A DNA stretch of 64,000 nucleotides from Trichosphaerium sp. ATCC 40318 (GCA_038496445.1 JALMLS010000577.1:868001-932000), one strand, 5' to 3'. Positions 1-64,000 are shown, numbered from the stretch's first letter. The notes: generated by a model not told the origin, from the letters alone. A program made the numbers and translations.

Positions 1-657
1 AGTTCCGAATCGTTGGTCAGATTGGGCAAAAAGAAACCTCTCACGGTGTCTTTAATGGGCAGCTATAACCTGGATTTAGATACTCTGAAAGCGTTTGAAG
101 GCGTCCATACTATTTTTTTGGACCGCTGCATGCTTCTGAAAAGCGTCAATTGTCTAGCTGGGGTACATACTATCAGCCTACGGAATTGTAGCAACGTAGA
201 ATACATCAGTGACTTGGTAGGTGTCCATACTATTGATTTGGCATTTTGTGTAAAAATAACCAACAAATCAATAATGGATTTGAAAGGCGTAAAGGTCATA
301 AACTTGACTAATTGCTCAAAGATAACAAACCAAGGAATTAAATCTATCGGGCCTAACATACGCGAAATTAATCTGACAAACTTGCATCACGTTTCAGGTT
401 CAATTTGCAAAGTACTTTATAACGCTGAAATAGTACACTTGCCTGGAAACGCCAAATTCCAAAACCACAACTTAGTACACCTCGAATCCATAAAAAAGAT
501 TCACTTGAGCGGAAGATACATTTCCTCCAACAGTGCCAAGTTCCTACCTAGCGGAACTCGCGTTTCTATAGGTCGTGATTGTAGTGATAAGATGAGGAGC
601 AGCTTTCCCTTTATTGGAGCGGATGACGAGTTCCCATATGGTTTACCATCCAATTAA
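1..657 (+). CDS. 3' part of an LRR protein (F-box/LRR family), 5'-truncated by the window edge
   Basis: Repeated LxGVHTIxLxxC units; closely paralogous to 2449-4443 and 42345-42776; ends in TAA. Confidence 0.85.
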   Translation, partial: SSESLVRLGKKKPLTVSLMGSYNLDLDTLKAFEGVHTIFLDRCMLLKSVNCLAGVHTISLRNCSNVEYISDLVGVHTIDLAFCVKITNKSIMDLKGVKVINLTNCSKITNQGIKSIGPNIREINLTNLHHVSGSICKVLYNAEIVHLPGNAKFQNHNLVHLESIKKIHLSGRYISSNSAKFLPSGTRVSIGRDCSDKMRSSFPFIGADDEFPYGLPSN

Positions 658-1243
658 TTATTGTAAAGAGTTTGTAAACAAAACAGTAAACGATTTTATT
701 CTTATTTAACGTCTTCTCTGTAATTATCAAGTTCTGAGAGTGAAAAATAAGGATTTTTTCAAAGAAGATTTTGTTGGGAAAATACCTCGGCCAGTCTTTA
801 TTTCTACAATTAATTTCTTGTACAGGTTCTTGTGGGAGCTTTTTAGAAAACAAAAGTTCTATTTAGGATCTGAACCTACAGCACTTTTCTGAGACTCGCT
901 CGTGTGGGGTGTTCTAGACAACATTTAATCTACAGAGAGTTATTGTATTACCCAACTAAAAACCTTGGAACAACTTTATTGTGCAGAATAGTTTTGGCTT
1001 ATGTAGAAAGCATAGATCAACATCAAGTGCTGTACAAATATCTCTCTCAACCGTCTCCAAAACTTTGTAATAAGTCACCATCTGTTTTGTGGGTTGTTGC
1101 AATCAGCTACAGTAGCATGTTTTATTAAAAACTAACCAATCAGCGGCATGTTTTCAACAAAAAAAAAAAAGAACAAAAGTTCCAAAAAGCTTGTCCTGTG
1201 CATGCGCCGTTACGTAAGTTTCTAATCGAGATTTTACAACCTA

Positions 1244-1650
1244 GAAGTCAGGCATTTATTTCCGTGACCTATCTCCAAGTACAATTTCTTGTAGGAGCCC
1301 GCTTCACGGGTGGTTTGCCGTAAAGCAAACATTTTCATTGACTAGCCTCATGGGCCAAACTAAAGTATCAAAGTCAGAGATACAATGGCTGCTACATGCA
1401 CAATAATGGATGTCTTTCTGGTGTACTTTACGAAGTTTACAACAACATTTTATATAGCCAAAAAAATTATAAAAAAAAAAAGCATCAGCGTTTGCGTTGA
1501 AAAGGAACGGAATTGAGTCATTTGCAAAAGGTACAAAACAAATATCAGGCCGTGTTGGACGTTGTAGCATACGAAATTGCAAGCTATTACTACAAAAAAT
1601 ATAATCTTGAGGGTGGCAATAGCGATGTTCAGACTACCACAGCTGTTCAA
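1244..1650 (+). pseudogene. Degenerate F-box/LRR relic (QAFI-leader family)
   Basis: CAG GCA TTT ATT (QAFI), then EPASRVVCRKANIFID*P; same motif order as the copies at 42-46.7 kb and 58-59.5 kb; stops and frameshifts. Confidence 0.6.
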
Positions 1651-3087
1651 GAGTTCATATGTACTTTAGTTTTGTAGTTTTGTTAGAGCAATCTTTGGAT
1701 TTCACGTCAGAACCCTTCCAATCATTTTATTGGTCACCAACAAAATAAAACAAAACCGACACTGGTCTTTTTTTGGAATAGACCATACCGTCTTATCGTT
1801 AACAAAAACTCCACCTAGAATATGAAAACTGCACTTTCTGAGACGCCCGTGTAGGGGCGTAACCAACGCTAATCAACAGATTTTTAATATTTAACAATTT
1901 CACTGTTAATTATTTGTGAATAACGTTTCGAAAAACTTTGTTTGGGTTATCTTCAAGCTCATTTCGAGTACTCAACCAAACACCTCCTTCAACCTCATAG
2001 TTTGATGCATAGTACAACTTTATAGAATTACAGAAATCTACGTATCAAACAAACCGATTTTGGTGAAGTTTATTTTTGTTCTTTTGTCTCCAACATGCTT
2101 CCTCATGTTTGTGAAACTAGAAAGAGGCTAATGTTAATAGCTATGGGTCAAGAAATTGTAATTGCTGTAATACACACAATGTTTAATGGACCTCAAGCAA
2201 ACACTCGTTAGGTAAGCGCGTTGGGATACGGCATGAAACCTAATACAGAAAGTCAGAAAACCTTTGAGAAGAATCGTTTTGCTCTCTTTTTCAAGATAAG
2301 TATTTTGCACATCGCATACAAGAGGACGTTCCCAAATAACTTCTATAAGTAGTTTAGCCGAAGTAAATATGCAACATTTCATACCACAACAGTTGCACCT
2401 CCTAAAAATAAACACAACGATACCAACAACGGTTCAATTCCAGAAACCATGGAGCCTGAACAACAGCCATTAAAGCGTCTCCAAATAAATGAGGTACTAT
2501 AAAACAGGTACAAAGAAGCCTAACTGGTTTTGTAGACCTCAGAAACAAATATCCAATCTTTTCCGAAAGAGCTAAAGTTTACTATTTTCAATTTTATTCA
2601 AAAGTATCCAAGAGGAATAGTTCCTCTCATTTGCAAAGAATGGCGGGATCTATTCTGGAAGCGTTTTGGTTGAAGGTCACCAACAACAGCATCAACCGAG
2701 CTACAATGCCTGCGTTCTTAAAGAACACTCTTTTGAAGTTTTGCTCTTCTCTTAAAGAAGAAAACTGGATGCGGTTGGTTACCGCTAGACATATTAATCT
2801 CTCCAATGCTAGCACATACTGCATAAAAGAGTTTGTAAATGCTCTCGAAAGTGTACACACAGTCGAGTTGAACTACCGAAAAACACCGCTTGAAGTGCTG
2901 CATACGTTGGGCTCAAAACGCCCGCACACTGTGTCTTTAATGCTGGACCGCTGCAACTTTTTGACAAACGTCAATTGTCTAGCAGGTGTCCATACTATCA
3001 GCCTACGGCATTGTAGAGATCTACAACACATTGCTGAACTTGAAGGCGTCCATACTATTGATCTATCATACTGTAAAAAGATAACTG

Positions 3088-3914
3088 GAGAATTTTTCGC
3101 TAAGCAGTTGAATGTGCTATGGTGTAAGCACTATATGCTTTGAATCTACACAGAAAGTATGAGAGCTTAATATAAACCTGTAGCCGTGTAAAAAAATAAA
3201 TACGTTTTACTGTTTTTATGGTATGACGTTATTGTAAGATGTGAAAATCTTCTCGCTAGGTCTTTATTGTTCATCATTTATACCTTGAAAGTGTATAAAG
3301 AGTACTATTGCATCGAACCTGAGTGTGCACACTAAAATGATAGTTGTGGCTCCGCTAAAAACGTCAAGTTCCGGCTTATTGATCTTGATTAGCGATATAA
3401 AACCGAGTTAAACGCTTTTCATTTGTTGTAGGGCACTTTTTCTAAAAATGTTTACAGTGTTTTTCCTCTTTCTAACTTATGCAACATCCCAAACAGCCAA
3501 AAATGACACATACATACTGCACACGCATGTTGAATACAATACATCATTTTTGGCTGTTTGGGATGTTGCATAAGATAGTGAACAAAATTGTTTTATAAAC
3601 GGCGTTGTTTGTGACCTCACCTCAGGGATAAGTAGTACATCACTGTTTAAGCGGATTTGGCCTATTCATTCGACGGAAAAAGGTGTTGATGCTCTTAAAT
3701 AAGGAATTAAAAGTTCCTTTTTTGCTGAAAAGATCACGGCACATATTTTCTATGATAATTGTGTATAATGTACTTTTTGTGCATATCTGTTTCAATCTTC
3801 CTGTTGAAATGCAAACCTTAAACTATCATATACAGCAGTTTCAGGCGAGTAGCTGACTGCTGTGTTACTGACACATTTTTTACTTTTTCATCAACTGCTT
3901 AGAGAAAAATTCTC
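3088..3914. mobile_element. Non-autonomous TIR DNA element, 24-bp TIRs, TG target duplication
   Basis: Left end GAGAATTTTTCGCTAAGCAGTTGA; right end TCAACTGCTTAGAGAAAAATTCTC (1 mismatch); flanked by TG...TG; no transposase ORF. Confidence 0.9.
3476..3574. repeat. Perfect 31-bp inverted repeat with 37-nt spacer
   Basis: CTTATGCAACATCCCAAACAGCCAAAAATGA (3476-3506) and its exact reverse complement (3544-3574). Confidence 0.95.
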
Positions 3915-5592
3915 TGACGATTGCATTATGCCATTGAATGGAGTTAAGGTCATTAACTTGAGTAATTTACCGAGAATAACAAGCGCAGGAATTCGTGCTA
4001 TCGGTTCTCATATACTCAATATTAACATGACAAACTGTAAAAGAATTTCGGGCAAAGTATTTAAAACCCTCAGTAACGCTGAAATAGTGTACCTTCCTGG
4101 AAATTCAAAAGTGTTTGACAGCCACTTGCAATTCCTGACATCTATAAAAAAGATTCACCTGAGCGGAATAAAAATTACCTCCGACTGTGCCAAGTTTCTA
4201 CCTTATGCTACTCGTGTTTCTCTGGACAACAAATTCAAGAAGAAGATAAAGAAAAGCTTTCCCTTTCACAACCAAGATGATGAGTTTCCACAAGGTTCAT
4301 ACAACCTAAGCCTGCCGGAAAACTACGTTCTCCCAGATTTTGTGTACGATAAAAATAGTGTAGAAACTTACGAGGCACAGAGAGTGAAATACGCACGTTT
4401 CCACCAAACAGCTGCAGCGAATATTTGCAACTCCAAACAATAAACTATTATACAGTTCTTCTTTTGTTCATTAAGACCTTCACTACCAACTATGTATTGT
4501 CGCATCTCAATGATATTGTATGCGAACTATGCCGGTTACAATGAAGTACAGAAGCCGAGTGAGCCTTTGTGAAACTAGATGCATTCTACTAGCTGCACGA
4601 GTAAAAGTATGTATTTGGTTGCTTATGTTGTCATATTTCAGGTAAAGTAGATAGGTATTAAAGGTATGATTTGTCATAAAGAACTTATTGGCTACTTTAA
4701 ATTGTCTTGTAAGTTTTTGTACTCCTTTAGAGTACAGTTATATCGGCCCTTTATACTTTGCTTTTCCCTCAAGAGCCAAGAGATGCTCTTGTTATTACAT
4801 TGTAACATGTATACTAGCAAGGAGGTTTAAACCTTTGTGACAGTATTCGTTCCTATCAAACATATTGTTAAAAAGCTGGAAAGCTTCATTAGGAAAAGTT
4901 GGTGCTACGAAGAACCACCGACAATACAAACAATTCCACCAGAGCTCCAAGTAGCCATTTTTGTTACCTATGTATGATTTTGAGGCCATGTACTTACCTT
5001 TAGTATTGCCACCAGACCAGCAAAGAACTTTGGTACATCGTTAATGTCTCTACCCTCTTTCTTATTCTTTTGTAACTCAGTATGAGTCTTCCGTAATTCT
5101 TGTTTGTTCTTGCATAATTCTTGGGTGTGTTGTTGCACCTTATCATTCACAGTCTCCATTTGTTTTAAAAGTAGTTGTAGATCAATCGATTCGTTTGCCA
5201 ATTGATCATTATGCCTGAGGCATTTTTGTTTTGGAGACTCATTCTCAGGGTCTAAACGATTTGAATAAGCAAAACGTTTTTCGTAAAGCTAGTTACTAGA
5301 ATTTGAACATAAAAAAAATTTGAAAAAAGTTGAAATCGCTTGAGGTTTCAAGTGCGAAGTTGTAAATAACAGTACGTACGTGTATAAGCGTCAACCAAAG
5401 CTTTTTATTCATTTTATACGCTTGGTGAATACGCATAGTCTTTGCCATCTGCTTCAGGACCTTCTATGTAGGTAGGTACATGCTCTAGCACCGGTAGTTC
5501 ATAAACTCGCAATACTCGGTTATCGCCCCAAACATGAAGGTGCATTTGTGGTGAAACACTGAAGTTCCTTGCCTGACGGCTATACCGAAATC

Positions 5593-5704
5593 TATTATAT
5601 GAGCCCTTCTGTTACGGAACATAATATTGGTATGTGTTATATCCCTGTATTATATGGGCCTTTCCGTTTCGTACCATAATGTTGGTGTGCGTTATATCCC
5701 TTGT
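5593..5704. repeat. Two diverged tandem copies of a ~55-bp unit
   Basis: TATTATATG(A/G)GCC...CATAAT(A/G)TTGGT(A/G)TG(T/C)GTTATATCCCT twice. Confidence 0.8.
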
Positions 5705-5929
5705 ATAAAGCGTGAGTAAAGTAAAGGACCAAAAAAAAAAACTGTAAAGCATGAGGTGACAAAAGAGTCAAAGACTAAAGGTACCTGTGGACGAATCCAA
5801 CTTAAGAAACTGCTCAATGAGCTCTGTAAATTGAACCATTGAAGGGTATTCACCAATATTTTTTATGCGATTGCATGGAGGTGAGGTAATAATGTATGGT
5901 GCATCGTCATTATGAGTTGTGCTCTTAAT

Positions 5930-8680
5930 TTACTTCTTGGTAATTTTTTCTGAATTCTCCCACTGAGTTTTTTCTGCCGTTTTCTTGGACCACTTGACCG
6001 ATGTGTCAATGTCTTTTATGTGTAGATCTCGCTTTAGACCACGCTTTACTATATCGGCGTTTGTTTTTTTACGCGTTATATTGTATATAGCGTCTATAAG
6101 CGGCCCTTTGTTTAGTTTGTAGTACTTATGTATACACAGACTACTTGCTATCACCTTAAGACGTTTAGCGACCAGTTTGACGAATTGTTGATCAGCATCT
6201 TTGCGTAGGAAGTTAATGAAGTTTTGGGTATAACCTAAACACCAACGTTAGACCAAAGAACGGAAAAACGTAAACGCAAAGAAGATCTTAAGTCTTAAGT
6301 TTTTTGAAAAGACAAGTACGGTTGAGAGCCATGATGAAGTAAAGAGGTGTAGTTGAGGAGGTGAGGTGTTGGTTGTTGTAGAGCTGATGAATGGTACCTC
6401 TCCATTATTTCCACGAATTGAACCATAGACGGACAGTCGTTTATGCAATTCCGTATGCGATCACATAAAGGCGACGTAATGATGTAGTGATCGCCTTCTT
6501 CGATCCCAGCTGTATGCTAAATAAAAAAGTGAGAAAAGGTTGTAAAAATTCGATAAAAGAAAGCAAGTAAGAGTCTTATAGAGGCTCTACGTACGTATAC
6601 TGGTACACCAGGTATTTCAAGACGCAGTAGGTCCTTCAATACCTTGACCTTAGAAGCCATTATGTGTTTGTTGCCTTCTTTGAATATTTTGACAACAAAA
6701 CGTTGAGCTCGAATACTTTGGCGGTACCGCCGCTCCCAAGTTGCTTCCTGGTGTGCACGGTATCTCATTGATTTTAAACGTTGGGAAAGACCACCCAAGA
6801 TGTTTGGGTGTACAGCTCAAGTACTTGTTGAATAGAAGGGTACCCTTTGATTTAGGCTTCACAATTGAGAACTCGCGAGAATGAAAACGTGAAAGACTTA
6901 GGGCATCTTGCCCATGCCACTCCGTCCAAGTGAACATTATCTCCGCCCTGGTTGCCAAGATACCAGTGGTATGAATTGGCACCACTTGCTGTATTGTTTA
7001 TATCGCTTGGTTCATCATGAACAAAGGCATTGCTTCTGAAGTATGCTACAAAAAAGCCAAAAATTAGATTTGCAAACAAGATATTAGTCGTAGAAACATC
7101 CTTACAATATACAAGTAGTATAAAGAAAAAACGGAATAAAGTGACACATTTGCTTCACTGAAAAATTTTGACACATTGCACATGTCAAATAAAAAACAGT
7201 TGACATTCAGAAACAGGTACGTACGTATAGCGTTGAGTATTATCTCAATTAGTTCTGGCTTTGTTGGCCTCTTTGGCTTCAACTGGCCATGCTTGTTTTT
7301 TACCATTTCGATTTGATAACCAGCTCTAATTGTCTCGCGATTGCTTCTAACTGAGGCTTTCGCCGTTTGTTTAGCTCCGCTTTTGTGTAATTAGGAACTT
7401 TAGAGCCTGTGAATGTAGAAATTTAACTGTTGTGACATGTTGTAGCAGAGTTGTTACGAAAGTTAGCTGTCTTTTTCTCTACTTGTGAAATCCGCTGAAA
7501 AAAGATGAGTACAAAAACGACAATAATCAGCCAACAAACTCAAGGCTAAAGATTGTGAAATAGAAGGCTTGAAGCATACAATCACCAGAAAGATTGAAAC
7601 TAAGAAACGAAAAAGAGGTGAGGACGAAGAATAAGCTTTTTAAATAGGTATTTTCCGCCCGCGCCATCGATGTTGTAAGGCCCAGACGTGAAGTAGCTTG
7701 GGTTTTTTAGCTCCTCACGTGTAGCTATTGAAATTAAACATACCTTTGTCAGAATGGCGTATGCCTCTGTGCGTGTTTTTTGGGAATAAAGGAGCTTGTG
7801 GAGGTAATACCATGTTTGCCCCTTCTTTGCAGTTGTAAATTCCGCTAAGAAAACATTAGTCAATGAAAGAGAAAAAAGAAAAAAAAAAAAAAAGAGAAAG
7901 CGTGCCAGTTCCCTTTTTTAGTTCCCACATTATGGCGATTTGATGGATCTTGCCTTGTCGTTCTCGCCTATTTTTATAGATTTGGGTACGACGGCAAGGT
8001 CAGGTTTTGATATTTTGTGTTGAGGCATTTCCCCAACTACGTTTTGTACATGTGTGTCATGGACAAGCATGTGGCGCAGGAGGTCTGGATGGACCTTGAA
8101 ATACTTTCCAATGAAAAAATTAAACATGGTCTCCTTCTTACAATCCCGTTTACGAGCACCGTTTTCGTAAAGAAAATCATCAGGGATAGATGATATTTTC
8201 GAGAACGTCATAGAAGAAAGCTACGAGAATAGCCGGGGCATCTATGTGTACGCCAAGACAGTGGTAGTCTACAGGAAAAAAAGTTAGTGAATAGAAAATT
8301 CTTCGAAAAAAAAAGTGGTACCTTTTTCGATAATTTCATCTAGCGTCTTACTCTTATCGAACTGAAGGCGATTAGAAGCGCCATTTGAAGGAAGGCGCAA
8401 TTAGTAACCGCCAAACCAACTTTAAGGCGTTTAGTACTTGCTGTTAATGTTGTAACTTGAGCGTTAGTTTCTTTCAGCTTTGTGTTAGTTTCGTTAAGTT
8501 TGGCTTCATGTTCAGCTTTGGTCTTGTCATGCTCGGCTTTTTGAGCAGCCAGTTTAGCATTGAACTGAGCAGCAAAGGCGCCCATTTGAACCATGATGTC
8601 TGCTTGCCTAGCAGCTTCTCGATCAGCTTCAACCTTACGAGAGGCCTCAGCTTTGCGAGCAACCTCAGCATCGCTCAACC
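5930..8680 (-). pseudogene. Decayed multi-exon Crinkler-like gene: coiled coil + PD-(D/E)xK-like nuclease + protein kinase N-lobe
   Basis: KPDLAVV...AEF...GQTWYYLHKLLYSQKTRTEAYAILT; KQLGSGGTAKVF frameshifted into FVVKIFKEG...IPGVP; YIITSPLC; no HRD/DFG found; boundaries approximate. Confidence 0.55.
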
Positions 8681-8730
8681 TGCCTGGCTTTGGACTTTGC
8701 GTTACGCTTACGCTTTTTGATACGGAATAG

Positions 8731-9046
8731 GGCGTTGTTAACTTCTTCGCGTTGATAACTGGCCCGCTCCAGCATCAACTGATCTCCTTCGTTGTCTAAA
8801 ATGCGTTAGAACAAAAGTCGAAGTTGACAGTAGGTTGAATAGTTAAAAAGAAAGCGAAAAGTTTAGAGCTTTTAAACTGTTAGCAACGTACGCATAGTTG
8901 TGTAAATGGCTTCAACTAGAGCGCTCTTTCGTTATTTGGAGTAGAGCGTCATCTCCCAAGCCTTTGATCTGCAACACGGCATTGTTAACCTCTTCGCGTT
9001 GATAACTGCCCGCTCCAGCACCAACTGATCGCCTTCATTGTCTAAA
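8731..9046. repeat. ~70-bp direct repeat (8731-8800 and 8978-9046), possibly a duplicated exon
   Basis: TTGTTAAC(T/C)TCTTCGCGTTGATAACTG...CCGCTCCAGCA(T/C)CAACTGATC...TTGTCTAAA twice. Confidence 0.85.
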
Positions 9047-9946
9047 GTAAGTTAGAATAATAGTAGAATTTGACAGCAAGAACGTTTAAAATTTTTTTGA
9101 TCAATCAAGTTTTTACCTTTGCAATACTGTTCTCCGAGCAAACACTCCATAATGCCATAGAAATATTGGTACCTTATTGCATTATAGCATCCTCCTTCTC
9201 CAAGCACGTTTGCTACAAGAAAAAGGTTAGATTGATTACCTTTTTTTTTTCAAAAAACTTGATTACAAATTATTACCATCACAAAGGCTTTCCAGCCCAA
9301 CAAATGAAGAGGACGCGAAGAAAACTGTATAGATCGCCATTGTAGCATCCGCCAGTGTATTTTTCAGCTTTGAAAAGAGTTAGCAGTCAATCATCGAAAT
9401 ATTCACAAAAAGTTTAACGTACGCAAACAGGGCCGTTGAAACTTTCCGCATTGTATCCTTGCTATCCCACTAACAAAGAATACAACTTGAAAGATAGCCA
9501 GAGAGTAATGAGAGTTGTTGTTATCGCCTATTAGCTACTAAATTTATGATTTTTTTGGCCCAGTTTTCATTTTGTCATGTAGATTCAACATTATTTCGCA
9601 AATTTTAAGCTTGTAAGGCTGTCTATCTCCAAATAATAATCTATAATTCACAATCTATGCTTTTATAAGGCTCACCATTGTAAGTATATCATGTAGAAAC
9701 GTCGCAACTGAGAACGGCACAAAACACATGATTGAAAAGTGGAAATAAGAATCGTACCTACACCTGGTTGCTCTCTGACCATGCTTTCGTTGCCAATATA
9801 TAGTGTTTTCATAGCTATAATGCGTACCTGAGTAGTTAAACGTGAGTTTATTATTCGCCTAGGTTGCGAGATCGCAAAACCAAGAGCGACGTGTAACATT
9901 TACAATTTTTGTGTTTTCATCTACTAGAGGTCTACTATTTTAACAA

Positions 9947-11909
9947 TCAATAATTGCTGACAAGCGATTTTTCATATTTCTCTAGTTGCTCCATAAAACC
10001 TATATTTGGTTCTACTACAGATATTGTTAACTGTTTTGTTCATGAGACGAAGAAAAAGTAAATTTTTGTGAAAAGTTACCAAAAAAGGAAAATCGTACTT
10101 ATAGATCTACGCTCGCGCAAAAATACAATAGCATCCTTCAATTGTTTTTTATGCATCTTCATTAACCACGCTATAACAAGAGTTGCACTTCTTGACACAC
10201 CAGCTTGACTAAAACAATTCGTGAATAAGGTGATCCAGCTTTAAAAAAAAAAGTACCAGTGAACAAGGACTTTTCCATTCTTTCTTGCTTCTTCAATAAA
10301 CGCTATACTATCATCAAAATATGTTAAAATCTCTTGATCTTCAGTATCTTGTATATCAAGTATTTTATAAGTAAAGTCCTAAGCTACTTAGACTAATAAC
10401 AGTATCATCTAAAGCAAGAATACATTTTCAAAATAAATCCTATCGGTCTTGAACGCAGCGTTAAGAACATGAGTAATGCCAAGATGAGCCAACCCTCTTC
10501 TATTTCCAGCACCACCAAATCCGCTAATAAATACTTTCTAATCACGTGCGTCAAAACGGCGTTAAAGTTATAAAAAAATTAAATTGTGTCAAAAAAGATG
10601 TAAGTACCGTACCTCAGTTACTTGGTTTGGAATTGTTGAATGAAAAGACAGAAAGTGCTTGTGATTGACGATAGACTCCGGCAATTCAAAAAAGAAGTTA
10701 TGGCTACAGTGAAATCTGTGCAACCTGTCAAGTATTTCTTTGTTGAAAACCGGAGGGTAAGTCTTCAATAGGTTTTCTGCAATATTAATTTTACGCAATG
10801 AGTGCTCTGTCAGTTGCACTACACTCTGTGGAATAGCCTCAAGAAAATTGGTCTGCACATTGAGCATTTCCAAATTCACGAGCGTATGAAGGTGTTCAAG
10901 TCTTCTAATACAATTTCCACTTTGTATAGAGTTAATAAAGAATTATATTTGATGTATTGTACCCCAATTCTAGTGTAACGAGGTTTGAAAGATTTTCTAC
11001 GCAACCGCCAACACCTGATAGGTTGTTTTGACTAAGATCCAGATGCTTTAGATTTAAAGCACCAGCCAAGGCAGGAAATATTGTCAAACTGTTTTTGCTC
11101 ATATTCACAACAGTAAGATTAACCAACGGCTGTGAACGAAAGTTAATAAATTGATGAACCTTCCACTAGTGTAAGCTAACCCTCAACTGAACGCCGTGCG
11201 TTAATTTATTATCTCCAAGTTGTAACCGCTCGAGTCTCGTAAGTCTATCAAAACCATCGAGTGCTACCTCATCGCGATTAGAAACGCATCTCAAGCAATT
11301 AGTTGACTTACAATCAATACCATTACTGCTCAATCTTAGGACTTTTAATGAAGCAGGAAGTCCATCAGCATCTAATAACTCATTGGTGCAAACATCGAGA
11401 TACGTCAAGTGTGATAACCTTTAACAGTATGTCACGTGACTGTAACAATTAGTCCCTTCTTTGAGTTTTTTTCCTTTTTACCTTTGAATGTCTGGCAACC
11501 GTTTTATATCGTTACAGTGAAGGCGCAATTCTCGAAGCTGAACCAATTTCTCGACGCCTGAAAGCGACTGTACATCGCATAGGCCCATGGAAAGGATTTT
11601 AAGACTATAAATCAGTTAATAGTGATCCCAATAGCCCAGTTGTAACGCACGTTGTAAGACTTTGCAATACTGATGGGAAACTAACGAAAGTGTTCAAATT
11701 GAGCTTCAAACTCATAATATTCGTGAAAGCTACGATAGAATGCGGTAATACACCGTTAAATTCGTTTTGCGTGAGGTCTAACTCACCAACACGCTCCTAT
11801 GCATAATTTCGCTTGCGCGGCTTAGTTATATACGTACGGCATTCTCGGTTAATAACAACTTATCAGGCAACTCATTGATGCCTTTATTACGCAAAGACAC
11901 CCTCCGCAT
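9947..11909 (-). CDS. LRR-containing dual-specificity (MAPK) phosphatase, Dictyostelium Mpl-like; multi-exon
   Basis: N-terminal LRR exons; spliced catalytic motif VLVHCQAGVSRSATLVIAWLM; PNIGFMEQL near the TGA. Confidence 0.9.
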
Positions 11910-12128
11910 CACAAAACTTCAGGAAGATACCGTTGACGGTTTGCCTGCGTGTCACAAGAGGTATCAGTCCCAAGAACAAGCGATATACTTGCCTTAAATA
12001 CAAATCAACTCAAAAGACAAAAAATGTGACAGCTCCGCAGTTGTTCATGTTAAAGTAATTTATATGTACACTGTATACAAGAGAAAAACCTACGCAAAGC
12101 GTAGAGGTAGAAGCCACATTAACCACAA

Positions 12129-13140
12129 TTACTCTTCAGGAGTTGCTTCCTCGCCTTCTTCTTCTTCCTTCTCTGCTTCTTCTTCTTCTGCGTCTGTGTC
12201 TTTGTTTGAAGCCCATAATGACAAGTTTTCTCTAAGCAATTGAAGAATTAGAGTTGTCTCTTTATAACTGTCATCTGTGAGTCTGTCCAAGTCGGAAATG
12301 GCGTCATCAAAGGCCTTTTTGGCAAGGGCACAAGCTTCATCCTGATTATTCAAAATCTCGTAGTAAAATACGCTAAAGTTCAAAACAAGGCCAAGTCGGA
12401 TAGGATCAGTTGGTGGCCTGTTACTTGCAGCTACCTTTACAGCTTCCTTGTAAGACTCAAGAGCCCTGTTAGCAGCATCTGTACGCTTATCGCCAGTGCT
12501 GAATTCGGCCATGTAACGAAGGTAGTCGCCCTTCATTTTGAGGTAAAATACTTTTGACTCGCTAGTTGTAGATTTGGCGATGAGCTCTTTGGTTAGAACG
12601 CCTAGAATATCGTTACAAATGTCCGTGAGCTCTGCTTCGATTTTTTCGCGGTATGCGTTTACTTTAGCAATCTTGGTAGCATTTTCATCTCTAGAGCAAA
12701 GGTGAGCGTGTATTACAAAAATAGTTGAAAACTAAAGCAGTTACATACCGCTCAACTTCTTTCACTTGAATTGATGAAACAATACGCCAAGCTGCGCGTC
12801 TTGCGCCTATTACGTTTTTGTATGCAACAGAGAACAAATTTCGCTCCTCAATTGACAGTTCAAAACCACCCAACGCTACTTTTTTAACGGCTTCGACCAT
12901 CTCTGGATAACGTTCCGCCTACATTTTGTTCGTTAAAAGCGTTTGTGAGCCAGTAAGTAACGATCACTTTTGATTTGCTGTTTGTGGTTGTTTTAGGCTC
13001 TAACTACGCGAAAAATCTTCAGGGAGCTCCAACATACAAACAACAAACAAAAAACAAGCGTAAACGTTGATTTGGCTAAAATTTGGCCGTACTTGTTCAG
13101 CTAGCTTTGCAATGTATACGTTTTCTTCCCTTGGATCCAT
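12129..13140 (-). CDS. 14-3-3 protein; multi-exon
   Basis: [65 protein letters not shown]. Confidence 0.98.
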
Positions 13141-13658
13141 TGTATTGATTGTGTTATAGTAAAGTTGGATGAACGAACACAGACTTTTTTTGACAGCCAA
13201 AGTCGGCAACATCACTGTACTCCTGTACAGTGCCAGTGACACAGCTAACCGAAATCCCTTTCATTGAAACTCCTGAAGGAGTTGCGCATAGAGTCAACTG
13301 CAGCGACACATGTCATGCGAAACAAAGCGTCAATCAAGTCTGCAATGGAGGACCAACACTTGTGACTGCGTGTTCGGCCATCGGAATTGTAGCAAAACAA
13401 TGCACCAAAGAGAACAAACAATTGCAACCTAAACTGGTTGCAAAGCGCGTATACTAGCAGTCTACTTACAGGATGTAGTCTGAAAATCCCAGGTTGTAGT
13501 GGAAAGATCAGAAGATAAGCCTTATTTAGTCACGGTCAGGTAAACAATTAAGATTCGCTTCATTGCTCTTTTGGAAGTTTTGTATTGCATCTACATTGCG
13601 TCATATTCTGCGGAGTTTATTATTACAAAATAAAACGAGGAGTACGGTATAAGTTGAA

Positions 13659-16224
13659 ATGAGCCGCAACAGACGATCTACAGCGATACGCCAAGCGTTG
13701 AACGACAAGCAAATCGCCACACAAGGCAAGGTATGACAATAATAATAAAAGACAATCACAAACGCTCCCAATCTTACCACAAGCAAGGTATACAAAAAAT
13801 GGATGAACTCTATTCTAAAAGCGCGTAATGTTGAAATAACCAACGTTATCGAAGATCTTAAGCAAGGATACCAGTTCTTTCACCTCTTAGAAGTACACTT
13901 GCAAGATTTTATCGTCTTTTAACTCTTTTGGTTAGATTCTATCCGGCAAAACCTTGCCATCGCAAAAATGGAAAACAAAGAAGGTCGCTTCCCCACGTAA
14001 AACCTCGAGCCAGAAGTTTAATCGCATTTCTGAATTAAATCTGTTGTTAAGCTTTATTGCTGATGAGGGCATCGCATTGACACTCATAGCAACAGGTACG
14101 TCAACTTATTTATGCACAACGTTCAGCTGTTAAAACCGTTTTTTTTCTCTTTACTTATTTGTCCGCTATCTGTTTCCAAGTCGTTGACGGCCTTTAGATA
14201 TACAAGAAGGTAACGCTGTGCTTATATTCGGACTGATTTGGATGGTTATTTTGAAATACCAAAACATTAGCCGAAATACTCTTCTTGAGTGGACAAAAAA
14301 ATCTATTGAAAGCTTTGAAGTTAAACTAGGGAACTTTACCTCACAGTAAGTCCAGTTACCTGTAAAATCTTGTTATTTCTTATTTTTACTCACTCCTTTA
14401 TAAGTTGGGTTGATGGTACAGCTTTCGTAGCATTAGTGGCATCGCTGGACGATAAAGCAATCAATTTCGAAAAGTTAAAAGAGGTATAATCGAACATTTT
14501 GTGTTTTTTATTTTTTTTGATTGACAATCCGTTTTAAAAGGCAAGTCCAGAAACAAGGATTAAAAAAGCAGTAAACACGGCCCATAAGAAGGTATTCCCC
14601 TTTTTTGTTCCCTTTATTTTATTCACAAAAATTAGTTTGGTATTCCCAAGCTTCTTGAGGTTAGTGATGTTTATCCTGGTCCACCTGATGAGAATGTTGT
14701 AATGATGTATGTATCGTTCTTTAAAAATGTACGCACAGGTTTTTCTTCTTCTCTCGCTTTTTTGGAGCATTGTATGTATACAACTTGGTTCTTACTATCT
14801 TTCTTAGCACACAAAGAAACCAAAACCAAGGTACAATTTCGATTAATTCCGAGATCTATAAAAAAAAACGGACTTCTTCTTTGACATTGTCGATGATTTT
14901 TGACTTACTCGTTGTTCTGTTTTTAGAGTTGATCCTAGAGATATTAAAATTGATGATCAAGATAAGACTATTCAGAATTTAACTACTGCTGTTTCCAATA
15001 TATCTAAGGCAGCTGAAGAAAAAGATAAAGTTGTAAAATCATTATCAGCTAAAGTTGATATAATACCTTCGCTTAAAAAAACGATTAGTACTCAAGATGA
15101 GACAATAGAACGTCTCAAAGCTGAGTTAGAAGCTTCAAGGAAAAAAGAAGAATCATCAAATCAAGTACTACAAAAGCTTAAGAATGATCAGATTCCTGTA
15201 CTACGTCAAGCTTTAAAGGAAAAAGTCCAACGTGTTGGTGAATTAGTTTTACAACTTAAAGAGTTGCAAACAAAGGATGAGATAATACTTCAACTAAAGG
15301 ATGCGGTAGAAGATAAAGAAAAGAGTATTGGTGACTTGACTAAAGAGATGAGGAACGTATTACAAATGTTAAGAGATACAAAGGTGCGTATTTCTTTTTC
15401 GGTTTCTTTTTCGCTTAAAATTTGTTGTCTGATGTAATTCTAGGCTGCTCTGGTTGCTGTGACTAAAAAGAGTAAAACCTATGTTATCAAGCTTGCTGAG
15501 CTTAAATCTATTATCGATGCTGGTGGTGAATTATCACTTGAAGATCAACTACAAGACTTGAAAATCAAGATGGAAGAACAACAGAATAAAATTATGGAAT
15601 TACAACAACAACTTCTCGAAGCCGAGAAACAGGTATCTTACTAACCACTCCACTCTTAAATTACTAAAACATAACAAAGGCACGTGCTCTACAAGCAAAC
15701 TTGTCAAAGGCCCAAGGTGCAAGCGACTCTGATATTGAGAACAGCAGGGTACGTTACTTGGTTTAACACTTGCGAGTTTTTTTTTATTAAAGTCGTGTTT
15801 TGTAGATCGTACAAGAGTTACTTGCAGCCCAAACTTCAATGAGAGATGAGATTGACGAAGCTAGAGATACAAATGCGTATGTTTATTTTTATCACCTTTC
15901 TTTAAAGCATTTTTTTTGATGTTCTTGAATCATTGTTGTTTTAGTGAATTACGTGAGCTCTTAGAGTTCTTGAATACGAATTACAAGACACTTGTAAAAG
16001 ATAATAAGGTTACCACTACATCATTATCAAGCCATGAAGCAAGTTGTGGTGCTACAGTTGATGATTTACAAGAATTACTTGAAACAAACAAAAATGCTAT
16101 TGAAAGCATGATAAACAAACTACAAATTCTCAAAAAGGTACGCTTGTTTCTCCTGTTCTTCAGTTTTTCTTCTTCTTTCGCTGTTATGTATTTAAAAACT
16201 GACTGAACAATTTAGGAAAAGTAG
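13659..16224 (+). CDS. Tandem calponin-homology + long coiled-coil actin-binding protein (cortexillin/actinin-like); multi-exon
   Basis: KWMNSILK...EDLKQG...LLEILSGK, LIFGLIWMVILKYQ, LLEWT, WVDGTAFVALV, PDENVVMMYVS, then a heptad-rich region. Confidence 0.85.
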
Positions 16225-16361
16225 ACATAGCGATGATTGTGACACCCAAACAAGCGAAATTACTTTCGAATTGACTTTTGGTTGACTTTCAATAATAAAA
16301 TTGAGATTTCTCTTTTTTTATCTTGTTTTAATTATTTACTTGACACGAATGATGTATTTTT

Positions 16362-18681
16362 TTAATCTTCCTTTGTTCGTAGTTCGTTGTTTAGTCTTTC
16401 TTCAAGACTATCAAGTAGTTTGTTCATTCTAGAAAGGTGTTGTTAGATTAAAAACAGCGTCTTTTTGTTTAGAACTTACCTCTCAGCGCTAGGGTCATTA
16501 GGAGGTACCTTTGCTCTAATTTTCTTCACATAGCGAAGAAATAGTCTGCAAACACTTTCAAAATTCTTGCAAGCGAGAATGAGCTACAACAAAAAAATGT
16601 CAATATTAATATTAATTCGATAAAACGCTCATTTATGAATTGAACGTGGTAATCATCTTACTTTTACAGCCTCTCCTTTTCTGATCTTTACTTCCCATCG
16701 AAATACGTCAATATTATTGTAACATACGTGAAGAGTAGAAATTGCCATAACCTATGAACATAATAAGCACGAAATGACTGAAATTCAGTTGATTGTAAAA
16801 TCTGTCGTTTATCATTCTTCGGGCTTTTGTTTGTTTTTTTTGAAATAAATCAGTACTTACTTGAGGAATGGCGCAAAATTTAAACACACTTGGTTCTTGT
16901 AGTATCTTCATATAATCTAGACTAGCCATAGCATGTTTTAATGCGTCTGTTACCATATGGTTGATAAGTTTCAATGCTTTCGTGTTGTTTTTCCATTCTT
17001 TAAAATCGCCAATAGCACCAGAGTATTGGCTCCTAAAAACGAAATTTTTTAGTGATATTCTTTCTTATCCAAAGATGAAAAAAATATAACTCAAACGTTG
17101 AGCCAAAATATTCGTTCTACGTACCAGATTTCTTCTGGGTAGAATATCCTAGGTGGAACCTCTAATACGTCCTCTAAGTAGTCACGTGTGATATTAGTCT
17201 TTTGTAGGAAGAGGCCCATGGAGTTACTCAAGTCTTTAAGTTCATCGATACGAGGATCTGATAATGATTAATAATGAAAATGCAATTCAAAAATACGCTT
17301 CAGGCAGTTTTGTATGAGAAGGGATGTTCGTACCTTCTAATCCTGATGCAGCGAATAATCCTGATAAACCGTGTCCGACGAGCCCAGCAACATAGTGGCA
17401 ATATTTCTCGTACTCAGGAATTGTTTTAACTTCTTTTGTCAAAAATTCTACACAAATAAGCAATTACCAAATGTGCATAACTCATACCAGCCATGCCGTA
17501 TCCCATTTTTTTGCAGATGTCTTCAATGATCAAGCGGTATCTGAACGAGATTAGTGTTGGTTTATACAAGTATTAATGCTTAGTACGACAAAAAAGAAGA
17601 GAAAAAAGAGCCATGTGTCAAATTGTGACACATTTTGTTTCAAAGAAACGTTCAAAAAAAAAAAGAACTTACTTTTCTTTTAGTTCCAAATGAGCGGCAG
17701 TCACTTTATTGAATTGTTTCAATAAATCTCTTTCTCTGTCATTTGTTCCATCTACAAAATATAAATATACTTCCCACTCCAATACATAAACGTGACATCA
17801 AAACAAAAAAAAAAAGAAAAAAAACATTCGTCCAAATACAAAATACTGGTGAGGCAGATGATCATCAAACTTGGCGCTATAGATCTTTTTGACGAAGCCA
17901 CTGGAAGAAAAGGTCTCATTTTTGTGAAAAGTAGCGTTGAATGTCAACTTACAAAGATGCTCAAAGTCTGCCATATTCCATTCACGATCATTTAGGTGCA
18001 AGTAGAATTGTTGTAGTTGCTCAATTTTTTCTTCAACTGGAGGACCCATGTCATCTTCAACAGAGTCCAAACCACGTAATACAAGGTAAAAAATACAAAC
18101 CTAAACGTTCCAAAATTAGTCATAGAGCCCTGTACACTAAGAAACGAAGTGTGGAGTGCTCTTCCAGGCAGTCAATGTGCACAGAAGCGCTTTTTTTCGT
18201 TTTGGAAGGTTGTTTGAGCACAAAAAAGGAGGTATGTAATGCTACGTACTGCTTCCCGCAATTCTGGGTGTAGTTCCAAGATGACGGCGTAAAAACTACG
18301 ACTAGTTTGCTTCAATTTGTCGTAACAGTATTTCATATCACTCGAAATGCCTGTAGGTATTTGTGGTAGTTTGCTAGCGCCAAATAAGTAAATTAGAGAA
18401 AAAAGTGCAAACTCGTACGTTGTAAATAAGAAAACAAACATATAGTACACCTCATCCAAGTGAAAAATGTAACCCAAGTCTTTCTTGAGTTTGGCAATTT
18501 TTACAGGCATACGTAATATATCTGCGTAAAAGCCCCACCATAACGCTAATCCAATGACCAAAGTAACAATGGTTGGTACAGATACGATATTGGTAGGGGT
18601 AGATTCAGTGGCTTCGTCAGTTGCTGCTGAAATAGCCGCAAAAACAAGCACTACCAACGCTATGCTTCGTGTTGGGAACAT
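16362..18681 (-). CDS. FDFT1: Squalene synthase (farnesyl-diphosphate farnesyltransferase); multi-exon
   Basis: [53 protein letters not shown]. Confidence 0.95.
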
Positions 18682-18858
18682 TGTTGAACAAAGTAACGCT
18701 AAGTGTCTGTTTAGCATGGCTTAAAAGGTTGAAAAGCTTCAGTGCACCTTCGAAGGCTCTGTCAAATGTTTGTGAGGCGTGTAATGCACACAAATCTAAG
18801 TCAAACATTCCTTACTTAAGAAAGTACATTTTTTCAGTACAAGCGGGGAAAACAAGCC

Positions 18859-20297
18859 ATGAATTCATTTCTTATCACTGGAACGTATACGTCAAAACTT
18901 GGTACGAATATTTGTTAGTACGACCGTTTACTTTCGTAGGACACGCACCTAACGCCAACGGAAAGGGTGTCGTAGTATACAAGCTTCAAGACAACTCATC
19001 ATACGGTAAACCGTTTGAAACATGCCTTTCACGTTGCTTATTTTGGATCCTAGTTGAGGTGGCCGTGGACTCTTCTTTACCTCATCCTTCATGGGTAACC
19101 GCTCACCCAACCAAAAGTACATCACCCACATCATGTCACGTTGCTAAATATTATTTCTAGATGTTATATACGCGTGTCACGAGCTTGAAGGCGTTTCTAA
19201 GATTACTTCTTTTAACGTAGACCCTAAGACTGGTAAACTCACGTTAACAAGTACACAAAGCAGTCTAGGCGAGGCAGCATGTCATGGAGAAGTGTACTGA
19301 GACATACTTGCAAAAAATCACGATTTAAATGTCATTTAGCGATAAAACTGGCAAAGTGCTTTTCATCGCTAATTACTCGAGTGGATGTATTACCAGCTTT
19401 ATAATTAATGATGACGGAAGTTTGCAGCCTTCAGCAGATCACGTACGCTTTGTTATTGCTTATTCTTCCCGATAATATTGTTTACGTATCAATTAGCTAA
19501 AGTTTGGCGGTAGTGGTCCAAACAAGAGTAGACAAGAAGGGCCACATGCTCACGGAACGTTTATTGATTACACTACCAATACACGTATGTTAGTGCCAAA
19601 CTTGGGTAATGATACAGTTCATGTTTGCCAGGTAAGCACGTGACATTCTTTCCTTGAGAAAGTCATTTATTTTTTTGGTAGTTTGACACACAAGGCAAAA
19701 TGAAAGAGATTTCGTGTTTGAAATTAGATGCAGGCTCAGGTCCTAGACATGTTGTGTATCACCCAACTCTAGACATTGTATACGTACTGTCAGAACTCCT
19801 TCCCACAGTAACGGTACGGAGCATTCATTTTAGGTTATCTTTTTCCGGTAACATTTTTCTGCCAGGTTTGTTCTTGGGATCACAAGGGAGAATTGAAAAG
19901 TATTACCTCTGCTTCTTTAGTTCCGGAGGGATTTACAGGCTCAACTAACGCAGCTGCTATACGGTTTCACGCGAAATCAAATACGTTATACTGCTCTAAC
20001 CGCTTCTACGATACAATCTCTTCCTTTGACGTAACCTTTTGTTGCTTTTTTTTTGAAAAACCTAAGTTGTGTTAGGTTGACTCGAAAGGAAACATTACAC
20101 CAAAATCACACACGAGCACGCACGGTAAAACTCCTCGCGACATGCAATTCAACCCAGACGGAACGCTTTTATATGTAGCGAATCAAGACTCCGATGATAT
20201 TCAAGTATTCTCTGTGGCTCAAGATACTGGTGACTTGACTCACGTTCCTAAGTCAGAAATTAAAATGAGTGGACCCACGTGCTTGTTGTTTTGGTAA
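18859..20297 (+). CDS. Seven-bladed beta-propeller lactonase (6-phosphogluconolactonase Pgl/YbhE-like); multi-exon
   Basis: GTYT, HPSW, ANYSSG, RQEGPHAH, GSGPRH, SNR, GKTPRD, VANQDSD. Confidence 0.9.
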
Positions 20298-20531
20298 AAA
20301 TAGAAACCTAACTAAGTTTGCATTACAAGTAATAAACCCTGGTATGTTACCTGGTTTAAGTACGGAATAAAATCAATAAAAAACCAGTAATTTTTACCAA
20401 TAACAAAAAGAAGACAGTCTGACTTTTTTTAAAATCTCGTTCGCAAAAATACAGACTGGAATTACCTTATCAGCACATGGAATATTAATTACGCGGGACA
20501 TAGAGACGTACAAGCGTGTCAAGAAATTGTA

Positions 20532-23500
20532 ATGGCAGAAAAAGGTGAAGAAAATGTTATAGACCCCAAATTGTCTCAATATTCAACGGCACCTGTCGCA
20601 AAGAGCAAAAGAGAACACAAACGGCGAAATACTTGTATATACCTATTAATTATCTATGATACGAACCAATTGATCGTTAGCTATTAGCCAACAATCAAGC
20701 GCGATTTGACGTTGTAAAATCACGAAGTTAACTTCTTTTAGTAACTGGCACAAAACCTCGATCAAAACCTGGGCCAAAGCTCGGTAAGCGCGGTAAAATC
20801 ATGAAATGGACAAATCAGCACATTGCTCCAAGTACGCTGAAAGAGTGTTACACTGACGCTAATAATACATAAGGAGTATCTTGGCGTAAGTCTACAAGAG
20901 CGAGATCTAACTCAACGTCGGGCTTGGAGAAACAACAAATCCGTTCACTGCCTAAACATTTAGAAGGTGCAATTCAACAAAATAACTATTTGCCACGCGT
21001 AGTATAAGCGAATTTAATAATCAAATAGCGAGATCTGCTTCATTAAGAAATCCTGGAACAGATATAATGAACGGTGTAGAACAAGGAGCTCTTAGTGCTT
21101 CTTGGAATCCGTCCAGTACTATTAAAGACTCTAGAAGGAAGTCAGGATCTATTGATGTCAACTTTTTGTTCACAAAACCCAAGGCGAAAAGACCTATTCC
21201 AGGTTAGCCTAACAGCTTTTGTATTTCGTTATTTTTACTAAGTTAATGACTCTACTATTTACATAAATATTATTAGGAGCTGAAGTGTGCATACTAATGA
21301 GACGTACGGTAGAATTGTTCACTTACACGTGCCTCTATTTTTTATTGTGCTACCTTTTTACGGACATTTTACTCTTTTGATTTCGCTATTTTTGGTATTA
21401 ATTTCGGTAGTTGATCGTCGAGGCAAACCTGTTGTAATGTCTACGTATCCGAGTACATTAAGGCCAGAATTTAAGCATGTGAGTATTGATGTTGGTGAGG
21501 TACAGGCAGAGTATGAAAGAGGAACTCATCTCACTTTTTCGTCTAGTTTTGTTTCCCTGAAACAAATGTGAAGATGTCAAAGAAAGGCATTGAGCACCAT
21601 GTATTTATGTTAACTGATGTACATAGAAGATTTTGGTATGTTAATTTTATAGACTAACAACACAGTAACTAAGTGTTATTGTAGGTATGGTCACTGTCTT
21701 CGGTTCTCGTATGAAAAGTTCCAAGGTAGTACAGATAAGTATGTTACTCCTTTTGATTTGTTGAGTATTTTTGGTTAATTACTTGCATCAGGAACACAAA
21801 GAGTTATGCCCTGAATGCTGCGCTATGTATAATAACAGGTCACTCTCTGTATGGCACAGTGCGATACTTTATGAGGCATATTTTGAGGGAAGCCTCATTA
21901 TCAAATGATGTAAGTAGTTCTTACTTGTATGTCACTAATTTCTTTAGCGTTCTGTTCGATTAGAAACACGTATTGGAGCTCTTATCAATGAAGTTATAGT
22001 TCCTGTTTCAGGTACGAGTTTAAGAAACTATTTAGACTATAACAAAACCTTAGATACAATGAATTGTGTCTTTAGTGTATCCAAGCATGTAAAAAAAGAA
22101 CGTAAAGAAACATGGATACCTTCAACTGTTAAAGTGTTCGCTGAACGAATCGAATTTAATATGGGTGTTGGTGAGTGTTTATTAATTTAAATTAAACCGT
22201 ATTCATCCTTTTCCTAGCTGCCGTGAATTTGAGGTTTCCAGCTCTTGATGTACGGATCACTTAATAAAAGTTTTCTTCGTTTTATCTTATTTGTACAATT
22301 TAGATGGACTTACAGCCTCTACTTTCACTCGATCTCAATCTAGTCTTGCGTCTTTATTCTGCAGTATTGCTTAATTATCATATCATTCTATTTTCAGACT
22401 CGTACGAAGCCAGTGTTAGGTTGTTATGGAACTAATTTATTAACGTTAGTCCTTCAAAGTTGACATATGTTTGCGAAGCAATACTAGCACTTGTATGGCC
22501 GTTTGAATGTAGATTAGTACGCAACATTATTTTCATTATCATCACATGATCTAACACGTGATTTTGTAGGTATACGTACCTCTGATGACCAAATCACAGT
22601 TGCAATACCTTGGTGCTCCTACGCCATTTTTGTGTGGAGTATTGAGAGAGTATCTTCCTCCTATGGATGAATTGACGACTGCTGATGTAATGATTGATCT
22701 TGATAAAGGAGTTGATATGCTATCTAATATGACTGTTCCTGACTTACCTCGGGAGAGCAAGTCTTATTTACTGCGTTCTCTTGAAACTGTACGCTCTGTT
22801 TGATGTCATTTAGATCTAGTTGCTTACTTGTTGTTATAGACCTTGAACTCAATGGAGAGCCAAGCGGATGTGCGTGATAAATAGTTTTTATTTCAAAAGT
22901 CCTAACTTGTTTATTAGTTCTATACAACTAAGTTTGAAGTGCGTGTGAGAGGCTTGTTTTTTAAGTTCTTGGTAAGTTTATATGTGTTCTTTTTTGTTTG
23001 TAAGGTGATTGACTTTATACATAGCTGCGTGTGGTAAATGGTATTCCTCTTGATGAATGCGATGATCCATTCTATGGAGAGTTTGTTAATAGTATGTCTT
23101 TTCAATCATTAATCCAGGTCGAAGAAGAAGCTGGTCCCAATCTTCTTACTCTTGCGCGAGAAGTAGAATCTGAAGATGAGGTAGTATTTCTGTATAAGGT
23201 TTGTTATTTAACTTTTTGGAAGGTTGACGTGCTTCTCTCAAAAGCATTCCATAGACCATTACAACATTTGTACATATCTGAGCCTGAACCAGTTGGTACG
23301 CACTTACCTAAGGAATCCAAACACTCAAGAAATGAATAGACTGCAGCCATGTTAAGTCTCTTGATAAGATCCTGAAGCTAGACCGACGGCAGTTCCACTT
23401 TCCAAGGTTTAGTAAATTAGGTGGTGATGCACTTGGTTTACAGAATAACAACCCATTAGATCCTTGTGGCTATGTAATGGTAAGCAGAGAACAGCTTTTT

Positions 23501-26500
23501 TTAAAAGCAAATTTATATATTTTAACCATAACTTAAGGCAATCTATTATCTTCAACGGATGCAAGATATTCAAGCAAGCGATCCTGAGAATCATTTAAAA
23601 CAAATAGAAACTCTTTTACATAGGTATGTTAGCCAAGTTATTGGTACGATCACGTTTACTGAGCTTGTTTTAGGCTTCACGATATTGATCCTATGAATGC
23701 AATATTTCGTGATAAGGACTTTTTCTTTGTTCTTTTGCCAAAGCTGTCACTTGAAGGTGTTGAATCCCTTTCTTCGCGTATACCAGAGATGTTACCATTG
23801 ATCACTGACTATATGCAACGACCAGAATCTGCCTCACAAGTACGTCCATTGAAACGCATGTTTCTCCATAAAAAACAAAATTTCTTTTTTGTTAATCTTC
23901 TGCTTCTAGCGTATGTTACAACAGATCTATGGTTGTTTGGCTGAGGAAGTTGGAAAAGATGAAACATTAGACATACCTCTAGGACTCATTGGTATTTCAA
24001 CTGAAACAACTCTTCTGTTAGCTAACAAGGTTTAAGGCGAACTGATAGACACAGGAGCAAATGTTAATACAAGAATAGCAAGTGGTAAACCGCTTGTGCT
24101 TCTTGTTGGTGAACATAAAAAGCTGATACCATTAACACAACTCCTCATCAGCAAGGGAGGTATTACTTTTAAAACAGACAAAGAAGGAAACTCTTTACTC
24201 CATCTGGTAACCAAGGTAAGAACTATTTTGAAAATAAATATTTTCAAACCAGTAATACGAAGTCACTAAAAATTTGCCATTTGTTTAGTTCAGTTCTACT
24301 ATCAGTGACAACGACTATCTATCCTTGGTCCAAACAATGTGTACCTTGCTTAGTGCTGGACTAGATGTTAATCTTGTTGGGAAGCGATCAACGCTACGTA
24401 TGTTTGTTGTTTTTCTTTTCTTTAGCTCACTCTGATATCTCAGATTATGCTGCTGCGTTCCATCCAGCTCCTGTTATTCAGTTCTTGCTTGAAAATGGAG
24501 CAGATCCTAGTGTTGTAGACTCGTACGTTTTAAATGAAGTCGCATTTTTTGTTTACCTTAGTTTTCGTTTTAGCCAAGCCAAGAGTGTACTAGATTTGCT
24601 GATTCCTATTGACGAGAGAGGAAGGGTTATAAAGTTACTTCTTGAATACAAAGGTGATCCGTTCAGAAAGTCAGGAGAGACTGAGAAGGTAAACTCAAAA
24701 GCAGTTACTTTTTTTTATTGATGGTTTTTTTAAATTCTCTTTTTAGAGTCCTTACGAGCAAGCAAAGTCATTTGCTCATATGACCGGCGATAAATATTAT
24801 AAAAAGATTGTTAAAGACATGGAGAAAGTACGGAACCCTCTTCCTAAGGAAGAACCTGAAAAGCGCGTGTTTGTGAGACAAGACTCTGCTGATATTGTTC
24901 ATACAATGGGTGCCATTTCAAATCGCAAGAGCTTACACAAACACTCCCGTCAGACGTTCCTACACCTTGTACGTATTGTAAGGTATGTACTACATCACTG
25001 ACAATCAAAATTTAGAACCTATTGGAGCAAAGACGACATTTGGCTGAGTTGACAATTCTCTTTGTTGTAAGTTCACTTCTTTTCTTTTTCCTCTCCTTCC
25101 TTTGTATCTTTCTTATCTTAATTTTCTTTGTAGAGATACCTGAAGAGATTTGAAGTTGAGGAAAAGATATCTATGCAGCTCACAGATATGTTTAATATTG
25201 TTAAAGAATTACAGGCATTACAGACATCAATCCAAGAAGCATTCACTATGCACTTTTCTCATTATGGACTTTCAAAGCCTGTCGCTTCTGTTTACTTCAA
25301 CCCACTAAAGTCTACTGAATTTGTCACATTATATGGATCTTTGACGAAGGTAAACAGAGAAATTAAACTTACTTGAGAAAAATGGACTAACTATTTTCTC
25401 AAAGTACTATTACGAGCTTACGTTGAGTAATTTCTTCACGAATCAGCCACCTGAAGTGACTGAACTCTTGGATGTACGTTGAAAATAATGAGTATAGGTA
25501 TTATGACTTATAATTATCCAGAATATAGCCGCTGTAGAATCACCTGCACTCGGCATGGTGCTGCCAAGCATATTTTGTAATGAGAGGTAGAATTGGTTTT
25601 TTTTGTACTTGGTTTTCTTTTCTCTGATGGTTTTTTCTTTTAGAGTGGACGCTTCTTTCGAAGCTCTCTTGTTAAGATGTGTAGAATATCCTATGCGTTG
25701 TGCAGAAACTCTACGTGCTTTTTATGATCATGTGCGTTACGATGAACGTGAGGATGCATCTTTCCGTGAATCTGAATCAAAAGAATTCCAGTGCGTTATG
25801 TGAGTTTTTATGATATTTATTGAGTTTAGTTATGTGTTATCTCGTCTTGAAACTATGGTACAAGATTGCTTAGTAACTAAGAGAAAGGTTTACGCAAATC
25901 ATCTTGGCTTGAAGCCTTCCTATCGTCAGGTAAGAACCATTTCTACAACACAAAGCACATGAATTATAAACACATTACTCATTTATTCTGTTTTAATTTA
26001 GGAGTTACTTGAGAACTTGACAGATGTACACGTGTACTCTGGTGAAATGTACTTGCTTAAATTGGATAAAGATACATCCATGAAAGTATGCTGTCACATA
26101 TTCTCTCGGCATATTATATTCTACAAATACGTACGTTAAAGGTTTTGGTTTTGTTTACTTACTTGATCGATTCAGTTAAGCGATTCGCGACAAAAACTTC
26201 ACAAATTCTATAAAGTTAAAGCTATAGAAGCGTTCCAAGTACCAAACTTTACTCCAGCAGATAGTACGCCTTTTAAATACAGCAATAATACCCATATTTT
26301 CCTGAAATTTCGAACTGTTTAAAACAATTTCTTCCTGCTTCCTGCAGTGTCACGAGAAACGCTTCGAAAAAGATTGTTATTATGCCAATGACAGTTTTGA
26401 GCATTTTGAGTAACAGTACTTTGTAGGCATTGTGATAAACACTGTGTGTTTATCAGCATACATGGAAAACGGAACTACTAAAACTTGGATGATCAAATTC

Positions 26501-27213
26501 GATACACCTGTTATAAAGCGTGACTTCCTTGCAAAATTATGGACTTTTGTTGTTACTAAAGGTCAGAATACCATCCTGGTACGTCTAGGTTACAACCAAA
26601 CAAACTTCTGTTCGTAACAGTGATCTGTTTATCTCAATTTTTTTGTACTAAGTTATTGTTTTATTTGTAGAAGAAACGATGGCTTTACTGGGCAAAGAAT
26701 GATGCTACTGGTCTATTAGATTATAAAGTTATAACAAGCGATCACAAGCATAGTTGGAGGACCCATATATTCAAGTTACAAGGCCGTGATATATTCTGCT
26801 TTGGGTCAAATCCTTATAGTGCTGTAAGTTTTAAATTATTCACATGTCTTTATTTGACACTTTTTTCTCCTTTTTTTTTAATCGCTTCACACCAAAGGTA
26901 GCAAGTTGTCTATGACAATCTTGTGTACACAAACAAATCATTATTTTTTTTGGAAAAGAATATATATACTACAGCGTGATGACTGATTTTTTGTTAATAG
27001 CTACGTCATATGCAAAGACGTCTATTTTGTATTCCTTTGAGACATTTCAAGGTCAAAGAGGTTTCCAGAGATAGTTGGCATTATATACTAAAACCTATTG
27101 ATGTAAATGCTGGGTTACCTTCTATAGAGATTAGATGTAACAAATTTGAAAAGGGACCATTGCGTGAAGCGATGAGACAAGCTCTTTTAGGCAAAATAAA
27201 AAATGTACAATAA
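20532..27213 (+). CDS. Large multi-exon protein: DENN + ankyrin repeats + probable DH/PH and PH domains
   Basis: FCFP, FMLTD...YGHCLRF, WPFE, YVPLM...YLGAPTPFLCGV (DENN); GANVN, DKEGNSLLHL, LLENGADP (ankyrin); LLLRCVEYPMR and PH-like exons; start approximate. Confidence 0.8.
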
Positions 27214-27966
27214 AAAAAAGCAAGCAGATTGACATAACATTTTTAGTATTTTCTTTTTCTTTTTGCGTCCGTTATCATTGAACACCCCTGTGTTGTAATT
27301 AGTTAATGTTTTTGTGTGTAGCCGCTTGATCCACTCACAACTGATGTTGGGAAAGTAACAGATATTGGGCAAAAACGCAATACGTTTTATTAATCCAGTT
27401 TTTTACACATTGTTGTAAACATTAGAAGTACCTTACATGACGAGACAACGCCAATACCCTTTTGTGCTACTGCTTTAATTGTATGGAGCTGCTTAATATC
27501 CGAGTACTTGGATACGTTTTCTATGTAACAAAAACAAAAGTATCCTCCCTAGGTGAGGACACGGTATTTTTATTGTTTTCATTCAGATGCACTTCCTAGG
27601 TAAGGCCGCTGGATATTTTTTTGAGAATTCTTTTTTTTGGTACCAAGTAAGTTCTATGTTCACCGATACTTTCAGATCACGGAAGCCGCTCATAGATTGT
27701 TACTATTTTTTTTTTTTTTTTGGATTTTTTATTGGTTTTATAGACCGACCATTATGTGTCTACTTTCGTCAGCCACTACGAAAGATTTAAGGGGGGTTTA
27801 TGTGAGTCGCTTCGGTTAGTCAAACCGAAACTAGCTGTGGAGAACTACTTCCATCTGATATCTAGAATATTTTCGTTTCTTTTTATACCCATAAAAACTA
27901 CACAAAAATAAATTGTGGTATTAATAGAAGCTTCTAGAAGGTTAGTTCACTGAAAAATCTATTTTA

Positions 27967-28232
27967 ATTACTCAAATATGGATAATGCACATTTCAAAAC
28001 GCTCCCAAAGGCCTGTGATAGCTATTTACACGCGTGGAAACCACATTGGACTAGTTTTGTATAAAAGCGTGCAACTAAACGAGAACTTCTTTTTTTAGAT
28101 ACTGAATGTTTCGTCATTACTCAAATATGGATAACACTCATTTGAAAAAACCGCAAACCCTTGTACTAGCTATTTTCATGTATTTAGAACTGATTTGGCG
28201 CTATTTTATAAAAAAATGTGGCGCTAATGCAG
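27967..28232 (+). pseudogene. Two diverged ~150-bp direct repeats, possibly ankyrin-repeat relics
   Basis: TTACTCAAATATGGATAA twice ~150 bp apart; translations LLKYG* and TLVLAIF...YFIKKCGAN. Confidence 0.4.
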
Positions 28233-28719
28233 GAAGAGGAAATCTTGAATCACAAGCAATAACATTCATGTGTAGCATGTCCTGGGTAGAGAAGGCAGAA
28301 ATACAGTCCGAACCGGTTACGGACCGAAACGTAAAAGACCGGTCTGTAAACGGTCCAAACGGTCTGCTGTCAAAGGGAGTACCTTTGGAAAATCTGAAAA
28401 ATAGCCGAAAAAGGTATTTTTGTCAAAGGAGGACAAACACACTGTATCAGAGTCGAGTTTCTATAAAAAATTAGATAAAAGGATGTACACAAAATGTTGT
28501 ATTGAAAACTGCTTTAAAATATACCCCAGCAACACTTTGTGTTACAGTGTAAGTAGTTTGACCTGGTTTTACTTCGGATATATCATAAGACAAAGAAGGA
28601 TGACCTAGAAAGAGTAATAAATACAAGACAATTTAACACCTCAGTGCTCTTGGCAGAATTCCACTCTACGACTTTATCTACAGGCCAGAGATAGAATTAC
28701 CTTGGATTGTGTTTCCTGA

Positions 28720-29241
28720 AGGTTCCAAACTGTTGAATGGAGCAAATTGCTTGAGTACAATTATTTTTCAGAGTTTGTTCTCATCTGAGCCACCTTGTAT
28801 TTATGAAAGCGTGAATACTCCAATTGTTGGCTTCATGTGTCCCGCGAGATTTGCAGTACACAAATTCTGGAAGAATGTAGTTTGGTAGTAGCTTAATGTT
28901 GTACGAGCCACGAGGAAACTTGCTATCCTCTTCATTTAGCAGAAAGCTTTCCTATATCCTCGTGGGGACATCACGTGCAAAAGAAACACGAGTAGCATAC
29001 GGTAGGTACTTAGCACACTCAGTTGTAATGTCTTCATCCGGATGAATCTTTGTTATAGATTTCAAGTATCGTAGATGCTTGTGGTAGTAACCAGCACACT
29101 TTGCGTCTCAAAAAGGCCTCAGTCTGAGAATCATTTTATTGGCGGCACACGTGCATACTGTGTTGTGTGCAAATACTAGGCGCTCGCTGGCTCCTGCAAG
29201 AAATTGTTTCGGGAATAGGACATGGCTATAAATGCCTGACT
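28720..29241 (-). pseudogene. Internally deleted F-box/LRR relic (QAFI-leader family)
   Basis: Reverse strand QAFIAMSYSRNNFLQEPA, joined to LKSITKIH...CAKYLPYATRVSF, which matches the C-termini at 3862-4443 and 42345-42776. Confidence 0.75.
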
Positions 29242-29441
29242 GCGCAATACCCGCCGCATAATTGTCATCATGCATATGTTGGATTAGCAGCTTTTTTTGT
29301 AGTCAAGCACAAAACTTACGTAACAGCACAGTAAAAATAAATTGATTACCTTCAGTTTCTTTGTTTTGTTGTTTCACATTTCTATTTTATTTACATTGGT
29401 ATCTTCTCTATGGTTTCTTTTGTTACAGAAATAGCGTGCTA

Positions 29442-31185
29442 TTATTTTATATTACATTCCTGTTCCCAAGCAACTAACTGATCCATAAAGCCCTTGTTTG
29501 GTCTTGCTTCTTGTCTTAGATTTTTTATTTGTGCTAAAACTCTATTCACATCACGTTTATCCCTGTGCATAAGAACTACAAACCGAGGTTAATCAAGCAA
29601 TAGAAAAACTAACAATACAAGCTGGGTGCAAACAAAGTGATTACATTTCTTTCAGCCTTGAAAAAAAAATAAAATTGTGACGTACAAGCCATTATTATTG
29701 TTGTACTGCGCGAAATACCTTCTTTACTACGTAAAGTTAATACAAAAAAATAAGCAACCTAAAAGTGTATGTACCAGTGTACAAGGACAGCGCCAACATC
29801 AAGACCTCCTTGAATAAATTCAATAGCTTCCTCAAAGCAAGCTTGAATATCGTCATCAGGGGTGTCACTGACATCAAGTTTTTTGTAGTTAAACAGCTAA
29901 ACAATTGTTTTAATTTTTTTTCATTTCAAATGAAAGCAATGTACATTGGGGTAGTATGGCTCAAGCTCTTCGCCCACTACGAGGATATGTGTGACAGCAT
30001 ACTCTTGTAGTAAGTTTAGGTTTTGTGCACCTAAAGCCGAGCTGAGGTATAAATCTTCTGATACTTCTGACAGTCTAGCCATATCACAACGAATAACAAG
30101 TTTAGAGTTTTTTTCAAGCGCTAAATAAAAATTAGTTTGAATAACACTAATCACTGTGATAATGATCAACATTTACTCGCCTTTAAATGGTAGTTCTACA
30201 AGCTCTGGATCATCGATATCAAGAAGCTGAAGTTGATGAAGTGTAGTAAACCTAGTACCAAATTTTGGGATTGGGTTGTTTCTCAAGTAGATGCGTTGAA
30301 GGGAAGCGCAGTTATCTAGCTCTACTGGTAGAACGACCAATTCATTGCTTGATAACGCGAGAACTTGTAGAGTTGTCAATTGCCCTAGTTCCTAACGCTG
30401 AAGTTAAAGTGAATGCTGTCATTTTATTGAAAAAAAAGTGCCATTTAGTGCCAACGCTTGACACTCTCCTAAAAATTCCGAGATGTCTGTGACGTACTGG
30501 TGGTATGGTTGTTATTTTGTTGGACATTGCGAATAACGCTGTCAGGTGTTGTAAAGTCGAGATTCCTTCATCCAAAGCCGTTAAAGAGTTATTGCTCACG
30601 TTTAAGACACGTAACGTCTGTAATTTATAAACACTAGCCGGTATTTTGGTCAGGTTGTTGTTATTTAGATTCAAACTTGTTAATTGAGGCGCTTTGAGGT
30701 GAAATGACGTTATATTGTTGGATGACAGGTCAAGTGTGACCAGGTTTCTTGAAAAGCTCCAACTACCCTCCACAAAGGCATTACTGCGTAGATTGAGTGT
30801 TTGAACATCATTCAAAGCTTTGAACGCTTCAGGTGGTAGAACCGAAATTTTATTCTGTTCTAGGTTCACCTCAAGCACACCCACGCTAACGGATATCAGA
30901 TGCAATGACCTAGCAATTCGTGCCATTGTTTGTCTATTAACTCTTGTGGCCACTCAGAAAACCCTTTGTTCCGCAATTCTGGTGCCTTTGGAGGCGGCTC
31001 GGGCGCTGTATTGTTACCCATTTTTCGGTCCAAGTAAGTTGTCTAACGTTAGCTTTTTTTTCTGGTCAAAAAGCGTGAAAAACGCATTCGGAAGAAACTC
31101 TTGTGGGATAGTGGCTAAATGACATACAAAAGCGGTTTACGTTGCTGTAAAGCGGGTACAAGTGGGTTCCTTGTAAAACTTCCAT
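29442..31185 (-). CDS. Second LRR-containing dual-specificity phosphatase; multi-exon, 5' end uncertain
   Basis: LRR exons (LDLSSNNI, LNLNNNNL); SEVSEDLYLSS, VTHILVV, spliced VLVHCKEGISRS, PNKGFMDQL. Confidence 0.88.
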
Positions 31186-32232
31186 AAAAAAATGTGAAAC
31201 TCAAATAGATATTTGAAGTGCTTGCTGGTATGGCTACGCGTAGTGGGTGTATCTGGCCACTTTAAAAAATTGTTCCAGCTTTTATTGTGAACAACTCTGT
31301 ATCACTACATAACGGTTTAAGGGGCTATTGCCTTAACACTTACGCAGGTTTAGGCCAAAAAGCGAGTAAAACTTCTTTCTTTTCTGACGAAGCACCTCTT
31401 CGTCAAAGGCACAAGTTTTTATACACAGCGAAGGGATCTCGCTCTCTCCCAAGTGGCAGCATTACATGAGAGTTACAAGTCATTGACAAACCGCAATAGC
31501 GGTTGTGTCCCGGTAGAAACTTTAGCAAACGCAAGGTACATCGTAGACAGTATACAGGAGACACTTGCACACGAAACGGAGACAGGAGATCACCAAAAGC
31601 TAACAGGTATAAAACAAGCCACAAGCAAGACCACAAGAAGGGAAGCCGACCTTAGGAGGACGTACAGGTACCGGGAAATCGTCAGAAAGCAGTTACAAGA
31701 CGCTAGCGTACACAAAAAGATTCAAATATTTAACCGACAAATGGGAAACACAACTAACCAACAACACACCGTAGAGTTATCCATACAACATAAACCAAAG
31801 GCTCGCAACCTTAAAGTGCGCTATAACCACCGAACAAAATACCAAACCACCGAAAACCGTAACAAAAAACATAAACCATTACATACCCACCCACCACACA
31901 GAAGGTCTCACGCGCATAGCGGAGCCAGTCCGTACTTTCTTAAAAAGAGCGTAACAACTCGTAAAATACCAAAACACACGGCAAAAAGCGTGAGCAACAA
32001 CGACACACAAATGAACAAAATAGATGGAAAAGAGCTCCAAATTAAGAAAAATGCGGAAATGAGTTCCGGCACAAAGAAAGCTGCCCATATGTACAAAAAT
32101 AAGCGTTGTGCGCAAATAAAAGCGTTTTCATACGCCAATTCCTACTACCTTGATAAAAGCTTTAGCCCATCAAAACCTGGCGCCAAAATTCAAAAACTTG
32201 CCATTTCCAAAACGCACAAACCAAGCTCCAAC

Positions 32233-33791
32233 ATGTCTAGAATCGACCTCACCAACCTCCCGCCTCTCCGTAACGCTACAAAGGCCACTCAACCACCGCC
32301 ACCGCCTGCTACAACAACACCACCTCCGGCACCGGCCCCCAACACCAACAGAATAGACGGGCACTTCAACCACACCAAGGCCTCCAAGTTTGTCGATGGA
32401 CCACAACGTGTGGACGGTGTGTACCCAATCTTTGTGGGTCTCACCGATGAAGACGTCTCTAGCAGACAAGTAGAGCTCTTTGTTCAAAACCTCCTTCAGA
32501 AAACAACCTACACATACTCATTCGAAGGCAGCATTGACTTTGTACCGTTCATCATCCTCACGCTAGAATGCGAGCAAGCAGCAAAGGACGCCGTCCGATT
32601 TATCTGGGAAGCAGAAGGTATTGCATACTACGCCGACCACTTACACCCAGCCACATGCCGTATACAAGTACATACAAATGGTGGACACAGACAAAACAAT
32701 AGCAACGGCCAACCACAGTACAACGTCAACTACACCCCTTGCGATCTCACAGCCGTCGAACTCTTGGAACAGCAGTATGCACGCATGAAAAACCGCAACG
32801 CCCAAGCAACTGCCATCACAGCCGGCTGGAAAAATAGATACAGAAAAATGGTTTTCTACTCCCACGAGCTACGTAACGACGCCGTATACGCCACTGGAAC
32901 TATAGGCACCAACGAACACCCTGTCATACTCACACCACCGACTAGACCTGACTATCCTTACACTCTAGCAGTCCACAGCCTTCCCAAACGCCTAGGTGTA
33001 CGCAAAGCAAGAGAACTAGTGTACAAATGCTGCGATAAACGCATACCGCGTAGAAACGTCTTGGTCGGCCGCTCAATCTACTGTGAAATATGCGCAGGAT
33101 ACGCCTACCTCACCTTCGACACGAAAGAAGAGCTTGAAGAAGAGATCAGACTAAGCAACTCACCAACCAACTACTTTGATGCCCTTATCAACAACCCGCC
33201 GCACTACTACGACGAAGATTGGAATTACCGCTCCAACTGCCCGTCAAAAGCGCCTAAAGACGAAAAAATTTCTGAGCTGACAAAGATGTACAAGAGACGG
33301 TTTGATGAGATCTCACGCACCGGTAACACGCATGAAGCCTACTTAGAACGCTTGCTCACTTGGTACCAGCCTTTTGCCTCACACTCGCGCCTTTCCCTTT
33401 ACTTTTACCCTTACCACTACCACAAGACTATAACTCACGCATACATAGTGTCGCATCGCTTGGATCGGAAATTGACGCTCTCAAAAACGTTGGCAAAGAT
33501 ATCAACACGCTCAAAAACAGAGTCTCTGAGATTGGCCAATACGTCCTCAAACACACCATCAGCAGCAAAATCGCCTCGGTCAACGCAACAAGAGACACCA
33601 CGAAACTTGAAGAAGCGTACGAAGAAATTAACAACAAGGCAACAAACCAAGTTCAATGCGCCACAGACGGTACCGGAGACATTCCAATGCCTGACGTCAA
33701 CTCGAGGCCAAGAAACAGCAACAGCAAGACCAACAGATCGCCAACCAAAACTGGAGTCAGCCCAACAAAGAAAAAACAACGCGCTAAATAA
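32233..33791 (+). CDS. LINE ORF1: Pro-rich N-terminus, RRM-like domain, coiled coil, basic tail; frame change at 33323-33426 (candidate intron)
   Basis: LAVHSL (RNP2-like) and GYAYLTF (RNP1-like); heptad segment SLGSEIDALKNVGKDINTLKNRVSEI lies in a different frame. Confidence 0.7.
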
Positions 33792-34513
33792 ACACTACAC
33801 ATGTAAGACCTCTGTAAATGGTCGGACATGCTCAAATAAACAAGCAGGGTCAAACCACCTCTTTTCGCCCACCTCCTCTTCTCCTTTTACCTATATTAAC
33901 ATAACATGAGCCTAAGTAAGATAGCCACTTCCTCCTGCGCAAAGTCAGACATGGGCAACCTGACTGAAGCGCCTCTTAGTCTTTCCAACATTCCTCTGGC
34001 TGAATCAGTCATTCCGTGCAACTGAAACCTTTCAAGCTACAACAAAAACGCCAACAACACCGTCTACACACCTGCCACCACGTCTTCCCTGCCAGTTAAC
34101 GCCATACAGCTCCTGTCCTTCAACGCGCAAGGAGGTTGGGAAAGTAACTCGGAAAACATATTCCACGAAGCAGAAAGACTACAAGCGGGTGTCATTATGA
34201 TACAAGAACCGCTCATAAGAGAAGAAGAGTACGAATGGCAAACGTACAAAAAGCTCAAAAATAAATATTACAATTACAACAACCTGCTGGATAAGCAACA
34301 ACGCATTAACAAGGCGTTCGCGCGTAGGAATATCAACTGGCGTAAAAAAGGAAGCAAAAAGACAAACGAGGAAATCGACGAATCGATCACCAGAGACAAA
34401 AGCAATCCGCGCTTTGATCCGAGACCGTCGGAAGGCACTATCACATTAGTACACAAAGCGCTACTAAAGAAGGTCATTAACACGTACAAAGACATCCACA
34501 GAAAATTCATCAT

Positions 34514-35442
34514 CAGGGCTGAAACTAAACAAGGCTTTGCCTTAAATATGAAGGCATTTTTTTAAAATCAGGCATTGATGGCAAAAATCAGGCATGCAAA
34601 AATGGCAATGCCTGATTTTGCAAAGGCAATGGCAGAAAAGGCAAAAATCAGGCATTGAAATAAGGCTTTGTTGGGCAATGCCTTAATTGTTGCAATGCCT
34701 TGTTTTTTTTAGGCAATGCCTGCCCTAGTTTTTTTATGCATTGCCAGCCTTAAATTTACAGGCACCAATTAGGCATTGGTTGTGTACACATTGTACATTA
34801 AGGATACATTGGTTTAAGGTAAGTTTCCACCACACCAACACTTCCTAAACATTTTTTTCCATTTACTACTGACGTTTTATATAGACAACGTCACCACACT
34901 CTTAGTATTTTATGGATTCTAACGAAACCACCGCCATTCGAACCGCAGCACCCAAATGCACCAATAACAGGAGTATAGGTACTTTAAACCATTTTTCCAG
35001 TCCGCGAAAATTATACCAATAATTTGTTAATTTTTTTTTCTAGCTAAAGGTTTTTTTTCACATGGAGGACATTGAAGTTTTTTGTGTTTTGTGTACTGTA
35101 CTTTAATAAATGAATCACTATTGTATGCCTATATAAAGCCTTGTTTTATGAGTATATGGTGCCTGAGTTATGCCCAAAAATTGAGGGCAAAAATGCCTTA
35201 TTGTTGCACTAAAAATGAGGCATTATTGAACCAACAATGCAGGCTATTTTAAGGCTAATTAGTGAACCAGTTGCTTGCTATTTGGCCCAAATATGAGGCT
35301 TCAAAGCCCAAAATTACAAGGCAATGCCTCATATTTACTCATTTTTTTTGGCAAAAACAAGGCAATTTGGTGAAAAATAAGGCTGTATTTGGTGGCAAAA
35401 AAATGGCTTTTGCAAAAAAAGCCTTATTTAGTTTCAGCCCTG
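34514..35442. mobile_element. Non-autonomous TIR element inside the APE domain, ~25-bp TIRs, AT duplication
   Basis: CAGGGCTGAAACTAAACAAGGCTTT...AAAGCCTTATTTAGTTTCAGCCCTG; many subterminal AGGC/GCCT motifs; removal restores RKFIITEM. Confidence 0.92.
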
Positions 35443-38400
35443 ATCACAGAAATGGCGCCCAACGAACGCACTATACTGTTCCTAGTTAATGTATACGCGC
35501 CATGCGGACACAAGGAAGGGGTCAAATTCTTCAACAGGTTGAACAACATCATCCAGACTAGGAAAACTAAATACAAAGGGAAGAGGCACGAAATAATTAT
35601 GGGAGGTGACTTCAACGCCATCTTAGACAAACAAAACGACCGATGGCTGCAAAAGAATGTCACACACGTTATGGCACCTAACCGAAACGCCAAACTGGGT
35701 GAGCTTATCACCAATCACAACCTTCTCTGCACATATAGGCACCTACACCCCACCAAAAAGGGTTACACAAGGTTCGGTATTAACAAAAAACTCAATAACT
35801 GAAATAAAAGCATATTCCGCTCTAAAACCCGTATCGACCTGTTCCTCTGCAAACGTTCACTGAAAAACAGGATCATGGCAGTGGACATCGTTAAGGATCT
35901 GCTCACCAGCAGCGACCACCTTCCTATAACACTTCTATATCAAGTCGAACTCACAGACACGCCAAACAACACTACCAAACCCATACAACCGCTGCCCAAC
36001 CTACGTACCAACCGACGACAAAAGGACAAACTCATGGCCGTCAAAGACATCACCTTCAGTGAAAGCACCATGCGTAAATTCGACGAGTTCATGACAAACG
36101 ACAAAATGAAGCCAGAAGAACTCATGAAAAACATCAACGACGAAGTTTATACAGAATGCAAGAAAAAGCTAGGTGCAAAGAGCAGAACAGGTAAACGAAA
36201 GATCAACGACCCAGTAGTGGTACAGCTGCGCACACTCAAACGGCAATTGATCAAGCTTGCACGGAAACTCAGCAAAGACAAAATACTAAACGGAAACAAG
36301 ATGGAAATCTGGGAAAAGCTTATCACCAAAACGAAGCGTGCCATTAAAAACGGTATAAGACTACCATCCAAAAGAAATATACGAGGGCTAAGGGCAAACC
36401 CAAACAAAAGCAAAATCAGGGAGCACCTCATCATTGCCATTACAGCAGTGTGCACCAAATTAGGAAACGCACTTACAAAAGCCAAACATAACCAAATCAA
36501 AGAAAGCATAGAACGTCTGATTGACAACTACCAAAACGAACCCAAGAAGTTTTTTGACAACCTGTTGGCCAAAACACAAAAGCAAAAAATGACAGTACTC
36601 ATTGATCCAAGCAGCAAGGCCTACGTAGTAGACGAACAAAGCAAACTAGACCTGCTGGTCGACACGTGGAGAGATATCCTACAAAAAGAAAGCCCTCAAC
36701 CTCACTATACACCATTGTGGATGGCAAAGAAACCGAACACTCCTATGGAGATGAACACTGAACTCATATCATACAATGAATACATTAAAGCAGTCAAAGA
36801 CACTGCAGAATGGAAACAACCAGGAGAAGACAGAATACCTGCAGAAATCATCAACAAATTGCCAGACGAATACCACGAGATACTACACAAGGTGTGTCAA
36901 AGATGTTACAAACTGGGAGAAATCCCTTCTGCGTGGCGCAAGTCCTACCTATACCTCATACACAAGCAAGGAACAAACCCTACTATACCAACCAACTACC
37001 GTCCTATAGCCCTGCTCTCAGTACAACACAAAATATACACACGCATCCTATACAACAGACTAGCGCAATACTTGGAGCAAAACGGACTACTGTCCAACCT
37101 ACAAAACGGATTTAGAAAAGAGCGCTCTACTATAGAGCATGTGAACACCCTCATCAACATCTTAGAAGACAACAAAGTAGTAAATGTTAACGGAGACATA
37201 CATCTCACATTCTTCGACTTGCGAAAAGCATTCGATTCAGTCGAACACTGGTCGATAGAACAAACCCTAAGATACTACAACGTACCAGAAGAAATGATCA
37301 CAGCGGTCAGAGGAACATACAACAACGGAAAGGCACAAATACTCACAGACGGAGGGCTGTCTAAAGAATTTGACATACTCAATGGAGTAAGGCAGGGAGA
37401 CATACTCTCACCGCTGCTATTTATCACAGTACTAAACCCTATCATTACACACATTGAAAAGCAATACAGAGGCTACACCTTCGCAAACAATGAACTACTC
37501 TCCATACCTCTTCTTGCCTACTGTGATGACCTGGTATTCATGTCCAACAACAAACAAGAAATGGAAAAAATGACAGCACAATTTGCAGAATACTGCGACT
37601 ACAATGGCATGTCAATCAACATCAAAAAGACTAAATACATGTCGTCGAATGACGCAGCAGGAGATCTCAGCGTCATGAGAGAAGGCAAAAACACTGAGGT
37701 TATCAAAAACATAGGACACAAAGCATCGTACAAGTACCTAGGGATAAAAATCAACACGGATCTAAACTGGAAAGATGACTTCACCCAAATGGCCAAGGCA
37801 TACAAGCGTAGACTGTCGATTATACAACACAGACGCATACCACTAGACGCGAGAAAAGCCATCATCAACAAAGTCATCAACCCAGTGCTGCAATATCATG
37901 CCAATTTCTATAAATTCCCGGATGACAAACTATACCATCTGCGCAACGCACTAGCCAAAAATATATTCTGGTCAGTCCCAATGACTTACTACACCAAACA
38001 ATCCAACCTATGGACAAAGACAAACGACGGAGGATTTGGCATGACACAGCCACTGACCGCAGCTACGGTCAGTTTCGTGGCCAACATGCACTGCACAGCC
38101 ATCAATGGCAAAAAGGGATCACTCAGCAGAAGCACCTCCAGACAACGCCTCCGAGACAACATATACCTCAACAAAATAGGTAGACGTAACCTCATCGAAA
38201 CGCTGAGAATGCTACCCACAGTAGCCGTACACGAATACGATGACGAACGCATTACTGCATATGTGAAAATGTTGAACAATCTGGGTATTAACCCAATCAA
38301 CCAAGAAGACGCACAAGAACACATACTAGACTCACTCACCTACTCTGAACGGAAACGATTCCAGAAAACCAACATAAGTGAAAACACCAAATGGACGGAC

Positions 38401-38751
38401 ATAGCCAACAACAGAAAACTGAAGAAAGCAGAAAAACTCCTGGGACCCTTAGCTAACATCTCAGAAGAACAGTACAAGCTGCTCAAGGACATACTCTCCA
38501 AAGGTAACTCACACAGACTCAAGAAACATCTACGAAGAACACTACACCCAGCACTGCCGGTATATAAACAAAACAGTGCACATACGGACGCGCATAACAC
38601 AATCAACATATGGACCGACGGCTCCAAAAAAGCCAGTATGGAAGGGGCTGGACTAGGAGTGTACTTTGACGACAACAGTATTGCGGATATTACGTCAAGA
38701 ACGGTCACTGGCGACACGGTCGATGCAGCAGAGCTGGAAGCGGCGGTCATA

Positions 38752-40801
38752 CAGGTCTAAAATTTTCGAGCTGTTTTTATGGTAGATACCATGGATTTGT
38801 GGTATAATTATACCATCGATTACAATTTTATACCACAAATTCCAGTATAATATACCATAAATCAAAGGATTTATACCATAAAACAGCCAAATTATACCAT
38901 AAATATGCAGTAGAAAGTGCGAATTTATACCATATTTTTTCACCTGAAAAAATGCAATATATGGTATAATTCTACCATAAAACATGGTATAAAACACAAT
39001 ATAATACCACAAAGTCTGGTATATTATACCTTAAAACTTGGTAGATTATACCACAAAACCAGGTGTATTATACCGTGTAAAAACTGTTCTAATAATAAAA
39101 CCACATTTATTAATACATTTTTTTGTTTACATCCGTGACTTTTGGTTTTGTCCATATCCTCTTTTGTGGTAGTTGACACATCAAATAACCTTCAAAAAAA
39201 ATATTGTACTTGCTGTAAGTGCATCGAATGGACATAGCATGAAAACTAGAAGAAGAATTAGTGAAGGCTTGATGCACAAAATAAATAGTCGTACAAAAAT
39301 TGCTGTTTTGTTGTGGTGGCAGCACTGGGAGTAACAAATGACCTGTGCGGTGGAGCCAAACCAAGGCTAAAACAAAGAAATTAAAATAACTGCCAACTTC
39401 ATCGGAAACAAGTTCTAGCAGAATTGTACCTGTTAGCTAACACATCTTGGTTTTTTTTTTATCATCTATCTAGCTTGGTTAAAACCTATGGCAAGCGGCT
39501 TCAAAACAACTACTTTTAGCGTACCTTGTGTTGTGCGGGCGATAAACTGGACAAGACTTAGTTTTGTGCTCTGACTTAGCCAATTGGTTTACAATATCAC
39601 TCGTAAGGTCAACGCATGGGTGTGAAGCCTAAATGCTATCTGTTCTGGCAAATGCGGGCGTTTAGTAGGGAAAAATTCAAAAAAATCCAAAAAAATCCAA
39701 AAAAAACCAAAAAAATCAAAAAATGGGTAGACTCTGAAACAAATTGGCCTTATAGCACTATTCACGCGTTTTAACATGCATTGGAGCATATATCAAAAAT
39801 GTCAAAAAAAAATAAATAATTTTGCTCCTGATTTGGTAAATGAGGCTGTATGGCGTTGATTGAGTGTAAAAATGCCTATGGAGGGGAGAAAAAAATGAGA
39901 GCCGGAGAAAAAAACCTCCAATTGGAGGTTTTTTGCGAATGGGCATTTTTCGAGCGCTAAATGCGTTTTTGGTGTGTCTACCACTGTAGCGTTCTAACAT
40001 GGGTACGCGGAGTGGTTTCTTCCTCAAATACCATTAATCGGAGAAAGTTGGCCAATTTATCCCTAAAACGCCCGTAATTGGGGCGCGTTACCAGATTTCT
40101 CTCTTAAAACTGTTTTTCACACATTTATATGCCAATTATGTTCAACAACGGCTACTGTCAAAGCATTGTGTGGTATGGCATTTGTGTAGGTCCATATGCT
40201 ATTAAATCAAGTGCAGACCAAGTGAGCTTTGACTAACTTATACTTATACAGTATAATACCACGGTATAATACCACATTTTATGGTATAATTATATGGTAT
40301 AATGCACGGTATACAATACTGTAAAATACAGTATAATACCATGGTATAATACTGTGTTTTATGGTATAATTATATGGTATAATGCATGTATAATATACTT
40401 TAAAATGCAGTATAATACCATGGTATAGTACCATGTTTTATGGTATAATTATATGGTATAATGCATGGTATAATATACTGTAAAATGTGGTATAATACCA
40501 TGGTATAATACTGTGTTTTATGGTATAATTATATGGTATAATGCATGGTATAATATACTTTAAAATGCAGTATAATACCATGGTATAGTACCATGTTTTA
40601 TGGTATAATTATATTCTATAAATTGAGATATGGTATAAACATGGTATAATGGCTGTTATACCATTTGTCCAAAAAACATGGTATTATACCATATTTTATG
40701 GTATAATTATATGGTATAATTATGGATTATACTGAGCTTGTACCATAAAAGGTGATTATACCATAAAATATGGTATTATACCATGATAATTTTCAGACCT
40801 G
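38752..40801. mobile_element. Non-autonomous TIR element inside RNase H, TA duplication (Tc1/mariner/pogo-like ends)
   Basis: TA-CAGGTCTAAAATT...AATTTTCAGACCTG-TA; TATACCA/TGGTATA arrays at both ends; removal restores AELEAAVIALKTV. Confidence 0.92.
40249..40615. repeat. ~80-bp minisatellite, about 4.5 copies, built from TGGTATAAT motifs
   Basis: Unit starts at about 40249, 40329, 40408, 40488, 40568. Confidence 0.9.
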
Positions 40802-42078
40802 TAGCACTCAAAACAGTAACATCCAACACCAATGTTAACCTCTTCACAGACTCCACATACGTCATACATTGCGCAACGAAATGGACCAGGTTGCCGCACA
40901 ACAAACAAATCAACTCGCCAAACAGAGCCATGATCATGGAGCTAATAGACACCATCGAAAACCGGCGCAAGCAAAACGTGTACACCAGAATACACAAAGT
41001 ACCATCACACGTACCTGAAAAACTCAAAAAACTGGAAACATCGCCTAGACCAAACGCAAAAATACACATAGAACTCAGTACGCTCAGGAAGGAATTCGGA
41101 GAAGACATCAAATGGATATTAGACGGAAACGAAAAGGCAGACAACTTGGCTAAAAATGGACTAACGGCGCACAAACCTGACCCACCGAAGAGAAGAGATA
41201 CCAAACATTGCGCATTGTACACTTTCAATGAAACCCTGATTGAAGGTAACATTAGGAAACAAATACACAGCAGGATATACAAAAAGGAACTAGAAAAATA
41301 CAAATCAGATTACCCGGACACGATCAACCAGGACATCAGCATATCCACGGCACTCAACAAAAACCCGATAGAGAACGATGCACTCATCAGATTCCAACAC
41401 AAGGCCAGATGTGGCAAATTATGTGGTAGATATGAAATGAACAAACGAATCGGCAAACACAACAAGAAAGAATTCAACGACAAATACAACGAAATCACAT
41501 GCCTTTTATGTGGGCACGAAAAGGACGACACGCAACACATACTCAACGAGTGCAGGGCAACGCAAAAGAAACGAGACAAAATCAAGACACGAACAACGAA
41601 CAAAATACGAAGGGCATTTAACCGTATGGCAAGGAAAAAGAAAAACAGAGAGCTCATGCAAGGAAACTGGATAGACGGCAGAACTTTTATCCCAACCAAG
41701 GTAGTAATAGCGTGTCTACAAGCAGGATACAAAACGAAATACACACACGACAAGCTCACCAACATACAAAAGAACATGACAAGGAAGTATAGGAAGATAT
41801 ACATGAAGAGATGCAAGGCAACCGACATGGAATGGAAGAAACAATATGCAGCTGCGGCAGCGGCACTCCACCACCCACCCATAGACTAAACCTGAAGTTC
41901 ATGCACAGGTTTGGTCACTGGTCTGAGACCGGCCCGCTTCTGACAATGAGTCTCAGAACGGCAGCGCATACGCGCCGGCTTTAAGCGAGTTCCGTATATA
42001 CATGGACCCGGTCGACCCAGCGTTGAAAAACTGGGACCAGACAGAAACAAACAAACAAACAAAACAAAGCTGATCGAT

Positions 42079-42776
42079 ATGAAACACATTGCTTCTTACA
42101 TTGGGAATTTGAAAGTCAAGGCCTTTATAGCCTTTGGCAGTTAGAAACTTCATTGACTTCCCTGGTAGGGCCGATAACAAAGCACAAAGACAGAGATGCA
42201 ATGAAAGCGCATGCGCACATTATTCGATGTGTACAAGATTGTTGTATTGGATTAAGTCTCGAACAGCTTTTTATACCACTACGAATTTCATGAAAAAAAA
42301 ATTGTGGTAAAAAAACGCACAAATTCCTGATCAAGAAGTGCTACTTGTTTTGTGTAGTCAACATTACAGGGGAATCTTTCAAGTCACTTACAAACGCTAA
42401 AATTGTGCACATGCCTGACAGTATCACAGTCTTTGACAAAGACTTACTACACCTAAAATCGATTAAAAAGATTAGCTTAGCAGGAGACATGCTAACAAAT
42501 AACTGCGCTAACTTTTTACCATATGCAACTCGCGTTTGTTTGCCGCCTTGGCACCCACAGCTAGATTTAGAAGCATTTCCCCGAAATGGAGAAGAAAGTG
42601 AGTTTCCTCATGGCTCCTACAAAAATATACCGATAAAAGATGGGCACTATATCCTAGAAGAGTTCAACTATGTACAGGGAAAGAAATCCTACGAGACTCA
42701 AAGATTGGAGTACTCGCGAACCCAAAAAAAACATTTTACGCCCAGAAGTGTTCGATTAAAGCAACTTGGTCTGTAA
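42079..42776 (+). pseudogene. Internally deleted F-box/LRR copy directly after the LINE tail
   Basis: ATG...KAFIAF, NFIDFP, AAA TTG TGG (KLW), then an open LRR C-terminus NAKIVHMP...ANFLPYATRV. Confidence 0.8.
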
Positions 42777-43049
42777 ACAAACAGTTCTTGATATTGACAA
42801 TAAAGTTGCTTCCTTCAAATATCTTGATGAAGACTCCACTTTTTCCAAACATTTTATATTCACGTTGTCTCTCCTTCTTCAAGATTGCTACTTACTTGTT
42901 TCGTTTAATGTAAAACGTGTATTGGCTTAGCAGTGTAAAATACCAAGTAGTTAACAGGTCATAACCAGCAGTGATTGTAAGCCACCTACGGTTTAAATAA
43001 AACCTTCTTATTCTTGTAGCTACTGTAATCTTAGTGACCGATTGCTCCG

Positions 43050-46000
43050 CTTTGTCCTTGTTGTTTTATACTTGTTTGCTATTCTGGCTTGCCCAAAGAA
43101 CCAACCTGTCGAGGAAAACGATTTTTGTAGTCGCTATCACGCATGATTGTGCACATCTTGGATCAAGTTCAAAAACCATGTCGAAAAGCAACATTGGCGA
43201 GGTTTCAAAGAGATGGACAATTTTCGTGACTTTATATTTTAGATCTGGATTGCACTGTTGTTGGTAGCAATACTGTTGAAGCAAGCACAGCTTGTAATAA
43301 TACAAGGTAAGAACAAAACTCAATCAACTTTTACCCACATTTTTTTTTATTTTTTGTTTGCCGTGCACAAAAACAAATTGAAACCCCAATAATGTGAATA
43401 CTTGAATATTGTAGCAGCGTTTTGACATTGTGCGACTGACTTCGTGCTTTGTCTTGCCCTTAGGCGAGTCAATGTAGGTGTAAGTACTTGACACAATGGA
43501 CACAGACTATAAATGTCTCGACTCTTTAACCCCCTGCAGTCAGTGGTGATGTGCTCATGTTCGAGTCTGCTTTTGTTACTTTTTGAAACATTGCACCTAT
43601 TAAATTACCTACAAGACCCTTTGCATGTATGAAGCAGTGTTCAAACATATTTCAGTTGCCTAACCAGCTAATGAATATGGTTCTATTGTTCGCCCTCGAG
43701 CAATCGTTATTCTGAGCACATGTTTGTGGTATTACCGGCGGTGGCTAAAACTGTTACCCTTTGATCTTGTAGTTAGAATGATCAATCGAGCAACATCAAT
43801 GTATATCTGCCTTTGCGATATAAATACTTCACTTGTTCATAGTGCTTGCAAGTTGTACACCTTGAAAACTACGAGAAGTAATAGTTTGACTTGAAACTTA
43901 CACTTTCATCACAATTCTTCTAACATACTTGTATAGCGTTTCTTGGAGGCATTGAGATTGTCACTTCAGTCACAAAAAGATAGACCATTATGTGCATGGT
44001 ACCTTTTACGTAAATCCACGAGAAGTCGAGGCATTTATAGCCTGTGTCAATCCCCAATACAATTTCTTGTGGATGGAGCCCGCGTTGCTGGGATGTTTGA
44101 TGGTAAACCAAACAATTTCATGGACTTGCCTACAAGGGCCTAAACCAAAGTACTAGGTCAGATATACAATGGCAGCGACATACACAGTAATTGATACTTT
44201 CAATGTGTTAATGTAAGCAGGCAAACTTGTTTTATGCTCATCAACTTTCAAAAAAAAAAATTGTGTATTGTAGAAAATACATTAACATTCCAGCCTTACA
44301 TCACAGAGGCCTTGAAGGTCATAATCCATTATCTTTTGAATTTAGCCTTTGGATTAGATATAAAAAGTGCAATAACATGAAAGCCTACGTTATAACCTGA
44401 CTCCTTTCAGCTATAGAACAATAATAGCACAATGTCAAAACTCCAGCGATAGAACACTGCCAAAAAAGCAAGTCCAGAAATTGTCCATCTCTTTGACAGC
44501 GCCTAACAGTTTTCGGTTTATTTCTATTCGTACTCAGCGGAAGCTTGGTTGTAAACTGCATTACTAAGGGTAGTTTCTAAAGGTACTGATCGCTCAATTC
44601 AACGGAAAATGTCAAAGAGATCTACGTGTTCACAGAAAGGGCTTTGTTGCGTACGATTGTTTTGTCATAGATGCCTTTTACTGCTTTTTCGAGTTTGTAG
44701 TAGCTTCCCGAGCTCAGTTAAAACACCTCCACGTATTTAAGCGCTGCTCAAGAGCCTTTAGGTATGATTGCAGTACGATAGATGTTTTTCTAACTCTGTC
44801 GCTGCTGGGACACTATGCAAGCTTGTTAAAAAACTGCTTCCTGTTTGGGACAAGACTATTATGCTTGAACTTGAGGAATCGCCCAAGCCAGGGAAGTCAA
44901 TGAAGTTGTTCTTGCTTAATAGCGAACGCAAATTACATTTGGCTTAATGGTAAGCCTTCACTGGTCTCTTGTAAGAAGCGCTGATAGAGGATATAAATGC
45001 CTTGACTTTCAAACACCCAATTTAAGTAGCCATCATGCGGATATTTGATCAAACCTTTAGGTTTCAGGATGTGTAAGATCATCATAGTTTAGTCAAATGA
45101 ATAAAAGCAACAAGAGATTTCAAAGAGATGGACAACACATTTTTCTTGACTTTCTTTATTTAGATAACAGCAAGCAACTATCGTCAATACCACAATTTTT
45201 TTATTCTGAAAGTTGATGAGCATAAAATCACGACTGATTGCTTACATTAACACATTGAAAGTATCAATTACTGTGTAAGTTCCACCATTGTGCAACTGAC
45301 CTTGTACTTTGGTCTGAGCCCCCGTAGGCAAGTCCATGAAATTATTTGATTTAGTCAAAAACCCTGCTGAGCGGGCTCCATCCACAGAAATTGTATTGGG
45401 GATTGACGCAGGCTATAAATGCCTCGACTTCTCGTGGATTTACGTAAGAGGGGTGCATACACATAATGTCTATCTTTTGTTATTTTACATATCAGTACAA
45501 TTGTAAAAAATTACATTTTACAAAAAGCTAGTCCAACACTTGCATGATGCCATTTGTGTAAGACTACGGGTGAAGTCAGGCGTTTATAGCCATTTCCGCT
45601 CTCCGAAACAATTTCTTGCAGGAGCCTGTAAGAACAGGAAGTTCTGCTGCAAAGCCGAACAATTGCATTGACTAACCTACTTGGCCGATAACAAAGCACA
45701 AAGTCAGAGTACCTCGAAAGGCGACATACATGATATCAAACAATACAGTATAAACTTCAAACGACGATACCTTTTGAACTCGACTATTCTTCGTTAAAAA
45801 AAATTGTGGTTTTGTCTGTTTGACCCACAATTCAACAACGATAACAAGTGTTTATCAATACTGGGTACCGTTTAATATTTACCTGAATACTTGTAGAGGC
45901 ACTTTACAATAACTAAATAAGGAAGTTAGCTGCTAGATCTCTTTGCGACCGGTCGTAGCTTCGAATTTGTACGCCTGTATACACCGTTTAGATCTTGTGC

Positions 46001-46660
46001 GTTTCCAGCATGAAATAGTACGTATACGATAAGTTATGTTACATACTGTATAACCACCTATACTATATCGCTTTCTACGCGCAAAGAATCGTATTAGGTA
46101 ATCTGGAGGAGTTTTAAACATGATAATTACTAATACTACGAAAGCTGGCTTTGACAAGCACAACGCTTCGATGATTTAAACCCCAGACACATAGCCTTTC
46201 CGTTTTGTGACACATGAACTTGCTTGTGTTCAGTTTAGCCATTTTTTCTTTAACGTATTTGACTAGAAAAAAATGGAGCAATTTCTTTTCGAAAAACTAG
46301 CTAGTTTAACAAGTATGAACCACAGTCAACACTGCTGAACAAGTGTGGTCAATAGATACAATAAAAAGCGTTCGAAAGTGTACACGTGCTCCTTACGTAG
46401 GGAATTTGAAAGTCAAGGCCTTTATAGCCTTTTACCTTACCCCAAGTACAACTATTTCATGTAAATGAGGCCAAGCGGATACTTGGAGTCCTGGTGATAA
46501 CACAAACATCTTCATTGACTTCCCTGGTAGGGGTGATACTAAAGCACAAAGGCAGAGTGCAATAGCAAACTCCATGCTTACTGTCCGAATATATGTCAAT
46601 GTTGTATTATGTGATGGTTTTGTATTCGTCTGACTGCAGAAAAAATAATTGTGGTTTTGT
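43050..46660. pseudogene. Cluster of six degenerate F-box/LRR relics in mixed orientation
   Basis: Leader units at about 43335-43523(-), 44022-44265(+), 44730-45012(-), 45190-45432(-), 45572-45809(+), 46408-46653(+); LRR remnants (KIVHLF, PEIVHLFD, KIVFLDR) between them. Confidence 0.75.
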
Positions 46661-47077
46661 GTAGACTTAGATCAATCAAAGTTTGTCATGTCATACTTTT
46701 TCTCATGAACTGCTTGTTCACGTCTCGTGACTTCCATTGCGAAGGTTCTTTCGATGTACTAAACAAGTAAGTGAAGAAAACCATCGCTTTGCCTTTTCCG
46801 AAATAAATGAATGGCCATTTTTTCTATTGCCACAATTTTTTTTGCGCATCTAAGAATATAGGTGATACAACACCTCTTACGAACAAAATGAGAGGAAAAC
46901 ATACTGCGTTAACAAACCAATTAGTCTAAATTAAGAAACATGCTGATCAGTTTTTAAAGTCGTGTACGTTTAGTATCTCAATCTTGAAAAGAATTTGTGA
47001 AATGAAAGGCACAATAGCTAGGATAGGTCTGTTACCGATTTTTTTTATTTCCCTTTTTGTATTGATTCTTTCCACTT

Positions 47078-48739
47078 TTACTCTTTAGTTAACACAAACG
47101 AATGATTTGATCCTGCAGCAACTTGAACAACCTAAAGGCTATTAACTCAAATTTCAAGCGACTTTCTTACTTTTCCTTTTGTTGCAGCTATTCCTGGTTC
47201 TGAAAAAAGACGTAAACAAATAAAGCTATAAATGGCAAAAGAAAAAACGCACTATGATATTCACCATTCCTTCCAAGTTTGCCCTTATATGATTCTCCCC
47301 AAGTCCATACAGAACCTTCTGTATCAAGTGCAAGAAAGTGCTTCTCGCCTAATTATTTCCATTAAATTCGTACTCATTCTACGATGAGGTTCAACTCTTA
47401 CCTGCTGCAATAGATACCACTTTTTTTGCTGTTTTTACTTTACCACCTTGGTTATAAACGCTGATAACTGTGCCATCTTTTTGTAACAGTATAGTTGAAT
47501 CCTTACCCACAGCAGCAGCTATAACATTGGATGTAGACATCTAAGGTATTTAATAAGTGATATCTAAAGCACGATATAAGTACCTTTGAGAACAAGTTTA
47601 CTTCCATTACTTTTTTATCAATACCAAGTTGACCAGTACTATTATCTCCTTGATCATAATAAGCTCTGAATATTAAAGAGCCTTGGATGTACCAGTACTA
47701 TAAGCGCAACCATCTTTTACTAGCACTGTGTGACCTAAGCCACAAGCAACTTGTATCGAAGACAGGTCTTGTTCCTTAAATAGCTCTTTACTATTTATCT
47801 TGTTTGGCACATTGCGATTTAACAAATCTCCTAATCCTAGCTGACCTCGTTCATTCTTACCTAGGACAATATTAGTAAATACGTTGTCAGCAAAAAGAGA
47901 TGACCACTAAAAGATCAAAACGAAACAATGAATCATTCGTCATGTAGTACCAAACGAGTAAATTGCAGATTTTGAAACTACAACAGTATGGAAACCACCG
48001 CCAGTAACACTCACTACATCATCTTTAAGTGCCTCGATAACTTTTGGAGTAGAAAAACTAGTTTCATTCCCGTGGCCAAGAGCACCTTATAAAATGTATC
48101 AACAAACACTACTCTCCACACAACACGAGTACCATAAAAGCCACAACCCCAACCGTATATTTTTCCTAAAGAAAGAACTTAGCTTTGATCGGGTAAAGGT
48201 TTTTCTTACCGGCGCTAACTGCGAATGCCGTGGAATCACCTGCTCCGATAGCAGTTATTTTTACATCTTTAAGCTTGTCTACAAGTGTTGGCAACCATCT
48301 GTTTGAGTGTTAATTATATACGTGTGCGGTACGTGCCTGTCTGTATCCTTTTGTCCATGGCCAAGCTGGCCGTAATGACACTTTCCCCAAGTGTAAAGAG
48401 ATCCGTTTGTGTCCAAACCGAGTATATGAGCTGCACCTGTCGCTATTGTAGAGAATTTTATCTTATTTAAGGCTTTACAGCGTGTAAACCGTGCAAGCGG
48501 AATCAAGTTTGCCTAAATATGTATTAAAATATCTTCTTTGTACCTGACACGCGAAACAAAGCGAAACGAATCGGAAGAAACTACTTTTGGCTATTTTAAC
48601 AACGTACTTGCGCTAAACGTCCGTAATTACCGTGACCGCACCCCTGAAGATTAATATCATACTTTTCGCCTTTACAGAGATCTTTTGGATCAATATCTGT
48701 GTCAGGTCTTCTTTGTTTAATTGCAGCCAAGAAACTCAT
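47078..48739 (-). CDS. RCC1-repeat beta-propeller protein; multi-exon
   Basis: IATGAAH...LYTWGKCHYGQLGHG, GGGFHT, VACGLGHT, VAAGSNHS. Confidence 0.92.
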
Positions 48740-49038
48740 GTCTAGTACTCACTGTAGCGTGCTGTGAGTATTGATGACTGTTTTAAGGAATAACAGAAAG
48801 AATTTAGCCGAAAAAAATAAAAGTGAATATTGAACTGGTTTATTTGTTTCACAGAAACTCTGTAATCAGTTTAAATATCGGTTTGTACTTGTTATTTGAT
48901 CATTATGTAATTCGAATACTATAGCTTCTAGCAATACTGTCTAAGCAACCTATCGGCTATTTCTTCAAAAGTAATTGGTGGTGTTTTCTTTGTTAGAACA
49001 ATATGACAAATAATGGTCAAAAAAAGAAAGTGTTTATT

Positions 49039-50483
49039 TTAAATTTTGACGTAAAGTATACTTGTAGAATTTACACAAACATACAATTCATTACCAAATA
49101 ATCTTAGTTTTGTAATTTTTTTCAAGCAAGGAACAGTCTTTAGCTTAACCATATGTTTTGTAGTGCGACAATACTTAAGAATACCACTTCTACAGCCTAA
49201 AAGTAAGTCACCTCTTGAATCTGTTGTAACATCATTAACATCTTCTTTACTCCAATCTTCTGTAAAGTCTCTTAAATTTAATACTGTAGAAACAACCCCA
49301 GAAGCTGTTACTGATCTTATTCTTGTCCTATCAACCACTAATATAACTTTAAAGACTTTATCATAACAAACTCTTTTTGGATAAGCAAAAGTAGCTTTTT
49401 GACCACAACCGTCTACTACTTGTTGACCTTTTTTGGATACTCCAGCAAGCACTTTTACCTTTGCTTTTGTTTGGCCTTGAGGTAATGTTTTAATAGGTAC
49501 TTTTGCCAGTTGATAATGCCATGTATCCGCTACAATCAAATCACCAACGTTATCAAAGCAAATACCTTCTTGAAAATAAAATATCGATTTTGCAATTCTA
49601 TTCCCAGCAACTGTCTCAACTACACCTAATTTGAACAAAAGTTAGCTATACTAGTGTATATCTTTTTGGATAAATACTGAGTTGAATAATTAAAAAAAAC
49701 GAATCACGTGGTACCTTTTGAAAAGTCTATCTTTCGAACGCAATGGTTTCCAGAGTCCGATACAAAAACGTTGTAATCACTGTCTACCTCTATGTCACAA
49801 GGTGCATTAAACATCGCTAATGGTATTGGTCCATCATGTAGACCTAGTATCACAATATAAGAAGGATTGGAAGTACTGATTTTTGGACTAAGAACAAAGT
49901 GAAATTCAAAACCAACAATCAATCAGTCTTTGCGTGCAATTGTACCATTTCCTCGATCTTCTCCGGCGATTTTTGTTACAGTTCCGTCGGTTGTGTCTAG
50001 TTTTAATACACTACTGCTTGTTTCGTCCAGAATTAATAGCTATTGGGTTATTAGATAACATTATGACGCGTGTCGGTTCAAGATCACAAAAAAGCCGTAC
50101 GTGACCATCTCTATCCTGGGCGAACCCCATAATATTACCAAATGCGGATTTAGTCGGTTTTGAAGTTTGTAACGTGTCGTTTTGAGTTGTTGGAGTTATT
50201 TCGAAGCCAGCAACTGTAGTAAACGTATAGACAGTTGACAGATCCTATCAAGGAGTTAAACAGGCGGTGTAGTACGCTTTTACGGCTCTAATATTACTTT
50301 ATACGTAGGAGTCCCATCAATCGCTGATTTAAAGTATTTACAAACGCGCCGAAGCTGTAGGAGATCTTTTATATCTAAAATAAGCGATCTAATAAATATT
50401 TCTCCAAGAATCTCCAAAGGCATATTTAACGGTGTAATTGATCTCGCCATTGCGTATGGAGCTTTCAAAATAGTGAATTCCAT
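49039..50483 (-). CDS. F-box + NHL-repeat protein; multi-exon
   Basis: MPLEILGEIF...LLQLRRVCKYF; FNAPCDIEVD...VFVSDSGNHCVRKI; EGICFD...LIVADT. Confidence 0.85.
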
Positions 50484-50584
50484 TACTGCTACGGATATTA
50501 AGCCTCCTGTCTAAAGTACCTTCACTGAAAAAGTTGAGAGTAACACCAAAAAGGCTTTACAATAAACGGTTTGAAAATATTTTA

Positions 50585-52110
50585 TTATGTATTGCCACGT
50601 GGTGGTACAGAAGTTCCAGTCCCTGTTTTTTGTCTTCGGCTCAACCTGAAGGGTTGTATAGAGTTCCTTAAAGGTCTTATTGTGTAGAAAGCAATGATTA
50701 CCAAAGCAATCACTACGATTACTATAGCAACAAGTATTCCTACAATCATACCAATGTTTACATCATCCTACAATTGGTTAACTACACTTCACGTGTCATA
50801 GCATGCCTTCTCTGAATTGCATTGATTCAGCATGGTTACTGTCCCAAGTACTAGTTTTATCAATGCGCATGATGAATCAAGGTGCTTATTTGTTATCTTG
50901 CTAGTATTCAGATATGCACAAGAAGTATCATTTAACACAAGAACAGTTGCAGTATCTGTCAAGTCATCATTTACAACTAATGTTCCGTCTAGAGTAAAGC
51001 ATCCATAAACAGTGACCTAACACATAGAATAAGATACATACCTAGTAACGTGCAGACTTACTTGAACTTCAGGCTCCAGAGCAAGAACTCCTTGTGACGA
51101 GACGGTAAGATTTTTTTGAAAAGTAACATCACTCGGAATAAGTTGTACTCCTGAAACAGTATAATCAGATACCACCGTCCATGTACCATCTATACACTCT
51201 GCATCAGGTACTGGAATATCACCGATGCAACCTGTACAGTTAAAGCTGTACTCAAGCGAAGCAAGGATAATTTCAAATCCCTGAGGAGTCAACACATCAA
51301 TGTGATCATGCACGAAAAACAATCCAACTCTGCAATGTGGTGCTATGAATCCATCTGCCATCTCATCTCCCTATTCAATGGTATCACAAAAGAGCCAACA
51401 CTAAGTAACCTCGTACAGTATCAAAGTGGAATAACGCTGGTTGTCCGTTTAGTGCAACAGCGTCAACCTTGGCACCAGGAGGCATTGGACTTGTTGCTAC
51501 GTTGTAATGTTTTGTGCTGTTGTAAATGGTAATATTACCGGATAACCCCGCGATCAACGAACTTTGCGAACTAGCAATACGTATAGTATCCGAGTCATAC
51601 ATGTCAAAGTCTAAACTATAGTTAGTTTACAGAAAGCCACTATTCTAATTAATGCCTTGTCCAAATCCAAGAGCAGAGAAAGCATTACGCACGCATACCA
51701 CCATGGGCGCTGCTAGGTCTTTAACATTTCCTAAATTGGTTGATGCTGTCCTAGACGATACAAACTATGCATTTATGGTCAGTAAACTAGTGTAGACGCT
51801 GTAGGCAAGATGTTTTGCGTATTTTTGTACCACTGCATCGTAGTTTAGAGCCAGGTGTTTTTGATTGTTTTTAAAACTGCTGTCGTGTAAGCACGTGATA
51901 TTTATCCCTCGATTTTCAAGCTGTTCGACCAATAGAATGTCGGTTGGAATTTTCACAAGGCCATCATTGGTACATTCTGTCTGTAAACTGTTAACAGTAG
52001 AGAAGATAAAAAGAAACGCGAATAACACGTACAACAAACAACAAATTATATCCGTGAGTAATAGAAAGTATTTTTAATAGTACTATCGTTTTTAAAAAGC
52101 TTGATACCAT
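50585..52110 (-). CDS. Single-pass type I membrane protein of unknown function; multi-exon, start approximate
   Basis: Hydrophobic signal-like YVLFAFLFIFSTVNS; C-terminal TM IGMIVGILVAIVIVVIALVIIAF with a short basic tail. Confidence 0.65.
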
Positions 52111-52512
52111 TTAGGGATAACGAAGAGTGTTATAACTTAAAATAGACTAAAAACCCGGAGCTCGCATTTTTGCTCGTAAGTTTCTTTGAAATTTCTGAGG
52201 TGTGACACTGTTGTCCTTCCTGAATAGATAGAGTCAGTAAAGATATTGCCACAGCGGTATCTTACAAAATAGTAACACTGTGTCATTTTGTGTAGCTATT
52301 CGGTGAAGTTAAAACCGCTTTGCCTATGTACTAAGATAAAAACTCCACGATCTTCACGAAGTCACTCGCTTAAAGCTCTTTGCACACGAACTTGACTACG
52401 ACATATCTTGGGAGATAATTTAAGCCATAGTACGAAACAGGTACAGATTACCACTGAATAAACATAGACTTTTGTGGTACAACTTTGGTACAAAAGTTTA
52501 TTTCATTTTCCA

Positions 52513-53492
52513 CTATTTATTTCTCGGTGGATTAGGATTATGTACACGTACATATGCTTTATCCATCTTATCGCGTGTACTAGCGCTTGTTTCTTGTCTC
52601 TTTGAGGCTTTTTCAGGGTCAAGATACAATGCAATGAGCATACGGTTGTGTGGTGTAATTTTTTCGTCTATTGTTCTCCATTTACAATCGTATCCTATTT
52701 TACCAATTTTCAGTTAAAACAGCAATAAAGAAAAACAGTACCTGCTTGGAGTATACGTCCCATTGTGAGTATATTCTTTGTTGCGGCTACAGAAAGACCT
52801 TCTAACTTTGCTATAGCTTTGATTTGGCCAGTTCCCTTATGACAGCATGGCATCAGAGCAAAATCAACTTTCCTTAAGAATCCATTAGTAACTGTGGTTT
52901 TTTTTTTCTTTGTTTACGTTGAAATACAAATTTCCATTATGCGGTCTGACAAGTGCGAACAAGCATGACATGCCACAACACATATCTCCTTGTGAGAGTA
53001 TGTCTCCAAGTATTTCTTTATTACAATTATTAACTCTTCATGAAGGTCACCATCATTGTATACCACAGAGCAAGACACAAAGTCATTCCTTCCGAAAAAA
53101 ATATTAACTAAATGAAGTGTCACATTATCTCTCACATACCAACAGGCCTTCATATTGTCATAGGATTTGGGCCGGTACTTGTCTAATATGACTACTGTAT
53201 CTGGCCTACAGTACGCACCATAAATAAGGCCCAAAAGGCCGTGTGAACCGCAAACATCTATATACACTTTTTTTTTGCTTAGGTGCTTTCTTGTTTGCTT
53301 GAAAAACGCAAAACCTAAACAACAGACTTCCTTTAGGCCATTTAGAATTAAATTCGGCGTACACTCGCTAAGTTCCTTTGTTTTTGGTCTAGGCTTTGAT
53401 GCTGAGCGCCAAGCAAGGTAAAGGCTACGCTCTAGAGATAATTTAACCTTTTTTGTGTCTTCTGTTTGTTTTTCCTCAGCAACTGCAGCCAT
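52513..53492 (-). CDS. SAM-dependent methyltransferase (Methyltransf_32-like); multi-exon
   Basis: YIDVCGSHGLLG, VACHACSHLSD, FALMPCCH, ITPHNRMLI. Confidence 0.8.
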
Positions 53493-53759
53493 AACGTCAA
53501 TTAATACGCTACAGGCTAACCAATTAAGTAAACTAATGTGACAGTTATTGTACCAGTTTATAGGTTTGGTTACAGTTAGAAAAGCAATGAAACACTTCTA
53601 CACTACAGTGAAGACGCCATTTATGTACTGATAATTCAAATGTCAAGAAGTCAACATAATTTCTGCCTGTTAAGCGGCTAGCAGCTTTTTAACGCTATAA
53701 TACGCGCTGCTGTACAAAGGAGAACACGTAGCAATAAAAAATCTGAACAAGTAACGGAA

Positions 53760-56700
53760 ATGGATCACCCTGCTAACGCTAGCAACTCTGAAGGAAGTGA
53801 TAGCGCATTAGAACAATTCGATACTTCATTCGAGCTTGCCGATAGCACCGCACCTCAAGTCGACTGGGTTGACCTTCCAAAGTACTAAATACCCGTTTAT
53901 GTTGTTTACAACGCTCTAAATTAGTTTAGGAAAGAAATAATAAAAAGCTGCTTCAAGTCAGTGACTAGCTTTCCTCATAATGTGCACAAAGCTCTCGACG
54001 CTAAAATGGCTTCATTTTTTGCTCAGCTGGGTAGAATTGCACGTGCTAGCAGTAGGCGGAGAAAAGTTATTTTTCTGAACTATTTTAGGTTGCTGTTTTC
54101 CCAATCTACATAATAGTGTTTTCTCTCATTCTCACTGTTATTCTTGGCCTTGGTTTCATACGTCTTAAAGCAGTACGATAACACATGGAAATTGCAAGTG
54201 TTCACGTGAATATTTAGGGAGCATTGCGGGACGCTTGGGTACCTGACGGTAAGTACTAGTAATGTCTGTCTCTTGGGTCTTTCTCACCTTTTCCTTAGTA
54301 TCGAGTGCGATTGCTCACGAACAAACTATTCAAGAGAACTACGGGACGTATAAAATATCTGCTCTCGTGGTAACAAATAAAACTACTGGGTACGCATGCG
54401 ACTAAATCACGTGACTGAAACGCAACAATTTACTTGGGTTCTTTAGTGGTGACGCTTTGACTGCTCCCATACTTGTAGAATTATTACATCTTCATCGTGC
54501 TCTACTGAACTTCACTGTTGTATTCGAAGACGATACATATTCATTTGATGATTTATGTATGAGACCTCACCCTTTCACTGGGTGTGCCATTGTCTCAGTT
54601 TTGGATTTATGGAATAACGACGAAGCTGCCATACTGAGTGATAAGGTAGATATTTCAAAAAAAATAGTACGAGCTAAGAGATTTAGAACTTGTATAAAAC
54701 CTTGAATGATGGTTTGAAGAATCATCCAAACCTTCCTCGACTCCTCGGAGGTGTTAATAGTGTATCTGGATACATAACAAAGATTGAAGGGATAGCAATA
54801 GCTTATGCTATACATGATTCAACAGCGGATAAAGCTCCATGGACTTCATGGGAAGTTAATTGGCTTGACATAGTTGGTGGTAAAGAACATGACAATTTCT
54901 TTGCTTACAAGACAAACAACGTACTAAATAGACGTGAGATATTTTACTCATTAATCTTAGCGTGCAGATAGGATAGAAGTCAACAGAGCTACAAGAGGCG
55001 ATGTTAAGTTATTTTTAAGTAAGTCGTATTTTTCTTGATTTTTTCTCACTTTTCTGATACAGTAACGTTTTCTGTTATGATGGTATATGTTGCTTTCGCT
55101 CTTGGTGGTATTCACCCTAAAAAATCGAAGATATTGGTTGGCATAGGAGGAATTTTCAGCGTAATAATAGCCATAATATGCGGGTTCGAATTTTATACTT
55201 CAAACGAATTTGTGTACTTTTTTGACCAAAGATGTTGTTCAGATTTGGCTTGATGGGTTTCTTAGGCGTAAAATTTAACGCCACATTTGTTGGGATACCA
55301 TTCTTAATTTTAGGTACCTGAAAATAACTAAACAGCTTTTGATCATTTTTGTTGCTGCTGAAACCGCCGTTGGAAGTAACTTCTACTCAACAATACCCTA
55401 GGTATTGGTGTTGATGATATGTTTATTATTGCACATGCATATGAACGTACCAACAAGCGCCTCTCTATTCCCCTCAGACTATCTGCAGCGCTTCGAGAGA
55501 GTAAGTAAATACTTAATTTTCTTGACTAACAGAACGTTCTCTAGTCGGTGGTTCTATCACAATGACGTCTGTAACAGACGTTGTAGCATTTTCTGTTGGT
55601 ATTGGAAATGTAATACCTGCGCTTAGACACATGTGCGCAAATGCCGTTGCATGTGTCATATTTGACTATATCTTTCAAGTACTTACATACACATTAGCTC
55701 GTTTTAATTCTTCTGTAGATAACTTTCTTTTGTGCTTGCTTAGTCCTTGATGAGCAACGGCGCTCGAAAAGTAAAGGACAAGGACAATATAGTGTTGTAT
55801 CTGACGAGAAAGACGATCACGAGCCCGAAGAAGGCATTGTGGGATTAAATGGAGATACAGAGAATGGGCATGATACTGACGAAGGAGAAAATAATGATAG
55901 TGATGATGTAGTTATCAAAGAACATAAAACATGGCGCCAGAAGTGCTGGTCCATTCTCACATTGGAGAATAGTCTATTGAACACCTTCTTTGAAAAGTTC
56001 TTCGGACCTTTCATGACAAAGAGCAGAATATTTGCTATCGTGATTGTACGAATTCTCTTTTGTTTGCAGTAATGTTAACTTTGTCGTAGTTGCTTATATC
56101 TATTGCATTGCTCGTTTTGGGCATAATAGGTAGTACACAGGTAGATACAGGTGTATCACAACATGATGTACTTCCAAGGGAAACATTCCTGCACGATTTC
56201 GCTGACATTGAAATAAAGTATTTTGGGGTACACAAAACACTGTGATAAAAGAAGTGTTGTTAACTTTTCTGTAGAGTCTTCGTCTTGGTTTTGGTGTCTA
56301 CCTAGGAAAAATAGACTATACAGATCCTATAGTCCACGTAAAAATTAAGAATCTTCTTAGTGACTTACGGGCATCCCCAGTCATAGTAGCAGAATCAGTT
56401 CATAGTTGGTACCTTATTGAATTTTTTGTTCTGTTTCTTCATTTTTTGGTATTGTTATTCTCGTTTCTGACAGTTATCATTTAGGTGGGAGGATTTTGTA
56501 GAATGGAACAGTACTGCGCCACAAATTAAACCTCCTCAAAACCTTGACGATATTGATTTCCGTCAGTTCTTAAACTTGACAAGTTTTAACGGCAGCCTTG
56601 AAGACATAGAAGTAATGACCCTTGCAAAAGAAATGGGCCTCACATTCGATAACTCAAGGAGTACGCTTTTGGAATGCCACGTGTGCGAAGGTTTCGTTGT

Positions 56701-57698
56701 TAACTGAAACTAATAGCGAGTACATTTTACGTTCGTTTGTTCCAGTGGCTTATTCAACCAGAAAAGTTTAAGCGATATGCTGGAGATTTGGTTTTTCAAT
56801 TTGGTGTTTTAAAGATGTCTGCGTTTCATGCATCTTTTGAGCCTGTCAGAAAAGACTTGGAAAAAGCATCGAGCATGCTTGTATGTCCAAAATAACTTTC
56901 CCTTTTGCCTTTGTTTCAAACAGACATTAAAGAACTTTAGGCTGTTGAGAAGCTCTGCGCATCTCATGATTTGGATGTATTTCCTTTTAATCAGAGGTTT
57001 CTAATATGGCAACAGTTCGTAAACTTATTAGGCAGGAATCTGAAACAGTTCGCCTTGGCTGCATGTGCGTAATCTCTTTTTTTTTTTTGAATGCAAAAGA
57101 GTTTATAAACAATCAGTTCTAATAGTAAGGTATTTATAGTGGCTATATTCGTTGTTGTTTGGTTATTCCTTGGTGATGTTAAAGTGTCACTGCTCGTGAT
57201 TTTTAGTATCATTCTCATAGACATTGATATGTTTGGGTACTTTTCATTGTTTTTTATAAGCACAGCTATTCACTCGTTTGTTTAGTGTTATGTTTATTTG
57301 GTCTATTCCTTTGAATAATGTAGGATTGGTATTACTACTTATTAGTATTGGTCTAGCTGTAGATTCATGTGCGCATATTGGTCATGCGTTCATATCTCAA
57401 GACAAGGTAAGAAACACTTTTATTTTTGAACTTTTTTTGACTGATTTGATTATAATTTTAGAGCTTGTCTGTCAGTGAACGTATTACTCTTTCACTTTCT
57501 AAAATGGGAAGCTCTGTATTAAGTGGATCATTTACAAGCTTTCTTGGAATTCTAGTACTTGGTGCAGCAGAGCATAATATTCTTCTGTTGATGTTCAAGT
57601 TTTTCTTTGCCATATTTTTGCTCGCTATGTTTCAAGGGTTATGTACCCTACCTCTCATGCTGCAATATTTTAGATGTAATAAATGTAACAAAAAATAA
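53760..57698 (+). CDS. Patched/NPC1-family sterol-sensing-domain membrane protein; multi-exon
   Basis: PFLIL-GIGVDDMFII, GGSITMTSVTDVVAF, SIGLAVDSCAHI, MGSSVLSGSFTSFLGILVL. Confidence 0.92.
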
Positions 57699-57904
57699 AC
57701 AAGTAATGCGTGGTAATAAGTCCGTACCAGCTGTATTTTACAAACGGCTCTACAACGAGTGTAGAGTACAAAAAAAGGGTTCCGAATTTTGCAAAAAAAC
57801 TGGAATCAAAACGCTCAACTTTCTAATAAACATTGAGCTGTAATACAATCTTGATTGATGTCACTTTCACAATTACACTATTATAAACAAAAAGACTATC
57901 GAAT

Positions 57905-59520
57905 ATGATCCCCAGTGAGCTACTTATGTGGGTATGTGATTGTCAGGCATTTATTTCCTTGTCGAAATCCCTCTCAATACTCCAGCAACCCACGTTACCT
58001 TCAAACGTACAACTTCATTAACATCCCTGTAGAGTCGATATCAAAGCACAAAGTCAGAGTGCTATGTTAGGCGGCACAGTATCAGTATTCGATGAGTGTT
58101 CACTTAGTTTAAAAATAGTTTATTACAACTTTTTAAAGTGAACAAATTGGTTTTCAAAAAAATTGGTACCTGCATAAAGTATTAAACGAGTGCATAAAGC
58201 AAAAACGTTTACGTAACTTTTTTTGGACAGAAAACAGTGATTGAAATTTACCTTCTTCAATGGTTTATTTACTAGCCCACAACAGCAACAATGTGTATCT
58301 ATGCACTCTTTGGTTATGATCGATTTGACAGTTTGCACCATAGCTATGATAACTCAAACGGAGATATCGAACTTAGTCTTTGGAATTGCCACAAAGTTAC
58401 TGACAAAGGCATATTTGTTGAATGGCATCTCAGAAAGAACAAGTATTACAGAAGAAGGAACAATTCAAACCATTTTCAAGAGCGCCAGACCAGTTCTGTT
58501 CCATCGCAATACTAATTAATCAAGCCACTTTGTTTTGATACTAAAGCATTGAAAAAAAAGCTGACGAATATGACCTTGCGTACTACTTACGAGGGACGGA
58601 TGAATCAGGCATTTATAACCTTGTCAAACCTCAATAAACCGACACCGTCGGATTATTTCAGTACTAACTACATTAATTCCCCTACCAAGGTGACTTCATA
58701 GCACTAAGGCACAGCACTATAGATGACTAGCAATTTCATACTGTTTGCTTGACACTGGAACGCGGAGCGCTAACATTTATGCTCTATCTTTCTCATAATA
58801 AAAAATTGTGGTATCGTGATAGTATTGTACACGACTAGGAAACGGCCATGGCAGTTTCAGTTGAAGCACAACTCTCAAGATGAAAATCACTCAAAATTGA
58901 AAGAATTCTCACTTTCACAACAAGTTGTTATCAATTTGATTCACAAGGTGTAATATGTTGCGCAAACGTAGGCACGACAAGAAAGAAGCTTTCAACCCGT
59001 TTGCTTCATTTTCTTGGTAAACCGCTGTAGACATCGCGCACAATGTCGTATATAACGCTTCAAGGCTGCGTAAAGCGCTTTAACTCGTTTTGGTTAGTTA
59101 TTTCCTCTCAATTGGCATTTTAACGGCACGCTGCCCATTTTATCAGTTGCATTGTGAATACGATTTACGGCAATGAGCGATTGCAAAGAAGTATCTCTGA
59201 GAGGTTTTCTTCTTGAACTTACTGTAGCCAAATTTGGTGATGTTATACTAATGTCCCAAGTTCGTGGCACGTTACAAAAACTGAAGCCAAAATATCAATG
59301 AAAAAAAGGTTACAAATATGAGCCACACACTCTACTGAGAATGGTTTAAGAATCAGGCATTTATAACCATGTCATAGAATCATATCTGGATTGATCCCCC
59401 GAGGAGGCGACAACGAAGCACTAAGTCATAGTGCCTCGAGACTGGCGCAGCGTTTTCATATTTACAGACTAAGGAATATCTCACCTTGAAAACAAAAATT
59501 GTGGGTATAGGCGTTAAGTG
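57905..59520 (+). pseudogene. Three tandem degenerate F-box/LRR relics (~700-bp spacing)
   Basis: CAGGCATTTAT leaders at about 57941, 58602, 59350; NFINIPVE / NYINSP / WIDPP; LRR remnant IELSLWNCHKVTDKGI. Confidence 0.75.
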
Positions 59521-59873
59521 TAGTTTCTGTTGGTTGTTGCTGGAACAACATGCGCCTTGCAATTCGACGCGATTCGCATTCGTTTTACGTATTTTCAGTT
59601 TTTCAACTTTTCAACTTTTCGGCTTCGCCGCTCGAAGTGTAATGCTTCTAAAACCCATTACAATAACACGGAAATATATTTCTGCGCTATTTAAGCCCAT
59701 TGGACCGTTTTCTAGGTATTGTAAACAATTTGACAAAAAAAATTTGCGTTGTACGAACTGCAAAGTCCTTCGTTAACCTGCCTTAATTCTAGCCAGTGTT
59801 GTAGAACACTGAAGAGAATATTACAGACTGAAACGAAAAAAGAAACAGAAATATTTTTTTATTTGCCCTTGTT

Positions 59874-62800
59874 TTAGTGGTCAGCCAAAAGAGAAACTTC
59901 AGCAGCTACACCTTCGATGTGATTATCATGGAAGTGAATCTTGAGTGTAACAGTTCCTTCAACATCCTTAGAGTTAGAAGCATCCTTCAATGCAACAGTA
60001 GCTTCATGTAATTCGCCATCCAAGTGCTAAAAACATGATTAATAAAAGACAACAAATAACCTTCTGTACCTGGCTGGTCAAGTGCAAAGCACCTTGTAAG
60101 ATGAGCTTATGTTTTCTAAATGTATGTGCGCTGTAAACTTGTACTGTAAGTACAGCTTGTGGAAGCATTGATGTGAGATTAGGCACAACAAAACTGAACA
60201 AATCATCAAACTCAGGAGCCAAGCTGTTAGTAACAGTTCTTGTTTTCTTCTCGATACCAAAGAAACGAATATTGACATAAGAGTCAAGAGAACCTACAAG
60301 CAGACAGTGTAAGAAAACAGGCACGAAAAGGGCTCAAGGTCAAAAAGTGATAGCGCATTACGTACCAAAGTAGTCAAGTTTTGGCAATTTGGCGGCTTTT
60401 ACAACGTACAAACTCAAAGAGCTTGTGGTAGTACCAGCCATCTTTTTAACCTTTTCTGAGATAGCAGAAGCCTTATTCTTAAGGTCTTGGTGCTTGTTGA
60501 GTGCTGATCCGAGTACTTTCTCCATGCACTTAAGCTCAGAAGCGAATGATTCGCTTGAAGCAACAATCTCAGCCTCAAGCATTTGTTTAACAATCTTTGA
60601 GTTCTCAACACTTGCGTCAAGTCCTTCAATAGATACATCAATCTCATCTTTATCATCAGAGATTTGCTAAAAAGATGTCAACAACAAGAAGAAGAGAAAA
60701 AAAAAGGAAGAGCGCTTTGAGTACGTACAGGAGCCTTTAGTTTCTTGAATGTAACAACATCTGTCTTCAAGTGAAGAGATACATCACCTGAACCACCTTC
60801 ACGGATAGTCCACCAGCGATCACCTTGTCCACTCTTTCCTCGTACGAGGGTAGATACAGCGAAAGATATTTCACCCAATAATACAGATTGAGACTTTGTA
60901 TCATCGAAAACGCTGACAGTGATGTAATCATCATCTGTCTTTGAAGCAACATCAGACGACCATTTAAGGTTAAGCTCAGTCTGATCAGGACCAATATCCA
61001 CAGTTTGGGTACGTTTTCTTGTATTTCCCATCTTAATGAGAAGATGAACTGGACATGCTTTAGGCATGCCTGTAAGTTCAAGAATAGCCATTGTAATACG
61101 GCCTTAACAGGCGTTAGTTTTATTGCTTCAGCAAGCAATATGTACCTGTTGGTTTAGAGTCGCTCATGGCTCCTTGAAGCTCTGTCTCAGCATTCTTCAT
61201 GGCCTTTCTCAAACGAGCTACAGATATGTGCAAGTAGTCGCGTACACTAATAGCACGTCCTACGAGCGTCTGGAGAGACGACCGAGCGACCTTACCCTAG
61301 AAAGGCAAAGTCAAAAAAAAACTAATCTCATCGCAAGAGCGTACCTGATCGGTAAGAGAGGAATATTCCAAATCAAGATGTAAATTACCCTTGACTTTAC
61401 CCTTCTTGTTTACAACCTCAAACCTGTACACGTATCGTCAGCATGTAGCACTATAATTTATTTGAAAAACGCACCATGAGTCTTGTTTGCTCTTCAACAA
61501 ATCAGTGATTTGTACTTCAATGGAACCCATCTCTTCATCCGAACCAACCTAGTAGCAATTGTAAGTAACAATACACAATAAATCTCACTATACCATATCG
61601 TGGTCGAATAATGTGAGAGTAACACTAGCACTAGTAGTTGTGATATCAAAAGCGAATGATTCATCAAACGTTGGGTTCAATGTGCTCTTTTGTGTCTTTG
61701 TTGTTTCCTTTGAGTTTTCGCATGTAATGACAACATATGGGTCACATTTACCGAGAATATCAGTCTTTGATAGGTCCTTACCCTCGATAACTTGAGAGAA
61801 GCGAGTCAGTACGAAAGAAAAATTATGTTAGTTTACCTTTAACTTGCAAAGATCCAATAGCATTTGGTCTACATTTAGCGTAGTACTCTTGGTCAAAGGC
61901 ATCTTGGAGACCAGTGACAGCAAGGTTCATGTCTTTGGTCATCTGTTGTACCATCTGGTAAAAGTGTGCACGCACTTTCTTTGCTTGATCTGAGGAATGG
62001 TAATTAGCATGGAAACTAACTGTAAGTACGACGTACCCAATCCTTGATCTAGCGTTTCTGGAAGAGGATAATTCTTCTTGACCTTAGCAGGTCCCTTGAC
62101 ATTTGCAGTAGCTGGAACATCGGCGGCTGGAGATGGAGCAGTACCATCAGCAGCAGGTGCAGAAGCATCGGCCGGAGCGTTGTCATCAGTAGAAGCTGAG
62201 GAATCCTCGCCTGCTGTATCAGCTGGAGCATCAAAGACAATATCGCCAGGTAGAACGCTATCATTTGCGGCAGTATCGTCACCAGTGCTATCATCAGTCG
62301 TTGCATCAGCAGGTGCAGTGTCAGTCGTAACAGGTGCTGTATCGGTTGCTGGCACAGCATCAGTATCAGCAGTAGCATCATCAGTAGTGTCGTCAGCAGG
62401 TACTGCAGTATCATCGCCGGGCGCTGCATCATCAGCAGGCGCTGCAGTATCATCAGTTGCTGACGCTACAGTGTCATCTGTTGATGTAGTAGTGTCATCT
62501 GCAGGCGCAGTAGTATCAGCTGGTGTAGTTGCCGCGGCCGCAGGGGTTGCTGGTGCGGTGGTGTCATCTTCTTCTTCTGTTTCCAGTTGGGTGTAGCTGA
62601 GCCTTTTCGATGAGTTAGCTAACAAGTACCAACAATGGGTATTAAGTAAAAGGCACATACTTTACTCTGACTTCTCCGGAGTCGTCTTTCTTGCCTTGAA
62701 TCTTGTACCATTCATCTGTTGGCTGGTTAACAGCCTTAGATAAAGGTAGTTCAACAAAACCAATAACATCATTCGAGCCAACGGCATCATGATCTAGAAT

Positions 62801-64000
62801 CTCAACCTTTACGGTGCTGGTTGGGTCACGCTAAGTTTGAACGATTAACAATTATCGAAATAGCTATCTGAAGCAAAACGAAAATAGACAGGTAACATAC
62901 CACAGACAAGAGGAATTGTTGACTCCACACAGGATCGAGCTATTAGAATATAAGAAATTATGATCGAATAAGCATTCAGCAAAAGTATGGTTTCGTATTT
63001 CGTACCGTGTCCTTGACAACCTTACTCTTGGTGCTATCTCCTTCGAAGGAGATGACAGCAAAGGCATCTGTTGTACCGATAGTATCGGTTTTTGGCAAGT
63101 TCTTTGCCTCAACAAGTGTTACTTGAACAGCACCAACAGCGCTAGGTCTGCAGTATGTAAAGTAGTCATCAACAAATGTTTCGCCAATATTCTTGATGGC
63201 GGTACGCAATTGTACACTGAGCGAATGTGCAGGTCCAAAGGCTACGTCAAAACGACGTTTAAAGTCCTTCAAAGATACCTAATTGTTTTTAGAGATTTGT
63301 CAACTCCTAAAAAAAACGTCCAAAAAAAGCGCACTGTCTGGTCTTTTGCGGCAGCGTCTTCTTCAGCAAACTCTTTGTTACATGTATCAACAGCATAGTC
63401 GAGACTTCCCATGAGATCTGTAATCAAAGTAGCTTGATCAGAGTTCTTGCCAACAAAGTATTTGTGTAGACTCTTGGCTTGAATGAGCAATTGTTCGACG
63501 GTATCTAAAGCAAGTAAGTTCAAGTGTTTGATAGCGAAGACTGAGCATACCCGTAGAGTTTGTCTTTTCTTGGTCATCCTTGGATTTCTCAACGTAATCA
63601 AGTACGATGTACAAGCGCGATTGTTCGGCTTTTTTGCCTTCAATCTTGTACCAACCTTCGCTGGTCTTATTTTTAATAACATCCTCGAGATTGATGCTAA
63701 CAAGGCCGATGAGCTCATCCTTCTTTGGTGGGAGATCATTATCAAAGACTTGCAATTGCAATGGTTCAGGGTTCTATTATAACTTTAATACTAGCTCAAA
63801 CTCATAAAAAATAAAGTGACGTACATCGCCCAAACCGAATTCAAAGTGTTCATTCCATGCAGGGTTGCTGTCATCATCAATTGTCTTTGTTTTCTCTTCT
63901 TGTTCACCAAGACTGAGTCGGACAAAACCATCAGTTTTACCAAAGGTATCGAGTTTAGGCAAACGTTCTGCCTTGGCAATGACAACCTATTTATCTTTTA
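59874..64000 (-). CDS. Multi-C2-domain protein (at least 5 C2 domains in the window), 5' end outside the window; multi-exon
   Basis: Repeated LPK(L/T)DxxGxxDx(F/Y), KTK...NPAWNEHFEF, VFDND...DELIG; acidic Ala/Thr/Asp/Pro tract at about 62080-62590. Confidence 0.9.

Follow-up and report, generated by a model that had tools for sequence, protein, structure and literature searches.

A single-copy LINE of apparent APE/RT/RNase H type spans about 31369-42069 of the window, the 64,000-nucleotide stretch of DNA that was analysed, and is interrupted by a pair of transposon insertions as well as by two TGA codons. The layout is that of a LINE, with ORF1 at 31741-33791, ORF2 from 33906, an (AAAC)n tail ending at about 42069 and no LTRs. 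The features are listed below, with F denoting the frame in which ORF1 begins.

31369-31612, + strand: 5′ leader of the LINE, untranslated and conserved, with predicted hairpins
31741-33362, + strand: ORF1 exon 1 in frame F (1 mod 3), which begins at the first in-frame ATG and runs to the putative donor
33363-33448, + strand: putative spliceosomal intron in ORF1 (phase 2, 86 nt), TG/GTACCA...CTCAC...CATAG/T, 66% pyrimidine and 9% G
33449-33791, + strand: ORF1 exon 2 in frame F-1, with a helical/heptad stretch, an acidic patch and a basic tail; stop TAA at 33789-33791
33792-33909, + strand: spacer with F as its single open frame; frame F is closed by TGA at 33907-33909, which overlaps the ORF2 ATG (ATGA)
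33906-34514, + strand: start of ORF2, comprising its N-terminal extension and the beginning of the APE domain, with an in-frame TGA at 34023-34025
34512-35444, no strand assigned: MITE-like insertion splitting the APE domain, with 27-nt terminal inverted repeats that are 96% complementary
35440-38757, + strand: ORF2, rest of the APE domain and then the reverse transcriptase, with an in-frame TGA at 35800-35802; 63% identical to the ORF2 of relative C376
38758-40800, no strand assigned: second insertion (~2 kb) in the C-terminal region of ORF2, an alignment gap against C376 ORF2
40801-41889, + strand: ORF2 C-terminus with a putative RNase H and a Cys/His motif, 58% identical to C376; stop TAA at 41887-41889
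41890-42069, + strand: 3′ UTR with the (AAAC)n tail at its end, read directly from the sequence

Pfam identified a non-LTR-type reverse transcriptase in ORF2 (RVT_1, E = 2.5e-36, 125.8 bits, cut-off 29.6), while RNase_H (E = 5e-4, 20.6 bits) and Exo_endo_phos_2 (E = 1.4e-4, 22.2 bits) fell under their cut-offs of 25.8 and 27.4, the latter in the piece following the MITE-like insertion, where the domain is cut by the insertion and a stop. The top database relatives are proteins with RVT_1 plus RNase_H or Exo_endo_phos, and the closest carry PF00075. Despite being split, the APE region is colinear with the ORF2 of intact relatives. Compared with C376, an intact element with an ORF1 of 832 codons and an ORF2 of 1748 codons, window positions 33906-34514 match ORF2 residues 37-239; the alignment to relatives picks up again at 35440, past the MITE-like insertion, and the C376 alignment halts at 38757 (residue 1341) and restarts at 40801 (residue 1339). 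The leader is far more conserved than the coding regions, with ~200 of 247 alignment columns identical to C376 at the DNA level as opposed to 40-62% protein identity for the ORFs, and an Rfam search with the leader matched no family. The last 323 codons of ORF1 exon 1 share 54, 41, 32, 20, and 21% protein identity with five relatives, all six exon-1 ends being alignable, and an AF2 model of exon 1 predicts two RRM-like modules (beta-alpha-beta-beta-alpha, pLDDT 60-86). The window copy is a dead, decaying single LINE copy. An earlier suggestion that the element is domesticated is unsupported, given two transposon insertions and two stops in the copy and relatives that are typical multi-family LINEs.

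The sequence-only reading had attributed three lesions of this copy to GT-AG introns at 33323-33426 (104 nt, GTAACA...CACAAG, joining frame 1 mod 3 to 0 mod 3), 33916-34095 (180 nt, GTAAGA...GCCAG, holding the TGA at 34023-34025) and 35772-35810 (39 nt, GTTCGG...AAAAG, holding the TGA at 35800-35802). All three stretches are present exactly as given, each is in phase and each removes its lesion. When a count was made of GT..AG pairs, in the matching length class, whose excision would eliminate a lesion and leave the frame open, however, there were nine alternatives for the first lesion and four each for the second and third, and the occurrence of such pairs is no more than chance. For comparison, two genes in the window, those for 14-3-3 and squalene synthase, supplied nine host introns. 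These are 40-199 nt long, have YAG ends and show donor types like those of the element segments described below, and all nine have a GTA donor, G at +5 and C or T before the acceptor AG. By this standard, only the second proposed intron has host-like splice signals; the first is poor, having an AAG acceptor and no G at +5, and neither the GTT donor nor the AAG acceptor of the third is found in any host intron.

Comparison with relatives decided against the second and third introns, since tblastn with the intact ORF2 of C376, C80, and C75 was colinear through both. The stretch at 33916-34095 is a coding N-terminal extension of ORF2, and the stop at 34023 lies within a conserved peptide motif, P-C-D-W-D-L in C376 and P-C-N-W-N-L in C510, in which both relatives have Trp at the position of the TGA. 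The stretch at 35772-35810 is coding APE sequence between the Y-T and R-I-D motifs, and a counterpart of the region around TGA 35800 is encoded in four relative families: C376 reads R-F-G-V-N-K-Q-A-N-K-K where the window reads R-F-G-I-N-K-K-L-N-N-stop-N-K, and C80 and C75 encode a similar length. Sibling copies with a sense codon in place of TGA had been named in advance as the outcome that would count against these introns. The two lesions are ordinary nonsense mutations. The first intron fared differently, as an ORF1 intron at the frame switch is probable but the proposed borders are rejected. C376 and C510 have no donor GT at the position homologous to 33323, the first 13 codons inside the proposed segment are conserved coding sequence, and its removal would delete Y-L-E-x-L, a motif kept in three families through synonymous codon changes. 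Comparison places the borders at 33363-33448; no other in-phase pair occurs in the zone that was searched 3′ of 33323.

This segment is homologous in position and phase to candidates in C376, C510/C269, C80, C75, C334, and L061, making seven distinct elements in eight copies (C510 = C269): the window, a further five genomic sequences, and L061, a contig from an unrelated public metagenome. In three intact relatives, the junction segments are as follows.

G000 C376:10066-10118, junction segment in C376
G000 C80:8656-8744, junction segment in C80
G000 C75:88479-88540, junction segment in C75

In C376, C510 = C269, C80, C75, and C334, as in the window, frame F carries ORF1 and F-1 carries a conserved C-terminal piece, and in all seven elements removal of the segment joins ORF1 to that piece. 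The segments are 53-89 nt long, all of them 2 mod 3 in length, in phase 2, with GT/GC...YAG ends and a pyrimidine-rich, G-poor composition (6-11% G). Their donors are GTACCA (twice, with xG on the exon side), GTATGC, GTACGA, GCAAGT (twice) and GTACGT; the acceptor is YAG in 7/7, with a branch-like CTYAC 11-20 nt upstream. Ends, donor, pyrimidine tract, branch-like motif and length match those of a U2-type intron in every element, although the +5 G present in 9/9 host introns is missing from the window and C376 donors. In C75 and C334 it is the GC donor that is in phase, and splicing from a GT located 4 nt further on would throw the product out of frame. The donor of the window, C376, and C510 falls on a conserved Trp-Tyr codon pair, which by itself yields GGTAY, so donor conservation among these three could reflect protein conservation. 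A scan for intron-likeness, using criteria fixed only after the candidates had been seen, matched six elements only at the frame-switch site across ~41 kb of element coding sequence, plus one extra site in C80; in the independent contig L061, the single match was the frame-switch site. Searches for relatives found no intron-less element with a continuous ORF1 frame, and every copy examined keeps the segment.

Between C75 and C334, which form a close pair, 55 of 66 differences in exon 1 fall at third positions of frame F and 66 of 95 differences in exon 2 fall at third positions of F-1, while the 58 nt after the GT are 64% identical with no periodicity (8/5/8), so that codon periodicity switches frame exactly across the segment. 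Homology in exon 2 is weak among six families, and in the C-terminal 14 codons of ORF1 the window and C376 differ at six bases, five of which are synonymous third positions of F-1. By these patterns, purifying selection acts on the C-terminal ORF1 exon in its -1 frame, and the interior of the segment is free of coding constraint. The frame switch, kept in all seven elements, is a built-in feature of the lineage and not decay. We consider it probable that the window holds a decaying LINE copy in which two lesions are nonsense mutations and the ORF1 switch is a short phase-2 spliceosomal intron (33363-33448) located towards the end of that reading frame. The earlier proposal of an intron-bearing LINE would thus be right in kind, as the lineage appears to carry an ORF1 intron inherited through retrotransposition.

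The frame switch might instead be achieved without splicing, by programmed -1 ribosomal frameshifting or other recoding that carries ribosomes from F into F-1 close to the AGT-A/G-T site. The -1 relation is conserved in all families, and the gag of the Drosophila LINE HeT-A reportedly requires a frameshift (PMC5009743). An X_XXY_YYZ heptamer is absent, however, from the allowed zone in 5/6 elements (window, C376, C510, C75, C334), the two matches in C80 were judged chance, and the distance from the opening of F-1 to the acceptor is only 5 nt in C75 and C334 and 17 nt in C376. Under this reading the sequence preceding the switch would belong to the main product, yet it loses codon periodicity and is only 64% identical in C75/C334, and frameshifting leaves the GT/GC...YAG ends, pyrimidine tract and branch-like motif unexplained; we regard it as unlikely. 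We find it rather less likely again that F-1 is a separate small gene, expressed for example from a subgenomic RNA spliced from a far-upstream donor, perhaps at the leader end, to the same acceptor, with the local donors coincidental. Support for the arrangement is strongest at the acceptor and for the F-1 frame, the local donor overlaps the Trp-Tyr pair in three families, the conserved leader is followed by GTA in both the window and C376, and C376 and C510 have an ATG immediately 3′ of the acceptor. No ATG follows the acceptor in the window, C80, C75, C334, or L061, though, and a host-type in-phase local donor is present in 7/7 elements, including GCAAGT and GTACGT donors without the Trp-Tyr pair; in C75/C334, moreover, conservation and periodicity fall exactly at the local donor.

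The two readings that treat all three lesions alike can be given very little credence. Three introns in an intron-bearing or domesticated LINE would agree with phase, with lesion removal and with the host-like signals of the second, but colinearity with intact coding sequence removes the second and third, the first deletes a conserved peptide from an unconserved donor, each lesion has 4 to 9 alternative in-phase pairs, and the donor and acceptor of the 39-nt intron occur in 0/9 host introns. Ordinary decay of a dead copy, extended to the ORF1 frame change, is the least credible of all: the copy is clearly degraded, with its two insertions and two nonsense codons, but several diverged families have the same frame change in elements that are intact, as does an independent metagenome contig, and selection is visible on both of its flanks.

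In the six genomic sequences (seven copies), unspliced RNA would offer an uninterrupted frame F across intron, exon 2 and spacer as far as the ORF2 ATG, a stretch of up to 376 codons, and the openness of the spacer exceeds that of shuffled sequence (P < 2e-4 in C75 and C334, 0.002 in C80). In the window, C376, and C510 the frame-F stop overlaps the ORF2 ATG as ATGA; in C75, C334, and C80 it lies ~8 to 26 nt past the ATG (printed contexts read by eye). This proximity belongs to the unspliced frame only, as the spliced frame ends 31-553 nt upstream of the ORF2 start. In L061, a contig with a coverage of only 1.96x, frame F ends ~200 nt before the called ORF2 start.

From the open frames and the stop/start overlap alone, we infer that the unspliced frame is coupled to ORF2 translation. 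Spliced RNA would give the full ORF1 protein, whereas on unspliced RNA the original frame would be read through to the ORF2 start codon, with ORF2 then translated by termination-reinitiation. Intron-containing RNA would be the sole source of ORF2 protein, and were that protein to act on its own template, the intron would be copied into every new insertion. We propose tentatively, and with somewhat more doubt than confidence, that the retained intron is a switch in which splicing completes ORF1 and non-splicing runs a selected-open, otherwise meaningless frame to the ORF2 start. The earlier idea that the element mobilises its unspliced RNA and translates the spliced form agrees with these findings.

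Retrotransposition normally erases introns, yet this LINE family appears to keep one in seven diverged members, so a mechanism is needed. A frame-changing ORF1 intron together with a second frame open solely to reach the ORF2 start suggests one that is testable; if true, splicing would decide for each RNA between RNA-binding protein and polymerase, only the unspliced form would be copied, and production of ORF2 from intron-containing RNA only would explain how a spliceosomal intron persists in an element copied through RNA. If confirmed, a splicing-based ORF1/ORF2 balance would join frameshifting, stop/start coupling and 2A peptides among the known ways, and no LINE with such a splicing arrangement was described in the literature searched. 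For the window copy itself the message is smaller, namely a dead copy in which two of three proposed introns are mutations.

Penelope-like elements likewise retain introns through an RNA stage, their genomic copies being reported to keep spliceosomal introns despite RNA passage (PMC4209133, PMC3846280). They combine a telomerase-like RT with a GIY-YIG endonuclease, unlike the window LINE, for which Pfam gives RVT_1 and, below cut-off, RNase H and an APE-type endonuclease in ORF2 behind a separate ORF1, and the window-lineage intron differs in lying in ORF1 and shifting the reading frame. Human L1 RNA is also open to host splicing (PMC5860796), as the RNA of the window lineage would be, but its spliced forms (SpIREs) are defective by-products that end as dead insertions. 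In the window lineage, by contrast, the segment is retained in every copy examined and no intron-less insertion was found. HeT-A gag resembles the window lineage in having the C-terminal part of a LINE ORF1/gag conserved in another frame (PMC5009743). The HeT-A change is ascribed to ribosomal frameshifting, whereas the window lineage has splice-site ends, a segment without coding constraint and no slippery site in 5/6 elements.

Kojima et al. in 2005 reportedly described SART1 as coupling ORF1 and ORF2 through an overlapping stop and start (UAAUG) by termination-reinitiation. The ATGA overlap of the ORF1-frame stop with the ORF2 start in the window, C376, and C510 likewise suggests termination-reinitiation, although, unlike in SART1-type elements, only the unspliced frame reaches the ORF2 start. 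The LTR retrotransposons copia and BARE make gag-only spliced RNAs, the unspliced RNA being the replicated form. Splicing of HPV18 E6*I is reported to set the protein output of a polycistronic viral RNA (PMC6513837). As the window lineage may do, these systems choose the protein by splicing in or after the first ORF and replicate the unspliced RNA; they belong to other classes, however, and there splicing removes or disrupts an ORF, whereas in the window lineage it would complete ORF1 and uncouple ORF2.

A single LINE on the plus strand of the window reads ORF1 in frame F (positions equal to 1 mod 3), with a conserved C-terminal piece of ORF1 following in F-1. Its parts and interruptions are:

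31369-42069, plus strand: the LINE
31741, plus strand: first in-frame ATG of ORF1, in frame F
33906, plus strand: ATG of ORF2
34023 and 35800, plus strand: in-frame TGA codons in ORF2
34512-35444: MITE-like insertion of ~930 nt with 27-nt terminal inverted repeats, splitting the APE domain
38758-40800: another insertion, ~2 kb long, in the C-terminal region of ORF2
3′ end of the LINE: (AAAC)n tail

Pfam returned RVT_1 (E 2.5e-36) together with Exo_endo_phos_2 and RNase_H matches that both lay below the cut-off, and ORF2 is broken at four places by the two insertions and the two TGA codons. The MITE-like element contains many internal AGGCATTGCC-type palindromes, and a related copy apparently interrupts the ORF1 end of the C431 LINE (extracts L039/L043, element-strand local about 4100-5200). 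The 2-kb insertion has odd, repetitive reading frames rich in Tyr, Ile, Trp, and Gly.

No close DNA sibling of the window copy was found in the genome, which gave only two 91-nt matches at 75%. Diverged LINE families were found there by protein search, and six elements (C376, C80, C75, C510, C269, and C431, named for their contigs) were excised, with C334 added from the same genome. C376 is intact, with ORF1 and ORF2 of 832 and 1748 codons, stop to stop, and is 62% identical to the window copy in RT. C80 and C75 are also intact, C334 is a close relative of C75, C510 and C269 are identical over the ORF1-ORF2 junction region compared, and C431 and a further copy, C506, are degenerate.

The sequence-only reading had placed an intron at each of three lesions of the window copy, at 33323-33426 (the ORF1 frame switch), 33916-34095 (TGA 34023), and 35772-35810 (TGA 35800). 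All three GT...AG stretches are present and in phase. The number of in-phase GT..AG pairs that remove the lesion and leave an open frame is nine, four, and four, respectively, and the presence of such pairs at the three lesions is not beyond chance. The first and third stretches have AAG acceptors and the third a GTT donor, compared to GTA donors and C/T-AG acceptors in 9/9 host introns. The stretch at 33916-34095 is colinear with ORF2 of intact relatives and encodes a protein-conserved N-terminal extension, the motif at the stop being P-C-D-W-D-L in C376, P-C-N-W-N-L in C510, and P-C-N-stop-N-L in the window. Intact ORF2 proteins likewise align colinearly through 35772-35810, between the endonuclease Y-T and R-I-D motifs; C376 has 11 residues there that match the window residues on either side of the stop, and C80 and C75 encode similar lengths. 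This colinearity indicates that the second and third proposed introns are coding sequence with nonsense mutations, the outcome that the sequence-only reading had itself named as its refutation.

At the first lesion, the frame switch itself was borne out, being kept in relatives, and the proposed borders were not, as neither C376 nor C510 has a GT where the window has its donor at 33323. Within the next 13 codons lies Y-L-E-R/A-L, kept in three families with differing Leu and Arg codons. Borders are in phase with each other only as 33323/33426 and 33363/33448, and it is the latter pair that is common to relatives. The corresponding segments are listed below, with slashes at the exon borders where flanking bases are given.

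Intron-like segments at the ORF1 frame switch
Window, 33363-33448, 86 nt: TG/GTACCA...CATAG/T
C376, contig 10066-10118, 53 nt: GTACCA...TCTAG
C510, contig 4737-4798, minus strand, 62 nt: GTATGC...CACAG
C269, contig 29583-29644, minus strand, 62 nt: borders as in C510
C80, contig 8656-8744, 89 nt: GTACGA...TGTAG
C75, contig 88479-88540, minus strand, 62 nt: GCAAGT...TTTAG
C334, contig 12481-12542, 62 nt: GCAAGT...TTTAG
L061 (metagenome contig), 62 nt: CT/GTACGT...CTCAC...TTTGCAG/G, phase 2, linking F with a long F-1 frame

All segments are in phase 2 with lengths of 2 mod 3, contain 6-11% G, and carry a CTYAC motif 11-20 nt upstream of the acceptor; those of the genomic elements are 61-76% pyrimidine. 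The exon-1 ends of six sequences fall in one alignment column, about 45-50 residues past a conserved W/F-N/D-Y motif. The host genome (70.3 Mb) is rich in short introns, and nine of these, from two genes within the window, served as reference:

12129-13140, minus strand: host 14-3-3 gene
16760-18720, minus strand: host squalene synthase gene

These introns are 40-199 nt long, with donors GTAAGT (three), GTACGT (two), GTACGG, GTACGA, GTATGT, and GTATGA, so that GTA with G at +5 occurs in 9/9 and GTAC in 4/9. In sequence, the segment resembles the introns of the host. In L061, a generic intron-likeness scan matched the 62-nt segment and nothing else. Applied to the six genomic elements (coding sequence totalling about 41 kb), it matched each at the frame-switch site alone, apart from one additional match in C80; as the criteria were chosen after the candidates were known, the scan gauges how unusual the segments are and is not an unbiased test. 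The extra C80 match (extract L037, 5211-5259), inside ORF1 upstream of the frame switch, is a pyrimidine-rich GTA...YAG stretch with a branch-like motif. The segment was kept in 8/8 copies examined, and no intron-less relative was found by word-based protein search, metagenome pattern scan, or full HMM search. Weak points are that in three families the donor coincides with a conserved Trp-Tyr pair, that G at +5 is missing from the donors of the window and C376, and that C75 and C334 require GC as the donor, the GT four bases further downstream being out of phase. An earlier donor candidate in C75 (local 5404) was rejected as absent in C334 and followed by 57 nt with frame-F periodicity. A canonical 58-nt GT-AG in C75 and C334 is out of phase and would stop ORF1 after two codons; a +1 shift of the antizyme type at this stop codon was considered, and the in-phase GCAAGT donor, which lies 4 nt upstream, was preferred.

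A conserved F-1 piece follows the frame-F ORF1 in every family. The final 14 codons of this piece show six base differences between the window and C376, five of them synonymous F-1 third positions and all five amino-acid-changing in F. Between C75 and C334, 55/66 exon-1 differences lie at F third positions, the 58 nt that follow the GT are 64% identical with evenly spread differences (8/5/8), 66/95 exon-2 differences lie at F-1 third positions, and the spacer between the exon-2 stop and the ORF2 ATG is 54% identical with no periodicity. This pattern indicates that coding constraint switches frame across a short unconstrained segment. On these alignments, the frame switch is not a lesion; it is a conserved arrangement of the lineage.

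Frame F also stays open past the switch, through the segment, exon 2 (in its +1 frame), and the spacer, for 123 to 376 codons beyond the donor, while the other off-frame contains 6-36 stops over the same stretch. In the window, C376, and C510, the frame-F stop overlaps the ORF2 start as ATGA; in C75, C334, and C80, it comes shortly past the ORF2 ATG. Shuffle tests of this openness gave P < 2e-4 (C75, C334) and 0.002 (C80) for the spacers; for the overlap with exon 2, P was 0.002-0.08 across four families. Since the spacer has no protein conservation, only its openness is selected. In L061, a contig of 1.96x coverage, frame F closes about 200 nt upstream of the called ORF2 start.

An alternative to splicing is that -1 ribosomal frameshifting moves ribosomes from F to F-1. 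However, the zone permitting such a shift is narrow (5 nt in C75 and C334, 17 nt in C376) and holds no X_XXY_YYZ site in 5/6 elements, and a shift at its end would put the unconstrained segment into the main protein. The F-1 piece could instead be translated by independent initiation, but an ATG follows the acceptor in C376 and C510 only. Within a splicing scheme, a far-upstream donor might instead be joined to the same acceptor, an alternative of low probability.

The 5′ leader (31369-31612) is identical to that of C376 (extract L034, 4049-4294) in about 200/247 DNA alignment columns, far above the ORFs, whose proteins are 40-62% identical. Conservation of the leader runs as far as ...AACAGG, and the next bases are GTA. 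The leader is predicted to form several hairpins, of which one includes a compensatory pair, and Rfam gave no family or ribozyme match in the leader of either element. The leader may be a promoter or an RNA element.

Outside this genome, the word-based protein search and the metagenome pattern scan gave no ORF1 relatives, and the full HMM search, for which the ORF1 alignment was the query, gave one useful match, P0121 (E 3.9e-36), on the public metagenome contig L061 (3593-7792; ENA ERZ25072490). As this relative carries the segment, with a strong GTACGT donor, the lineage is not confined to the present assembly. ORF2 relatives P0001-P0003 were rejected as comparators, their contigs having unrelated ORF1s and not sharing the arrangement. 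The closest outside ORF2 relatives, metagenome LINEs at about 30% identity (L057 3776-9996, L058 5996-11492), have APE and RT parts in different, overlapping frames, which could reflect another frame switch or assembly errors.

The sequence comparisons demonstrate a conserved intron-like segment, a selected putative C-terminal exon in F-1, and a frame F selected to remain open and ending at the ORF2 ATG. In the splicing model that we propose, spliced RNA would yield the complete ORF1 protein, and unspliced RNA would be read in F up to the ORF2 AUG, with ORF2 then translated by reinitiation. The intron would be inherited because ORF2 would be made solely from unspliced RNA. The predicted ORF1 structure, of low confidence (mean pLDDT 53), has two RRM-like modules and a helix entering the junction, and exon 2 comprises a helical stretch, an acidic patch, and a basic tail. 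No description of a LINE whose ORF1 keeps a conserved intron turned up in the collection of papers searched. Precedents of a related kind are the frameshift of HeT-A gag (PMC5009743), introns carried by Penelope-like elements, L1 splicing by-products (PMC5860796), and HPV18 E6*I (PMC6513837).
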